From the NCBI RefSeq assembly GCF_030028105.1, contig NC_092382.1, positions 100,766,699 to 100,830,698 of the forward strand: 64,000 nucleotides of DNA. Reading direction: 5' to 3'. Numbering within the stretch: position 1 is the stretch's first letter; every line of letters starts with the position of its first letter. Shown here piece after piece: positions 1 through 64,000 of the stretch. This stretch comes from Mobula birostris. Its lineage: Eukaryota. Below the pieces are notes generated by a model. That model saw only the letters and a program-made list of their open reading frames with translations, made no database searches and was not told where the DNA came from. Position numbers and translations under genes: made by a program.

Positions 1-188
1 TGGAAGCACATTGCAGGCAGCCCAGCAGTCTCCGGGTAAAAATAATGCTCGCCCCTCTCACCTTAAGCGCACGCCCTCCCCACGACGGAGTACTTTTACA
101 CGCGAAGCGTTGACGCCGGAGACAGGGACCGCCACCACCCCAACTCATGCTCTCTTCGCGCTGCTGCTACCGGACCAAAACGGTGCGG

Positions 189-950
189 GAGCCTCAGGAC
201 CCACACCACCAGGTTCAGGGACAGTTATTACAGCTCGACCATCAGGAAGGAGGTACAGGAGGCTCAGGACCCACGCCACCAGGTTCAGGGACAGTTATCA
301 TCCCTCAACCAATAGGAAGGAGGTACAGGAGCCTCAGGACCCACACCACCAGGTTCAGGGACAGTTATCACTCCTCAACCATCAGGAAGGAGGTACAGGA
401 GCCTCAGGACCCACACAACCAGGTTCAGGAACCAGTTATCGCCCCTCAACCATCAGGAAGGAGGCACAGGAGCCCCAGGACCCACACCACCAGGTTCAGG
501 GACAGTTATCACCCCTCAACCATCAGGAAGGAGGGACAGGAGCTTCAGGACCCACACAACCAGGTTCAGAAACAGTTATTAACCCACAACCATCAGGAAG
601 GAGGTACAGGAGCCTCAGGACCCACACCACCAGGTTCAGGGACAGTTATCACCCCTCAACCATCAGGAAGGAGGGACAGGAGCTTCAGGACCCACAACAC
701 CAGGTTCAGGAACAGTTATCACCCCTCAACCATCAGGAAGGAGGTACAGGAGCCTCAGGACCCACACCACCAGGTTCAGGGACAGTTATCACCCCTCAAC
801 CAGCAGGAAGGAGGGACAGGAGCTTCAAGACCCACACAACCAGGTTCAGAAACAGTTATCACCCCTCAACCATCAGGAAGGAGGTACAGGAGCCTCAGGA
901 CTCACACCACCAGTGTCAGGGAAAGTTATTAACTCTCAACCATCAGGCTC
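189..950 (+). repeat. 70-bp tandem array (~11 copies) derived from the 3' end of an L2-type LINE
   Basis: GAGCCTCAGG recurs at 189, 259, 329, 399 and onward. The unit translates PSGRRYRSLRTHTTRFRNSYHPSTIR, typical of L2-clade RT C-termini. The array exits into non-repeated CCATCAGGCTCTTGAA. Confidence 0.85.
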
Positions 951-1319
951 TTGAAACAGAGGGGATAACCTCTCTCAACTTCACTTGCCCCATACCCGAT
1001 CTCTTCCCACAAGCTCCCGTCTCACTTTCGAGGACTCCTCATCTTATGCTTCGATATTTGTTGATTACTTTTTACTTGTTATTATTATTTCTTTATTTTC
1101 GTATTTGCAAACTGGTTGAACGCCCAAGTTGGCGCGCTCTTTATGGTTCTGTTATGGTTATTGCTCTGTTAATTATTTATCATTATAGTATCCAGGGTGC
1201 CCGCAAGAAAATGAATTTCGGGATTGTGTGTGTGTATGTACACTATGATAATAAATTTACTTTGAACTTTGAACTTTGGAACTGGCCATTTCCACACTGC
1301 TATACAACCATATAACAAT

Positions 1320-2690
1320 TACATCACGGATACAGACCATCTCGGTCCTTCTAGTCCATGCCGAATTCTCACCCTATCCTAGTCCCACCGACCTGCACTC
1401 AGTCCCCATAACCCTCCATTCCTTTCCTGTCCCTATATCTATCCAATTTAATTTTAAACGACAACATCGAACCTGCCTCAACCACTTCTCGTTCCACACA
1501 GCTACCACTCTCTGAGTAAAGAAGTTCCCCCTCATGTTACCCCTAAACTTCTGCCCTTTAACTCTCAACCCATATCCTCTTGTTTGAACGTTCTCTACTC
1601 TCAGTGGAAAAAGTCTAACAACATCAACTCTATCAATCCCCCTCATAATTTTAAACACCTCTATCAAGTCCCCCCTCAACCTTCTACATTCCAAAGAATA
1701 AAGACCCAACTTGTTCAACCTTTCTCTGCAACTTAGGAGATGAAACACAGGCAACATTTTAGTAAACCGCCTCTGTACTCTCTCAATTTTATTGTCATCT
1801 TTCCTATAATTCGGTGACCAGAACTGTACATAATACTCCAGATTTGGCCTTAACATTGCCTTGTATAATTTCAACATTACATCCCAACTACTATACTCAG
1901 TGCTCTGATTAATAAAGGCCAGCATACCAAATGCTTTCTTCACCACCCTATCCACATGAGATTCCACCTTCAGGGAACTATGCAACATTATTCCTAGATC
2001 CCTCTGCTCTACAGCATTTTTTCATGCCCTACCATTTACCATGTATGTCCTATTTTGATTAGTTCTACCAAAATGTAGCACTTCACATTTTTAAGCATTA
2101 AACTTCATCTGCCATCTTGCAGCCCACTCTTCTAACTGGCCAAAATCTCTCTGCAAGTTCTGAAAACCTACTTCATTATCCACAACTCCACCTATCTTAG
2201 TATCATCTGCATACTTACTAGTCCAATTTACCACCCCATCATCCAGATCATTAATATATATTACAAACAACATTGGACCCAGTACAGATCCCTGAGGAAC
2301 ACCGCTACACGCCAATCTGACACACAGTTATCCCCCACTACCCTCTGGCGTCTCCTGTCCAGCCACTACTGAATCCATTTTACTACTTCCATATTAATGC
2401 CTAACGACTGAACTTTCCTAACTAACCTTCCGCGTGGAACCTTGTCAAAGGCTTTACTGCAGTCCATATAGACAACATCCACCGCTTTACCCTCGTCACC
2501 GCTTAGTAACCTCATCAAAAAATTAATAAGGTTTGTCAAACATGACCTTCCACGCACAAATCCATGTTGACTGTTCCTAATCAGACCCCGTCTATCCAGA
2601 TAATTATATATACCATTTCTAAGAATACTTTCCATCAATTTACCCAGCACTGACGTCAAACTCACGCGATGATAATTGCTAGGTTTGCTC
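1320..2690 (-). mobile_element. CR1 LINE RT fragment, degenerate
   Basis: Minus-strand ORFs 2366-2665, 2091-2315 and 1374-1988 carry [31 protein letters not shown] and LEYYVQFWSP motifs, separated by frameshifts. Confidence 0.9.
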
Positions 2691-2959
2691 TTTTTACTCT
2701 GGTAGAAAAACGTAGCAGATGTCTCTCATCAAATTACTATTTATACCTCTGCGATGTCTTTCCTTTATTTCCTTTTTCTTCCAACCTCTCCTTCTAGCAC
2801 ATGCCTCTAATCCAGGGAGTATCCCAAATGGACGTATTCTGCACCCTTTCTTAAGCCTCTGCGGCTGTCCCGTAACGGGGAGATCAGAATTTAATGCAAT
2901 ATCCCAGACGTGGCTTTGCGTTTTCTCTCCTAGGGCAGAATTTGGCTAATACCGGAGGT

Positions 2960-3570
2960 GGGATCATAAATTTAAAGTGATTAGAGGAAAGTATTGGGGG
3001 TGGGGGTGGGTGTCAGAGATATTTTCTCGACAGTGGCGGGTACGTGGAACTGTTTGTAGAGGGAGATGCAGGAAGGATATAAATAAGGTTGAAAGAGTGC
3101 AGAGAAGGTTTACAAGGATGTTGCCGGGACTTGAGAAACTCAGTTACAGAGAAAGGTTGAATAGGTTTGGACTTTATTCCTTGGAGCGTAGAAGAATGAG
3201 GGGAGATTTGATAGAGGTATATAAAATTATGATGGGTATAGATAGAGTGAATGCAAGCAGGCTTTTTCCACTGAGGCAAGGGGAGAAAAAAACCTGAGGA
3301 CATGGGTTTAGGGTGGGGGGGGGAGTTTAAAGAGAACATTAGGGGGGGCTTCTTCACACAGAGAGTGGTGGGAGTATGGAATGAGCTGCCAGACGAGGTG
3401 GCAAATGCGGGTTCTGTTTTAACATTTAAGAATAAATTGGACAGATACATGGATGGGAGGTGTATGGAGGGTTATGGTCCGTGTGCAGGTCAGTGGGACT
3501 AGGCAGAAAATGGTTCGGCACAGCCAAGAAGGGCCAAAAGGCCTGTTTTTGTGCTGTAGTTTCCATGGTT
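2960..3570 (+). mobile_element. CR1 LINE 3' fragment
   Basis: RKDINKVERVQRRFTRMLPGL and FFTQRVVGVWNELP, followed by the 3' tail. Confidence 0.85.
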
Positions 3571-4215
3571 CTATGGTTTCTAGGCTCTCGACGCCCAGGG
3601 CATGCTTTCATCTCTGCCACCGGGGAGAGTGGGGTGCAGAAGCCCGAAGAGACACACACTCAACGTGCCACGGACAGCTTCCTCCCCCTCAGTTCGGATT
3701 TCGGGACATTTCAAAACTCTCAGATAGAGACGTGGATGATAGAAAAAAATGAGGGCTTCATGCAGATTGATCTGAAAGCAGGCGGAGTGGGCAGCACGGC
3801 ATTGTGGGCCCAAGGGCCTGAGCTGCGCCGTACTGTTCTACCCTTTAACTTCAGTCTTGTAAAGCTGCATCATAACTTCTGGACTCTGTTTCCTCGACGG
3901 AGGCCTCTATCCAGCTTAAGGACATCCGCCGTGCACCAACCCTGTTCTTCCTTTTTTGCATTTTTATTTCTCCCTGAGACCGCGGGAGGGGCGTGAGATC
4001 CCGGGGAAGTCAGAGGGGCAGTCCAGGTTCCAGACACAGATACTAACAGCACTGGAAGTTGAGGTTGAACGGGGGATTGCGGAACAGGGAGATCAACTCC
4101 CTTATCGGTTATCATCTTGCTGTGCCTCCCGAGATATTAACGTAACTTTATCCCCCGACCCGTGTTCCTGCCCGGGGCTTAACTTTCAAAGGGGCCTCGA
4201 GCCAGATTAATTGAC

Positions 4216-4265
4216 TTGAGGCAACTGACTTTGTCCCCTTTCCGAAGTTTGCTTCTCTCCCGTGA
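4216..4265 (-). pseudogene. TRBJ: TCR beta J segment, probable pseudogene (EANFGKGTKSVAS)
   Basis: In-frame FGKGT motif, paralogous to the J at 6578-6627. L>S changes, a weak donor (GTCAAT) and no CAC heptamer at the expected position. The 5' boundary is approximate. Confidence 0.7.
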
Positions 4266-4328
4266 AGTCAGCCCCAACGATAAGATAGAGCAAGGAAGGA
4301 GACAGGAGAGTAGAGGAGTGTGTGGGGG

Positions 4329-4381
<53 letters not shown>

Positions 4382-5499
4382 GGAAAAAGGGCAGAGAGGG
4401 TGGCAGAGAGAGAGGTGTGGGGAGACGGAATGACATACAGAGAGAGAATGAGAGAGAGAGAGAGAGAGAGAAGACATAAAGGGAGAGAGCGAGCGGTAGA
4501 GAGGTAGAGAGAGCGAGGGAGTGAATCAGAAAGAGGGGGACAGGGAGAACGAGAGCTGAAAGGGGGGAATAGAGAGAGGGACAGAGAGAGAGAATGAGTG
4601 AGAGTGAGAGTGATAGGGAGAGGGAAAGAGGGAGCGACAGGGAGACAGAGAGAATGAGGGAGAGAAAGATAGAGATAGAGACGGATATAGACAGAGAGAT
4701 AACGAAAGAGAGGGAGTGGGAGAGAGAAAGGGAGCGATTATGGGTCAGGGTAGAGAAAGGCAGAGAGGGGAAAGAGAGGGGAGTGGGAAAAAGAGAGGCG
4801 GAGAGACAGAGGAAGACAGGCAGAGAGAGAGAGGGTAGAGAGGATGAAAGAAGGTGTGTGTGAGAAAGACGGAAGATAGGAGTGTCGGGAGGGAAGCAGC
4901 GAGAGAGAGAGAAGGGAAAAAGAGCTGTAGAGGAGGAATGGTGGAAGAGGGGAGATGAAAGGAGAGAGAATTGAGGGAAGAGAAAAAGAGTGGAAGGTGA
5001 GGGAGAGAGGCAGGGAGAAGTAAGAGAGGAGACAGGAAGAGGGTAGAAGGGAAAAGGGGGGAATGACAGCGGGTAGAGAGAGGAGACAATGAGGACACAG
5101 TGGGGAAAGAGAAAGGTCGGATGGAGAGTGCGGGGATAGAAGGAAGAGAGAGAAAGCAAAGGGGAAAGAGGTCTGGAGTGTCAAGTGGAGGGAGAGAGAA
5201 GGTGAGGAGGCACGTGGAAAGAGAGCGGGGAGAGAAGGCAGCGAATGGGAGACAAGGGTAGAGGTGCGTGGGAGAGAGTGAGCCTGGGGGGGCGGGGTCG
5301 GGAGCTTGGGGAGAAGGATAGAGCAAGGGACGAGAGAGAATAGAGAAAAGGTGACCAAGAAAGGGAGAAATAGAAGGATATGGCCATTGAGGAGGCAGAA
5401 GAGATTAGTGTCGTTGGACATTTGATTACCAACGGCACTGGTCTGGCAAGGCATTGTGGGTAGTCCGTTCGCCTGCGACACTGTTCTATAGTCTAAGCT

Positions 5500-6150
5500 C
5501 CAATAGACACAGAAACATAGAAAACACACAGCACAATACAGGCCCTTCGGCCCACAAAGCTGTGCCGAACATGTCCCTACCTTAGAACTACCTAGGCTTT
5601 ACCCACAGCCCTCTATTCTTCTAAGCTCCATGCACCTATCCAGAAGTCTCTTAAAAGACCCTATCGTATCCTCCTCCACAGCCGCCGACGGCAGCCCGTT
5701 CCACACTCTCACCACTCTCTGCGTAAAAAACTTACCCCTGTACCTACTTCCAAACACCTTAAAACTGTGGCCTCTTGTGCTAGCCATTTCAGCCCTGGGG
5801 GAAAAGCCCCTGACTATCCACACGATCAATGCCTCTCATCACCTTATACACTTCTATCAGGTTACCTCTCATCCTCCGTCGCTCCAAGGAGAAAAGGCCG
5901 AGTTCACTCAACCTATTCTCATAAGACATGCTCCCCAATCCAGGCAACATCCTTGTAAATCTCCTCTGCACCCTTTCTATGGTTTCCACGTCCTTCCTAT
6001 AGTGAGGCGACCAAAACTGAGCACAGTACTCCAAGTGGGGTCTGACCAGGGTCCTATATATCTGCAACATTACCTCTCGGCTGCTAAACTCAATCTCACG
6101 ATTGTTGAAGGTCAAAACACCGTATGCCTTCTTAACCACTGACTCAAAGT
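5500..6150 (-). mobile_element. CR1 LINE 3' fragment
   Basis: ORF 5789-6139 (LVRPHLEYCAQFWSPHYRKD) and ORF 5599-5829 (FFTQRVVRVWNGLP). Confidence 0.9.
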
Positions 6151-6244
6151 GCTCAGCAGCTTTGAGAGAGAGGGATATATGAGAGAGAGAGAGATGACCA
6201 GAGATTGATGCCTAACATACGGATTTCTGTACACACGAACCTAC

Positions 6245-6293
6245 CTAAGACCGCTAGTTTCGTTCCCGCTCCGAAGTTGTGCACGCCAGAGAA
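6245..6293 (-). CDS. TRBJ: TCR beta J gene segment (FSGVHNFGAGTKLAVL-G)
   Basis: FGxGT motif; donor GTAGGT at 6244-6239. RSS read on +: CACAGAG (6294-6300), 12 bp, ATTGAAACC (6313-6321). Confidence 0.93.
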
Positions 6294-6577
6294 CACAGAG
6301 TTAACTCCGCGTATTGAAACCGCCACCCCGCTCCCCCCGCCGTCAGACGTGCTTGCAAACAACCTTCCACAATCAACGGGGAAGAGAGGCCCCAGCGGAA
6401 AGGCAGACGCGAGATCGGAGGGCGGGAAGGAGGGGGCATCGAGAGCCGGGTGGGTTTCGTATCAAACCTTGCCGACCCTCTCGAGATATTAACTTAAATT
6501 CCCCCCCCCCACCGCCCCCGAAATGCGTTCCTGCCCGAGGTTAATTCCTGCAGGTCTGCAAGAACAGACTCGCTTAC

Positions 6578-6627
6578 CTAAGGCAACTAACTTGGTCCCC
6601 GTTCCGAAGTAAGCTTCCCTCTCAGAG
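6578..6627 (-). CDS. TRBJ: TCR beta J gene segment (SEREAYFGTGTKLVAL-G)
   Basis: EAYFGxGTKL motif; donor GTAAG at 6577-6573. RSS CACGGTA (6628-6634), 12 bp, weak nonamer AGCAAATCG. Confidence 0.92.
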
Positions 6628-7319
6628 CACGGTAGCAGCAGCCCCGAGCAAATCGCCTTCTTGCCTTAGGGGGGCTTCGGTCCCCAACTGGGCAGACTCA
6701 AAGATAAGATGCAGATAAGGTGACAGTAGATGAAGGGAGAGCGGGAGAAAGAGAAGGAGAGTGGGAGAAGGAGGGGGGGGGGGAGATAGAGAGAGACAAG
6801 GAGAGGGAGAGGCTGCAAACAGGAGGGAGAGGGAAAGACAGAGAGAGGGAGAGAGAGAGAAGAAGAGGTGAGAGGAGGGAGGGAGATGGAGAGGGTGTGA
6901 GAAAGATATACAGAGAGAATTTCACATAAAGAGCGACAGAGAGGGAGAGAAACAGAGCGAAGGAAAGAGAGAATGAGATACAGGGAATGAGTGAAAGAGG
7001 GGAAAGAAAAAGAGAGAGGACGANNNNNNNNNNNNNNNNNNNNNNNNNNNNNNNNNNNNNNNNNNNNNNNNNNNNNNNNNNNNNNNNNNNNNNNNNNNNN
7101 NNNNNNNNNNNNNNNNNNNNNNNNNNNNNNNNNNNNNNNNNNNNNNNNNNNNNNNGATTGGGAGAGGGAGAGGGTAAAGAGTAGGACAGAGAGAGAATGG
7201 GTGAAAGAGAGACAAGGAGACAGAGAGAACAGAATAGGATAGGGAAGTGGGGGTAGAGTGCGAAGAGAGGACGAAGGAGACGGGGAGAGCGTGGAGGACA
7301 GAAAAAAGGAATAAAGGCA

Positions 7320-7780
7320 TACAGAGAGTGTCTATAGGGCGAAGATTGGGGGTTATATGGGAGGCAGGATTTAAGGGTCGCACAACATTGTGGGCCGAAG
7401 GGCCTGTACTGTGCTGTACTGTTCTATGTTCTATGTTTTAAGAAGGTGAGAGAGAAGCTGGACATAGAACATGGAGCATAGAACATAGAATAGTAAAGCA
7501 CAGTACAGGCCCTTCGGCCCACAATGTTGACCTCTCTTATATAACCCCCCCACCTTAAAGTCCTCCATATGCCTGTCTAGTAGTCTCTTAAACTTCACGT
7601 GTGTATCTGCCTCCACCACTGACCCAGGCAGTGCATTCCACGCACCAACCACTCTCTGAGTAAAAAATCTTCCTCTAATATCTTTCTTGAACTTCCCACC
7701 CCTTAGCTTAAAGCCATGTCCTCTTGTATTGAGCAGTGGTGCCCTGGGGAAGAGGCGCTGGCTGTCCACTCTATCTATTC
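7320..7780 (-). mobile_element. CR1 LINE 3' fragment
   Basis: ORF 7431-7769 (DSQRLFPRAP...FFTQRVVGAWNALP) plus tail repeats. Confidence 0.85.
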
Positions 7781-8489
7781 CTCAAAGAAATAGAGAAACA
7801 GTGAGAGAGAGGAGAGAGGAGGTCGGGAGAAGGAAGTGGAGAGATGAACGGTGGGAGCGAGGATAGAAGGAGAAGAATAGGGAGCAAGGTTGCGAGAAAA
7901 AGCGATAGAGAGGGAGGAAGGAGAGAGTGGAGGGAAACGAGCGGAAGGTGGAGGAGCGAGGTCGGGAAAAGAAAGAGAATAGAGGGAAATAGCGAGGGGA
8001 TTGTGGAAAGAGAGAAACAGAGACAGAGAGGGAGGGAGAGAGAGAAGGTAGAGAGAGGGGACAATGAGGACAGAGTAGGGTGGATTGAAGAGCGCGGGGA
8101 TAGAAAGAAGCAAGAGGAAATGATGGAAGCAGAGAGAGCAGAGAGATAATTGAAGCAGGAGGTAGAGAATGGGGAGGGAGGGAGAGTGAAGAGGAGAAGG
8201 CATGTGGAAAGAGAGGGAGGGAGGGGAGAGAAAGCGACGTCTGTAAGACAGGGTAGAGATTTATGGAGTGAGTGCGAACTGGGCGGTTGAGAGGGAGAAT
8301 GATGAAGCAAGGGATGAAAGATACTAGAAATAAGTGACCTAGAAAGAGAGAAGTAGGAGGTAAATGGACGCATATGGTAATTGAGTAGGTCGAAGGGATT
8401 AGTATCGTTAGACGCCATTGGTTTGGCAAGGCATTGTGGGGGACCTGTATGCCTGCTCCACTGTTCTATAGTCTATGGTTTAAAAGAAA

Positions 8490-8960
8490 CAGAAAAGGTA
8501 AACATGGAGTCCGTCATATAAACCCTTCCAGGAATGAGAGGGTTACCGTATGAGGAACGTCTGACAGCTCTTGGGCTGTATTCCCTGGAGTTCAGGAGAA
8601 TGAGGGGGGATCTCATAGAAGCATACCGAAAGTTAAAAGGCCCGAAGAGATTAGATATGGCAAAGTTATTTCCCATGGTCGGGGAGTCTAGGACAAGAGG
8701 GCACGACTTCAAGGACGTCCTTTTAGAACTGAGATGCGTAGAAATTACTTTAGTCAGATGGTGGTATATCTGTGGAATTTGTTGCCATGAGTCATTGGGT
8801 GCATTTAAGGCAGAGATACACAGGTTCTTGACTAGCCAGGGCACCAAAGGGCATGGGGTGAAAGCAGACGAGCGGGGATCACCGGAAGAATTTGATCAGG
8901 CCATTATGGAATGGTGGAGCAGACTCGATGGGCCGAATTAAGACCATAAATCTTATGGTC
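8490..8960 (+). mobile_element. CR1 LINE 3' fragment
   Basis: ORF 8534-8941 (YEERLTALGLYSLEFRRMRGDLIE). Confidence 0.85.
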
Positions 8961-9585
8961 TTATGGTCTTAAATGGATTGAGGTAGAGAATATGTGAGAA
9001 TTGGAGCTGGAGGGAGTGAGGAGAGCAGACAATTAGACTGGGAGGAGCAGAAAAGTGTAGAGAAAGGGTGAGGTACATGGAGTATTGGTATATAGAGAGA
9101 GAGAGAGATAGAGAAAGAGAGGGAATGAAAGGGTGAGAGTGAGCGAGAGAGTGGAAGTTGGAGAGATAGGAGTTAGCTCTAGGGTGACCAAGGAAGGCAA
9201 GAGGGATGGAGAGAGGTACGGAGAAAGGGATGGAGAGGTGGACAGAGAGGCAAGGGTGAAGAAAGTGAGAGAGGAAAGGAGAGAGGGAGGCAGAGAAAAG
9301 GAGAAAGAGAGGGAAGGGATGAGAGGGTGAGGGAGGGAAAGGAGGAGATGGCGCGGGGCAGAGAGAGGGATGGAGGGAGTGAGAGAGTTGGGAAAATCCA
9401 GGAATGAGAGAGAGAGGGTACAGAGAGGTAAGACCAGATGGAGTGAAGGGTGGAAAGAGACAGACTGAGAGGCAGAGGATGAGAGAGTTTGAGGGAGAGA
9501 GAACAAGGCGCGGGATTGGTGAGGGAGACGGTATGAGGGCCGGCTGAGGGGCAGAGAATGAGTGCGCGAGTGTGTGAGGGAGAGG

Positions 9586-9623
<38 letters not shown>

Positions 9624-9830
9624 GAGAGAGTTGATTGTGGAAGGACAGAGAGAAAGAGTTGATAGTGGAAGGAGAGAGAAAGTCAGGGAGAGCGGGATTG
9701 AGTGAGAGAAAGAGAGAGAAGAGTGTGAGTGAGAGAGAGAGAGAGAGACAGAGAGAGAAAGAAGAAAGGATAGAGAGAGAGAGACAGAAATTGATGTCCA
9801 ACGAACGGATTTCTTTGTAAACGAACCTAC

Positions 9831-9880
9831 CTAAGACAGTCAGTTTTGTCCCCGCTCCGAAGTAGTACACATCAGAGGAG
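9831..9880 (-). CDS. TRBJ: TCR beta J gene segment (SSDVYYFGAGTKLTVL-G)
   Basis: YFGAGTKLTVL; donor GTAGGT at 9830-9825. RSS CACAGGG (9881-9887), 12 bp, ATTGAAACC (9900-9908). Confidence 0.95.
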
Positions 9881-11423
9881 CACAGGGGTAACTCCGCATA
9901 TTGAAACCCGCCCCTCCCCCCCACCGTTAGCCGAGCACCCAGGGAACCCCTCAGCCATCATTGGGGGCGGAGAGACCCCAGCGGGAAGGCAGGCACGAAA
10001 TCGAAGGGCAGTGGGGCGGAGGGCAAAGGATTCGGGAGGATTTCGCATCAAACCCCCTCAAGTTATCTGTCTATCTCGTCACCTCGTACCCCTCCTGCAG
10101 AATTCAAGTCCAGCTAAATCACGTCCGTTAGCTGAATGCGGAACAGCACAGGGAGCGGCCTCTCGGCCCATCGCGTCTCTGCCGACCACGATGTTAATTT
10201 AAACTGAGCATGGTCCCTATACCTCCCCCACCGTTCTCTAACCATGCCTGAGCCTGCCTAGCCGCCCCTGAACCACGAACATTATCGTTTCTGTCTCCAC
10301 CAACAGCCCCGGCCGCGAATTCCATGCACCGGACGCTCTCAGGGTCAAGATATCTGCCCTCGTAATTTTTCCTTGCAATCCCCGCCCCCCCCCCCCCCCC
10401 CCCCAGGGCTCACACCGAGCCAGCGGAACAATTCTTGCGCCCCGACCTGTTCGAGATTCACTCCCTGAGAACTGGTTATTGGATAAAATGGCGCTCCTGT
10501 CAGCAAACATGTGCACATCCGGTTATACCTCTCCCTGATGAGCTTAACTTCTCCCCCCTTCTCTCTATCCCAATCTCTCTTTCTCTGTTTTCCGCTCTTT
10601 CCTTTCAACCTCTCTGTTAATTTCCCCCGCTTTCGCTCTCTTTCGGCCCTCTTCACCCTCTCTTCCCCTGTCGTTTCCACCTCCCTCTCCCCCGCTCTCT
10701 TTACCCTCTCCCCCCTCTCTACTTTCCCGCTCCCCCATTCCTCTCCTCTCTCTTCTCCGATCTCCCTCCCCCCATCTCTCTCTCTCTCTCTCTCTCTACC
10801 CGTTCCCTCCTTTTCCTTTTTGTTCCTTTTTGGCCCCTCTTTGCTCTCTCTCTTAGCTTCTAGTTGCCACCTCTTGCCCTTCTTTCTCCCCTTCTCCCCC
10901 TCCTCTCTCTCCCCTCTCTCTCTCTCGCTGCACTCAGCTTTTCTTACCCCCTTCCAGTTCCCCGGTGCCCCCCCCTCCCCTTCACTTACTCTCCTCATCT
11001 TTGCTCCCTATCCTCCTTCCCTCCTCTTCCCTGTCTTTCGCTGTCCCTCTCTCTCCCTTCTCCTCCACATTCTCTCTTGCTCCGTCTCTCCTTCCACTCT
11101 CCATCCTCTCTTCCAATCTTTCTCCCCCCACTCCCACCTACTTCTACCTCTCTCATTCTTTCATGGTCCCCATTCTCCTCTTTTACCACCTCTGTCCCTC
11201 TCTTCCCTTCTTCTACCAATCTCTATCCTGCCACTCTCAACCCTCTGTCGCCCCTTCCCCTTCTCCGCGTCCTCTCTTTCCCTCTTTGTGTCTTAAACAC
11301 TGTTTCTTGCAGCGGTCTCTCCCCTCTCGACCTAGATCGCACCGTTTTCCCCTGGGATGTCCTGCCACATTAACGTGCGCCCCGAGTCTGACTCTGCCAG
11401 CAGTGGACATGACCCCCGCTTAC

Positions 11424-11473
11424 CTAAAACGACCAGCTTTGTCCCGGCTCCGAAGTATGCTTCGTAAGCATTA
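11424..11473 (-). CDS. TRBJ: TCR beta J gene segment (NAYEAYFGAGTKLVVL-G)
   Basis: EAYFGAGTKLVVL; donor GTAAG at 11423-11419. RSS CACACCT (11474-11480), 12 bp, CTCTAAACA. Confidence 0.93.
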
Positions 11474-12212
11474 CACACCTGTACGGGATCGTCTCTAAAC
11501 AAGACCTGGTCCCCAAACTTGTGTTTTGTACACCTGTCGCCATCTGCCCAGTCGGCAGACCACTTCTCTACAGTCAACGAACCAATTTTCCTCAGGTCAC
11601 CTCTCTCCCTCTCTTGTTTTCCCCTAAAATCTCTACCGCCCTCTCCTTTGCTCTCCCTAACACTCTCTCTTGCCTGTCTTCCCTCTCTCCTCTCTTTCAC
11701 CCTTCCCCCTCTCCTTTGCCGTCTCTCCCCCTCGCAGCCCGCTCCGTCTATCTGTCTCCCTCTCCACCTCGTCCCCTGCCCCGCTTAGGTTTCCTTCGCC
11801 CTCTCGTCCTCTTCTCCCATGCCTTTCTCTTCCCTCTCTCCGTCCTCTCTCATGGGTTCCTCCCCCCCCCCTTCTTGCCCTTTGTCTCTAATCTCTTCTT
11901 TCCTCCATCTACTCTCAATCCCTTTATCCCTACCACTCCACCTTTCCCCTTTTTCTATCCCATCCCCTCATTACCTCTCCCCCTCTTTCCATCTCCTCTC
12001 ATTTCTCTCCTCTTCCTCGCTTCCGTCTCTCACTCTGTCTGACTCTCACGCCTCATCCATCTCTCCCTTTCTCTGCCGATTCTCGTCTCTCTCCCCCCCC
12101 CCTCATTTTTCTTCTCTCCCCTCCTCCCCTCCTCCTCCGGCTGTATCTTCGTGTCCCTCAGCCCCTCCGCTCGGAGTCAGCCTCACTCGGCGTCAGACAC
12201 GCACCCGCTTAC

Positions 12213-12262
12213 CTAAAACGACCAGTTTCGTCCCGTCGCCGAAGTAGGCTTCATCGTAATTA
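12213..12262 (-). CDS. TRBJ: TCR beta J gene segment (NYDEAYFGDGTKLVVL-G)
   Basis: EAYFGDGTKLVVL; donor GTAAG at 12212-12208. RSS CACACCG (12263-12269), 12 bp, CTCCAAACA. Confidence 0.93.
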
Positions 12263-12905
12263 CACACCGGTTCGGGGCTGTCTCCAAACAAACCCTGGCC
12301 TCTAACCTTCTGCCTGTGAACCCGCCGCCATCAGCCCTGTTCGTGCACCTCTGATCTTCGCCATTCTCCATCTCTCCCCGCCTCACTCTCTCTCTTCCCC
12401 TTCTTCTCTTCTCACCTCCTCTCCTTCTCCCTCTCGCCGCTCTCCCCTTGTCAGTCTCCCCCCCCTCATTCTCTCTCTCCCTCTACTTTTCCATCTCGCT
12501 CCCTTCCCCCTCTTCTATTTATCTCTCTCCCTTCACCTCATCGTCTCCCTCTCAGGCTTCCCCCGTCTCCCAGTTCTTCTTCTCCATCGTCTCTCCCTAC
12601 CTATCCTCTCTGTCCCTCCAACTCCATTTTTATCCCCGCTCTCTGTTTTCTCCTGTCCACTCACTCCCATCCCGTCTGTCCACCCCCTGTCGACCACTCC
12701 TCTCAATCTCCCCCTCTATTACTCCGCAACTTTCTCTCCCCTGTTCGTCTCAGGCGAAGCTCTCCCGTCGCCCCTCTGCCAAGCTCCATTGCGGGGTTGC
12801 TTCTCGCCCCGAAATCTCCGCCGACATTTAACCCTCCCGCCCGCGGTCGCCCCGCTCCGCACCAAGTCAAATGGACTCAGCATCCAGAAACAAAAGCCGA
12901 CTCAC

Positions 12906-12955
12906 CTAAGACGACCAGTTTGGTCCCGCTGCCGAAAAGCTGCGGATTGTTGTTA
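12906..12955 (-). CDS. TRBJ: TCR beta J gene segment (NNNPQLFGSGTKLVVL-G)
   Basis: FGSGTKLVVL; donor GTGAG at 12905-12901. RSS CACGGCG (12956-12962), 12 bp, TTCAAAACC (12975-12983). Confidence 0.95.
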
Positions 12956-13279
12956 CACGGCGGGCGCAGCCTGTTTCAAAACCAGCCCTCGTTCTTTCTC
13001 GCCGCGTCTACGCAGCCGCGTTCACCACCTCCCACCACATAGAATAATAGACTGAAACAACATGGAAGCGGGCCCTCTATTCCACCCGCCCCACTTCTCC
13101 CCCTTTCCCTGTCCATTCTACCCTTTCTCTCTCTCTCTTTCTCCTCTTATCATTTCATAAAAAGAAAAAAAATAAAGAAACTTTCTTAACTATATATATA
13201 TAAGAACCCCACTATTCTCCATAAACAAAAACAAAAGGTAAAAAAAAAGAAAAAGGATAAAAAAAGGACTGGGCAGCCC

Positions 13280-13870
13280 ATAGAAACCATAGAAACTACA
13301 GCACAGAAGCAGGCCTTTTGGCCCTTCTTGGCTGTGCCGAACCATTTTCTGCCTAGTCCCACTGACCAGCACACGGACCATATCCCTCCATACACCTCCC
13401 ATCCATGTATCTGTCCAATTTATTCTTAAATGTTAAAAAAGAACCCGCATTTACCACCTCGTCTGGCAGCTCATTCCATACTCCCACCACTCTCTGTGTG
13501 AAGAAGCCCCCCCTAATATTCCCTTTAAACTTTTCTCCCCTCACCCTTAACCCATGTCCTCCGGTTTTTTTCTCCCCTTGCCTCAGTGGAAAAAGCCTGC
13601 TTGCATTCACTCTATCTATACCCATCATAATTTTATATACCCCTATCAAATCTCCCCTCATTCTTCTACAGGGAATAAAGTCCTAACCTATTCAACCTTT
13701 CTCTGTAACTGAGTTTCTCAAGTCCCAGCAACATCCTTGTAAACCTTCTCTGCACTCTTTCAACCTTATTTATATCCTTCCTGTAATCTGGCGACCAAAA
13801 CTGAACACATAACTCCAGATTCGGCCTCATCAATGCCTTATACAACCTCATCATAACATTCCAGCTCTTA
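13280..13870 (-). mobile_element. CR1 LINE 3' fragment
   Basis: ORFs 13666-13914 and 13353-13661; close to the copy at 2960-3570 but in the opposite orientation. Confidence 0.9.
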
Positions 13871-13919
13871 TACTCAATAATTATACTCGATATACTCAAT
13901 AAGCCCATACTCACAGTAA

Positions 13920-14300
13920 AAGCAAGAAGAAAGAAAAAACTTCCTGATCAAACCCAAGGTTTCGAGAAAGTAACTGGAAGAGCAATAAATCAAACCATAT
14001 GAAAATATTGAACAAAAGTTCGCCAGGTTTCTTCAAGCTTAAAGGATGTATCAAATGTCCTACTCCTCATTTTCTCGCAACGTAGACAGGACATAATGGA
14101 GGAAAGCCAATAAAAAACAGTAGGTGGATTAGAACCCTTCCAGTTAAGCAAAGTGGCTCTCCTACTCAGTAAAGTTGTAAAATCTATCATCCGTTGAGCG
14201 GAAACAGGAATATATCCTGCTTCCGTTGGAATGATCCCAAGAATTGCTGTAAATAAATTCGGTTGTAGGTCCAAATTCAAAACTTTTGAGAAAAGTTTTT
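13920..14300 (-). mobile_element. L1/Tx1-type LINE ORF2 C-terminal fragment
   Basis: ORF 13990-14280 (LLSRRATLLNWK..PPT..WLSSIMSCLRCEK...WRTFVQYF) resembles fish L1 ORF2 ends. Confidence 0.7.
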
Positions 14301-14718
14301 AAAGAAATCTTTCAACAAAATTATCTATCCTTTCATTTTGTCTCCACCCCTGTCTTCACTCCTTTCCTCTTCTTCCCCTTTCCCTACTCCAATTTCTTCT
14401 TCTTCCCCGTTCTATCTCTCTTCTTTCTCGATCCACTCCCTCCTCTCTCCCTCTCTCTTCCCTCTCTCCTGCCTCCCCTCTCCTGTTCTCTCTCTCTTCC
14501 GCATCTCCCCTCCGCTATGCTTTTCCCTCCAGCCCTCTTCTATTTCTCTCCACTGCTCCTCTCTATGTTGCCGTCCCTCTTCCTCACAGGGGACCTCTCC
14601 CGTATCCCCTGCTCTCTTCGTGGAAACGATATCTGATCTTCCCTGCGTGTCCGTCCCATTACCCCCCCCCCCGCAGCCCAAATAAAATGGACTCAGCTCT
14701 AGAAACCAACCGACTCAC

Positions 14719-14768
14719 CGAGGTCGACCAGTTTGGTCCCGCTGCCGAATTACTGCTCGGTGTTGGTG
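14719..14768 (-). pseudogene. TRBJ: TCR beta J pseudogene (TNTEQ*FGSGTKLVDL-G)
   Basis: In-frame TAA where Y is expected before FGSGT; donor GTGAG intact. The heptamer position reads CATCTCC and runs into a CT tract with no nonamer. Confidence 0.9.
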
Positions 14769-15181
14769 CATCTCCCTTCTTCTCTCTCTCTTCTTCTAAT
14801 CGGCTTCCTCTCTCTCCTTACTCCTATTCCTTATCCCTCCCGCTTTATCTCTCCCCCCTCTTCCCTTCCCCTCTCTCCCCTCTGCTCCCATCTTCTCTCT
14901 CCCACTCCTTCTCTCTTCCCCTCCGCACCTCCTCTCAATCCTCTATCCTCTTCTCCCCCCTTCCTCCTTCTGTCTGGCCTCTCTTTCTCCCCCTTCTCCT
15001 CTTCTCCCCTCTGCTGCTCTCTATCTTTCTCTCGCCCTCTCTCCCAGGGAACCTCTCTCGTCCCCTGTCCTCCCTCTGGAGTCGGTCCGAGATCGCTGCT
15101 TTCCCTGGCAACTATCCCCGCTTGTTCGACCCAGTCCCCCTCGACTCAAATGGACTCGGCACCAGCAGCAAAGCGACTCAC

Positions 15182-15231
15182 CTAAGACGACCAGTTTGGT
15201 CCCGCCGCCGAAATACCGCTCGCTGGTAGCA
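15182..15231 (-). CDS. TRBJ: TCR beta J gene segment (ATSERYFGGGTKLVVL-G), the most 5' J seen
   Basis: YFGGGTKLVVL; donor GTGAG at 15181-15177. RSS CACGGCG (15232-15238), 12 bp, TTCAAAACC (15251-15259). Confidence 0.95.
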
Positions 15232-15319
15232 CACGGCGGCCGGGGCCTGCTTCAAAACCAGCCCTCGCTCTCTCTCTCTTCCGCGTCAACGCAGCCGCGT
15301 TCACCCACCCTGAGTTGCA

Positions 15320-16808
15320 GAGCAGTACAGCAAAGAAACAGGCCGGACTGGTCCACACCGACCATCCCAGTTAGTCCAGTTTGCTAGATTCTAAATCTCT
15401 CCCCCGCTTTCCCCTTCGACCCGTCTCTTCTGGTTCTTGATACCCCGACCCAGGGAGGAAGACTGTGCGCGTTCACGCTATCCGTGCACCTAGTGGTTTT
15501 ATACACCTTTGCCAGGTCACCTCTGAGCTTCCCACGCCCGCAGCAATAATGTCCCTACCTGCCCGACCCCCCTCCGTAATTCAATCCCTCGAGCCCAGGC
15601 AACATCCTCGTAAATCTCTCTCCGGGCTCTTTCCAGCTAAGTGTCATCTTTCCTACAGCGTCCTTTGAAGAACCATCTCCCAGTCTCCTGCGCTCCGAGA
15701 AATAAAATCCTTAGCAACTGGTCCTTATATCCCATCCCCTCGAATCCTGGCGGTATCCTTATAAAACTTCTCCGCATTCTTCCAAGATGAACCCCTTCTC
15801 TCCTATACCAGGGCGACCCAAAACGGAATCGCCGCTCACCAGCGTCCTACACAACGACACCATGAAGCCCAACTTTTAAACTCAATAGCCTCTCGCCCAA
15901 GTATCCCTGACCCTGCCACCCTTGGCTTTCCTAAGAAAATCTAAGCAAACATGGCCTGTCCTCTATGCAGTCGGTGTTTAAATATCCTCGACAGGTCACT
16001 GAGGATTTCCCCCCAAAATTTGCCTTATTCCCATTAACTCTCCCTTATGCTTGCCTAACATTCTCATAGCACGTCCTCGTAAAGTTGAAAACGACACCCA
16101 TTATTCATTACCACAGGTAAACGTACTGAGTTGTGATCGCTACTTGCTGGATGCTCCCCCCACTGGAAGCCCAGTCGCCTGGACAGACTGATTTCCCACC
16201 GCCCAGACCAGAGAAACCACTCCTCCAGTTGTCCCAGATGCAAACTGCTGAAGAGACCCTCTTGGAAGCTGTGGACAAATTCTGCCCCGCCTAAACCTCT
16301 TGTACTAAGGAGGTCCAAGTCTATGTTGGGAGAGTTGAAGTCGCCCAGGATAGCAACCGTGTTGTTTTCCGCACCTTTCTCTAATCTGCCACTATATCTA
16401 TCCCTCGATGTTCCCGTTGCTATTGTGGGGGTGGCGTGGGGAGCGGGGGGGAAGGTTGTAGTCTTATTCCGTGATTGCAGTTGTCTTATCATTTGAGTTC
16501 TACCCATATAGACCTAGTGAACCAACCCTCCATTTTGTCCCCGCCGACCTGATTTCGGGCCTCCAAGCGAGGCCTGGTCTCGAAATAGTGTCAGACGCAA
16601 GGGATGGGACCATTTGGCCCCGCTAGTAAATACTGACCCAGATGCCCCATCGAAACTAGTCCTTCCTGAGAACTTGAACATACATTCCCTGCATTCTGTA
16701 CAGTTCCCGTAATCCGCCGCAGGACAGCTGAGGATTTGCCCAAAAATTATCTTTTTCCAATTAACCGACCCTCGCCCCTGCCTAATATTCTCATAATTTG
16801 CCTTCTTA
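15320..16808 (-). mobile_element. Old, highly degraded CR1 fragments (RT end and endonuclease part)
   Basis: CR1 tail at 15325. ORF 16064-16507 has ILGDFNSPNIDL and SDHNSVR endonuclease motifs. Confidence 0.65.
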
Positions 16809-17308
16809 NNNNNNNNNNNNNNNNNNNNNNNNNNNNNNNNNNNNNNNNNNNNNNNNNNNNNNNNNNNNNNNNNNNNNNNNNNNNNNNNNNNNNNNNNNNN
16901 NNNNNNNNNNNNNNNNNNNNNNNNNNNNNNNNNNNNNNNNNNNNNNNNNNNNNNNNNNNNNNNNNNNNNNNNNNNNNNNNNNNNNNNNNNNNNNNNNNNN
17001 NNNNNNNNNNNNNNNNNNNNNNNNNNNNNNNNNNNNNNNNNNNNNNNNNNNNNNNNNNNNNNNNNNNNNNNNNNNNNNNNNNNNNNNNNNNNNNNNNNNN
17101 NNNNNNNNNNNNNNNNNNNNNNNNNNNNNNNNNNNNNNNNNNNNNNNNNNNNNNNNNNNNNNNNNNNNNNNNNNNNNNNNNNNNNNNNNNNNNNNNNNNN
17201 NNNNNNNNNNNNNNNNNNNNNNNNNNNNNNNNNNNNNNNNNNNNNNNNNNNNNNNNNNNNNNNNNNNNNNNNNNNNNNNNNNNNNNNNNNNNNNNNNNNN
17301 NNNNNNNN
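16809..17308. other. Assembly gap (500 N). Further gaps at 7024-7155, 38065-38564 (500 N), 40575-40761 and 50110-50259
   Basis: Runs of N. The round 500-N size suggests placeholders of unknown true length. Confidence 0.98.
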
Positions 17309-18199
17309 AAATTATATATAAGTCACTATATACGATCATTTTCTTGCGGGAATCCACAACAAATCAGTAACCATAACAGACTGAATGATACACCGCACTA
17401 CTTTGTAGAAGATTATAAACTGTGCAAATACAGAAGGAAAAGTTAATAATAATAATGATAATAACATTACTTCAATAAATGAGCAATTATTATTGAGAAC
17501 AAAAGATGAAGAGTCCTTGGAAGCGAGTCCACAGGTTGCAGGAGCTTTCAATGATGGGGCGAGTGAAGTTGGCTGAAGTTGTCCCCTTTGATTAGAAGTG
17601 TTGCACGTAGCCCATAGAACGTCGCCGTGGCTCACCGGCGCCATCTTGCCCAGATGGTTCAACCACGCCAGTAGCACCTTCTGGTAGCTCTTCTCGCCGT
17701 CTTCAAGGTTCAAAGTGATTTTATTGTTGAAGTACACACATGTCGCCTCCTACAACCCCGGGTTTGATTTTCTTGCGGAATTTCACGGTCGGTGCAATGG
17801 AAACAAAGTAGAGGGAATGAAAGCCTGCAAAAAAAGACAGTTAAGAACCAATGTGCAAACGATTTCAAATTGTGCAAATGCAATTAAACCCTACAATAAC
17901 ACGCAAATTAATTAATTAATTAACAAACAAATAAATAAGTATATAAATAAATTTATTAATTAATAATAAATACTTCTGCGAAACTGAGTTGCAGATTTCT
18001 TGAAGGTGAGTCCGGTTCACCTGTGTGGAAGTGGTGGGATCAGTTTGGAGTTGAAGTGACTTGGAGACAGAATTCGTGGAGGGGAGGCTTGTTTCCCGTG
18101 ATGAGTTTATGAAGGCGGGATCGAGGTTGATATTGGCGTTGTGTGTTTTGAGGGTAAAGATATCGACATCCAGCGCACGGAGATAGATCGAGGAAAAAC

Positions 18200-18660
18200 A
18201 GTAATTAGACCGTAAGACCACAAGACAAAGGAGCAAAAGTCGGCCACTCGGCCCATCGAGCTGCTCCGCCATTTTATCATGAGCTGATCCATTCTCCCGT
18301 TTAGTCCCACCCCTCGCCTTCACACCATAACCTTCGATGCCCTGGCTACTCAGATGCCTATCAATCTCTGCCTTAAATACACCCAACGACCTGGCCTCCA
18401 CTGCCGCCCGTGGCAACAAATTCCATAGATTCACCACCCTCTGGCCAAAAAAATTTCTTCACATTTCTGTTCTGAATGGGCGCCCTTCAATCCTTAAGTC
18501 GTGCCCTCTCGTACTAGACTCCCCCATCATGGGAAACAACTTTGCCATATCCACTCTGTCTATGCCTTTCAACATTCGAAATGTTTCTATCAGGTCTCCC
18601 CTCATTCTTCTAAACTCCAAGGAGTACTGTCCAAGTGCGGACAAACGTTCCTGATATTAG
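18200..18660 (-). mobile_element. CR1 LINE 3' fragment
   Basis: ORF 18459-18644 (QYSLEFRRMRGDLIETFRML) and VNLWNLLPRAAVEA. Confidence 0.85.
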
Positions 18661-20051
18661 GTGTAACAGATTCAGAGAAAGTGCAGCGCAGATACAAGAT
18701 AAAGCGTAAGATGATGAAGGGACGACACTTAGAAATGTTTAACATTGCGAGAGGCTCAGAAAAAGCGAATGGAAACAGTCCTTCCTCGTAGTGGATTCCC
18801 AAGCTATGTAGAAGGGAGAATGTCCGAGATGGGAGGAGCTCGTAGATAACGCTGATTGCTTTGCCGAGGACCGTTCGAAGGTTTTATAACAGCTGGATAG
18901 AAATCAGTATTGATGTTGTATAATTGAGGTGTTCAGACGTTTAGAGCTTCGACATGGGTTGCAGGTTTCTGGAAGGTCAGTCCGGTTCACCTGTGAGGAA
19001 GTGGTGTCATCAGTTTAGAGCTGAAGTGACTTGGCGACAGACTTCGTGGAGGTCCATCGATCCTTGTTCCGGGTTTTCCTGTATTCTCCCTTGTTCTGTT
19101 GGGTGCCTTAATTGAGGCACCTGATTCTCATTTCGGTCTGGCACATAATTACCTCTGCAAACCAGGGATTGTGGGATGGACTGTTCCCTTTCCCTTCCTT
19201 CTGAAACCTCGCCTGGATCCCCGTCAAGTTCACCTGCCGGAGTGAGACAGGAGCCTTGCCACGCCATGATAAGGTACTATTTATCGTTGAGTTTGGAACT
19301 ATCTCTTTGTGTCCCCGTGTTTAGTGTCCGTGTCAAAGAGTCCCGGCCCCAGGTCCTGTTCCCAAGGAGGGATCCCGACTCTGTGTTCTGTGCATCAAGT
19401 GCCAGGCGCCGTGTTCAAGTCCTGTCCAAGTCAAGGCTTTGTGTTCGAACCCAGTCCAGGAGTCCCTTGTCCAGCCCAGCAGTGCCTCGCCCAGCCCAGG
19501 AGTACCTCGCCCAGCCAGGTGCTGGAGTTTCCTCGTCCTGTGCTGGGTACCTCGTCCTGTCCTGTAGCCACGTCCTGTCCTTGCCAAGATTCTAGTCCCG
19601 AGTCCTAGCCTGGACCCGGGTTCCAGTTCCGAGTGAAGACTCAGGTTCCGTGTCCCAACCAAGACCCTGGTTCCTGGTCCTTGTCCAGGCTCTTGTTCCG
19701 GAGTTCCGTGTTCCTAGTTCAGGCTCCTTGTTCCTGGTTCCCCGTCCGGGTCCCGTGTTTCCGGTCCAAGTCCTAGCCCAGGCCCTGAATCCTAGTCTCT
19801 TCCAGGGCCTGTGTCAATGTCCAGCGTCGTTTCTTCCTTACTCACCTTGCTGTCCCGATAAACCTAGTCCTGTTCCTAGTACTTCAGTTCTGTGTCTTGC
19901 ATTTGGGTCCGCCATCAACACCCACCGTGTAACAAACAGAAACCATAACAATGCAAACTTTTCCCGACTACAGAGTAAGTACAGGTGACTGTCGCGCAAT
20001 AAGGTGACAGGTCGTAAAAGAGCGATTTTTATGGAAATATCTAAAAATTGT

Positions 20052-20196
20052 TGTCACGTACCCCGTGACAACAAGAACCAGCAGAGATGGAAAAGACTTT
20101 GGAGTCCAGTATTGCTATTAACTAATGGTATTTATTAGTAACTACGCAATACAGTATTATAAATACAGATATATCAAACAGATTAGCAATGATTAC

Positions 20197-20230
<34 letters not shown>

Positions 20231-20274
20231 AAATATATGAAAAATAATCTTCTTCAAAACTAGGGGTAAATAGA

Positions 20275-20315
<41 letters not shown>

Positions 20316-20951
20316 AAATATATGAAAAATAATCTTCTTCAAAACTAGGGGTAAATAGATAGGCTTACGATGGTGAGTAAAGTTCAGTTCAGTTCGTGGT
20401 TTTGAGTTGAGTAGTGATGGAGAGAGAGAGAGAGAGAGAGATTTGAATCTTCAGATGAGCTCACGACGTCGATCTTCCCGTTGTCCTCCGAAATCCTTAA
20501 GAAGTCACCGACTGTGACCAAAACAAAGGGGACGTTCTTCTGTGTAGGAATTATCAACTCAGGTGAGGGTTGGACACAGAAATAACGCCCCACCGGTCAC
20601 ACCCTTTTCACATTGCGAGAGCCACTGATCGATCCTCCAAAACCCACCTTTTCTGTGGGTACAACCAAGCTCATTCAGTGTCCAAAACCATGTGCCTACC
20701 AGGTCTGACAGCTGACCTGCTATTTATCTCAGCGTGCTGAACACCAGCTGTCCATCAAACAGCTCCTCCCCTCTCTCTCTGGAAGAACTTGGAAACGGCT
20801 AGTGTCCTTGTAGAAAGTGTAACCATGCTGTGAGCAGTCTTCGCCTCTCTCTCTCTTCCTTTCTCTCTCTTTTTAACAAGGTGCTTGTGTTGGGCACCTC
20901 TCTCCCTTTTCAAAAGCACAGTTCATAGGGGTCATTCAGGAACCCGTCACA
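20052..20951. mobile_element. Solo LTR (Gypsy-like) with 4-bp target-site duplication TTGT
   Basis: Starts TGTCAC (20052) and ends GTCACA (20951). TTGT lies at 20048-20051 and 20952-20955. Homologous in inverted orientation to 41407-42401. Confidence 0.8.
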
Positions 20952-22112
20952 TTGTGAGATGTGAAGATAAGGTTGATGGTTCAGGGTAGGGAAATATCCG
21001 TGGGGCACGGGCAAGATGAAAAGAAATAAGAAGTTTTAAAAGGCGACCTGAATGTCTTATCTAATGTGGTTTGTTTATCTGCAATCGCCATATCTCACTA
21101 CCTCTAACTTCACAGCTTAAAGCTATGCTCCCTAATGTTGGCCATTTCCCCTCTGGGAAAAAGGCTCCGGCTATGCACGTGATCATTGCCTCTCATCATG
21201 AAGGGGCGCCTTACACCCGCTTTGGTGGAGACGTATCTCCACCCCACCCCCACCTCCACTCGGAAGGTGCGTGTGTTCGTCCATCGTCGACGTCAGTGAG
21301 GACCTTGACACCATTGTGATGGTGTCGAGACCAGCGCGTGATTTGGATTTAAGTGAGGGAGAGTTCCGCAGCGTTGGCCTCACTCCCTCCTCCCGATTCC
21401 CATCTGGATCCAGTGGCAAGGCAGGAGTGGAGACGGCTTTTGATGGGACTAGGTGCAGCGGATGACCAGGACGCCTTCTGTGTCTTGTCCTGCTCTACAC
21501 GTTCCACGACGCTCGCAGAGACCGCCTTCTTGACCGTCGGACCTTCCGTTGGTCTCGTCGGCTCAATCCGCCGGAGTCTGTCTTCACGTGCTGGGATAGA
21601 CAACTCCCTATCTCATCGAGGATTTGAGACCTGTCGGCAACCCTCACTTGCTTCAGCCGGCTTGCCGAAGCGGTTGCCCAGGGTGTGGCCGCTGTCGCAT
21701 GCAAACAGCTACGGGGAGCCACAGGTGACAGCTGGGTGCCAGGTGGGGACCAAAGGTGGACTAACCGCCTTGAAAAGGACACAACACACATCACGAAGGG
21801 TCTCGGCCCGAAACGTCGACTGTACCCCTTCCTAGAGATGCTGCCTGGCCTGCTGCGTTCACCAGCAACTTTGATGTGTATTGCTGGAATTTCCAGCATC
21901 TGCAGAATTCCTCGTGTTTATGTTGAAAAGGACGCGACGTGTTCCTCCACCAGAGGTGCGACCCCTCCTTGGCACCCAATATACCCCTAGGGTGCAATAC
22001 ATCGGCGAGAGGCAGTTGGAGGGTAGAATGAACAGAAGACATTGGCCGGGCACCGGGGCAGGCCTGGGATGATCGTACTGGTCCATGACAATGAGTGTTT
22101 GAGCCTTGCTGG

Positions 22113-22442
22113 AGTTTTTGAGGGTCATGTCTCCTGCACTGATTTCTGCGGCTCTACCAGCGGCGCAGAAGTAGGAATCTTCGTCCCCTGCTCGAAGTGG
22201 TTGGTGTCCTTCTTCCTGACCCGGTGACGATCCCCGGCCCCGCTCTCCCTCTCCACGTCGGCGCTGTAGGCACACGAGCCCAGGAGCAGCCGCAACTCCC
22301 CCGCCTGACCCCCGCCGGTACCAGTACACGCACTTCCACAACCGACTCTGCCGGCGGCTCAGCACGAACTCGCTACCGGATCCACCGAGACAGGCGAGTT
22401 TGGGGTCTGACAGATCGGGTGTTCGTCCTGATCAAACTCCGC
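22113..22442 (-). pseudogene. TRBV: TCR beta V pseudogene with degenerate 23-type RSS
   Basis: Acceptor (pyrimidine tract)...CCGAAAAG at 22444/22443. Pieces in shifting frames read QTPNSPVS, GSEFVLSRRQ (Cys>Arg), VYWYRRG, ELRLLLGS, KKDTNHFE and DEDSYFCAAGR. Nonamer TCAAAAACT at 22121-22113; the heptamer is degraded (CGCAGAA). Confidence 0.85.
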
Positions 22443-22695
22443 CTTTTCGGGGGAGAGAGAGAAAGAAAAAAAGAGAGAAAAAAATCAACATTCCTCGCCT
22501 CGTCCAGGAAAACCCTAAGATAATGCAATTGTGTTTGAAATAAAAAGGCATTGAGTTCAGGGGTAAGAAATTCACGTTCAACCGGACAAGGCGTTGTTGG
22601 GACGGATCCGGCCGTCTGGCTATAGGAAAAATAAGATTAAATGCAGGAGGGTGCAGAACTTGCTGAAATTTCAAAGTAGATATATTATCAAATAG

Positions 22696-22915
22696 TGTGG
22701 CGGGTGGCCAAGTGGTTAGAGCGTTGGGCTGACGACCTGAAGTTTGTGAGTTCGAGTCTCGGCCAGGGCGGCGTGTGTGCCCTTTAGCAAAGCACTTAAC
22801 CAGATGGGGGTCAACCGGGCGTCCTATCCGGGGGGTGGGGGGGAGGAAGTGTCTCGTACTCTCAGTCGCTTCACGCTCACAGAAACCGGCATAAGCACCG
22901 GCCTGATGAGCCACA
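22696..22915 (+). mobile_element. tRNA-derived SINE (a different family from the 30055 type)
   Basis: A box TGGCCAAGTGG and B box GAGTTCGAGTC, followed by a non-tRNA body. Confidence 0.7.
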
Positions 22916-22972
22916 AATGCCTCGGGACAGGACCTTTACTTTGCTGTTGTCACATTACGCACATGTCACCAG

Positions 22973-23415
22973 ACGCTCAGGGCCGCTTTACTATGCACCT
23001 CCTGCAGCTAACAGAGTGGCCACTGAGCGCATGCGCGTGGTGTTCTGCTGCGGCAGCCCGGCTACTGCAAGCAAGCTTGGACGGGTTGCGCGTTCAGAGA
23101 TGCTCTTCTGCGCGCCGCTGCTGAAACGCGCGGTTGTTTGACTTACTGTTACCTTGAACGAGTCTGGCCGTTCTCCCCTGACCTCTCTCATCAACAAGGC
23201 GTTTAGGCCCGCAAAAGAGACGCTCACAGAATGATTCCCGCCTCCCCTTGCTTTTCGCACCATTCTACGTAAACTCTACAGCTGAACTAAGAAGTCAGAA
23301 GAGATCAGGAGTTTCTGACATACTGAAGCCACTCCATCTGGCACCAACAGTCATTCCACGGTCAAAGTCACTTTGATCGCATTCCGCCCCCCAATCTGGT
23401 GTTTGGTCTTAACTG
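22973..23415 (-). mobile_element. Tc1/mariner transposon relic
   Basis: The minus strand reads DFDRGMTVGARWSGFSMSETPDL, matching a Tc1 transposase N-terminus. Degenerate CACTCAGTGGCCACTTTATT-type terminal motif near 22973-23027. Confidence 0.75.
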
Positions 23416-23520
23416 CCTCCGAAACCTCCGACCCTGTCTGCCGACCTCTTCTGCACACTCTGCAGCTGAATCTCATCCTTCCCCGCAGCTCCGCGACCAG
23501 ATTTGCACCCCCACCATTTC

Positions 23521-24445
23521 TTTCATACGCCAGGGAAAGTTTGGAAATAAAATTGGAACAGTCAGGCAGTGAAGCAAACCGAACAGGTATTCAGTATAGG
23601 ATTGGAATGGTTTGGACCTGTTGCATACCCCGTGGGTATCTTGTGACTGTCTTATGAGAATGATTGTGGAGGTCACGTGACATAATTTTCCCGCCAGTGG
23701 GAGGTCACATGATGACCTGCTCTCAACAGGTATATAAAGGGAAACCCTGTTGTGACGCAGTTCGTTTCAGTTTAGTTTTGTGTTAGTTCGTCGGTTACTC
23801 CGTTGTGCTGCGTATTTGTCTCATGACGCAGATTCGCTTTAAAACGGAGTTTTCCTTTCTATTTTAAGGTGCAAAGATTGGTGCTGGCAGTTTCGCCAAT
23901 TGCTGCCAGGTTTGTGCGTTACATCTATAATTTTTCCTTTACGGTAGTATTAGAGAGTGAAGTACGGGAACCTGAGGGATCGAATAAAGTTGGAGTCATT
24001 CGGCGTTTTTATAAAGGATGGACCTCATTGAGTTTCCGTTCAGAAAAGTGACATGTATCTGAGATAATTCCTGCAAGGGCAGCGAAGTTTGAGCAGTGTT
24101 TACTCGCCAGAAAAAAGGTCAGTTCCTTTAAGCCGATTTTATTTCCTTCGTCGTGAATCCTTTGGAGAATCAGCAGTAAAGTCACGGTTTTGAAGAAATC
24201 CCTTTCCAGAGGTCTCTCCTTATTGACTGTGTAAATCACTTGGACTTCCGATTTTACCGCTTTAAGAACTGTTTTCGAATTTACCCTTTTAAGAACTGTT
24301 CCAGAGTTGCCGTGTAGCAGTTAACTTCCGGTTAAGTAAGTCGTTTGAATGCTTTTGGCTATTGTTGAGCAGAGTTTAATAAATGTTTGTGTGTTTTTAT
24401 AAAACTTGCCTCAAATGATAATTCATTGTTGCCGATCACGTGACA
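23521..24445 (+). mobile_element. Solo LTR-like element
   Basis: TATATAAAG near 23732, AATAAA near 24379, ends CACGTGACA. The 5' end is degenerate and no TSD was found. Confidence 0.55.
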
Positions 24446-24989
24446 ATCGGCAATGGCGAGCGACCCTGGGGCGCGGGCGACGTTCTGACGTAGTACTGGG
24501 GATGTCCACGGCGAACGCCCACACTTGAAGTGCCTGGGTGAGAAAACAGAGATGGCATTTGCTGGCTCAGATGAGCTGCAATGCAGGATGGTGGAGGCGT
24601 CGCAGCATTGGGGGGGGGTGGTCCCGAGGGAGGGCGTGCCCCGCAGGTGGAGAGGCGGAGTTGAGAGGGAGCGGTGTGCGGGGAAAAAGAAAGTCCTGCG
24701 ATAGTAGAGAGGAGACATTGAGAGAGGGAGAGAGAGAGAGAGAGAGAGAAAGTGAGTGTGTGTGTGTGAGAGAGAAATAGAGAGAGAGAGAGAGAAAGAT
24801 TGTGTGTGAGAGAGAGAGATAGAGAGAGTGAGAGAGAATAAATTAATTGAATCAATTGAATTGGCTTTCTTGCTTACATCCTTCACATACGTGAGGAGTA
24901 AATATCTTTTCATTAATTTAATTCTCAGTCTAAATGTGCAATGTGCAATTTCTAGTAACTTATAATAAATAGTATGTACAACAGGACAG

Positions 24990-25760
24990 TCAATATAACA
25001 TAGAAATGCAGTTGTCTCAGAGTGAATCAATCACTCTGGTGGAAGAAGCTGTCCCGGAGCCTGTCGGTCCTGGCTTTTACGCTGTGGTACCGTTTCCCGG
25101 GCGGTAGCAGCTGGGACAGTTTGTGGCTGGGGGTGACTCGGGTCCCCATTGATCTTTCAGACCCTTTTTACGCACCTGTCGCTGTAAATGTCCTGAATAG
25201 TGCGGAGTTCACATCTACAGATGCGCTGGGCTGTCCCGCACCACTCTCTGCAGAGTCCTGCGGTTGAGGGAGGTACGGTTCCCATACCAGGCAGTGACGC
25301 AGCCCGTCAGGATGCTCTCAGCTGTGCCCCTGTGGAAAGATCTCAGGGTATGGGGACTCGTGCCGAACTTCTTCAACCGTCTGAGGTGAAAGAAGTGTTG
25401 TGCTTTTCTTCACCAGGCAGCCGGTATGTACAGACCACGTGAGATCCTCGGTGATGTTTATGCCAAGGAACTCAAAGCTGTTCACACTCTCAACCCCATC
25501 CATTGATGTCAATAGGGGTTAGCCCGTCTCCATTCCTCCTGTAGTCCACAACCAACTCCTCTGTCTTTGCGACGTTGAGGGGAGTGTGTTTTCTTGACAC
25601 CACTGTGTGAGGGTGATGAATCCTTCCCTGTAGGCTGCCTCGTTATTATTTCAGATTAGGCCAGTCAAGGTAATATCATCTGCAAATTTAGTTAGCAGAT
25701 TGGAGCTGTGGGTGGAGACACAGCCATCAGTATGCAAAGAGTAAAAGAGGGGGCTTAGGC
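24990..25760 (-). mobile_element. L2-type LINE 3' fragment
   Basis: ORF 25318-25512 (VESVNSFEFLGINITEDLTWSVHT...LRRLKKFG-like), typical of an L2 RT end. Confidence 0.7.
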
Positions 25761-26539
25761 CGCTGCTCTTGGGGGCTGCTGTGTTACCGACCAGAGGGGC
25801 AGAGGTGACGGAGCCCACTCTGATCACCTAACGGCGATCTGACAGGAAGTGGTGGTGAGGTGCCGAAACAGAGAGCGTGGGTGAGAGCTTTGTGGGAGAG
25901 CTGTGGGAGAGCGGCGGGGAGCGAACGCCACCGCGCAGTAAGGGAATGGTGATGGCGAGGATGTGCTTACTGTGAGAGGATTGAAACTGCATTCAAATTA
26001 AATAAAGCTGGTATAATGCTAAATTAGCATGAATTGTTTTTTTATGGAAAGTGGCAAGGAGGAACTTCTGCAGTCGGCTGCAGTTAAGGTGGCGCCACTT
26101 AGCGGAAGGTACAGGAAAAGCATATAACAAGAGATTTTCGTGGATGGCTTGGGCGGCACGGTAGCAAACTTACTTACTCCCCACTTACGCCACGAAGGTC
26201 CGTCATCTCTGGCGGTGTTCAGGGCTCTCTTCCTCGCGTCAGTAGCTCTCTCTCGGTTTTCGCTACTGTTAGTCACCGACAGAGACTCAGGAATCCGGCC
26301 GCACAGAGGGAGAAGGATTTTTCATTGCTATTTCAGTCCTGATCTGACCCCCTACCGCCCCCACGAACCTACAGGACTGGCGGAGCCCTCTCAGTCTGGC
26401 CTCTACCCTTTGACCTGTTCGGCATGGGTGACCCTACCAAGAGACGAAACATAAAGCCCCGACTCCAGCTGACCGAGCCCTCCGGGCTATTGAGTCAGGC
26501 AAGCCTCCGAACTCAACGACAAGGTCGCGGTCCTCTCGG

Positions 26540-26830
26540 AGACGGGTCGCATAGCAGTTAGCGCGAATCTTTTCAGTGCCAGCTCTGAGATAGGGGATCA
26601 ATTCCCGACGCCGCCTGCAAGGTGTTTGTACGTTCTCCCTGTGACTCCGAGGTTCCCTCCACAGCACCCTCCCTTTCCCACTTCCCGGGTACTCCCGTTT
26701 CCTCCCACAGTGCAAAGACGTACAAGGTGGGGGGGGGGGGAGTCAGTGAATTGTGCGCATGCTCGGTTGGCGCGGGAGTGTGACGTGGACCACGCATTCC
26801 ACTTTTTGTCCACGTGACAAACAAAGCAAA
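26540..26830 (+). mobile_element. V-SINE/HE1-like SINE
   Basis: Central GTTTGTACGTTCTCCCTGTGACT...GTTTCCTCCCACAGTGCAAAGACGTAC domain recalled from elasmobranch V-SINEs. Confidence 0.7.
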
Positions 26831-27224
26831 TCTACTCTTATTTAAATATGAGTTTCAAGGCGCGGCTGGATGGACTAGAAATAGTTACCTTGGATGCCGA
26901 GACATCGATTTCTCCATCTTCCACTAACTTCTCCCCCTCTCCTTCTCCGTTTTTTTCTTTCCCATTCTGGTTACCCGCTTACTTCTCCTCGTGGAGCCGT
27001 CACCTCTCTCCTCCTCTCTTTTTTCCCGCAGTCCAATGTCTTCTCCTGTTAGATTCCTTCTAGATCTTCAGCCCTATACTTCTTCGAACTACCCCCTACC
27101 CACCCGCACATACACCCGCCTTCTGCCTCATCTGATCGCAGCTGCTACCTGCCCGTTTGCAATTCCTCGCACTGAGACCTCATGGACATCCATAAAATGA
27201 CTGAAGGCTGTTGATGGGGTGAGC

Positions 27225-27495
27225 TGAGGTTCCCGGGTTCGAACCGTGTCGGGTCAGCTTCCGAGTATGCTTTCCATCCGTGCCGGGTTGAGTGTCGAGC
27301 TTGCAACTCGACCTCGTAAAGTAAAGGGGAAAATACTGGGAAAATGTCTGTGCGAGGAGTGGCGCGCCACACAGTGTCTCTGTCTCGCTCCGCACCTTGT
27401 AAAAGCCATGAAAAAGACAATCATCACGGACGCACGCACGCACACGCAGACGCAGACGCACAGACCCGCACGCACGCAGGCACACGCCAAAAAAG
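27225..27495 (+). mobile_element. tRNA-derived SINE, 5'-truncated copy of the 30055 family
   Basis: B box GGTTCGAACC; body homologous to 30110-30396. Confidence 0.8.
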
Positions 27496-27529
27496 AGAAA
27501 GGTTTAGAAGGGTATTGCAAAAGGCACAG

Positions 27530-28455
27530 AACCAGAGAACCATAGAGCACTATAGAACAGAAAACAGGCCATTCTGCGCTTCTAGTCTGTGCCGAAACTT
27601 TATTCCGCTAGTCCCATGACCCTCACCCAGTCCATAACCCTCCAGACCTTTTCCATCCATGCACCAATCCAATTTGTTCTTAAAACCTAAGGGTGAGCCC
27701 GCATTTACTATGTCAGATGGCAGCTCGTTCCACACTCCCACCACTCTCTGAGTGAAGAAGTTACCCCTAATGTTCTCCCTGAACCTTTCCCCTTTCACCC
27801 TAACGCCATCTCCTCTCGTATTTATCTTTCCTACTCTAAGTGGAAAGAGCCTACTCGCATTTACTCTGTCTACACCCCTCATAATTTTGTGAACCTCGAT
27901 CAAACCCCCCCCCCCCATTCTTCTACGCTCCAAAGAATAAACTCCTAAACTGTTCAGTCTTTCTCTGTAACTCAACTCCTGAACACCCGGCAACATCCTA
28001 GTAAATGTTCTCTGCACTCTTTCAATTTTACTTATATCTTCCCTACAGTTAGATGACCAGAACTGTGCACAGTACTCCAAATTTGGCCTCACCAATGTCT
28101 TATACAACCTTCCCATAACATCCCAACTCTATACTCAATACTTTGATTTATGAATGCCAGGATGCCAAAAGCCTTATTTACAACCCTGTCTACCGGTGAC
28201 GCCACTTTCAGGGAATAATATATCTGAACTCCCAGATCTCTTTGTTCCTCCGCACTCCTCAGTGCCCTACCATTTACTGTGTATGTCCTACCTTGAGTTG
28301 TCCTTCCAAAATGCAACACCTCACACTTGTCTGCATTAAACCCCACCTGCCATTTAATAGCCCATTTTTCCCAGTTGGTCCAGTTCCCTCTGCGAGCTTT
28401 GAAAGCCTTCCTGACCGTCCACAACGCCTCCAATCTCAGTGTCATCAGCAAACTT
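27530..28455 (-). mobile_element. CR1 LINE 3' fragment
   Basis: ORFs 28089-28502 and 27550-28116 with CR1 RT C-terminal motifs. Confidence 0.9.
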
Positions 28456-28459
28456 GAGC

Positions 28460-29130
28460 GAGGTTGAGAAGAGAAGATGGCGGTGCAGAGCGCAGCGGCC
28501 ACTCCGGTGATGAATATCTGTTATTTGTCAAGTAGGATGCCGTGCACAATGCTGATTTGATGGAGACGGACGTGAAAAGCACAGAGGAACATCTGGAGAA
28601 ACTTCTGAAATGCCTGTTTCGCTGCCGCTGCTACTGTGTGATCTAGAATCAACCGGAGGGGAAGGCCCCGAGTCCTCGGCTTAACCTGTCGCTTGGCGGC
28701 TGCAGTCGGGGTCGAAGCTCTCGGATGGTGCTCAGGGCTCGGTATCGGAGGGCTGGTCTGAGGCTCGAAGTTTTGGGACGGACTCAGAGTCGGTTGTGGT
28801 CTGGTGCTTCCAGGGTGGTGCATCGGCAAGTTTGCAGCGCTGGAGGTTCATGGCAGAGAGAGTTTTCTTCCTTCTACCGCCTACGTGAGATGCTGGGGCT
28901 ATCGGGACTTTGAGACTATTTTACCGTGCCCATGGTCTGTTCTTCATCAAATTACGGTATTGCTTGGCACTGTTGTAACTGTATGCTATAATTATGTGTT
29001 TTTTTGTCAGTTTTAGTCTTGGTCTATCTTGTGTTTCTGTGATATCATACTGGGGGAATATTGTATCATTCCTTAACGCATGTATTACTAAATGACAATA
29101 AAGGAGGACTGTGTGTCCTCATAATCTAAA
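28460..29130 (+). mobile_element. Non-autonomous retroelement; a second, inverted copy at ~50515-50930
   Basis: Shared 3' end (ATTACTAAAT..CAATAAA..GAGGAC..CCTCATAATCTAA) and shared body between the two copies. Confidence 0.6.
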
Positions 29131-30054
29131 AACAAAACTTGCCGATCCAATTTACCACGTTATTATCTAGATCATTGACACTGGCCTCACCAATGTCTTA
29201 TACATGTGAAATGGGCAATCTCAGTTTGGGCGGGAACGTTGATGGGGGATGGAGGAAGTCGGCAGGCGGACTGGAAAGGAAGGGGGCACGGTCTATCATA
29301 AGGAAGTCCAATGAGGGGGCGGGGGTGGTGGCGGAGGTTTCGCGAGCTAGTAGAAGCTCGGTTGGTGATACACGCGGGCGTGTGGGCGGGGAGGTGCGAT
29401 GAAGTACGAAGTTGGTAAAAATATCAGAACATAGGAAATAGGAGCAGGAGTCCGCCATCTTGCCCCGTCGAGCCTGCTCCGCCGTTCAATAAGATCATGG
29501 CTGATCTGGCCATGGACTCATCTCCACCTACCTGCCTTTTCCCCATTACCCTTAATTCACCTCCTATTCTCCTCCTCTATCCCTCCCATCCCCTTCTCTC
29601 CCCCTCTCCTTCTCCCCCTCGGCCTCTTCAGCCAATGCCCGCATACTCCCTCACTCCCTCTCCAAGGTTTAGAAGGGTTATTGCGAGAGGGGCGATGTCT
29701 CTTTAATGAGACCGCTTCAGACAACTCCCGAGGAAGTCGGCAAGTCAGGCAGCATCCCCTGAGACACTTCTCCCGGACCGGAAAGGAAGGAGGCCGAATC
29801 CAGCGTAAGGAAGTGCATTGGGGTGTCATGGTCCCGTCCGGCAATGCCCCATCTTGCTATCATGTCCTTGATTAGGTCTTAATCCCCTTGTCTGATTTCC
29901 AATTGTTCCCAGTTTTCAGTGATTACAGCACACCTGCTTTCCATCAGCGAACTGAGGATATGAGCCCAGGCGTCACTGTCATGCTTCGCCGTTTCGTTGG
30001 TGTATTCTAGTGTGTCTAAACCTCGTTTCCTGATCCCTCAGAACTGTCAGTTCT

Positions 30055-30398
30055 GGGCCAGCTGGTATCGCAAATGACATCGGCGCCGGACCCGGGAGCG
30101 GAGGTTCCCGGGTTCGAAACCAGTCGGGTCCGCTCCCGAGTGCGCTTTCCATCCGTGCCGGGTTGAGTGTTGAGATCGCAACTCGACCTCGTAAAATAAA
30201 GGGGAAAACTACTGCGAAAATGTCTGTGTGAGGAGTGGCGCGCCACACAGTCTCTCTCTCTCGCTCCGCGCCTTGAAAAAAAAGCCATGAAAATGGCATC
30301 ATCACGGACGGACGCACGCACGGACGCGCACGCACAGATGCGCACGGACGCACACGCACAGACTCGCACGCACGTAGGCACACGCCAAAAAAAAAAGG
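30055..30398 (+). mobile_element. Full-length tRNA-derived SINE with poly(A) tail and 12-bp TSD
   Basis: A/B boxes, poly(A) at 30387-30396, and ACTGTCAGTTCT at 30043-30054 and 30399-30410. Confidence 0.9.
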
Positions 30399-30799
30399 AC
30401 TGTCAGTTCTAAGCCCTGGATAATCTACGTAAACCTGGTCTCCGTGTATAGATTCTCCTAAATATCCTGTTCCACGGTTCACGGCTGCGCTCACGCCTCA
30501 CGAACCCCGTCTCCGTGGCTGCGTCATGCTCTTGGGTTCGTCCCCAGCCACGTCGTTGCAACATGGGGTTTGGGGAAGGGGCAGTGGACGCTGGTTGGTG
30601 GTACGCGCCCGCAAGGTGAGTAGGGAAGGAAGATGGGTGAGTGTGTGGGTGGGGAGAGGAAATGAAGTACGAGGTTCGGCGCGGATAGGGGGAAAAGGCA
30701 AAGGGGCTCACCAGAAGGAGTCGAATAGGAGGGGACCGTGGACCATGGGAGAGAGGAGAGAAGAGAAAAGGGTGATGGGAAGATGAGGAGAAGGGGAAA

Positions 30800-32100
30800 T
30801 ATGTGGTGGGGGCATCCGTTAGTCTCGCGGGACCATGAATTTGCGCCTGGAAGGTCTTGCTTCAGTCTGTATCAGAGCAGCGTCTGTTGTGGCTGTAGAG
30901 TCCCACACGGGAGTGACAGTCTCGGCTGCAGCGACTCCACTTGAAGACACTGTCCTCCAGTGTTGTCTTGGTGCTGTTTTTCCGACGAGTGCCCTTTTCT
31001 TCAGCAGCAACCCTCAGCTTCTCTTCTCTTTTTAGACCTCTGCGTAGCTCCAGCCTCCAGTGAGAGCGATCGCTTGCGATGTCCTCCCACCTCTCGACGT
31101 TCATGTTCAGTGACTTCATGTCTCTCTTGCGAACGTCTTTGTAACGAGGATGGGGCCGCCCTTGTGCTCTCTTGCCGGAGGCCAGTTCCCCGTACGGCAG
31201 GTCTTTCGGGATCCTCCCGTCTGACATGCGGTGTACGTGGCCCAGCCAGCGGAGACGGCGTATTGGAGCAGTGCGAAGACGCAGGGTATCTAGGCGCGGG
31301 CCAGGACCTCATTGTTGGTGACTCGGTCACTCCACGTGATGTCCAGGATGCGAAGGTGGAAGGCGTTGAGACGCCGCTCTTGTCTGCAGTAGAGGAGATG
31401 TCGCTCCTCCAACCTGAGTTTAGCCTCATCATTTTGGGGAGGCCATGCCAGAACGGGACTGGGAAGCGGATTCCAAATCGGCAGGCAACAGTGAAGTAAT
31501 ATTTTCACCCAGATATTTCCGTGCGTGGAAGGAGCTGCCCGAGGGAGTGGGTGTAGCAGGCGCGCCAACAGAGAGGGTTTAGTGGGATATGGACCAAAGG
31601 CTGGATCATAGGACCAGCTCAGTTGGTCCGAAGGTCCCGAGTTCTGACTCCAGGGCTGTGTGACGCACAGTCCCACACCGGGTCGTGACGCAGCCAGCCA
31701 GGCCGCTTCCAGCAGGGGCATCTGCGGAGGTTTGTCAGCGTGACCGGCGGACTCTCCTGAAACTCCTGAGGAAGTCAAAGCTGCCGACGCCTTGCGACCG
31801 GGTCCGCGTGCTGGGCCCCAGGACAGGTCGCCCCAAGTGGTTTTCACCCAGGGATTTTCGTACTGCTGACTCCCTGCGCCGCCGATTTCCACCACTATCC
31901 CCCACACCCCCTTATCACCATGTAGACTACCTCACGTTCGAGCTCGTTCCCCTTTCGGAGGTGGGCATTCAGCTTTTCGGTTTGACTGAGATTGAGAGAG
32001 AACCCTTTGGCGCCCCTATTAGAGCGTCCGGTGATAAGCCGAACCTCGCTGTGGATGTCCCATCTCTGAGAAGGTACAGAACGCCCAAAGTCCCACGCTA
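30800..32100 (-). mobile_element. RTE-clade LINE fragment(s)
   Basis: ORF 30862-31227 (DGRIPKDLPYGELASGKRAQGRP..RYKDV.KRDMK) and RRLNAFHLRILDITWSDRVTNNEVLARA. Confidence 0.8.
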
Positions 32101-32119
32101 GCGGGTTCAGGAACAGCTC

Positions 32120-32880
32120 CTGAATGGGGGAGAGAATTCAAAGTTCTGAGATGCAACGGGACTTGGGAGTCCTCGTACAGGATACCCTTAAGTTTAACCT
32201 CCAGGTTGAGTCGGTGGTGAAGAAGGCGAATGTAATGTTGGGATTCATTTCTAGAGGAATAGAGTATAGGAGCAGGGATGTGATGTTGAGGCTCTATAAG
32301 GCGCTGGTGAGACCTCACTTGGCGTAATGTGGGCACTTTTGGTCTCCTTATTCAAGAAAGGATGTGCTGACGTTGGAGAGGGTACAGGAAAGATTCACTA
32401 AAATGATTCCGGGAATGAGGCGGTTAACATATGAGGAACGTTTGTCCGCTCTTGGACTGTATTCCTTGGAGTTTAGAAGAATGAGGGGAGACCTCATAGA
32501 AACATTTCGAATGTTGAAAGGCATGGACAGAGTGGATGTGGCAAAGTTGTTTCCCATGATGGGGGAGTCTAGTACGAGAGGGCATGACGTAAGGATTGAA
32601 GGGCGCCCATTCGGAACAGAAATGCGAAGAAATATTTTTAGCCAGAGGGTGGTGAATCTATGGAATTTGTTGCCACGGGCGGCAGTGGAGGCCAAGTCAT
32701 TGGGTGTATTTAAGGCAGAGATTGATAGGTATCTGAGTGGCCAGGACATCAAAGGTTATGGTGAGAAGGCGGAGGAGTGGGACTAAATGGGAGAATGGCT
32801 CAGCTCATGATAAAATGGCGGAGCATACTCGATGGGCCGAATGGCCGAGTTCTGCTCCTTTGTCTTATGGTCTTATGGTC
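32120..32880 (+). mobile_element. CR1 LINE 3' fragment
   Basis: ORFs 32124-32327 and 32364-32786. Confidence 0.9.
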
Positions 32881-33254
32881 CTTCCCGTCATCCCGTCATC
32901 CACTGGGTTCGTGAACCGACCGGCACAACTGGAATCCCTGCCTCAGTACAGCGACACCGTGACCAATTACCCCGCTCTGTTACCTTTCACCACCTCCAAC
33001 TCTCCTCTCCTCTCACTCCCGCCTCCCGCTCTATACTATACTTACCTCAACATTTCTCCCAGTCGCAGGAAGTGACTAAGGAGGCCTTACTCATCACCGA
33101 AACTTCATGGGCACGTCCTTCCGCACCACCAGTCGTAACCACAGGGGGCGCTGCGTCAAGAAGTCAACGCTCACTATCAGGTCCGTGCCGCCTTCTCGGT
33201 GCTGCCATCGGGCAGGCGGTATAAAAGCCGGAAGTCCCACACCACCGTCAGGTA

Positions 33255-33810
33255 ATGTTAAAGCTATATAAGACCTGAGTTAGACCCTACTTGGAGTGCT
33301 CTGTTCAGAATGGTCACCTCAATAGAGGAAGGATGTGGAAGCCATAGAAAGGGTGCAGCGGAGATTTACGAGGATGTTGCCTGGATTCGGGAGTGTGTCT
33401 TATGAGGATAGGTCGAGTGAACGCAGCCTTTTCTCCTTGGAGAGACGGAGGATGAGAAATGACCTGATAGAGGTGTATAAGATGATGAGATGCATTAATC
33501 GTGTGGATAGTCAGAGGTTTTTTTTCCAGGGCTGAAATGGCTAACACGAGGAGGCACAGTTTTAAAGTGCTTGGAAGTAGGTACAGAGGAGATGTCAGGG
33601 GTAGGTTTTTCACACAGAGAGTTGTGGGTACGTGGAATGCACTGCCAGCGACTGGGGTGGCAGCGGATACCATGGGGTCTTTTAAAAGACTCCTGGCTCG
33701 GAACATGGAGCTTAGAAAAATAGAGGGCTCTGCGGTAGGGAAATTCTTGGCAGTTTCTAGCGTAGGTTACAGGGTCGGCACAACATTGTGGGCCGAAGGG
33801 CCTGTCAGCG
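33255..33810 (+). mobile_element. CR1 LINE 3' fragment
   Basis: ORFs 33335-33535 and 33501-33887. Confidence 0.85.
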
Positions 33811-36800
33811 CTGTCGATTTTCTGTCTCCTGTGATTATCCAACCCAACCCAACTAATCCCTCATCTGGTGAGAGAGCAGTTTATTGACGCTTCCTCTCTC
33901 CCCTTCTTCCCCTCACACAGCGCTCCCTCCCATCCCCGCTTCCTGCCCGCCGAGATTGAAGCAGGGGAGCCCTCGATCGAGCAAGCGAGGATTTCTGGAA
34001 ACCGCACACGCGCCCCCCTCGCCCACCTCGCCCTGTAAACTCCTCGCCCGTCTTACTCTCACCGCCGCCTTCTCCGAACCGCACAGAAAGAGAGCGAGAG
34101 AGAGAAGAAGTCGGCAGAAATCCGTTCGCAGATCACGGCTCCCTTCCCCCGTCAACCAGTAGCGCCCGGCCACTCCGGTCAGTCAACCCAGCCCGGAGGG
34201 GTGGAGAAGTGGGTGGGTGGGGTGGGGAGGAAGATTCTCCCCTGCAACCACTCATTATCGAACCACCACCAGAACTTAGTAGCACTCCGACAACTTGTGG
34301 CACGTCGGTGTAAATGTTCTAATTATGCTTCTGTTTGTAACGATTTGCGTCATTGGACCTTAATTTGCGATTTCCTTGTAAATACTGCTTTACCTGACGC
34401 TGCGCGCCCGCGATACCGCTGCAAGTAAAGTTTTCATGCACCTTTGTGTCCATATATGAACTTAACTCTGACCCCAGTTGTTTATCCCGCAGGTTGTGAG
34501 AACTTTCTGTGCCGAAAGTAAAGGATTTCCTTCCTAAAAATTGCAACAATCACTAAACTGCAACTTCACCCGTTGACCGTGTCCGGACTTTGGGGCCGTT
34601 GGGGAGATCGGTATCCACAGTGACGGCTTGGCATGGCACGTGACCGTGCCGGAAACCGCAGAGACTTCTGGACACTGCTCAGCACATCAGGGAAAGAAAG
34701 CAGCCTCCGCCGATACTTTCCTGCGTCGCTGTAAACCAGCCCGGTGTGAGATCCCACCCATACCCGACATTCCCTGCTCTCCTCTTTCCCATCGGGAAGA
34801 AGGCACAAAAGCCAGCAAGCGCGTACCGACATTTTCAAGGACACCATCTACCGCGCTGACGTCAGCCTCTTTAATGGATCTCACAAGTTTACACGGAGAC
34901 CTGGCCCCAGAATCCACCTGGTTATGAACCTGCGCCCGATGGTCCACCTGCACCGCACATCCTCTGTCACCGTGACACTCCGTTCCGAGTTCTGTTACTG
35001 TTTTCCCTTGTTCCACCTCGGTGTACTGTGTCATGATCTGATCGGCGTGCACAGAATGCAAGGCAAGCCTTTCACTGACAAGAACAACCCAATTCCATTT
35101 TCAGTTCCAATTCTAATTCCAATGCCAATACCAGGTAGATAACGCGTGTGGGATCTCCGGGAGAAAAACTCATGTCAGAGGGAAGACTTTAACGCGGATC
35201 AGAGAGAAAGAGGGAGGGAGCCAGGTCTCTTCCAGAATCAGCACCCGAAGAGTGAAAGAAGAAGAAGAGGAAAAAACATCATCAGTAAATTCTGAGCATG
35301 AAACTGGATTATTTATTTAAATAAAAATGCCCTTGGATATATTCTCAGTGGTCAAATGTGCAATGCAAAATATCTCATCAGCTAATCATATGGCAACAAC
35401 TTAATGCAAAAACAAAACAATATGCAGACATGATCAACCGCTTCAGCAGCTGTTCAGATTCAATATCAAAGTAAGACCACAAGACCATAAGATGCAGGAG
35501 CAGAATTCGGCCATTTGAGTCTTATCCGCCATTTCATCATGGCTGATCCATTTTCCCTCGCAGCCCCAATCTCCTGCCTTCTCCCGTCACGCCCTGACCC
35601 ATCAAGAACCTATCAACCCCTACCTGAAATACACCCGATGACTTGGCCTCCACAGCCGCCTGTGGCCACGAATTCCACCGATTCGCCACTCTCCGGCTCA
35701 ACAAATTTCTCCTCATATCCATTGTAAATAGACGCCCCTCTACTGAGGCTGGGTCCTCTTGTCTTATACTCTCCCATCTGACTCTTTATGCGTTCCGCCT
35801 GACCGTATATCGTTCTCTCCTCCTTCCCCTCTCTCTCCCTCCCTTCTCCGATGCTTTCCCCTTGCATCCCTCCTACCTCCTCTACCTGCCTCTTTTGCCC
35901 ATTCTCTTTCTTCTGGCACACAAATCTTCTCTTTGTTATCTTTCTTGCCCTTTTCTCCAGCTCCCTGAAGATTAAAAATTTCTCTCTATTTCATTTTCAT
36001 TCTCTCTCTTGCTCCCCCATTCACTTCTCTCTCTCTTTCCCCTCACCTTGTCTCTCCCCACTCACTCTTCCCCATACTCTCTCAATTTCCTCTCTTTGAC
36101 GTGTTCTCTGTCTTCTTCAGTCTCCATTCTAATTTATGTCCTTCCTTTTCTCGTTCTTTCTTCCTTGGGAATGATCTATTTCTCTTTATCCCTTCCGGTT
36201 TTAGTTTTGTGCTCCTCTGCTTTCTCGTACTACCCCCCACCCCCGCCAATCGTCGCTTATTATCCCGTAATTACTCTCCACATTGCCTCCTCTCTTCCTA
36301 TTTCATTACATTTCTCTTCTCACGTGATCTCCAACATTTCTCCTCTCTCCCATCACTTTGTCTTTCTCTCATCTCACCTGCTCTCCCACTTTCCCCTCTC
36401 CTTTTCCTACCTGGTCCTTCCTCTTTCGCTCTCTGGCATCTCCCGCTCACTTTCCTCTCTCTGACCTGCTCTGTGCGTACTTGGTTGTCCACCCTAATGT
36501 CTTTCTTCCTCAGCTCTTTCCTCTTCTCCTCCATCTCTTTCTTCTCCCTCTTCCTCTCTCCTTCTCCATCTCTTTCCTCTCTCTTTCCTTTTCTCTATTC
36601 TTGTTTTTCTTCTTCAACTCCTCGTTTCTCCTTCTTACTCTTTTTCATTCGTCCTTTCATTAACTTTTCCTTTCGCTCTTATTTATTCTCCATCGTTCCC
36701 CCCTCTATTTCCAGCTGGTTATCTTACCTACTCGATCTACCACTCTCCCCCACTATAATACCTTCCCTGTTTCTCCTTTAATTTCTTTCATTCCTCTGCA

Positions 36801-36829
36801 TTTCCTTTCCCCTTTGTCTCTCCCTTTCT

Positions 36830-37815
36830 CCACATAGAATAGTACAGCACAGTACAGGCGCTTCGACCCACAATGTTGTGCTGACCCTCAAACCCTGCCT
36901 CCCATATAACCCCCCACCTTAAATTCCTCCATATACCTGTCTAGTAGTCTCTTAAACTTCACTAGTGTATCTGACTCCACCACTGACTCAGGCAGTGCAT
37001 TCCACGGACCAACCACTCTCTGAGAGAAAAAAACCTTCCTCTAATATCCCCCTTGAACTTCCCACCCCTCACCTTAAAGCCATGTCCTCTTGTATTGAGC
37101 AGTGGTGCCCTGGGGAAGAGGCGCTGGCTATCCACTCTATCTATTCCTCTTATTATCTTGTACACCTCTATCATGTCTCCTCTCATCCTCCTTCTCTCCA
37201 AAGAGTAAAGCCCCAGCTCCCGTAATCTGTGATCATAATGCATACTCTCTAAACCAGGCAGCATCCTGGTAAATCTCCTCTGTACCCTTTCCAATGCTTC
37301 CACATCCTTCCTATAGTGAGGTGACCAGAACTGGACACAGTACTCCAAGTGTGGCCTGACCAGAGTTTTATAGAGCTGCATCATTACCCCGCGACTCTTA
37401 ACTCTATCCCTTGACTTATGAAAGTTTACACCCCATCAGCTTTCTTAACTACCCTATTCGTCTGTGAGGCAGCTTCCAGGGATCTGTGGACATGTACCCC
37501 CAGATCCCTCTGCTCCTCCACACTACCAAGTATTCTGCCATTTAATTTGTACTCTGCCTTGGAGTTTGTCCTTCCAAAGTGTATCACATTTCTCCGGGTT
37601 GAACTCCATCTGCCACTTCTCAGCCCATTTCTGCATCCTATCAATGTCTCTCTGAAATCTTCGACAATCCTCTACACTATCTACAACACCACCAATCTTC
37701 GTGTCGTCTGCAAAACTTGCTAACCCACCCTCCTATCCCCACATCAAGGTCGTTAATAAAAATCACGAAAAGTAGGGGTCCCAGATCCGATCCTTGTGGG
37801 ACACCAGTAGTCACA
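36830..37815 (-). mobile_element. CR1 LINE RT 3' half
   Basis: GVPQGSDLGPLLFVIFINDLD, then ORFs 37426-37644 and 36962-37384. Confidence 0.9.
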
Positions 37816-38564
37816 GGAGAGGGGGAGAGGATAGATGAGGAAGAAAAAAGGAAGAGGGAGAGAGAGAGGGGACAAGGGGGAAAGAGGGGGAAGAGAAAGA
37901 GGGAGGAAGATAGGAGGGGAGTGAGAGGGGAGGGAGAGCGCGGACAGAGGGAGAGGGAGAGGTGAGAGAGAGGAATGGGAGAGGGGAAGGGAGGAAGAGG
38001 GGAGGGTGAGAGAGCGGGGAGAAAGAGAAGGGAGGGAGAGGGGCTGACACTCTCTAAACCAGGCNNNNNNNNNNNNNNNNNNNNNNNNNNNNNNNNNNNN
38101 NNNNNNNNNNNNNNNNNNNNNNNNNNNNNNNNNNNNNNNNNNNNNNNNNNNNNNNNNNNNNNNNNNNNNNNNNNNNNNNNNNNNNNNNNNNNNNNNNNNN
38201 NNNNNNNNNNNNNNNNNNNNNNNNNNNNNNNNNNNNNNNNNNNNNNNNNNNNNNNNNNNNNNNNNNNNNNNNNNNNNNNNNNNNNNNNNNNNNNNNNNNN
38301 NNNNNNNNNNNNNNNNNNNNNNNNNNNNNNNNNNNNNNNNNNNNNNNNNNNNNNNNNNNNNNNNNNNNNNNNNNNNNNNNNNNNNNNNNNNNNNNNNNNN
38401 NNNNNNNNNNNNNNNNNNNNNNNNNNNNNNNNNNNNNNNNNNNNNNNNNNNNNNNNNNNNNNNNNNNNNNNNNNNNNNNNNNNNNNNNNNNNNNNNNNNN
38501 NNNNNNNNNNNNNNNNNNNNNNNNNNNNNNNNNNNNNNNNNNNNNNNNNNNNNNNNNNNNNNNN

Positions 38565-38969
38565 TGTACTGCTACCAGAGAAACACACGTTTCACTACAT
38601 TTTGCGGTAACAATAAATCCGGATTTGAGAGGCGGCGGTGATGCTCAAGGAACCGGGAAGTGGACGCATGCGCACGAAGAGAGAGAGAAAGGGAGCGAAC
38701 GGGGCGCTGGGCCCGAAGTCTGGAAGTCACTTTGCAGGTTTGGCAGAGGAAACGAAGCAGGTGCGGCGAGGCAGGTCGCTTGAGGAACTAAGGAGGCTCC
38801 TGAAGGAAGTGCGAAAGAGGGAGATAACGAGGGGAGGAAGGAGAGAATGGCGGACATACACTAGGATGGAGAATAAAGGCGACTGAGGGAAAGTCAAAGC
38901 GACGATGACGAGTGGCAGAAGGAGGGGTGCAGAGAGAGAGATGAGGATAGAGAGAGAGGGGAGGGGGGG

Positions 38970-39005
<36 letters not shown>

Positions 39006-39490
39006 GAGAAGTGCGTTTTGGCTAGGCCGTGTTTTGTTTTATGTCTGTCCGGTCGCCCCAGACGGACCCGGAAGAGGGTACTGACTGGATTGGAGAGCAG
39101 TTTCTTTCAGGAGATCTGGAATATACCTGGGCAGTCACTAATCCGCCCTCTGAGATTAAGTTATTTTGCCACGTGTACATCGCTTTCTTTGTTTTGGCGT
39201 GTGCCTGCGTGCGTGCGAGTCTGCGTTTCCGTGGCTTTTTTCAAGTCGCAGAGCAAGAGAGAGAGACTGTGTGGAGCGCCGCTCCTCACACAGACATTTT
39301 CGCAGTATTTTCCCTGTGTTTTACGAGGTCGAGTTGCGGTCTCGACACTCAACTTGGCACGGTTGGAAGGCGTGCTCGGGGGCGGGCCCGACCGGTCTCG
39401 AACCCGGAACCCTCCGCTCCCGGGTCCGGTGCCGATGTCGTTGCGCCACCAGCCGGCTCCGCCACGTGTACATCTTAACGTCGAGACACG
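38565..39490 (+). repeat. Segmental duplicate (block A) of 44260-45200, including a shared SINE insertion
   Basis: Colinear similarity throughout. The minus-strand SINE is flanked by the same TSD core CACGTGTACATC in both copies (39168-39181/39461-39474 and 44892-44904/45182-45194). Confidence 0.9.
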
Positions 39491-40901
39491 CAGTGAAGTG
39501 CGCGTCGGTGCCGGCGATCACCCCACGTCAAGTGCCGCCGTGCTTCGGGTCCACAAGTCACTGACCACAGCCCGCACGTCTTTGGAATGATAGCGGAAAC
39601 CCTGTCTCCAGATTTCTTAAACATCCGCTTCATTTTCCTTCTGCCTCTCCCCCCTCTCTCTCTCTTCTATCTCCCTATCTCTCTGCCTGCCCCTCTCCCT
39701 CTCGACGTCCTCCCTTTGACCTGCTCTCTGTCGCGTTCGGGCTCCATCCTGGTGTATGTCCGTCTTTCTCTCCGTCTGTCCCTCGTGATCTCCCCTTGGT
39801 CACGGTCTCTTTCTTTTTGTCCACCCCAGCAGAGTTAACTTCCACCCCGACTGTCTCTCTCTTTCACTCCTTCTCAGTTGTTCGCTTATTATTTGCTGTC
39901 CATATTTGGCTCCCCGCTTCCCCATATCATTATCGCTCTCTCCTCTCACTTGCTCTCCCATCTTCTGTCTCTCTGTTCTTCCCACGACGTCACTTCCTTT
40001 CCCTCTCTGCTTTTTCCCTCTCACCCCCTTCACCTCTGTCTCATTTGCCCCCTTAGTTTTTCCTTTCCTTCTCACCCCCTTTGGCCACTTTTCAATCTCT
40101 TTCCTGGCCCTTTCCTCCGTTCCTGTCCTTTTCCTTTTCTCTTTTTTCTTCCTTCTTTCATTCTTCCTCTTTGGGATTTTCCATTCTCTCTTACTTTCCG
40201 TCCTCTCACTGTCTTCCTATCTCATCTCTTTATTGACCCACCACTCTCTTTCACTTTCGCACACTCCTCCCTCCCTCCCATTCCCCATCTTCCCCTCTTA
40301 ATTTATTTCTCTCTCCATGCCTTTACCTCTTTTACTCCGACCTCTCTGCCTCCTATTCTTCTGTCCTTTTCACTGAAAACCCACCCACCCTACTATATCT
40401 TTTCCGACGTCTCTGCCTCTTATTTTTCAGTTCTTCTCCCTCAATACCCATCCACCATTCTGTATCTTTCCCTGCTCTCTCTCCCTCTGTCGTTCTGTCC
40501 TCTTCTCTCCCTCGCTCTCTCGGTCTCTCTCTCTCACTCACTGTTTCTCTCCCCCCTCACTCCCTCCCTGTCTCNNNNNNNNNNNNNNNNNNNNNNNNNN
40601 NNNNNNNNNNNNNNNNNNNNNNNNNNNNNNNNNNNNNNNNNNNNNNNNNNNNNNNNNNNNNNNNNNNNNNNNNNNNNNNNNNNNNNNNNNNNNNNNNNNN
40701 NNNNNNNNNNNNNNNNNNNNNNNNNNNNNNNNNNNNNNNNNNNNNNNNNNNNNNNNNNNNNATCCACTTCTTTCATCCAGTCTATCTTTTGAATACAAAG
40801 GTATGTGGCGATTTAGGGGCCATGACCAGCACAGTCACGTTGGGCGGGAGGGTCTTTTCCTCTCCCTCACGACATTTCTCTGCATTTCCCTGCATTCCCG
40901 G

Positions 40902-41125
40902 CCGGCTGGCGGCGCAATGGGATCAGCGCCGGACTCCAGAGCGAAGGCTCCCGAGTTCGAATCCAAGTTTGGCCTCCCACCCCGTGCTGGGCTCAGCGTC
41001 GAGCTCGCCACTCGGCCTCGTTAAACGAAAAAGCAAAAAAGGGTCAAGTCAGGAACGTTCATTTGGTGACCCGGTTAATCCGCCAGACAAGAATGTCTGA
41101 CTGTCTGGTGTGACACGCTAAAAAA
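40902..41125 (+). mobile_element. SINE with a tRNA-Trp-like head
   Basis: GGCGCAATGG..AGCGC..GACTCCAGA.C.GAAGGCT.C..GTTCGAATC matches vertebrate tRNA-Trp(CCA) as recalled; it continues into a SINE body ending CACGCTAAAAAAA. Confidence 0.75.
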
Positions 41126-41406
41126 ACACTGCATTTCTCCCTCTGTCACCATTTCCCTTTCTTAAATCTCTTCGGGGCAAAGAACAATTCAGAGAGTTAG
41201 GGAATTGAGGGAGTGAAGGGAGGGATAGATATTTTTATATTTTGTAATATACTATGGCCGCAAAACGACAGATATCACGACATCTAATTGTAACGCCCCT
41301 CTTTCCCCTCTCGCCTTCTCTATCGTCCTCTTCTGCCCCCCCCTCCCCACTCCCTTTTTCTCAGGTTGTCTCACCTTCCCCTGCTCAACTCCCCTACTCT
41401 CGCTTC

Positions 41407-41435
41407 TGTGATGGTATCCGGAAGTACCCGTATTA

Positions 41436-41483
<48 letters not shown>

Positions 41484-42401
41484 TCAGAGAGAGAGAGAGA
41501 GTTATTTAACAGCTTGTTTGTAAGAGAGAGAGAGAGAGATTTATTTAACAGCTTGTTTGAAAAAGAGAGAGAGAGAGACGAAGATTAACGGTTGGACTGT
41601 CACTTTAAGGCACTGGAGGTAAGTTTGGATTTCTACTGAGTTCGGAGTTGGAGACAGCACCGAGCAGCCCGGAAGTTGATATGGTAGCCGCAGACAGGTT
41701 GTTGATACTTGTTCAAAGACAGTTCGCCTGCTTGTGCATTTTTTAACAAGGAGGAAGGAGGAGTTATTTGAATGACAGTTGATGCTTAGTACGGGAAGAT
41801 AAAATAAGAGGTCAGATGATACGGACCGCAGACACATTATTTGGACACTGAATGAGCATGTTGTGCCGGCGAAAAAAGTGGATTTTGGAGGATCGATCAG
41901 TAGCTCTTGCAGTGGAAGGAGGGAAAGGGGTTGACTGGTGGGGAGTTGTCCATGTGTCCACCCTCGCCTGGGTGATAGCTCCACCACAGAAAACCGGTCC
42001 CCCTGGTTAAAGTCAGAGTCGGTGACTTTTAAAGATTTCCAAGGACGACGAGAAGATCGACGACGTCAGCTCGCCTGATGACTCAAATATCTCCGCCTCT
42101 CTCTCATCTCTACTAAACTCAATCCCACGAACTGAACTGAACTGAACTTTACTCATCATCGTAAGACTGTATCTTTTCACCCCTAGACTTAAAGAAGCTA
42201 GGTTTTCATACATTTATATATTTCCACACTTACTGATTTACTTACTTATATATAATCATTGCTAACCTGTTTTGTTTTATTTCCATTTATATTACTGTAT
42301 TGCGTAGCTACTAATAAATATTAATAGTTTATTGCAATACTGGACTTCAAAGTGTTTTCTCTTTCCGCTGGTTCTTTAATCCCGTCACGGGGTTGGTGAC
42401 A
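41407..42401. mobile_element. Solo LTR, same family as 20052-20951, inverted
   Basis: TGTGATGG...GGTGACA ends; the internal sequence is the reverse complement of the 20.05-20.95 kb element. The TSD is not clean. Confidence 0.75.
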
Positions 42402-42580
42402 CCCCTTCCTCTTTTTTTTCCCGTCCCTCCCTACCACACTTCCGTGTTCCTTGCCGAGTTGATCGCACTCCGTTCAACGTGGAATGAGCTTCCTGGAAAC
42501 CGCTAACCATCCTTCCCCCCCACCCCCCCAACCATTACGTTGACTGCAGTCCAGGAGGCGAGCTGAGAGCGCGGGAGAGG

Positions 42581-42619
42581 GGTTCTTGACACAGCGAGTT
42601 ACGGGAGCGTGTCGCTGTG
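42581..42619 (-). promoter_or_regulatory. 23-bp-spacer recombination signal sequence of the V segment
   Basis: CACAGCG (42619-42613), 23 bp, TCAAGAACC (42589-42581). Confidence 0.92.
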
Positions 42620-42924
42620 TCCCACACTAGTAGCGCAGTAGTACAGCGCCGTGTCTGTAGGCTGCGCGGTCTCTGTCTTCAGCAGACACGTCTTCCTGCC
42701 AGGCCGCTCCGCTTTAAAGCCCGACTGGAACTCCGGCTCGTAGGTGGGCTGGCTCCCGGACACGCTCACCACCATAAGGCGAGGACCGCTCCCGGTGTCG
42801 TATCGGTACCAGTACATATAGTTATGGTCTGTGTCGTTCTGATGGCACGTGAGAGTGGCGAGCGACCCTCGCTCGGTCGTCAACCGTCCGGGAAACTGCG
42901 AGATGAGCGCGTACCCTCCGTGAC
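42620..42924 (-). CDS. TRBV: TCR beta V exon, open frame (GHGGYALISQFPG...TLTCHQNDTDHNYMYWYR...DTALYYCATSVG)
   Basis: Acceptor TTTCTCTCTCTAG, phase 1. Conserved Cys, WYR and DxAxYYC, followed by an intact RSS. CHQ..HNYMYWYR is characteristic of TRBV. Confidence 0.95.
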
Positions 42925-43664
42925 CTAGAGAGAGAAACCCGGCAAAGTGCAAGATTAGTTAGCGGCGGGTCCGCATCCCGCGCCGAGCATCTGCCATTCT
43001 TAATGTACCTGTCTCGACAACTCCTTCTGGCAGCTCCTTCCACAGACAGACTACCCGTATCCCTCTAAACCTTTCCTGTCCGTGTCCCTGTCCCAGTGTC
43101 GTTAACGTACCCGCCTTGACCACTTCCTCTGGCAAGTCCTTCCATAGACGGGCCACCCTCTGGGTGAAAAAGTCACCCCTTGGTTCTTTAGTAAATGCCT
43201 CTCCGCTCTTAGTTTAAACCTCTGCCCTCTAGATTTCGACTCCATGACCATGGGGAAAAACACTTCGCGCATTCACCCTGTCTATGGCATAAATTCGTTC
43301 ATACTCCAAACAAAAATAACCTCTCCTGCCCAGTCTCCTTTTATTACGCAGGGCTTCGAGCCCCGTCGGCATCCATGCAAATATTTCCGACTTCCTACAG
43401 AAGGACGAAACATAAACTGGACACAAAATTCCTGGTCACAGAGAAATTCAATTTAAGGTAAAAAACTGCAGTTAAATTCAGAACAACTGAAATTCATTTC
43501 AAGCGCGGCGTCTTTAAAGTGGGTGTCGTTGTAAACGATAAACAGCGTATTAAAACTTCAACAATAAAGTGCGTCGGAAGTCGCCGAAAAGGGAAATCAT
43601 AAATATTAGTGGATTTGAAGGTGGTATTTGTACAAGCTTTCAGGCCTGAAGTGAATGTACTCAC

Positions 43665-43709
43665 CAAGAAAGTGAAAAATTAATCCAGTAAAATGACGAG
43701 GACTGTCAT
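43665..43709 (-). CDS. TRBV: Leader exon of the V segment, with a 1-nt frameshift as assembled
   Basis: ATG ACA GTC CTC GTC ATT TTA CTG GAT TAA, then donor GTGAGT after 45 nt. Adding one base gives MTVLVIFTGLIFHFL-G (46 nt, phase 1), matching the V acceptor phase. Confidence 0.75.
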
Positions 43710-43800
43710 CCTGTGAGCTGTTATCTCCGGGTCTGGTCGCAATTGAACAAGCGGAAAGAGCGAGATGAGCGCGGGTACGTGGGCTATGACATAGTGGAGT

Positions 43801-43808
43801 TGACGTCA
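43801..43808 (-). promoter_or_regulatory. CRE (V-beta promoter decamer-like element)
   Basis: Perfect TGACGTCA 92 bp upstream of the leader ATG; CRE-type decamers are a known feature of TRBV promoters. Confidence 0.7.
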
Positions 43809-44041
43809 GCAAGCGTGCGATGCGATTGCTCGCCGCCACCCAACGCGCAGAGGCGAATCCGCGCGCCGAGGACGCGAGAACGCGCCGAAAGAGCCCTGAT
43901 GTGGCGCCGTGCGACGGAGTCTGCGCAGGAATTTCAGACGCAGATGATAAATAGGTGCTGGAATCTCAGCGTGTGGGGCACGATTCATGCCGCCTGGCCC
44001 TGAACAGGCGGACGGCACACGGTGGCGAAACTGGTGGTGTA

Positions 44042-44122
<81 letters not shown>

Positions 44123-44345
44123 GAGATGGGCCGACAAATAAAAAACCCATGGCCCCCCTGCACGCTCCCTCTCCATTTAGCTGTCGTTTTGCGATGCCGA
44201 TATAAATATATATTTTACATTTTTGATATTATAGGGTATCGTATTTTAATGCCTTACACCGTCCTGCTACCGGAGAAGCACACGTTTCACTACATTTGCG
44301 GTAACAATAAACCCGAATGTGAGAGGCGGCGGTGATGCACAAGGG

Positions 44346-44368
44346 ACCGGAAGTGGGGGCATGCGCAC
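44346..44368 (+). promoter_or_regulatory. ETS (ACCGGAAGTG) plus NRF1-like (GCATGCGCAC) motif pair; copy at 38653-38674
   Basis: Adjacent motifs in a CpG-rich context, typical of housekeeping promoters. Function is inferred only. Confidence 0.4.
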
Positions 44369-45930
44369 GAAGAGAGAGAGAAAGGAAGCGATCGGGGCGC
44401 TGGGCCCCAAAGTCTGGACGTCGCTTTGCAGGTTTGGCAGAGGAAACGAAGCAGGGTGTTTGGGGGTGGGGTGTGCAGGTAGCTTGAGGAAGTTAGGAGG
44501 CTCCGGAAGGAAGTGCGAAAGAGGGAGACAAGGAGGGGAGGAAAGAGAGAAGGGCGGACATACACTGGGATGGAGAATAAAGGCGGTTGAGAGCAAGCCA
44601 AAGGGAGGCAGACGAGAGGGAGAAGGAGGGGTGCAGAGAGACAGATGGGGGAGAGAGAGAGAGAGAGATAGATGGATAGATGTAGAGAGAGAGAGAGAGA
44701 AGTGCGTTTTGGCTAGGCCGTGTTTTGTATTGTGTGCAGGTCCGGTCGCCCCATTAAAACGAAGGACAGAGCAGTACTTGGGATGGACACGGAAGAGGTT
44801 ACTGACTGGATTGGAGAGCGGTTTCTCTCAGGAGTACTGTAATAAACCTGGGCAATCACTGATCCGCCCCTCTGAGATTAAATCATTTGGTCACGTGTAC
44901 ATCTCTTTGTATTTCTTGGCGTGTGCCTGCGTGCGTGCGAGTCTGCGTGTCCGTTGGTTTTTCCAAAGCAGAGCGAGAGAGAGAGACTGTGTGTCGCGCC
45001 GCTCCTCACACAGACATTTTCGCAGTATTTTCCCTGTGTTTTACGAGGTCGAGTTGCGGTCTCGGCACTCAACCCGGCACGGATGCGAAGATTGCTCGGG
45101 GCCGGGCCCGACCGGTCTCGAACCCGAGTACCTCCGCTCCCGGGTCCGGCGCCGATGTCGTTGCGCCACCAGCCGGCCCACCACGTGTACATCTTAACTT
45201 TGAAACGTGAGATGCGATTGGCTCGCCGCCATTCAACACGCAGAGGCGAATCCGCGCGGCCGAGGACGCGAGAACGTGCCGAAAGCGCCCTGATCTGGCC
45301 CCGTGCGACGGAGTCGGCGCAGGAATTTCAGACGCAGATGAGAACTTAGGTGCTGGAATCTCAGCGTGTGGGGCACGATTAATGCCGTCTGGCCCTGAAC
45401 AGGAGGACGGCACACGGTGGCGAAACTGGTGTGTGTGTGTGTGTGTGTGTGTGAAAGAGAGAGAGAGAGAGAATTTGCAGTATTCTCCCTCGGGTTAACA
45501 CCCCGTCAGCTCCTAAAGCAGCTGAGGAAAGAGACGAGATTTCGAAGAACAGGTTTACCAGGCCGTCGCCTGGCTTGGAGGGCTTTCATTTTGGAGAGAG
45601 ATTATATAGGCTGAAACGAAGGAGGCCAAGGGGCTCTGGATATTTTTGTATGGTGGTAATTTTGTCACTTACCAAGATGGAGCGAAAAGCTTGTCTTGCA
45701 TACTGACCACTCAGATCATATTAGAGCAAGGGAAAACATGGACAGGAAAGGTTTAGAGGGATATGGTGGTCCGTCTGTGGAAGGAGCTGCCGGGAGAAGC
45801 AGTCGAGGCAGGTACGTTAACGACACTCGGACAGAAAAACGGATAGGAAAGGTTTCGAGGGATACGCAGGGCCTCTCTCCATTCTCTTTGACCCAGTAAC
45901 CGAGGCGGAATCCTTTGCCCCCTCCCACAG

Positions 45931-46062
45931 CCCCCACCGTAGCCGACCTTTCCACCTCGGAGACCTGGGCCGAGGAATTCCTGGCCACCGAGACCACCCT
46001 GGACACCCCGCAGGGCTACGCCGCCACTGATTGGTCGGAGGATTTTATCACCGAGGCGACAG
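45931..46062 (+). CDS. PEX5: Single internal exon of a PEX5 (peroxin 5, PTS1 receptor) homolog
   Basis: Acceptor CCCTCCCACAG and donor GTGAGG; 132 nt, open frame: PTVADLSTSETWAEEFLATETTLDTPQGYAATDWSEDFITEAT. It aligns without gaps to recalled human [43 protein letters not shown], including both WxxxF motifs. Confidence 0.88.
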
Positions 46063-47339
46063 GTGAGGGGGCTGGGCTGGCTCATTGTGGGAGGAAAGGA
46101 GATTGACCAATGGGCTATTGGGGACGGGATGGGATTGGCCAATGGGCTGTTGGGGACGGAACGGGATTGACCAATGGGCTATTGGGGATGGAAGGAGATA
46201 CAGTTCTTTTTCTCCTTAGGGTCGGGGAATCAAGATCCAGTGGGCACAACTTAAAGGTGAGAGGGAAGAGAATTGGACACAAAGGTGTATTTGTGGAAGG
46301 ACCTGCCGGGGTAGAAGTGGTCGAGGTAGGTACATTAATAACACTCGGATAGGGACACTGATTGGAAAGGTTTAAGGAATACGGTGGTCCATCTGTGGAA
46401 GGATCAGCATGAGGCGGGGTGTGAGGCCAGGAATCCATCTTCTGACAAAAGAGAATCTGAAACAACTGTAATGGACAAGATTAACGAGAGACACGGATAA
46501 CGTGTTCTGTTTACGCCCATCACCCCTACTGGCATATAGGCTCCCGAAAGCAGCTCTCTCGTCATCTGTCCTGGTCCAGTCATTTCAGGCTGTCCCCCAG
46601 ATGACTGATCCGACGTCTCCCGGGTATTAGATCTTCGGAGAGATCCTACCTCTCCCAGGAATAGGGTCTTTGGAGATTCTGTTGACGCCTCTTTACCGCT
46701 GGGTTTATACGGCCCCAGGCCCAGCCCTTCTCCTTTCTTAGCCATACATGGCGGAGCTCATGTGATGATGGGGTTATGAAATAACGCGGGAAAGCCGAGA
46801 AGAAGGGGCTTCGAAAGGAATTTGAGTTTCTGGAGGAGCTGGTGGAGTCAGATATCAAGTCCGGTCACCGCATTACAGCGAGGAGGTAGCAGTTCTGGAG
46901 AGGACACGGAAGAAGTTTGTTGACAGGGGAACTTGAATAAATCTGGACGATGATTAACGTCCCACCATAGGTCGAAATGCAATCCAACTCACCAATCCAA
47001 CCGGTAATCTTTGGCAAGTGGGAGGGGAATGGAGCATCCAGAGGAAGCCGACGCGGCCACGGGGAGAACGTACAAGCTCCCTGCGAACGGCTCCTTACAG
47101 GAAACTTACGCAGGCTTTGCACAGAGGGCAGAAGAAGGGCTTTAGACCATTAGACATAGATATAGTATTAGTTCACACGACCCATCGAGCCTGCTCCGGT
47201 ATTCCATCAAGGCTGCTATATAATCCCCCTCAACCCCATCCTCTTACATTGTACCTGTAACTTTTGATACCCTGACTTATCAAGAACATATCGATCTCCG
47301 GTTTACATGTACCCAATGACAGCATCCACGCCCGTCTGT

Positions 47340-47925
47340 GCCTCTGTTCCTAGACTCCCCTAATATAGGGAACATCCTCTCCACATCCAATCTATCTGTG
47401 TCCTCTGGTCCTAGACTCCCCCACTACGGGAAACATCCTCTCCATATCCACTCTATCTGTGTCCTCTGGTCCTAGACTCCCCCGCTAAAGGAAACATCCT
47501 CTCCACATCCATTGTATCCGTGTCCTCCGGTCCTAGACGCCCCCACTACAGGAAACATCCTCTCCACATCCACTCTATCTGTGTCCTCTGGTCCTAGACT
47601 CCCCCACTACAGGAAACATCCTCTCTACATCCACTCTACCTGCGTCCTCTGGTCCTAGAATCACCCACTATAGGAAACATCCTCTGCACATCCATTCTAT
47701 CTGTGTCCTCTGGTCCTAGACTCCCCTACTACAGGAAACATCCTCTCTACATCCACTCTACCTGCGTCCTCTGGTCCTAGACTCCCCCACTACAGGAAAC
47801 ATCCTCTCCACATCCACTCTATCTGTGTCCTCTGGTCCTAGACTACCCCCACTACAGGAAGCATCCTCTCCACATCCACTCTATCTGTGTCCTCTGGTCC
47901 CAGACTCCCCCACTATAAGAAGCAT
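47340..47925. repeat. Short array (~9 copies) of the 61-bp CR1-derived satellite
   Basis: Same unit as 51755-64000, embedded in CR1 flanks. Confidence 0.9.
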
Positions 47926-48849
47926 CCTTTCAATATTCGACGTTTCAATGAGATTCGAACTCACTCTTCTAAACTGCAGCGAGTACAATTCCAGTGCCAT
48001 CAAACGGCTTCTCATACGTTAACCCTTTCATTCCTGTCAATTTCTTTTGGACCCCTCCGCCTTAGCTTCAACTCGGACGCCAGACCGAGAGACTACCTGA
48101 CAGGCAAGCACAGAGAGCGAGAATGGTGAGAGTCAGCCGCTGGAGGGCGCAGGTTTAACGTGACACGGAAAAGATAAAGGTACTTACGAGTTAAGATTTT
48201 AACGCAGGGAGTCGTGAGTGACTGCAAAGCTCTGTCAGGTGAGGGTACTAGAAGCAGATCAGACAGGCACAGAATAGTGTTTTAATCAGTGGGATCCTGA
48301 ATACGGATACATAATTCCGTGACATCACAGGTAAATAGGGAATAAAATAAACCTTTGGCAGATACAGGTCTAGTTTTCATATTAACCATGGTGACCTTTT
48401 CTGCGCCTGCGCACTCCGTCTTTCCGGGGCCAAAGTTGAGAACTAAGTGCCGGATGGGTCCGAGGGTAAATGTCTGCGGAAGAATAGATTCAAGCCCTTT
48501 CGCGAGAGTAAATCTATGAGCCTAACACCAGCAAAGTCTCAAGAAATCGAATTATCATTCTTTTATTACCGTTGAAACTACAGGATGGAGCCTGCAAGCT
48601 CAGCTTTCTGATCTTCTCCTACATCTTGGCGTTCTGGAGCTAAACAATGAACTCATCCAAGATTAAAGAAAGAGAAGAACTGACTCTTGGGCTAAAGAAT
48701 AATCTAGCCCAAGATTAAAGAAAGAGACCGACGTCGACCCGGCCCCCTAGGAAAGAAAGAGAAGAAAGCAAAGGTTGGCAAGGTGTGTGCATATTACCAA
48801 CATGCGGCAGGAGTTGATTGGACTGTAATTAGAGAGTGAGTGATTAGTT

Positions 48850-49140
48850 GATGTCATTGCCGAATCTCTTTTGGTCCAGAAAAAAATAAATTACCCCTGA
48901 CATCTCCTCTGTACCTCCTTCCAAGCAACTTAAGACTGCGCCCTCTGGTGTTAGCCGTTTCAGCCCTCGGGAAAAGCCTCTGACTATCCACAAGATCAAT
49001 GCCTCTCATCATCTTATACACCTCTATCAGGTCACCTCTCATCTTCCGCCGGTCCAAGGAGAAAAGGCCGAGTTCACTCAATCCGTTTTCATAAGGCATA
49101 CTCCCCAATCCAGGCAGCATGCTTGTGAATCTCCTCTGTA
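48850..49140 (-). mobile_element. CR1 LINE 3' fragment
   Basis: ORF 48854-49120. Confidence 0.85.
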
Positions 49141-49786
49141 CTCTCTCTATAGTATTCAGATCCTTCCTCTCTGGTATCGGCTTAGTTCTGCCAAGATTCA
49201 GTGAAACTCTTGCCCTGCATACTGATCATTGAGGTGGAATAAGGGAAAACAACGATAATACAGAATAATGTTTCAACGTGCAATTTCGGTCCGTTCAAGT
49301 TTCAAAAGTCTTGGGATGCGCAGACAATGCAGGGAGTCCGAATCTTTAACCCCAACCCCCGAGTAAAAATTCACACAACACCTTGATGACGTGGATGAGA
49401 AATTGGACGGGTGGGTGGGTATGTTTCCTGATGACACAAAGTTTGGGGGTGTTATGGATAGTCTGGAGGGTTGTCAGAGCTTACAGCGGGACATCGATAG
49501 GTTGCAAAACTGGACTGAGAAGCGGCAGATGGAGTTCAACCCAGGTAAGTGTAAAGTGGTTCATTTCTGTAGGTCAAATTTGAAGACAGGATATCATATA
49601 TATGTTAAGGCTCCTGATAATGTGGACTGTACATGAGTCAATAGTTCTGGAACAGAGAATAGGAGAGCCCAGGAAAATAGTACCTTCGGCCCATCTTGTT
49701 CGTGCCAACAAATCGTCCGGATCATGTGACAGCAACGAAGGAAGATCCCAGCTGTGATCTGCACTGCTTAGGCCAAGAGAGCGGAG

Positions 49787-50060
49787 CACCGTTGGCCGCA
49801 GGGAGGCGGTTCTACAAGGCGCGGATCATGCGACTGCAACGGAGTTAGACTCCAGCTTTGACGATCACGTGCAGCTCTGAACTCGGGATTCTTAGGCCGA
49901 GAGAGTGAAACTGCCCCAGTGTAACGGTCTTTCCACAATAAAAACATTCCCTCACAGTTTTCCTGCCATCGGCGAACAACCAACGTCGGGACCTGGAAAT
50001 TGAACATGTCGCACACACTCGGTGCCGTGATATGCTGAAAGCTTTTTCTCTGTCACGATT
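49787..50060 (-). pseudogene. TRBV: Degenerate TCR beta V pseudogene
   Basis: ORF 49768-50016 reads CDMFNFQVPTL..RR...EGMFLL....GAVSLSRP..EFRAARDRQSWSL...SHD, a V-domain pattern that has lost the FR2 Trp and the YYC. A CAACGGTG heptamer-like motif follows at 49794-49787. Confidence 0.55.
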
Positions 50061-50383
50061 CACCTGTGATCTATCTGTATTCTACCTCACTGTTCCGTGC
50101 CCACCCGTTNNNNNNNNNNNNNNNNNNNNNNNNNNNNNNNNNNNNNNNNNNNNNNNNNNNNNNNNNNNNNNNNNNNNNNNNNNNNNNNNNNNNNNNNNNN
50201 NNNNNNNNNNNNNNNNNNNNNNNNNNNNNNNNNNNNNNNNNNNNNNNNNNNNNNNNNNNCTGCGCAGATGTCCCGGGCTGGAGGCTTGGGCGGCGTGGGA
50301 GGGGGTGGTGGGCGGTGGGGGCGGTGTTGAGGGGAGATGGGGAGTGCGTGTGTCATTGAGAGAGAAAGTGAGTGAGTGTGTGC

Positions 50384-50436
<53 letters not shown>

Positions 50437-51754
50437 TACGTATGTGAGAGAGATCAAGGGAATAAGGGAGTTATGTGTTATGGAAAAAGAAGAGAAGATC
50501 AGTAGAGGGAAATATTAGATTTGATTAGGTTATGAGGGCAAGCGGTCCTCTTTTATTGTTATTTAGTAATGCATGCGTTAAGAAATGATACAGTATTCCT
50601 CCGGTGTGATATCACAGAAACACAGGACAGAGCAAGACTGAAAAACTAACAAAAACACATAATTATAACATATAGTTACAACAGTGCAACAATACTATAA
50701 CTTGACGAAGAACAGGCCATGGTACAGTAAAAAAGTGCAAAGTTTCTCGGAAGTCCCAATCTCACGCAAACGGGAGAAGGATGAAAACTCTCCCTGCCAT
50801 GCCCGACCACACTCCGACTCTGAGTCGTCCGAAAACTTCGAGCTGCGGTTAGCCCTCCGACACCGAGTACCGAGCACCATCTCTGCCGAACGCTCCGACC
50901 GCAGCCTCGGTCGCCAGCAGCAGGCAAAGCCGGGGATTTTGGGGCCTTCCTCCGGAGTTTCTCGATTGCACAGCAGCAGCGGCTGGAAACAACTTTCCTG
51001 CCTCTATCTTATCTGTCCCTTTCATAATTTCACATATTACTATATTATCTGTCTGTGATCTACACAGGTTTGTGCGAAAGTCTTAGGCTCGTGTCAGCAC
51101 AAATTCTAATCTCACTGAATGGCGGAGCATCTCGATTGGCCTGTTTCTATTTTTAATGTTCTATTGAATAAATAACCTACCAGTTAATTTCTTTTATATA
51201 TATACATAAAACTGCAGTTTTAAAGGCATAGGGTGGTCACGCCAAATATTGATTTCATTTTAAAGTTTACCGCTCTTAATAGTAATTTTATTTTTAGATT
51301 CAGAAACGTTTCCTTTCATTGCTTTTTTTGTTTTATAGAATTCGTCCTTTCACGGGCCTAAGACTTTGGCACAGTCCTATTTCCGTCACAGACAGCATGG
51401 GTGTCAACGTAGGTGGGCTCCTGTCAGAGGCCCACAAGTCCCGGACCTCCAGCCGGAGACAGTCCCATCGACTGTGAGACATCGGAGCAGGATAAGGCCG
51501 AGCGGCCCGTCGAGTCTGTTCCGCCGTTCCATCATGGCTGATTTACTATCCCTCTCGACCCCGTTCTCCAGACTTCTTCCTGTAACCTTTGACCAATGAA
51601 GAAACAATCAACCTCCGAATTTAAATGCACCGAAGACTTGGCCTCCACATACGTCTGTGTCAATGAATTCGACAGATTCACCCACCCTTCAGCTAAAGAA
51701 ATTCCTCCTCATCTCCGTCCTAAATGGACGTCCCACTATTTTCAGGCTGTGAAC

Positions 51755-54700
51755 TCTGATGCTACAATCCCCCACTGCAGGAAACATCCTCTCCACATCC
51801 ACTCTATCTGTGTCCTCTGGTTCTAGACTCTCCCCACTACAGGAAACATCCTCTCCACATCCACTCTATCTGTGTCCTCTGGTCCTCGACTCCCCCACCA
51901 TAGGAAACATCCTCTCCACATCCCCTCTATCTGTGTCCTCTGGTTCCAGACTCCACCACTGTAGGAAACATCCTCTCCACATCCACTCTATCAGTGTCCT
52001 CTAGTCCCAGACTAGCCCACTATAGAAAACAGCCTCTCCACATCCACTCTATCTGTATCCTCTGGTTCTAGACTCTCCCCACTACAGGAAACATCCTCTC
52101 CACATCCACTCTATCTGTGTCCTCTGGTCCTAGACTCCCCCTCTACAGGAAACATCCTCTCCACTTCCACTCTATCTGTTTCCTCTGGTCCCAGACTCCC
52201 CCACTATAGGAAACATCCTCTCCACATCCACTCTATCTGTGTCCTCTGGTTCTAGACTCTTCCCACTACAGGAAACATCCTCTCCACATCCACTCTATCT
52301 GTGTCCTCTGGTCCTCGACTCCCCCACCATAGGAAACATCCTCTCCACATCCCCTCTATCTGTGTCCTCTGGTCCCAGACTCCCCCACTGTAGGAAACAT
52401 CCTCTCCACATCCACTCTATCTGTGTCCTCTGGTCCCAGACTAGCCCACTATAGGAAAAATCCTCTCCACATCCACTCTATCTGTATCCTCTGGTTCTAG
52501 ACTCTCCCCACTACAGGAAACATCCTCTCCACATCCACTCTATCTATGTCCTCTGGTCCTAGACTCCCCCACTACGGGAAGAATCGTCTCCACATCCCCT
52601 CTATCTGTGTCTTCTGGTCCTAGACTCCCCCACCACAGGAAACATCCCCTCTACATCCACTCTATATGTGCCCTCTGGTCCTAGATACCCCACTACAGGA
52701 ACCATGCTCTCCACATCCACTCTATCTGTGTCCTCTGGTCCTAGACTCCCCCTAGTACAGGAAACATCCTCTCCGCATCCACTCTATCTGTGCCCTCTGA
52801 TACCAGTATCCCCCACTACAGGAACCATCCTCTCCACATCCAACCTATCTGCGTCCTCTGGCCCTAGACTCATCCGACTACAAGAAACATCCTCTCCACA
52901 TCCACTCTATCTGTGTCCTCTGGTCCTAGACTCCCCCTCTACAGGAAACATCCTCTCCACTTCCACTCTATCTGTTTCCTCTGGTCCCAGACTCCTCCAC
53001 TATAGGAAACATCCTATCCACATCCACTCTATCTGTGTCCTCTGGTCCCAGACTTCCCCGACTACAGGAAACATCCTCCCCACATCCACTCTATCTGAGT
53101 CCTCTGGTCCGAGACTCCCCCAGTACAGGAAACATCCTCTCCAAATCCACTCTACCTGTGTCCTCTGGTCTTAGACTCCCCCCACTACAGCAATCATCCT
53201 CTCCGCATCCACTCTATCTGTGCCCTCTGGTCCTGGACTCCCCCACGACAGGAAACATCCTCTCCTCATCCACTCTATCTGTGTCCTCCGGTCCTAGACT
53301 CCCCCACTACAGGAAACGTCGTCTCCACATCCACTCTATCTGTGTCCTCTGGTCCTAGACTCACCACTACAGGAAACATCGCCTCCACATCCACTCTATC
53401 TGAGTCCTCTGGTCCTAGACTCCCCCACCACAGGAAACATCCCCTCTACATCCACTCTATATGTGCCCTCTGGTCCTAGGTTCCCCCACTACAGGAACCA
53501 TGCTCTCCACATCCACTCTATCTGTGTCCTCTGGTCCTAGACTCCCCCAAGTACAGGAAACATCCTCTCCGCATCCACTCTATCTGGGCCCTCTGATACC
53601 AGAATCCCCCACTACAGGAAACATCCTCTCCACATCCAATCTATCTGCGTCCTCTGGTCCTAGACTCCGCCGACTACAGGAAACATCCCCTCTACATCCA
53701 CTCTATCTGTGTCCTCTGGTCCTAGATTCCCCCACAACAGGAACCATCCTCTGCACATCCACTCTATCTGTGTCCGCTGGTCCCAGACTCCCCCACGACA
53801 GGAAACATCCCCTCTCATCCACTCCATCTGTGCCCTCTGATACAGAATCCCCCACTACAGGAAACATCCTCTCCGCATCCTCTCTATCTGAGTCCTCTGG
53901 TCCGAGACTCCCCCAGTACAGGAAACATCCTCTCCAAATCCACTCTACCTGTGTCCTCTGGTCTTAGACTCCCCCCACTACAGCAAACATCCTCTCCGCA
54001 TCCACTCTATCTGTGCCCTCTGATACCAGACTCCCGCACTACAGGAAACATCCTCTCGGCATCCACTCTACCTTTGTCGTCTGGTCCGAGGCTCCCCCAC
54101 TACAGGAAACATCCTCTCCGCATCCACTCTATCTGTGTCCTCTGGTCCTAGACTCCCCCACTACAGGAAACATTCTCTCCACATCCACACCATCTGAGTT
54201 TTCTGGTTCTAAACTCCCCCCAACTATAGGAATCATCCTCTCCACATCCACTCTATCTGTGTCCTCTGGTCCTAGACTGCCCCCACTATAGGAAACATCC
54301 TTTCCACATCCACTCTATCTGTGTCCTCTGGTCCTAGACTCCCCCACAATAGGAAACATCCTCTCCACATCCACTCTATCTGTGCCCTCTGGTCCGAGAC
54401 TCCCCTCCACTACAGGAAACAACCTCTCCACATCCTCTCTATCTGTGTCCTCTTGTCCTAGACTCCCCACTACAGTAAACATCCTCTCCACATCGACTCC
54501 ATCTCTGTCCTGTAGTCCTAGATTCCACCACTATAGGAACCATCCTCTCCAAATCCATACTATCTGTGTCCTCTGGTCCAAGACTCCCCCACTACAAGAA
54601 ACATCCTTTCCACATCCACTCTATCTGTGTCCTCTAGTCCTAGACTTCCCCATAATAGGAAACATCCTCTCCACATCCACTCTATCTGTGTCCTCTGGAC

Positions 54701-57700
54701 CTAGACTCCCCCACTACAGGAAACACCCCCTCCACATCCACTCTATCTGTGTCCTCTGGTCCCAGACTCCCCCACTACAGGAAACATCCTCTCCACATCC
54801 AATCTATCTGTGTCCTCTGGTCCTAGACTCCGCCGACTACAGGAAACATCCTCTCCACATCCACTCTATCTGTGTCCTCTGGTCCTAGATTCCCCAACCA
54901 TAGTAAACATCCTCTCCACGTCCTCTCTAACTGTGTCCTTTGGTCCTAGATTCCCCACTACAGTAAACATCATCTCCACATCCACACCATCTGTGTCCTC
55001 TGGTCCTAGACTCCCACAGTACAGGAAACATCCTCTCCAAATCCACTCTACCTGTGTCCTCTGGTCTTAGACTCCCCCCACTACAGGAAACTTCCTCTCC
55101 GCATCCACTCTATCTGAGCCCTCTGATACCAGACTCCCGCACTACAGGAAACATCCTCTCGGCATCCACTCTACCTTTGTCCTCTGGTCCGAGGCTCCCC
55201 AACTACAGGAAACATCCTCTCCGCATCCACTCTATCTGTGTCCTCTGGTCCTAGACACCCCACTACAGGAAACATCCTCTCCACATCCACACTATCTGAG
55301 TTTTCTGGTTCTAAACTCCCCCCAACTATAGGAATCACCCTCTCCACATCCACTCTATCTGTGTCCTCTGGTCCCAGACTCCCCCCTACTATAGGAAACA
55401 TCCTCTCCAAATCCATACTAACTGTGTCCTCTGGACCTAGCCTCCCCCACCATAGGAAACATCCTCTCCACATCTACTCTATCTGTGTCCTCTGGTCCCA
55501 GACTCCCCCACTACAAGAAACATGCTCTCCACATCCAATCTATCTGTGTCCTCTGGTCCTAGACTTCCCCGACTACAGGAAACAACCTCTCCACATCCTC
55601 TCTATCTGTGTCCTCTTGTCCTAGACTCCCCACTACAGTAAACATCCTCTCCACATCGACTCCATCTCTGTCCTGTAGTCCTAGATTCCACCACTATAGG
55701 AACCATCCTCTCCAAATCCATACTATCTGTGTCCTCTGGTCCAAGACTCCCCCACTACAAGAAACATCCTTTCCACATCCACTCTATCTGTGTCCTCTAG
55801 TCCTAGACTTCCCCATAATAGGAAACATCCTCTCCACATCCACTCTATCTGTGTCCTCTGGACCTAGACTCCCCCACTACAGGAAACACCCCCTCCACAT
55901 CCACTCTATCTGTGTCCTCTGGTCCCAGACTCCCCCACTACAGGAAACATCCTCTCCACATCCAATCTATCTGTGTCCTCTGGTCCTAGACTCCGCCGAC
56001 TACAGGAAACATCCTCTCCACATCCACTCTATCTGTGTCCTCTGGTCCTAGATTCCCCAACCATAGTAAACATCCTCTCCACGTCCTCTCTAACTGTGTC
56101 CTTTGGTCCTAGATTCCCCACTACAGTAAACATCATCTCCACATCCACACCATCTGTGTCCTCTGGTCCTAGACTCCCACAGTACAGGAAACATCCTCTC
56201 CAAATCCACTCTACCTGTGTCCTCTGGTCTTAGACTCCCCCCACTACAGGAAACTTCCTCTCCGCATCCACTCTATCTGAGCCCTCTGATACCAGACTCC
56301 CGCACTACAGGAAACATCCTCTCGGCATCCACTCTACCTTTGTCCTCTGGTCCGAGGCTCCCCAACTACAGGAAACATCCTCTCCGCATCCACTCTATCT
56401 GTGTCCTCTGGTCCTAGACACCCCACTACAGGAAACATCCTCTCCACATCCACACTATCTGAGTTTTCTGGTTCTAAACTCCCCCCAACTATAGGAATCA
56501 CCCTCTCCACATCCACTCTATCTGTGTCCTCTGGTCCCAGACTCCCCCCTACTATAGGAAACATCCTCTCCAAATCCATACTAACTGTGTCCTCTGGACC
56601 TAGCCTCCCCCACCATAGGAAACATCCTCTCCACATCTACTCTATCTGTGTCCTCTGGTCCCAGACTCCCCCACTACAAGAAACATGCTCTCCACATCCA
56701 ATCTATCTGTGTCCTCTGGTCCTAGACTTCCCCGACTACAGGAAACATCCTCCCCACATCCACTCTATCTGTGTCCTCTGGACCTAGACTCCCCAACTAC
56801 ACGAAACATCCCCTCCACATCCACTCTATCTGTGTCCTCTGGTTCCAGACTCCCCTACTGCAGGAAACATCCTCTCCACATCCAATCTATCTGTGTCCTC
56901 TGGTCCTAGACTCCGCCGACTACAGGAAACATCCTCTCCACATCCACTCTTTCTGTGTCCTCTAGTCCTAGACTCCCCCACCATAGTAAACATCCTCTCC
57001 ACGTCCTCTCTAACTGTGTCCTTTGGTCCTAGATTCCCCACTACAGTAAACATCCTCTCCACATCCACTCTATCTGTGTCCTCTGGTCCTAGACTCCCCG
57101 ACTACTGGAAACATTGTCTCCACATCCCCTCTATCTGTGTCCTCTGGTCCTAGACTCCCCCACCACAGGAAACATCCCCTCTACATCCACTCTATCTGTG
57201 CCCTCTGGTCCTAGATTTGCCCACTACATGAACCATGCTCTCCACATCCACTCTATCTGTGTCCTCTGGTCCTAGACTCCCCCACTACTGGAAAAATCGT
57301 CTCCACATCCCCTCTATCTGTGTCCTCTGGTCCTAGACTCCCCACTACAGGAAACATCCTCTCCGCATCCACTCCATCTGTGCCCTCTGATACCAGAATC
57401 CCCCACTACAGGTAACATCCTCTCCACATCCAATCTATCTGCGTCCTCAGGTCCTAGATTCCCCCACTACAGGAACCATTCTCTGCACATTCACTCTATC
57501 TGTGTCCGCTGGTCCTAGACTCCCCCACTACAGGAAACATCCCCTCTCATCCACTCTATCTGTGCCCTCTGATACAGAATCTCCCAAGACAGGAAACATC
57601 CTCTCCGCATCCTCTCTATCTGTGTCCTCTGGTCCGAGACTCCTCCAGTACAGGAAACATCCTCTCCAAATCCACTCTACCTGTGTCCTCTGGTCATAGA

Positions 57701-60700
57701 CTCCCCCCACTACAGGAAACATCCTCTCCACATCCACTCTATCTGAGTTTTCTGGTCCTAAACTCCCCCCAACTATAGGAAACATCCTCTCCACATCCAC
57801 TCTATCTGTGTCCTCTGGTCCTAGACTCCCCCCCACTATAGGAAACGTCGTCTCCACATCCACTCTATCTGTGTCCTCTGGTCCTAGACTCCCCGCTACA
57901 GGAAACATCCTCTCCGCATCCACTCTATCTTTGCCCTCTGATACCAGAATCCCCCACTACAGGAAACATCCTCTCCACATCCAATCTATCTGCGTCCTCT
58001 GGTCCTAGTTTCCCCCACTACAGGAACCATCCTCTGCACATCCACTCTATCTGTGTCCGCTGGTCCTAGATTCCACCACTATAGGAACCATCCTCTCCAA
58101 ATCCATACTAACTGTGTCCTCTGGACCTAGCCTCCCCCACCATAGGAAACATCCTCTCCACATCTACTCTATCTGTGTCCTCTGGTCCCAGACTCCCCCA
58201 CTACAAGAAACATCCTCTCCACATCCAATCTATCTGTGTCCTCTGGTCCTAGACTTCCCCGACTACTGGAAACATCCTCCCCACATCCACTCTGTCTGTT
58301 TCCTCTGGACCTAGACTCCCCCACTACAGGAAACATCCCCTCCACATCCACTCTATCTGTGTCCTCTGGTCCTAGACTACCCCACCATAGTAAACATCCT
58401 CTCCACGTCCTCTCTAACTGTGTCCTTTGGTCCAAGATTCCCCACTACAGAAAACATCCTCTCCACATCCACACCATCTGTGCCCTCTGGTCCTAGACTC
58501 CCCCACTACCGGAAACGTCGTCTCCACATCCACTCTATCTGTGTCCTCTGGTCCTAGACTCCCCCACTACAGGAAACATCGTCTCCACATCCCCTCTATC
58601 TGTGTCCTCTGGTCCAAGACTCCCCCACCACAGGAAACATCCCCTCTACATCCGCTCTATCTGTGCCCTCTGGTCCTAGTTTCCCCCACTACAGGAACCA
58701 TCCTCTGCACATCCACTCTATCTGTGTCCGCTGGTCCTAGATTCCACCACTATAGGAACCATCCTCTCCAAATCCATACTAACTGTGTCCTCTGGACCTA
58801 GCCTCCCCCACCATAGGAAACATCCTCTCCACATCTACTCTATCTGTGTCCTCTGGTCCCAGACTCCCCCACTACAAGAAACATCCTCTCCACATCCAAT
58901 CTATCTGTGTCCTCTGGTCCTAGACCTCCCCGACTACAGGAAACATCCTCCCCACATCCAATCTGCCTGTTTCCTCTGGACCTAGACTCCCCCACTACAG
59001 GAAACATCCCCTCCACATCCACTCTATCTGTGTCCTCTGGTCCTAGACTCCCCCACCATAGTAAACATCCTCTCCACGTCCTCTCTAACTGTGTCCTTTG
59101 GTCCAAGATTCCCCACTACAGAAAACATCCTCTCCACATCCACACCATCTGTGCCCTCTGGTCCTAGACTCCCCCACTACAGGAAACGTCGTCTCCACAT
59201 CCACTCTATCTGTGTCCTCTGGTCCTAGACTCCCCCACTACAGGAAACATCGTCTCCACATCCCCTCTATCTGTGTCCTCTGGTCCAAGACTCCCCCACC
59301 ACAGGAAACATCCCCTCTACATCCGCTCTATCTGTGCCCTCTGGTCCTAGATTCCCCCACTACATGAACCATTCTCTCCACATCCACTCTATCTGTGTCC
59401 TCTGGTCCTCGACTCCCCCCAGTACAGGAAACATCCTCTCCGCATCCACTCTATCTGTGCACTCTGATACCTGAATCCCCCACTACAGAAAATATCCTCT
59501 CCACATCCAATCTATCTGCGTCCTCTGGTCCTAGACTCCGCCGACTACAGGAAACATCCCCTCTACATCCACTCTATCTGTGTCCTCTGGTTCTAGATTC
59601 CCCCACTACAGGAACCATCCTCTGCACATCCACTCTATCTGTGTCCGCTGGTCCTAGGCTCCCCCACTACAGGAAACATCCCCTCTCATCCACTCTATCT
59701 GTGCCCTCTGATACAGAATCCCCCACTACAGGAAATATCCTCTCCACATCTTCCCTATCTGTGTCCTCTGGTCCGAGACTCCCCCAGTACAGGAAACATC
59801 CACTCCAAATCCACTCTACCTGTGTCCTCTGGTCTTAGACTCCCCCCACTACAGGAAACATCCTCGCCGCATCCACTCTATCTGTGCCCTCTGATACCAG
59901 ACTCCCGCACTACAGGAAACATCCTCTCGGCATCCACTCTACCTATGTGCTCTGGTCCGAGACTCCCCCACTACAGGAAACATCCTCTCCACGTCCTCTC
60001 TAACTGTGTCCTTTGGTCCTAAACTCCACACTACAGTAAACATCCTCTCCACATCCACTCCATCTGTGTCCTGTAGTCCTAGATTCCACCACTATAGGAA
60101 CCATCCTCTCCAAATCCATACTAACTGTGTCCTCTGGACCTAGCCTCCCCCACCATAGGAAACATCCTCTCCACATCTACTCTATCTGTGTCCTCTGGTC
60201 CCAGACTTCCCCACTACAAGAAAAATCCTCTCCACATCCAATCTATCTGTGTCCTCTGGTCCTAGACTCCCCTCCACTACAGGAAACCTCCTCTCCACAT
60301 CTACTCTATCTGTGTCCTCTGGTCCCAGACTCCCCCACTACAAGAAACATCATCTCATGTTCAATCTATCTGTGTCCTCTGGTCCTAGACTTCCCCGACT
60401 ACAGGAAACATCCTCTCCACATCCACTCTATCTGTGTCCTCTGGTCCTAGACTCCCCCTCCATAGGAAACATCCTCTCCACATCCACTCTATCTGTGCCC
60501 TCTGGTCCTAGACTCCCCTCCACTACAGGAAACATCCTCTCCACATCTACTCTATCTGTGTCCTTTGGTCCTAGATTCCCCACTACAGTAAACATCCTCT
60601 CCACATCCACACCATCTGTGTCTTCTGGTCCTAGACTTCCCCACTACAGGAAACGTCGTCTCCACATCCACTCTATCTGTGTCCTCTGGTCCTAGACTCC

Positions 60701-63700
60701 CCACTACAGGAAACATCCTCTCCGCATCCACTCTATCTGTGCCCTCTGATACCAGAATCCCGCACTACAGGAAACATCCTCTCCACATCCAATCTATCTG
60801 CGTCCTCTGGTCCTAGATACCCCCACTACAGGAAATATCCTCTCCAAATCCACTCTACCTGTGTCCTCTGGTCTTAGACTCCCCCCACTACAGTAAACAT
60901 CCTCTCCGCATCCACTCTATCAGTGCCCTCTGATACCAGACTCCCGCACTACAGGAAACATCCTCTCGGCATCCACTCTACCTTTGTCCTCTGGTCCGAG
61001 ACTCCTCCACTGCAGGAAACATCCTCTCCGCATCCACTCTATCTGTGTCCTCTGGTCCGAGACTCCCCCACTACAGGAAACATCCTCTCCACATCCACTC
61101 TATCTGAGTTTTCTGGTCCTAAACTCCCCCCAACTATAGGAAACATCCTCTCCACATCCACTCTATCTGTGTCCTCTGGTCCTAGACTCCCCCCCACTAT
61201 AGGAAACATCCTCTCCACATCCACTCTATCTGTGTCCTCTGGTCCTAGACTCCCCCCCACTATAGGAAACGTCGTCTCCACATCCACTCTATCTGCGTCC
61301 TCTGGTCCTAGACTCCCCACTACAGGAAACATCCTCTCCGGATCCACTCTATCTTTGCCCTCTGATACCAGAATCCCCCACTACAGGAAACATCCTCTCC
61401 ACATCCAATCTATCTGCGTCCTCTGGTCCTAGATTCCCCCACTACAGGAACCATCCTCTGCACATCCACTCTATCTGTGTCCGCTGGTCCTAGATTCCAC
61501 CACTATAGGAACCATCCTCTCCAAATCCATACTAACTGTGTCCTCTGGACCTAGCCTCCCCCACCATAGGAAACATCCTCTCCACATCTACTCTATCTGT
61601 GTCCTCTGGTCCCAGACTCCCCCACTACAAGAAACATCCTCTCCACATCCAATCTATCTGTGTCCTCTGGTCCTAGACTTCTCCGACTACAGGAAACATC
61701 CTCTCCACATCTACTCTATCTGTGTCCTCTGGACCTAGACTCCCCCACTACAGGAAACATCCCCTCCACATCCACTCTATCTGTGTCCTCTGGTCCTAGA
61801 CTCCCCCACCGTAGTAAACATACTCTCCACGTCCTCTCCAACTGTGTCCTTTGGTCCTAGATTCCCCACTACAGTAAACATCCTCTCCACATCCACACCA
61901 TCTGTGTCCTCTGGTCCTAGACTCCCACACTACAGGAAACGACGTCTCCACATCCACTCTATCTGTGTCCTCTGGTCCTAGACTCCCTCACTACAGGAAA
62001 CATCGTCTCCACATCCCCTCTATCTGTGTCCTCTGGTCCTAGACTCCCCCACCACAGGAAACATCCTCTCCGCATCCACTCTAACTGTGCCCTCTGATAC
62101 CAGAATCCCCCACTACAGGAAACATCCTCTCCACATCCAATCTATCTGCGTCCTCTGGTCCTAGATTCCCGCCCTACAGGAAATATCCTCTCCAAATCCA
62201 CTCTACCTGTGTCCTCTGGTCTTAGACTCCCCCCACTACAGTAAACATCCTCTCCGCATCCACTCTACCTTTGTCCTCTGGTCCGAGACTCCTCCACTAC
62301 AGGAAACATCCTCTCCGCATCCACTCTATCTGAGTTTTCTGGTCCTAAACTCCCCCCAACTATAGGAAACATCCTCTCCACATCCACTCTATCTGTGTCC
62401 TCTGGTCCTAGACTCCCCCCCACTATAGGAAACATCCTCTCCACATCCACTCTATCTGGGTCCTCTGGTCCTAGACTACCCACAATAGGAAACATCCTCT
62501 CCACATCCACTCTATATGTGTCCTCTGGTCCTAGACTCCCCTCCACTACAGGAAGCAACCTCTCCACATCCACTCTATCTGTGTCCTCTTGTCCTAGATT
62601 CCCGCACTACAGTAAACATCCTCTCCACATCCACTCCATCTGTGTCCTGTAGTCCTAGATTCCACCACTATAGGAACCATCCTCTCCAAATACATACTAA
62701 CTGTGTCCTCTGGACCTAGCCTCCCCCACCATAGGAAACATCCTCTCCACATCTACTCTATCTGTGTCCTCTGGTCCCAGACTCCCCCACTACAAGAAAC
62801 ATCCTCTCCACATCCAATCTATCTGTGTCCTCTGGTCCTAGACTTCCCCAACTACAGGAAACATCCTCCCCACATCCACTCTATCTGTGTCCAATGGACC
62901 TAGACTCCCCCACTACAGGAAACATCCCCTCCACATCCACTCCATCTGTGTCCTCTGGTCCCAGACTCCCCTACTGCATGAAACATCCTCTCCACATCCA
63001 ATCTATCTGTGTCCTCTGGTCCTAGACTCCGCCAACTACAGGAAACATCCTCTCCACATCCACTCTATCTGTGTCCTCTGGTCCTAGACTCCCCCACCAT
63101 AGCAAATATCCTCTCCACGTCCTCTCTAACTGTGTCCTTTGGTCCTAGATTCCCCACTACAGTAAACATCCTCTCCACATCCACACCATCTGTGTCCTCT
63201 GGTCCTAGACTCCCCCACTACAGGAAACGTCGTCTCCACATCAACTCTATCTGTGTCCTCTGGTCCTAGACTCCCCCACTACTGGAAACATCGTCTCCAC
63301 ATCCCCTCTATCTGTGTCCTCTGTTCCTAGACTCCCCCACCACAGGAAACATCCCCTCTACATCCACTCTATCTGTGCCCTCTGGTCCTAGATTCCCCCA
63401 CTACATGAACCATGCTCTCCACATCCACTCTATCTGTGTCCTCTGGTCCTAGACTCCCCAACTACTGGAAAAATCGTCTCCACATCCCCTCTATCTGTGT
63501 TCTCTGGTCCTAGACTCCCCACTACAGGAAACATCCTCTCCGCATCCACTCTATCTGTGTCCGCTGGCCCTAGACTCCCCCACTACAGGAAACATCCCCT
63601 CTCATCCACTCTATCTGTGCCCTCTGATACAGAATCTGCCACTACAGGAAACATCATCTCCGCATCCTCTCTATCTGTGTCGTCTGGTCCGAGACTCCCC

Positions 63701-64000
63701 CAGTAGAGGAAACATCCTCTCCAAATCCACTCTACCTGTGTCCTCTGGTCTTAGACTCCCCCCACTACAGTAAACATCCTCTCCGCATCCACTCTATCTG
63801 TGTCCTCTGATACCAGACTCCCGCACTACAGGAAACATCCTCTCGGCATCCACTCTACCTTTGTCCTCTGGTCCGATACTCCCCCACTACAGGAAACATC
63901 CTCTCCACATCCACTCTATCTGAGTTTTCTGGTCCTAAACTCCCCCCAACTATAGGAAACATCCTCTCCACATCCACTCTATCTGTGTCCTCTGGTCCTA
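51755..64000. repeat. 61-bp satellite (~200 copies, runs off the window end) derived from a CR1 RT segment
   Basis: Unit CTATCTGTGTCCTCTGGTCCTAGACTCCCCCACTACAGGAAACATCCTCTCCACATCCACT. The reverse strand encodes DRVDVERMFPVVGESRTRGH, seen in dispersed CR1 copies in this window (e.g. DRVDVAKLFPMMGESSTRGH in ORF 32364-32786). Confidence 0.95.

What the first reader, a model, noticed from the sequence alone, without database searches (positions are those of the whole stretch)
45931..46062. Intact PEX5 exon lying antisense within the TCR beta V array
A splice-competent, open 132-nt exon encoding two PEX14-binding WxxxF motifs lies between V segments at 42.6 and 49.8 kb. I found no other PEX5 exon in the readable 64 kb. 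Either V segments (possibly more of the TRB locus) are nested in very long PEX5 introns with neighbouring exons in gaps or outside the window, or a PEX5 fragment was captured by segmental duplication. A housekeeping gene interleaved with a RAG-rearranged locus would lose this exon on alleles that use a more distal V. I know of no description of this arrangement.
Basis: partly seen in the sequence, partly recalled or inferred. Interest (0 to 1): 0.8.

Follow-up and report, generated by a model that had tools for sequence, protein, structure and literature searches.

The report
Stray PEX5 exon copy in TCR-beta locus
A single exon of the housekeeping peroxisome-import gene PEX5, splice sites included, lies 3 kb from a T-cell-receptor beta V segment in this ray, but the animal's PEX5 mRNA carries a slightly different version of that exon, so this is most likely a silent duplicated gene fragment and not a housekeeping gene interleaved with a rearranging locus.

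Summary
Window 45931-46062 on the + strand is a 132-nt open exon with AG/GT borders. It encodes two WxxxF motifs (WAEEF, WSEDF) and is PEX5 by homology. Its length and phase match the same exon in a shark PEX5 gene. It lies opposite in strand to a TRBV segment with a 23-RSS at 42.6 kb and to a TRBJ cluster at 6-15 kb. The "V at 49.8 kb" could not be confirmed.

The exciting reading is not supported. PEX5 mRNA contigs from organism A use an exon with exactly these borders, then continue into PEX5 flanking exons that are absent from the readable window. They fit this copy with 4-5 mismatches, including Val in the mRNA versus Leu here. All five RNA runs checked by words hold only 3 of 11 (or about 4 of 81) sampled 31-mers, and none holds the window version. 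DNA from the assembly's own sample shows only the window version. The copy also carries Ser and Asp where about 160 vertebrate PEX5 proteins always have Ala and Glu. No other PEX5 exon is readable in 64 kb.

Best reading (about 0.6): an unprocessed, untranscribed duplicated PEX5 fragment.

Open points: the expressed version was not seen in the DNA contigs, and N runs 5.2 kb upstream and 4 kb downstream could hide neighbouring exons.

Interest is low to moderate.

The parts
45931..46062 (+). PEX5-derived exon copy, 132 nt, codon phase from 45933. Encodes two WxxxF PEX14-binding motifs (WAEEF, WSEDF). Has Leu at 45999-46001 where the mRNA has Val.
   Evidence: RNA contigs fit 45929-46062 with 4-5 mismatches
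45905..45930 (+). Intact 3' splice site: pyrimidine-rich tract ending in CACAG.
   Evidence: the mRNA junction falls here
46063..46071 (+). Intact 5' splice site: GTGAGGGGG.
   Evidence: the mRNA junction falls at 46062
45736..45866 (+). Left copy of a dispersed repeat of about 100-130 nt (called R here), 65 nt upstream of the exon. Very abundant in DNA and RNA contigs.
46284..46408 (+). Right copy of repeat R, in direct orientation, about 220 nt downstream of the exon.
46079..46193 (+). 32-nt tandem repeat (3.5 copies) in the downstream intron-like flank.
42997..43157 (-). Third copy of repeat R, inverted, immediately upstream of the V exon.
42626..42925 (-). TRBV-type V exon (V-set, ends YYCATS), 3 kb from the PEX5 exon on the opposite strand.
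42575..42625 (-). Recombination signal behind the V: heptamer CACAGCG, spacer of about 23 nt, nonamer CAAGAACCC.
   Evidence: read directly
6249..15212 (-). TRBJ cluster. Six J segments matching FGxGTKLxVLG, each followed by GT. It lies on a different contig from the exon (500-N joins at 16809-17308 and 38065-38564).
40575..40761 (.). 187-N run 5.2 kb upstream of the exon, set in TC-rich low-complexity sequence. Unreadable, so it could hide a neighbouring exon.
50110..50259 (.). 150-N run 4.0 kb downstream of the exon. Unreadable, so it could hide a neighbouring exon.
51747..64000 (.). 61-nt satellite array running to the window's end. A short array of the same unit lies at 47335-47928. It leaves only about 5.7 kb of non-satellite DNA downstream of the exon.

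Best explanation
This is an unprocessed, DNA-level duplicate of one PEX5 exon together with some of its flanking intron. It is lodged in the TCR-beta locus of a ray, on the strand opposite to the V and J segments. The PEX5 gene that makes the mRNA is a different copy somewhere else, and it carries a version of this exon that is about 97% identical. The copy here still has an open frame and good splice sites only because it is young (4 differences in 134 nt). It is already drifting: Leu where the mRNA and other elasmobranchs have Val, and Ser and Asp at two positions that are Ala and Glu in every other vertebrate PEX5 compared. It is not detectably spliced into any transcript and has no function. 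Its deletion in T cells that use a more distal V would cost nothing. Shown: the identity of the exon, its borders, its neighbours, and the mismatch between this copy and the mRNA. Inferred: that a second genomic copy exists, how the duplication happened (possibly between copies of the flanking repeat R, or as part of a larger segmental duplication of a long-intron gene), and that the copy is functionless.
For: 1. RNA contigs of organism A (X13 610 nt, X15 586 nt, X16 1961 nt) fit only 45929-46062 and then run on unlike the window on both sides. Read in frame, the continuations are the PEX5 neighbouring exons (NSRLLRAPQRA before, DPALISPAKW after), identical to Hypanus sabinus PEX5.
2. Those contigs differ from the window at 4-5 of 134 letters and fall in the 95-99% class. 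At 45999 the RNA has G (Val) in all three runs, whereas DNA contigs of the assembly's own sample (X1, X2, X3) have only C (Leu). X15 is logged as the same sample as X1.
3. In the exon-only search, four organism-A RNA runs from different samples (S7, S9, S16, S17) hold only 3 of 11 sampled 31-mers. X15 (S1) held about 4 of 81 words in the wider search. None holds the full exon. One mismatch would leave 0.70 of the words, and four leave about 0.3.
4. Neither mRNA flank (30-mers, up to 3 mismatches) nor any other PEX5 exon is found in the readable 64 kb. In a shark the neighbouring exons lie 2 kb and 1.2 kb away.
5. The copy has Ser and Asp where 161/161 and 160/160 PEX5 sequences have Ala and Glu.
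6. RNA contigs give no cover on the unique flanks: depth is 0 in bin 45367-45563 and at most 0.46 in bin 46352-46548.
7. In Heptranchias, PEX5 sits beside an ING-family gene, and no match to this window's V was found in that 38.6-kb locus.
Against: 1. No DNA contig carrying the RNA version of the exon was laid from X1, X2 or X3. The window version runs unbroken through the exon in all three. If a normally covered second copy sharing 31-mers existed, I would expect to see it or to see the contigs break. The tool warns that holes prove nothing, but this remains unexplained.
2. In the stingray Hypanus sabinus the first 441 codons of PEX5 span more than 130 kb. Missing neighbours within 46 kb upstream and 18 kb downstream is therefore weak evidence in a ray.
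3. N runs at 40575-40761 and 50110-50259 could hide neighbouring exons.
4. Only one of the 4-5 mismatches could be read (45999). The other three lie in the outer 30 nt, where the tool lists none.
5. No PEX5 protein of this species turned up in the protein collection, so a complete PEX5 elsewhere is inferred and not seen.
Confidence: 0.6

Rival explanations
1. It is one exon of a larger second PEX5 copy, either a multi-exon partial duplicate or a whole paralogue with long introns, that overlaps the TCR-beta locus. Its other exons lie under the N runs or outside the window. The copy is silent, or expressed too weakly or too narrowly to appear in contigs.
For: The frame and both splice sites are intact. 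Ray PEX5 can be very long (more than 130 kb in Hypanus), so a segmental duplication could carry widely spaced exons. N runs flank the exon at -5.2 kb and +4.0 kb. Logan contigs drop rare variants, so weak expression cannot be excluded (tool text).
Against: No second PEX5 exon is readable anywhere in 64 kb. The 187-N run sits in TC-rich low-complexity DNA, not in an obvious exon setting. About 5.7 kb downstream the sequence turns into a satellite of more than 12 kb. No organism-A RNA run checked holds the window version. There are two changes at invariant residues.
Confidence: 0.2
2. It is the genuine exon of the only PEX5 gene, whose giant introns hold TCR-beta V (and perhaps J) segments. The RNA/DNA differences would then come from sample or species mislabelling of the RNA runs.
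For: DNA contigs of the assembly's sample show only this version of the exon, and they run through it unbroken. The exon borders are exactly those used in the mRNA. Ray PEX5 has very long introns. PEX5 is poorly assembled or missing in several elasmobranch assemblies.
Against: Five RNA runs labelled organism A, one of them logged as the same sample as the DNA, all carry a version 3-4% different. That is far beyond allelic variation for a coding exon. The RNA keeps the conserved Val while the window has Leu, and the window has Ser and Asp at invariant Ala and Glu. The mRNA's flanking exons are not in the readable window. In a shark, PEX5 lies beside an ING-family gene in a compact locus where no match to this window's V was found.
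Confidence: 0.12
3. The adjacency of the V segment and the PEX5 exon is an assembly artefact: a chimeric join inside repeats, or a misplaced small contig.
For: The region is full of microsatellites, dispersed repeats and satellite. Short DNA contigs support it only piecewise, with breaks at 43829-44130 and 44635-45481 between V and exon. The window contains two 500-N scaffold joins.
Against: V and exon lie on one gap-free stretch (40762-50109) only 3 kb apart, well inside the span of single long reads if the assembly is long-read based. DNA contigs from three runs reproduce the local sequence with 0 mismatches. A misjoin would not explain why the RNA version differs.
Confidence: 0.05

Closest known systems
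PEX5 (PTS1 import receptor), the N-terminal exon carrying the first WxxxF/Y motifs (human residues about 103-146)
   Same: The sequence is homologous (PDB 2W84 peptide, full-length PEX5 P0009, Hypanus PEX5 P0011). It has two WxxxF motifs. Exon length (132 nt) and phase match Heptranchias perlo PEX5, and the borders match the species' own mRNA.
   Different: It stands alone, with no TPR-domain or other PEX5 exon in the readable window. It is not the version found in mRNA. It differs at two residues that are invariant in about 160 PEX5 proteins.
Unprocessed (duplicated) pseudogene fragments and orphon-type segmental duplications
   Same: It keeps intron-exon borders and intron-like flanks, which points to a DNA-level origin. 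Divergence from the expressed copy is small. No transcription of the copy was detected.
   Different: The parent copy and the limits of the duplicated block were not seen. There is no disabling mutation inside the 132 nt, so "pseudo" rests on isolation and lack of expression, not on a broken frame.
Non-TCR genes inside mammalian TRB loci (trypsinogen genes and the DBH-like gene; PMC2685407)
   Same: Unrelated genes or gene pieces lie among TRBV segments, inside DNA that V(D)J joining can delete.
   Different: Those are whole, conserved, syntenic genes. Here there is a single exon of a housekeeping gene, on the opposite strand, and not known from other species' TRB loci. From my own knowledge, ADAM6 in the IGH locus is another whole gene lying in DNA that recombination deletes.
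Processed pseudogenes (retrocopies)
   Same: Both are a stray copy of part of a housekeeping gene.
   Different: A retrocopy would join this exon directly to its mRNA neighbours. Here the mRNA neighbours are absent and AG/GT intron borders are kept.

Membership tests
PEX5 gene (functional exon of the PTS1 receptor gene) | Sequence homology to the PEX5 N-terminal region | tested here: met
   2W84_B E 0.015; phmmer hits are PEX5 N-terminal sequences, including full-length P0009; tblastn E 9e-11; about 77% identity to Hypanus sabinus PEX5 by eye
PEX5 gene (functional exon of the PTS1 receptor gene) | WxxxF/Y pentapeptide motifs (PEX14 binding) | tested here: met
   WAEEF and WSEDF are present. 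The second has Asp where 160/160 PEX5 have Glu.
PEX5 gene (functional exon of the PTS1 receptor gene) | Conserved exon borders and phase | tested here: met
   132 nt and the same phase as L001:18035-18166. The mRNA junctions fall at 45931 and 46062.
PEX5 gene (functional exon of the PTS1 receptor gene) | Colinear neighbouring PEX5 exons, including the TPR domain | tested here: not met
   There is no other PEX5 hit in the readable 64 kb and the mRNA flanks are absent. Caveat: N runs and sequence beyond the window were not testable.
PEX5 gene (functional exon of the PTS1 receptor gene) | This copy is the one spliced into PEX5 mRNA | tested here: not met
   RNA contigs differ at 4-5 of 134 nt. 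RNA has G and DNA has C at 45999. Organism-A RNA runs hold 3 of 11, or about 4 of 81, sampled words.
Unprocessed duplicated gene fragment | Intron-exon structure retained (not a retrocopy) | tested here: met
   AG and GT borders with intron-like flanks
Unprocessed duplicated gene fragment | A separate parent copy exists in the same genome | tested here: inconclusive
   It is implied by the mRNA version, but no DNA contig with that version was laid from X1-X3. The rest of the assembly could not be searched.
TCR beta locus (setting) | V exon with V-set fold and 23-RSS, and a J cluster with the FGxG motif and splice donors, all on one strand | tested here: met
   Only one V was confirmed in the window; the V claimed at 49.8 kb was not.

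The most novel reading that the evidence does not exclude
The ray's real PEX5 gene, or a complete second PEX5 gene, is physically interleaved with the TCR-beta locus. Its other exons would be hidden under the N runs or beyond the window, so that V(D)J deletion in T cells removes part of a peroxisome-import gene. The fact that only the window version appears in the DNA contigs would then be telling the truth, and the RNA version would come from a copy that sequencing covers badly.
Probability: 0.12. Interest if true: 0.7.

Novelty: new member of a known kind. Interest (0 to 1): 0.25.

Why it matters
The evidence points instead to a common by-product of genome turnover in repeat-rich antigen-receptor loci: a stray, silent gene fragment. 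Its practical value is for annotation. The exon should not be chained into a PEX5 model or used to infer PEX5-TRB synteny. It also flags that the true PEX5 of this ray, like PEX5 in several other elasmobranch assemblies, may lie in DNA that is poorly assembled or poorly covered.

Tried and rejected
1. Reading the exon on the - strand gives stops. It is on the + strand, and "antisense" holds only relative to the TCR segments.
2. The language-model atlas search of the 43-aa peptide gave only uninformative short hypothetical clusters, and Pfam has no model for this region.
3. A processed pseudogene is rejected because the splice borders are kept and the mRNA neighbours are absent.
4. A high-copy transposon cargo is rejected because the DNA depth over the exon (about 5 in X1) equals that of neighbouring single-copy stretches.
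5. RNA editing is rejected because the readable difference is C to G.
6. Allelic variation is judged unlikely. A 3-4% difference is present in all five RNA runs, while DNA contigs of the same sample show no second allele.
7. The V at 49.8 kb has no support. An ORF at about 22 kb with a V-like look (YWYR...DSYFCA) has no V-set hit.
8. Rfam finds nothing in 42-51 kb, so repeat R is not a recognisable tRNA or 5S SINE.
9. Attempts to obtain this species' PEX5 protein or gene failed. Three protein searches found no relative closer than Hypanus. Hypanus and Scyliorhinus PEX5 DNA could not be fetched. There is no record for the Carcharodon protein.
10. Earlier scan notes hold nothing on PEX5, and a literature search found no paper linking PEX5 and TRB.

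Full report
**What is in the sequence**

On the + strand, 45931-46062 is a 132-nt stretch open in the frame that starts at 45933. It is preceded by a pyrimidine-rich tract ending in CACAG and followed by GTGAGG. On the - strand it is closed by stops. The peptide (window:45933-46061:+) contains WAEEF and WSEDF.

**Is it PEX5?**

Yes.
- The peptide matches the human PEX5 peptide crystallised with PEX14 (2W84_B, E 0.015).
- An exhaustive phmmer search finds PEX5 N-terminal sequences, including full-length P0009. Related hits carry source names for PEX5 in Hypanus sabinus, Heptranchias perlo, Mustelus asterias and many tetrapods.
- tblastn of P0009 against the window gives one significant hit, at 45930-46061, E 9e-11.
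- In the genomic PEX5 locus of the shark Heptranchias perlo, the same exon (L001:18035-18166) is also 132 nt, in the same phase and with AG/GT borders. Identity is 73.5% at the nucleotide level and 26/43 at the residue level.

The match is far beyond chance.

**Setting**

- A V exon lies on the - strand at 42626-42925. It hits Pfam V-set at E 9e-14, ends in YYCATS, and is followed by a heptamer CACAGCG, a spacer of about 23 nt and a nonamer, the arrangement expected for a V-beta.
- Six J segments with FGxGTKLxVLG and splice donors lie on the - strand at 6.2-15.2 kb.
- Earlier notes of this scan, which I did not test, place TRB V arrays, a D-J-C cluster and further V genes on the same scaffold on both sides of the window, and call the genome a manta-type ray.
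- The V claimed at 49.8 kb could not be confirmed by similarity, Pfam or motif.
- The window has two 500-N joins (16809-17308, 38065-38564) and three irregular N runs of 132, 187 and 150 nt.
- V and exon lie 3 kb apart on one gap-free stretch, 40762-50109.
- The exon sits between two direct copies of a dispersed repeat (45736-45866 and 46284-46408). A third, inverted copy lies just upstream of the V.
- A 61-nt satellite fills 51747-64000.

**Is this copy the working exon?**

RNA contigs of the same organism label (X13 610 nt, X15 586 nt, X16 1961 nt) fit the window only at 45929-46062 and then continue on both sides into sequence unlike the window.

Read in frame, those continuations are NSRLLRAPQRA before the exon and DPALISPAKW after it. 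Both are identical to the neighbouring exons of Hypanus sabinus PEX5.

But the contigs differ from the window at 4 (X13, X16) or 5 (X15) of 134 letters and fall in the 95-99% class.
- The one difference listed is at 45999. It is G in all three RNA runs and C in every DNA contig of the assembly's own sample (X1, X2, X3). X15 is logged as that same sample.
- That base makes Val in the mRNA and Leu in the window. Hypanus and the sharks compared have Val.
- The other three differences must lie within about 30 nt of the exon ends, because the tool appears to list only differences farther than that from a piece's end (my inference from the from_end column).

An independent check comes from the word searches.
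- In an exon-only search, four organism-A RNA runs from four samples each hold only 3 of 11 sampled 31-mers. X15 held about 4 of 81 in the wider search. No run holds the whole exon.
- One mismatch would leave 0.70 of the words. Four mismatches placed as described leave about 0.3.
- RNA contigs give no cover on the unique flanks beside the exon.

**Signs of drift**

I compared the copy with 161 PEX5 sequences. It has Ser where 161/161 have Ala, and Asp (inside the second WxxxF motif) where 160/160 have Glu. Both codons lie in the outer zones where the unlisted mismatches must be. I predict that the mRNA has Ala and Glu there, but this is not shown.

**Neighbouring exons**

Neither mRNA flank (30-mers, up to 3 mismatches) nor any other PEX5 exon is found in the readable window. 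The comparative picture is mixed.
- In Heptranchias the neighbouring exons are 2 kb and 1.2 kb away. PEX5 there lies beside an ING-family gene, and no match to this window's V was found in that locus.
- In Scyliorhinus torazame the whole gene spans 35 kb.
- In the stingray Hypanus sabinus, however, 441 codons span more than 130 kb on a 160-kb unplaced contig. Absence of neighbours is therefore weak evidence in a ray.
- The N runs at -5.2 kb and +4.0 kb cannot be inspected.

**Verdict**

The most likely reading (about 0.6) is an unprocessed duplicate of one PEX5 exon with intron flanks, lying silent in the TRB locus, while the PEX5 mRNA comes from another copy.
- It is not a retrocopy, because the splice borders are kept.
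- It is not a high-copy transposon cargo, because its DNA depth is single-copy.
- The mechanism of duplication is inferred only. It could be repeat-mediated, or part of a larger segmental duplication of a long-intron gene.

**What does not fit**

No DNA contig with the RNA version was laid from three DNA runs of the assembly's sample, and the window version runs unbroken through the exon in all three. A normally covered second copy sharing 31-mers should have shown up or broken those contigs.

Possible reasons are poor coverage of the true PEX5 region or records dropped by the tool's filter. PEX5 sits on small unplaced or truncated contigs in Hypanus, Heptranchias and Mustelus, and no PEX5 of this species was found in the protein collection. 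This keeps three rivals alive:
- a larger second PEX5 copy, about 0.2;
- the genuine, nested PEX5 gene, about 0.12;
- an assembly chimera, about 0.05.

**Comparison with what is known**

Non-TCR genes inside TRB loci are well known in mammals, notably the trypsinogen genes and a DBH-like gene (PMC2685407). Stray gene fragments are common in duplication-prone loci. A literature search found nothing linking PEX5 and TRB. This is a new instance of a known kind, of low to moderate interest unless the whole-genome search named under next steps shows it to be the only copy.

Noticed in passing
window 51747-64000 and 47335-47928: A 61-nt satellite (about 200 copies, 85% alike, with a 184-nt higher-order period) runs to the window's end. 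A 10-copy array of the same unit lies 1.3 kb downstream of the PEX5 exon. It is hugely abundant in both DNA and RNA contigs.
   Followed up: partly
window 45736-45866, 46284-46408, 42997-43157: A dispersed repeat of about 100-130 nt brackets the PEX5 exon in direct orientation and also lies, inverted, just upstream of the V exon. Contig depth over it is in the thousands. There is no Rfam match.
   Followed up: partly
window 42926-43200 (- strand): No leader exon is evident in the roughly 250 nt upstream of the V exon, which are occupied by the dispersed repeat. The V may therefore be a pseudogene, or its leader may lie further away.
   Followed up: no
window 6249-15212 (- strand): Six J segments have near-identical cores (FGxGTKLxVLG). 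Pairs of them share the same flanking letters (for example 12217 and 11428, or 12910 and 15186), which suggests recent tandem duplication inside the J cluster.
   Followed up: no
window 7024-7155, 40575-40761, 50110-50259: Three N runs have irregular lengths (132, 187 and 150 nt), unlike the two 500-N scaffold joins. Two of them flank the PEX5 exon.
   Followed up: no
PEX5 loci of other elasmobranchs: PEX5 is truncated or sits on small unplaced contigs in Hypanus sabinus (160 kb, gene over 130 kb), Heptranchias perlo (77 kb, flagged low quality) and Mustelus asterias (13.9 kb, 102 aa). In Scyliorhinus torazame the complete gene spans 35 kb on a 114-kb contig. The gene seems to sit in hard-to-assemble DNA in this group.
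   Followed up: partly
window 27550-28502, 32364-32786, 36962-37384, 48854-49120, 49391-49636: Several fragments of LINE reverse-transcriptase ORFs lie on both strands between the TCR segments.
   Followed up: no
window 188-947: A 70-nt tandem repeat (10.8 copies, 89% alike) lies at the left edge of the window.
   Followed up: no
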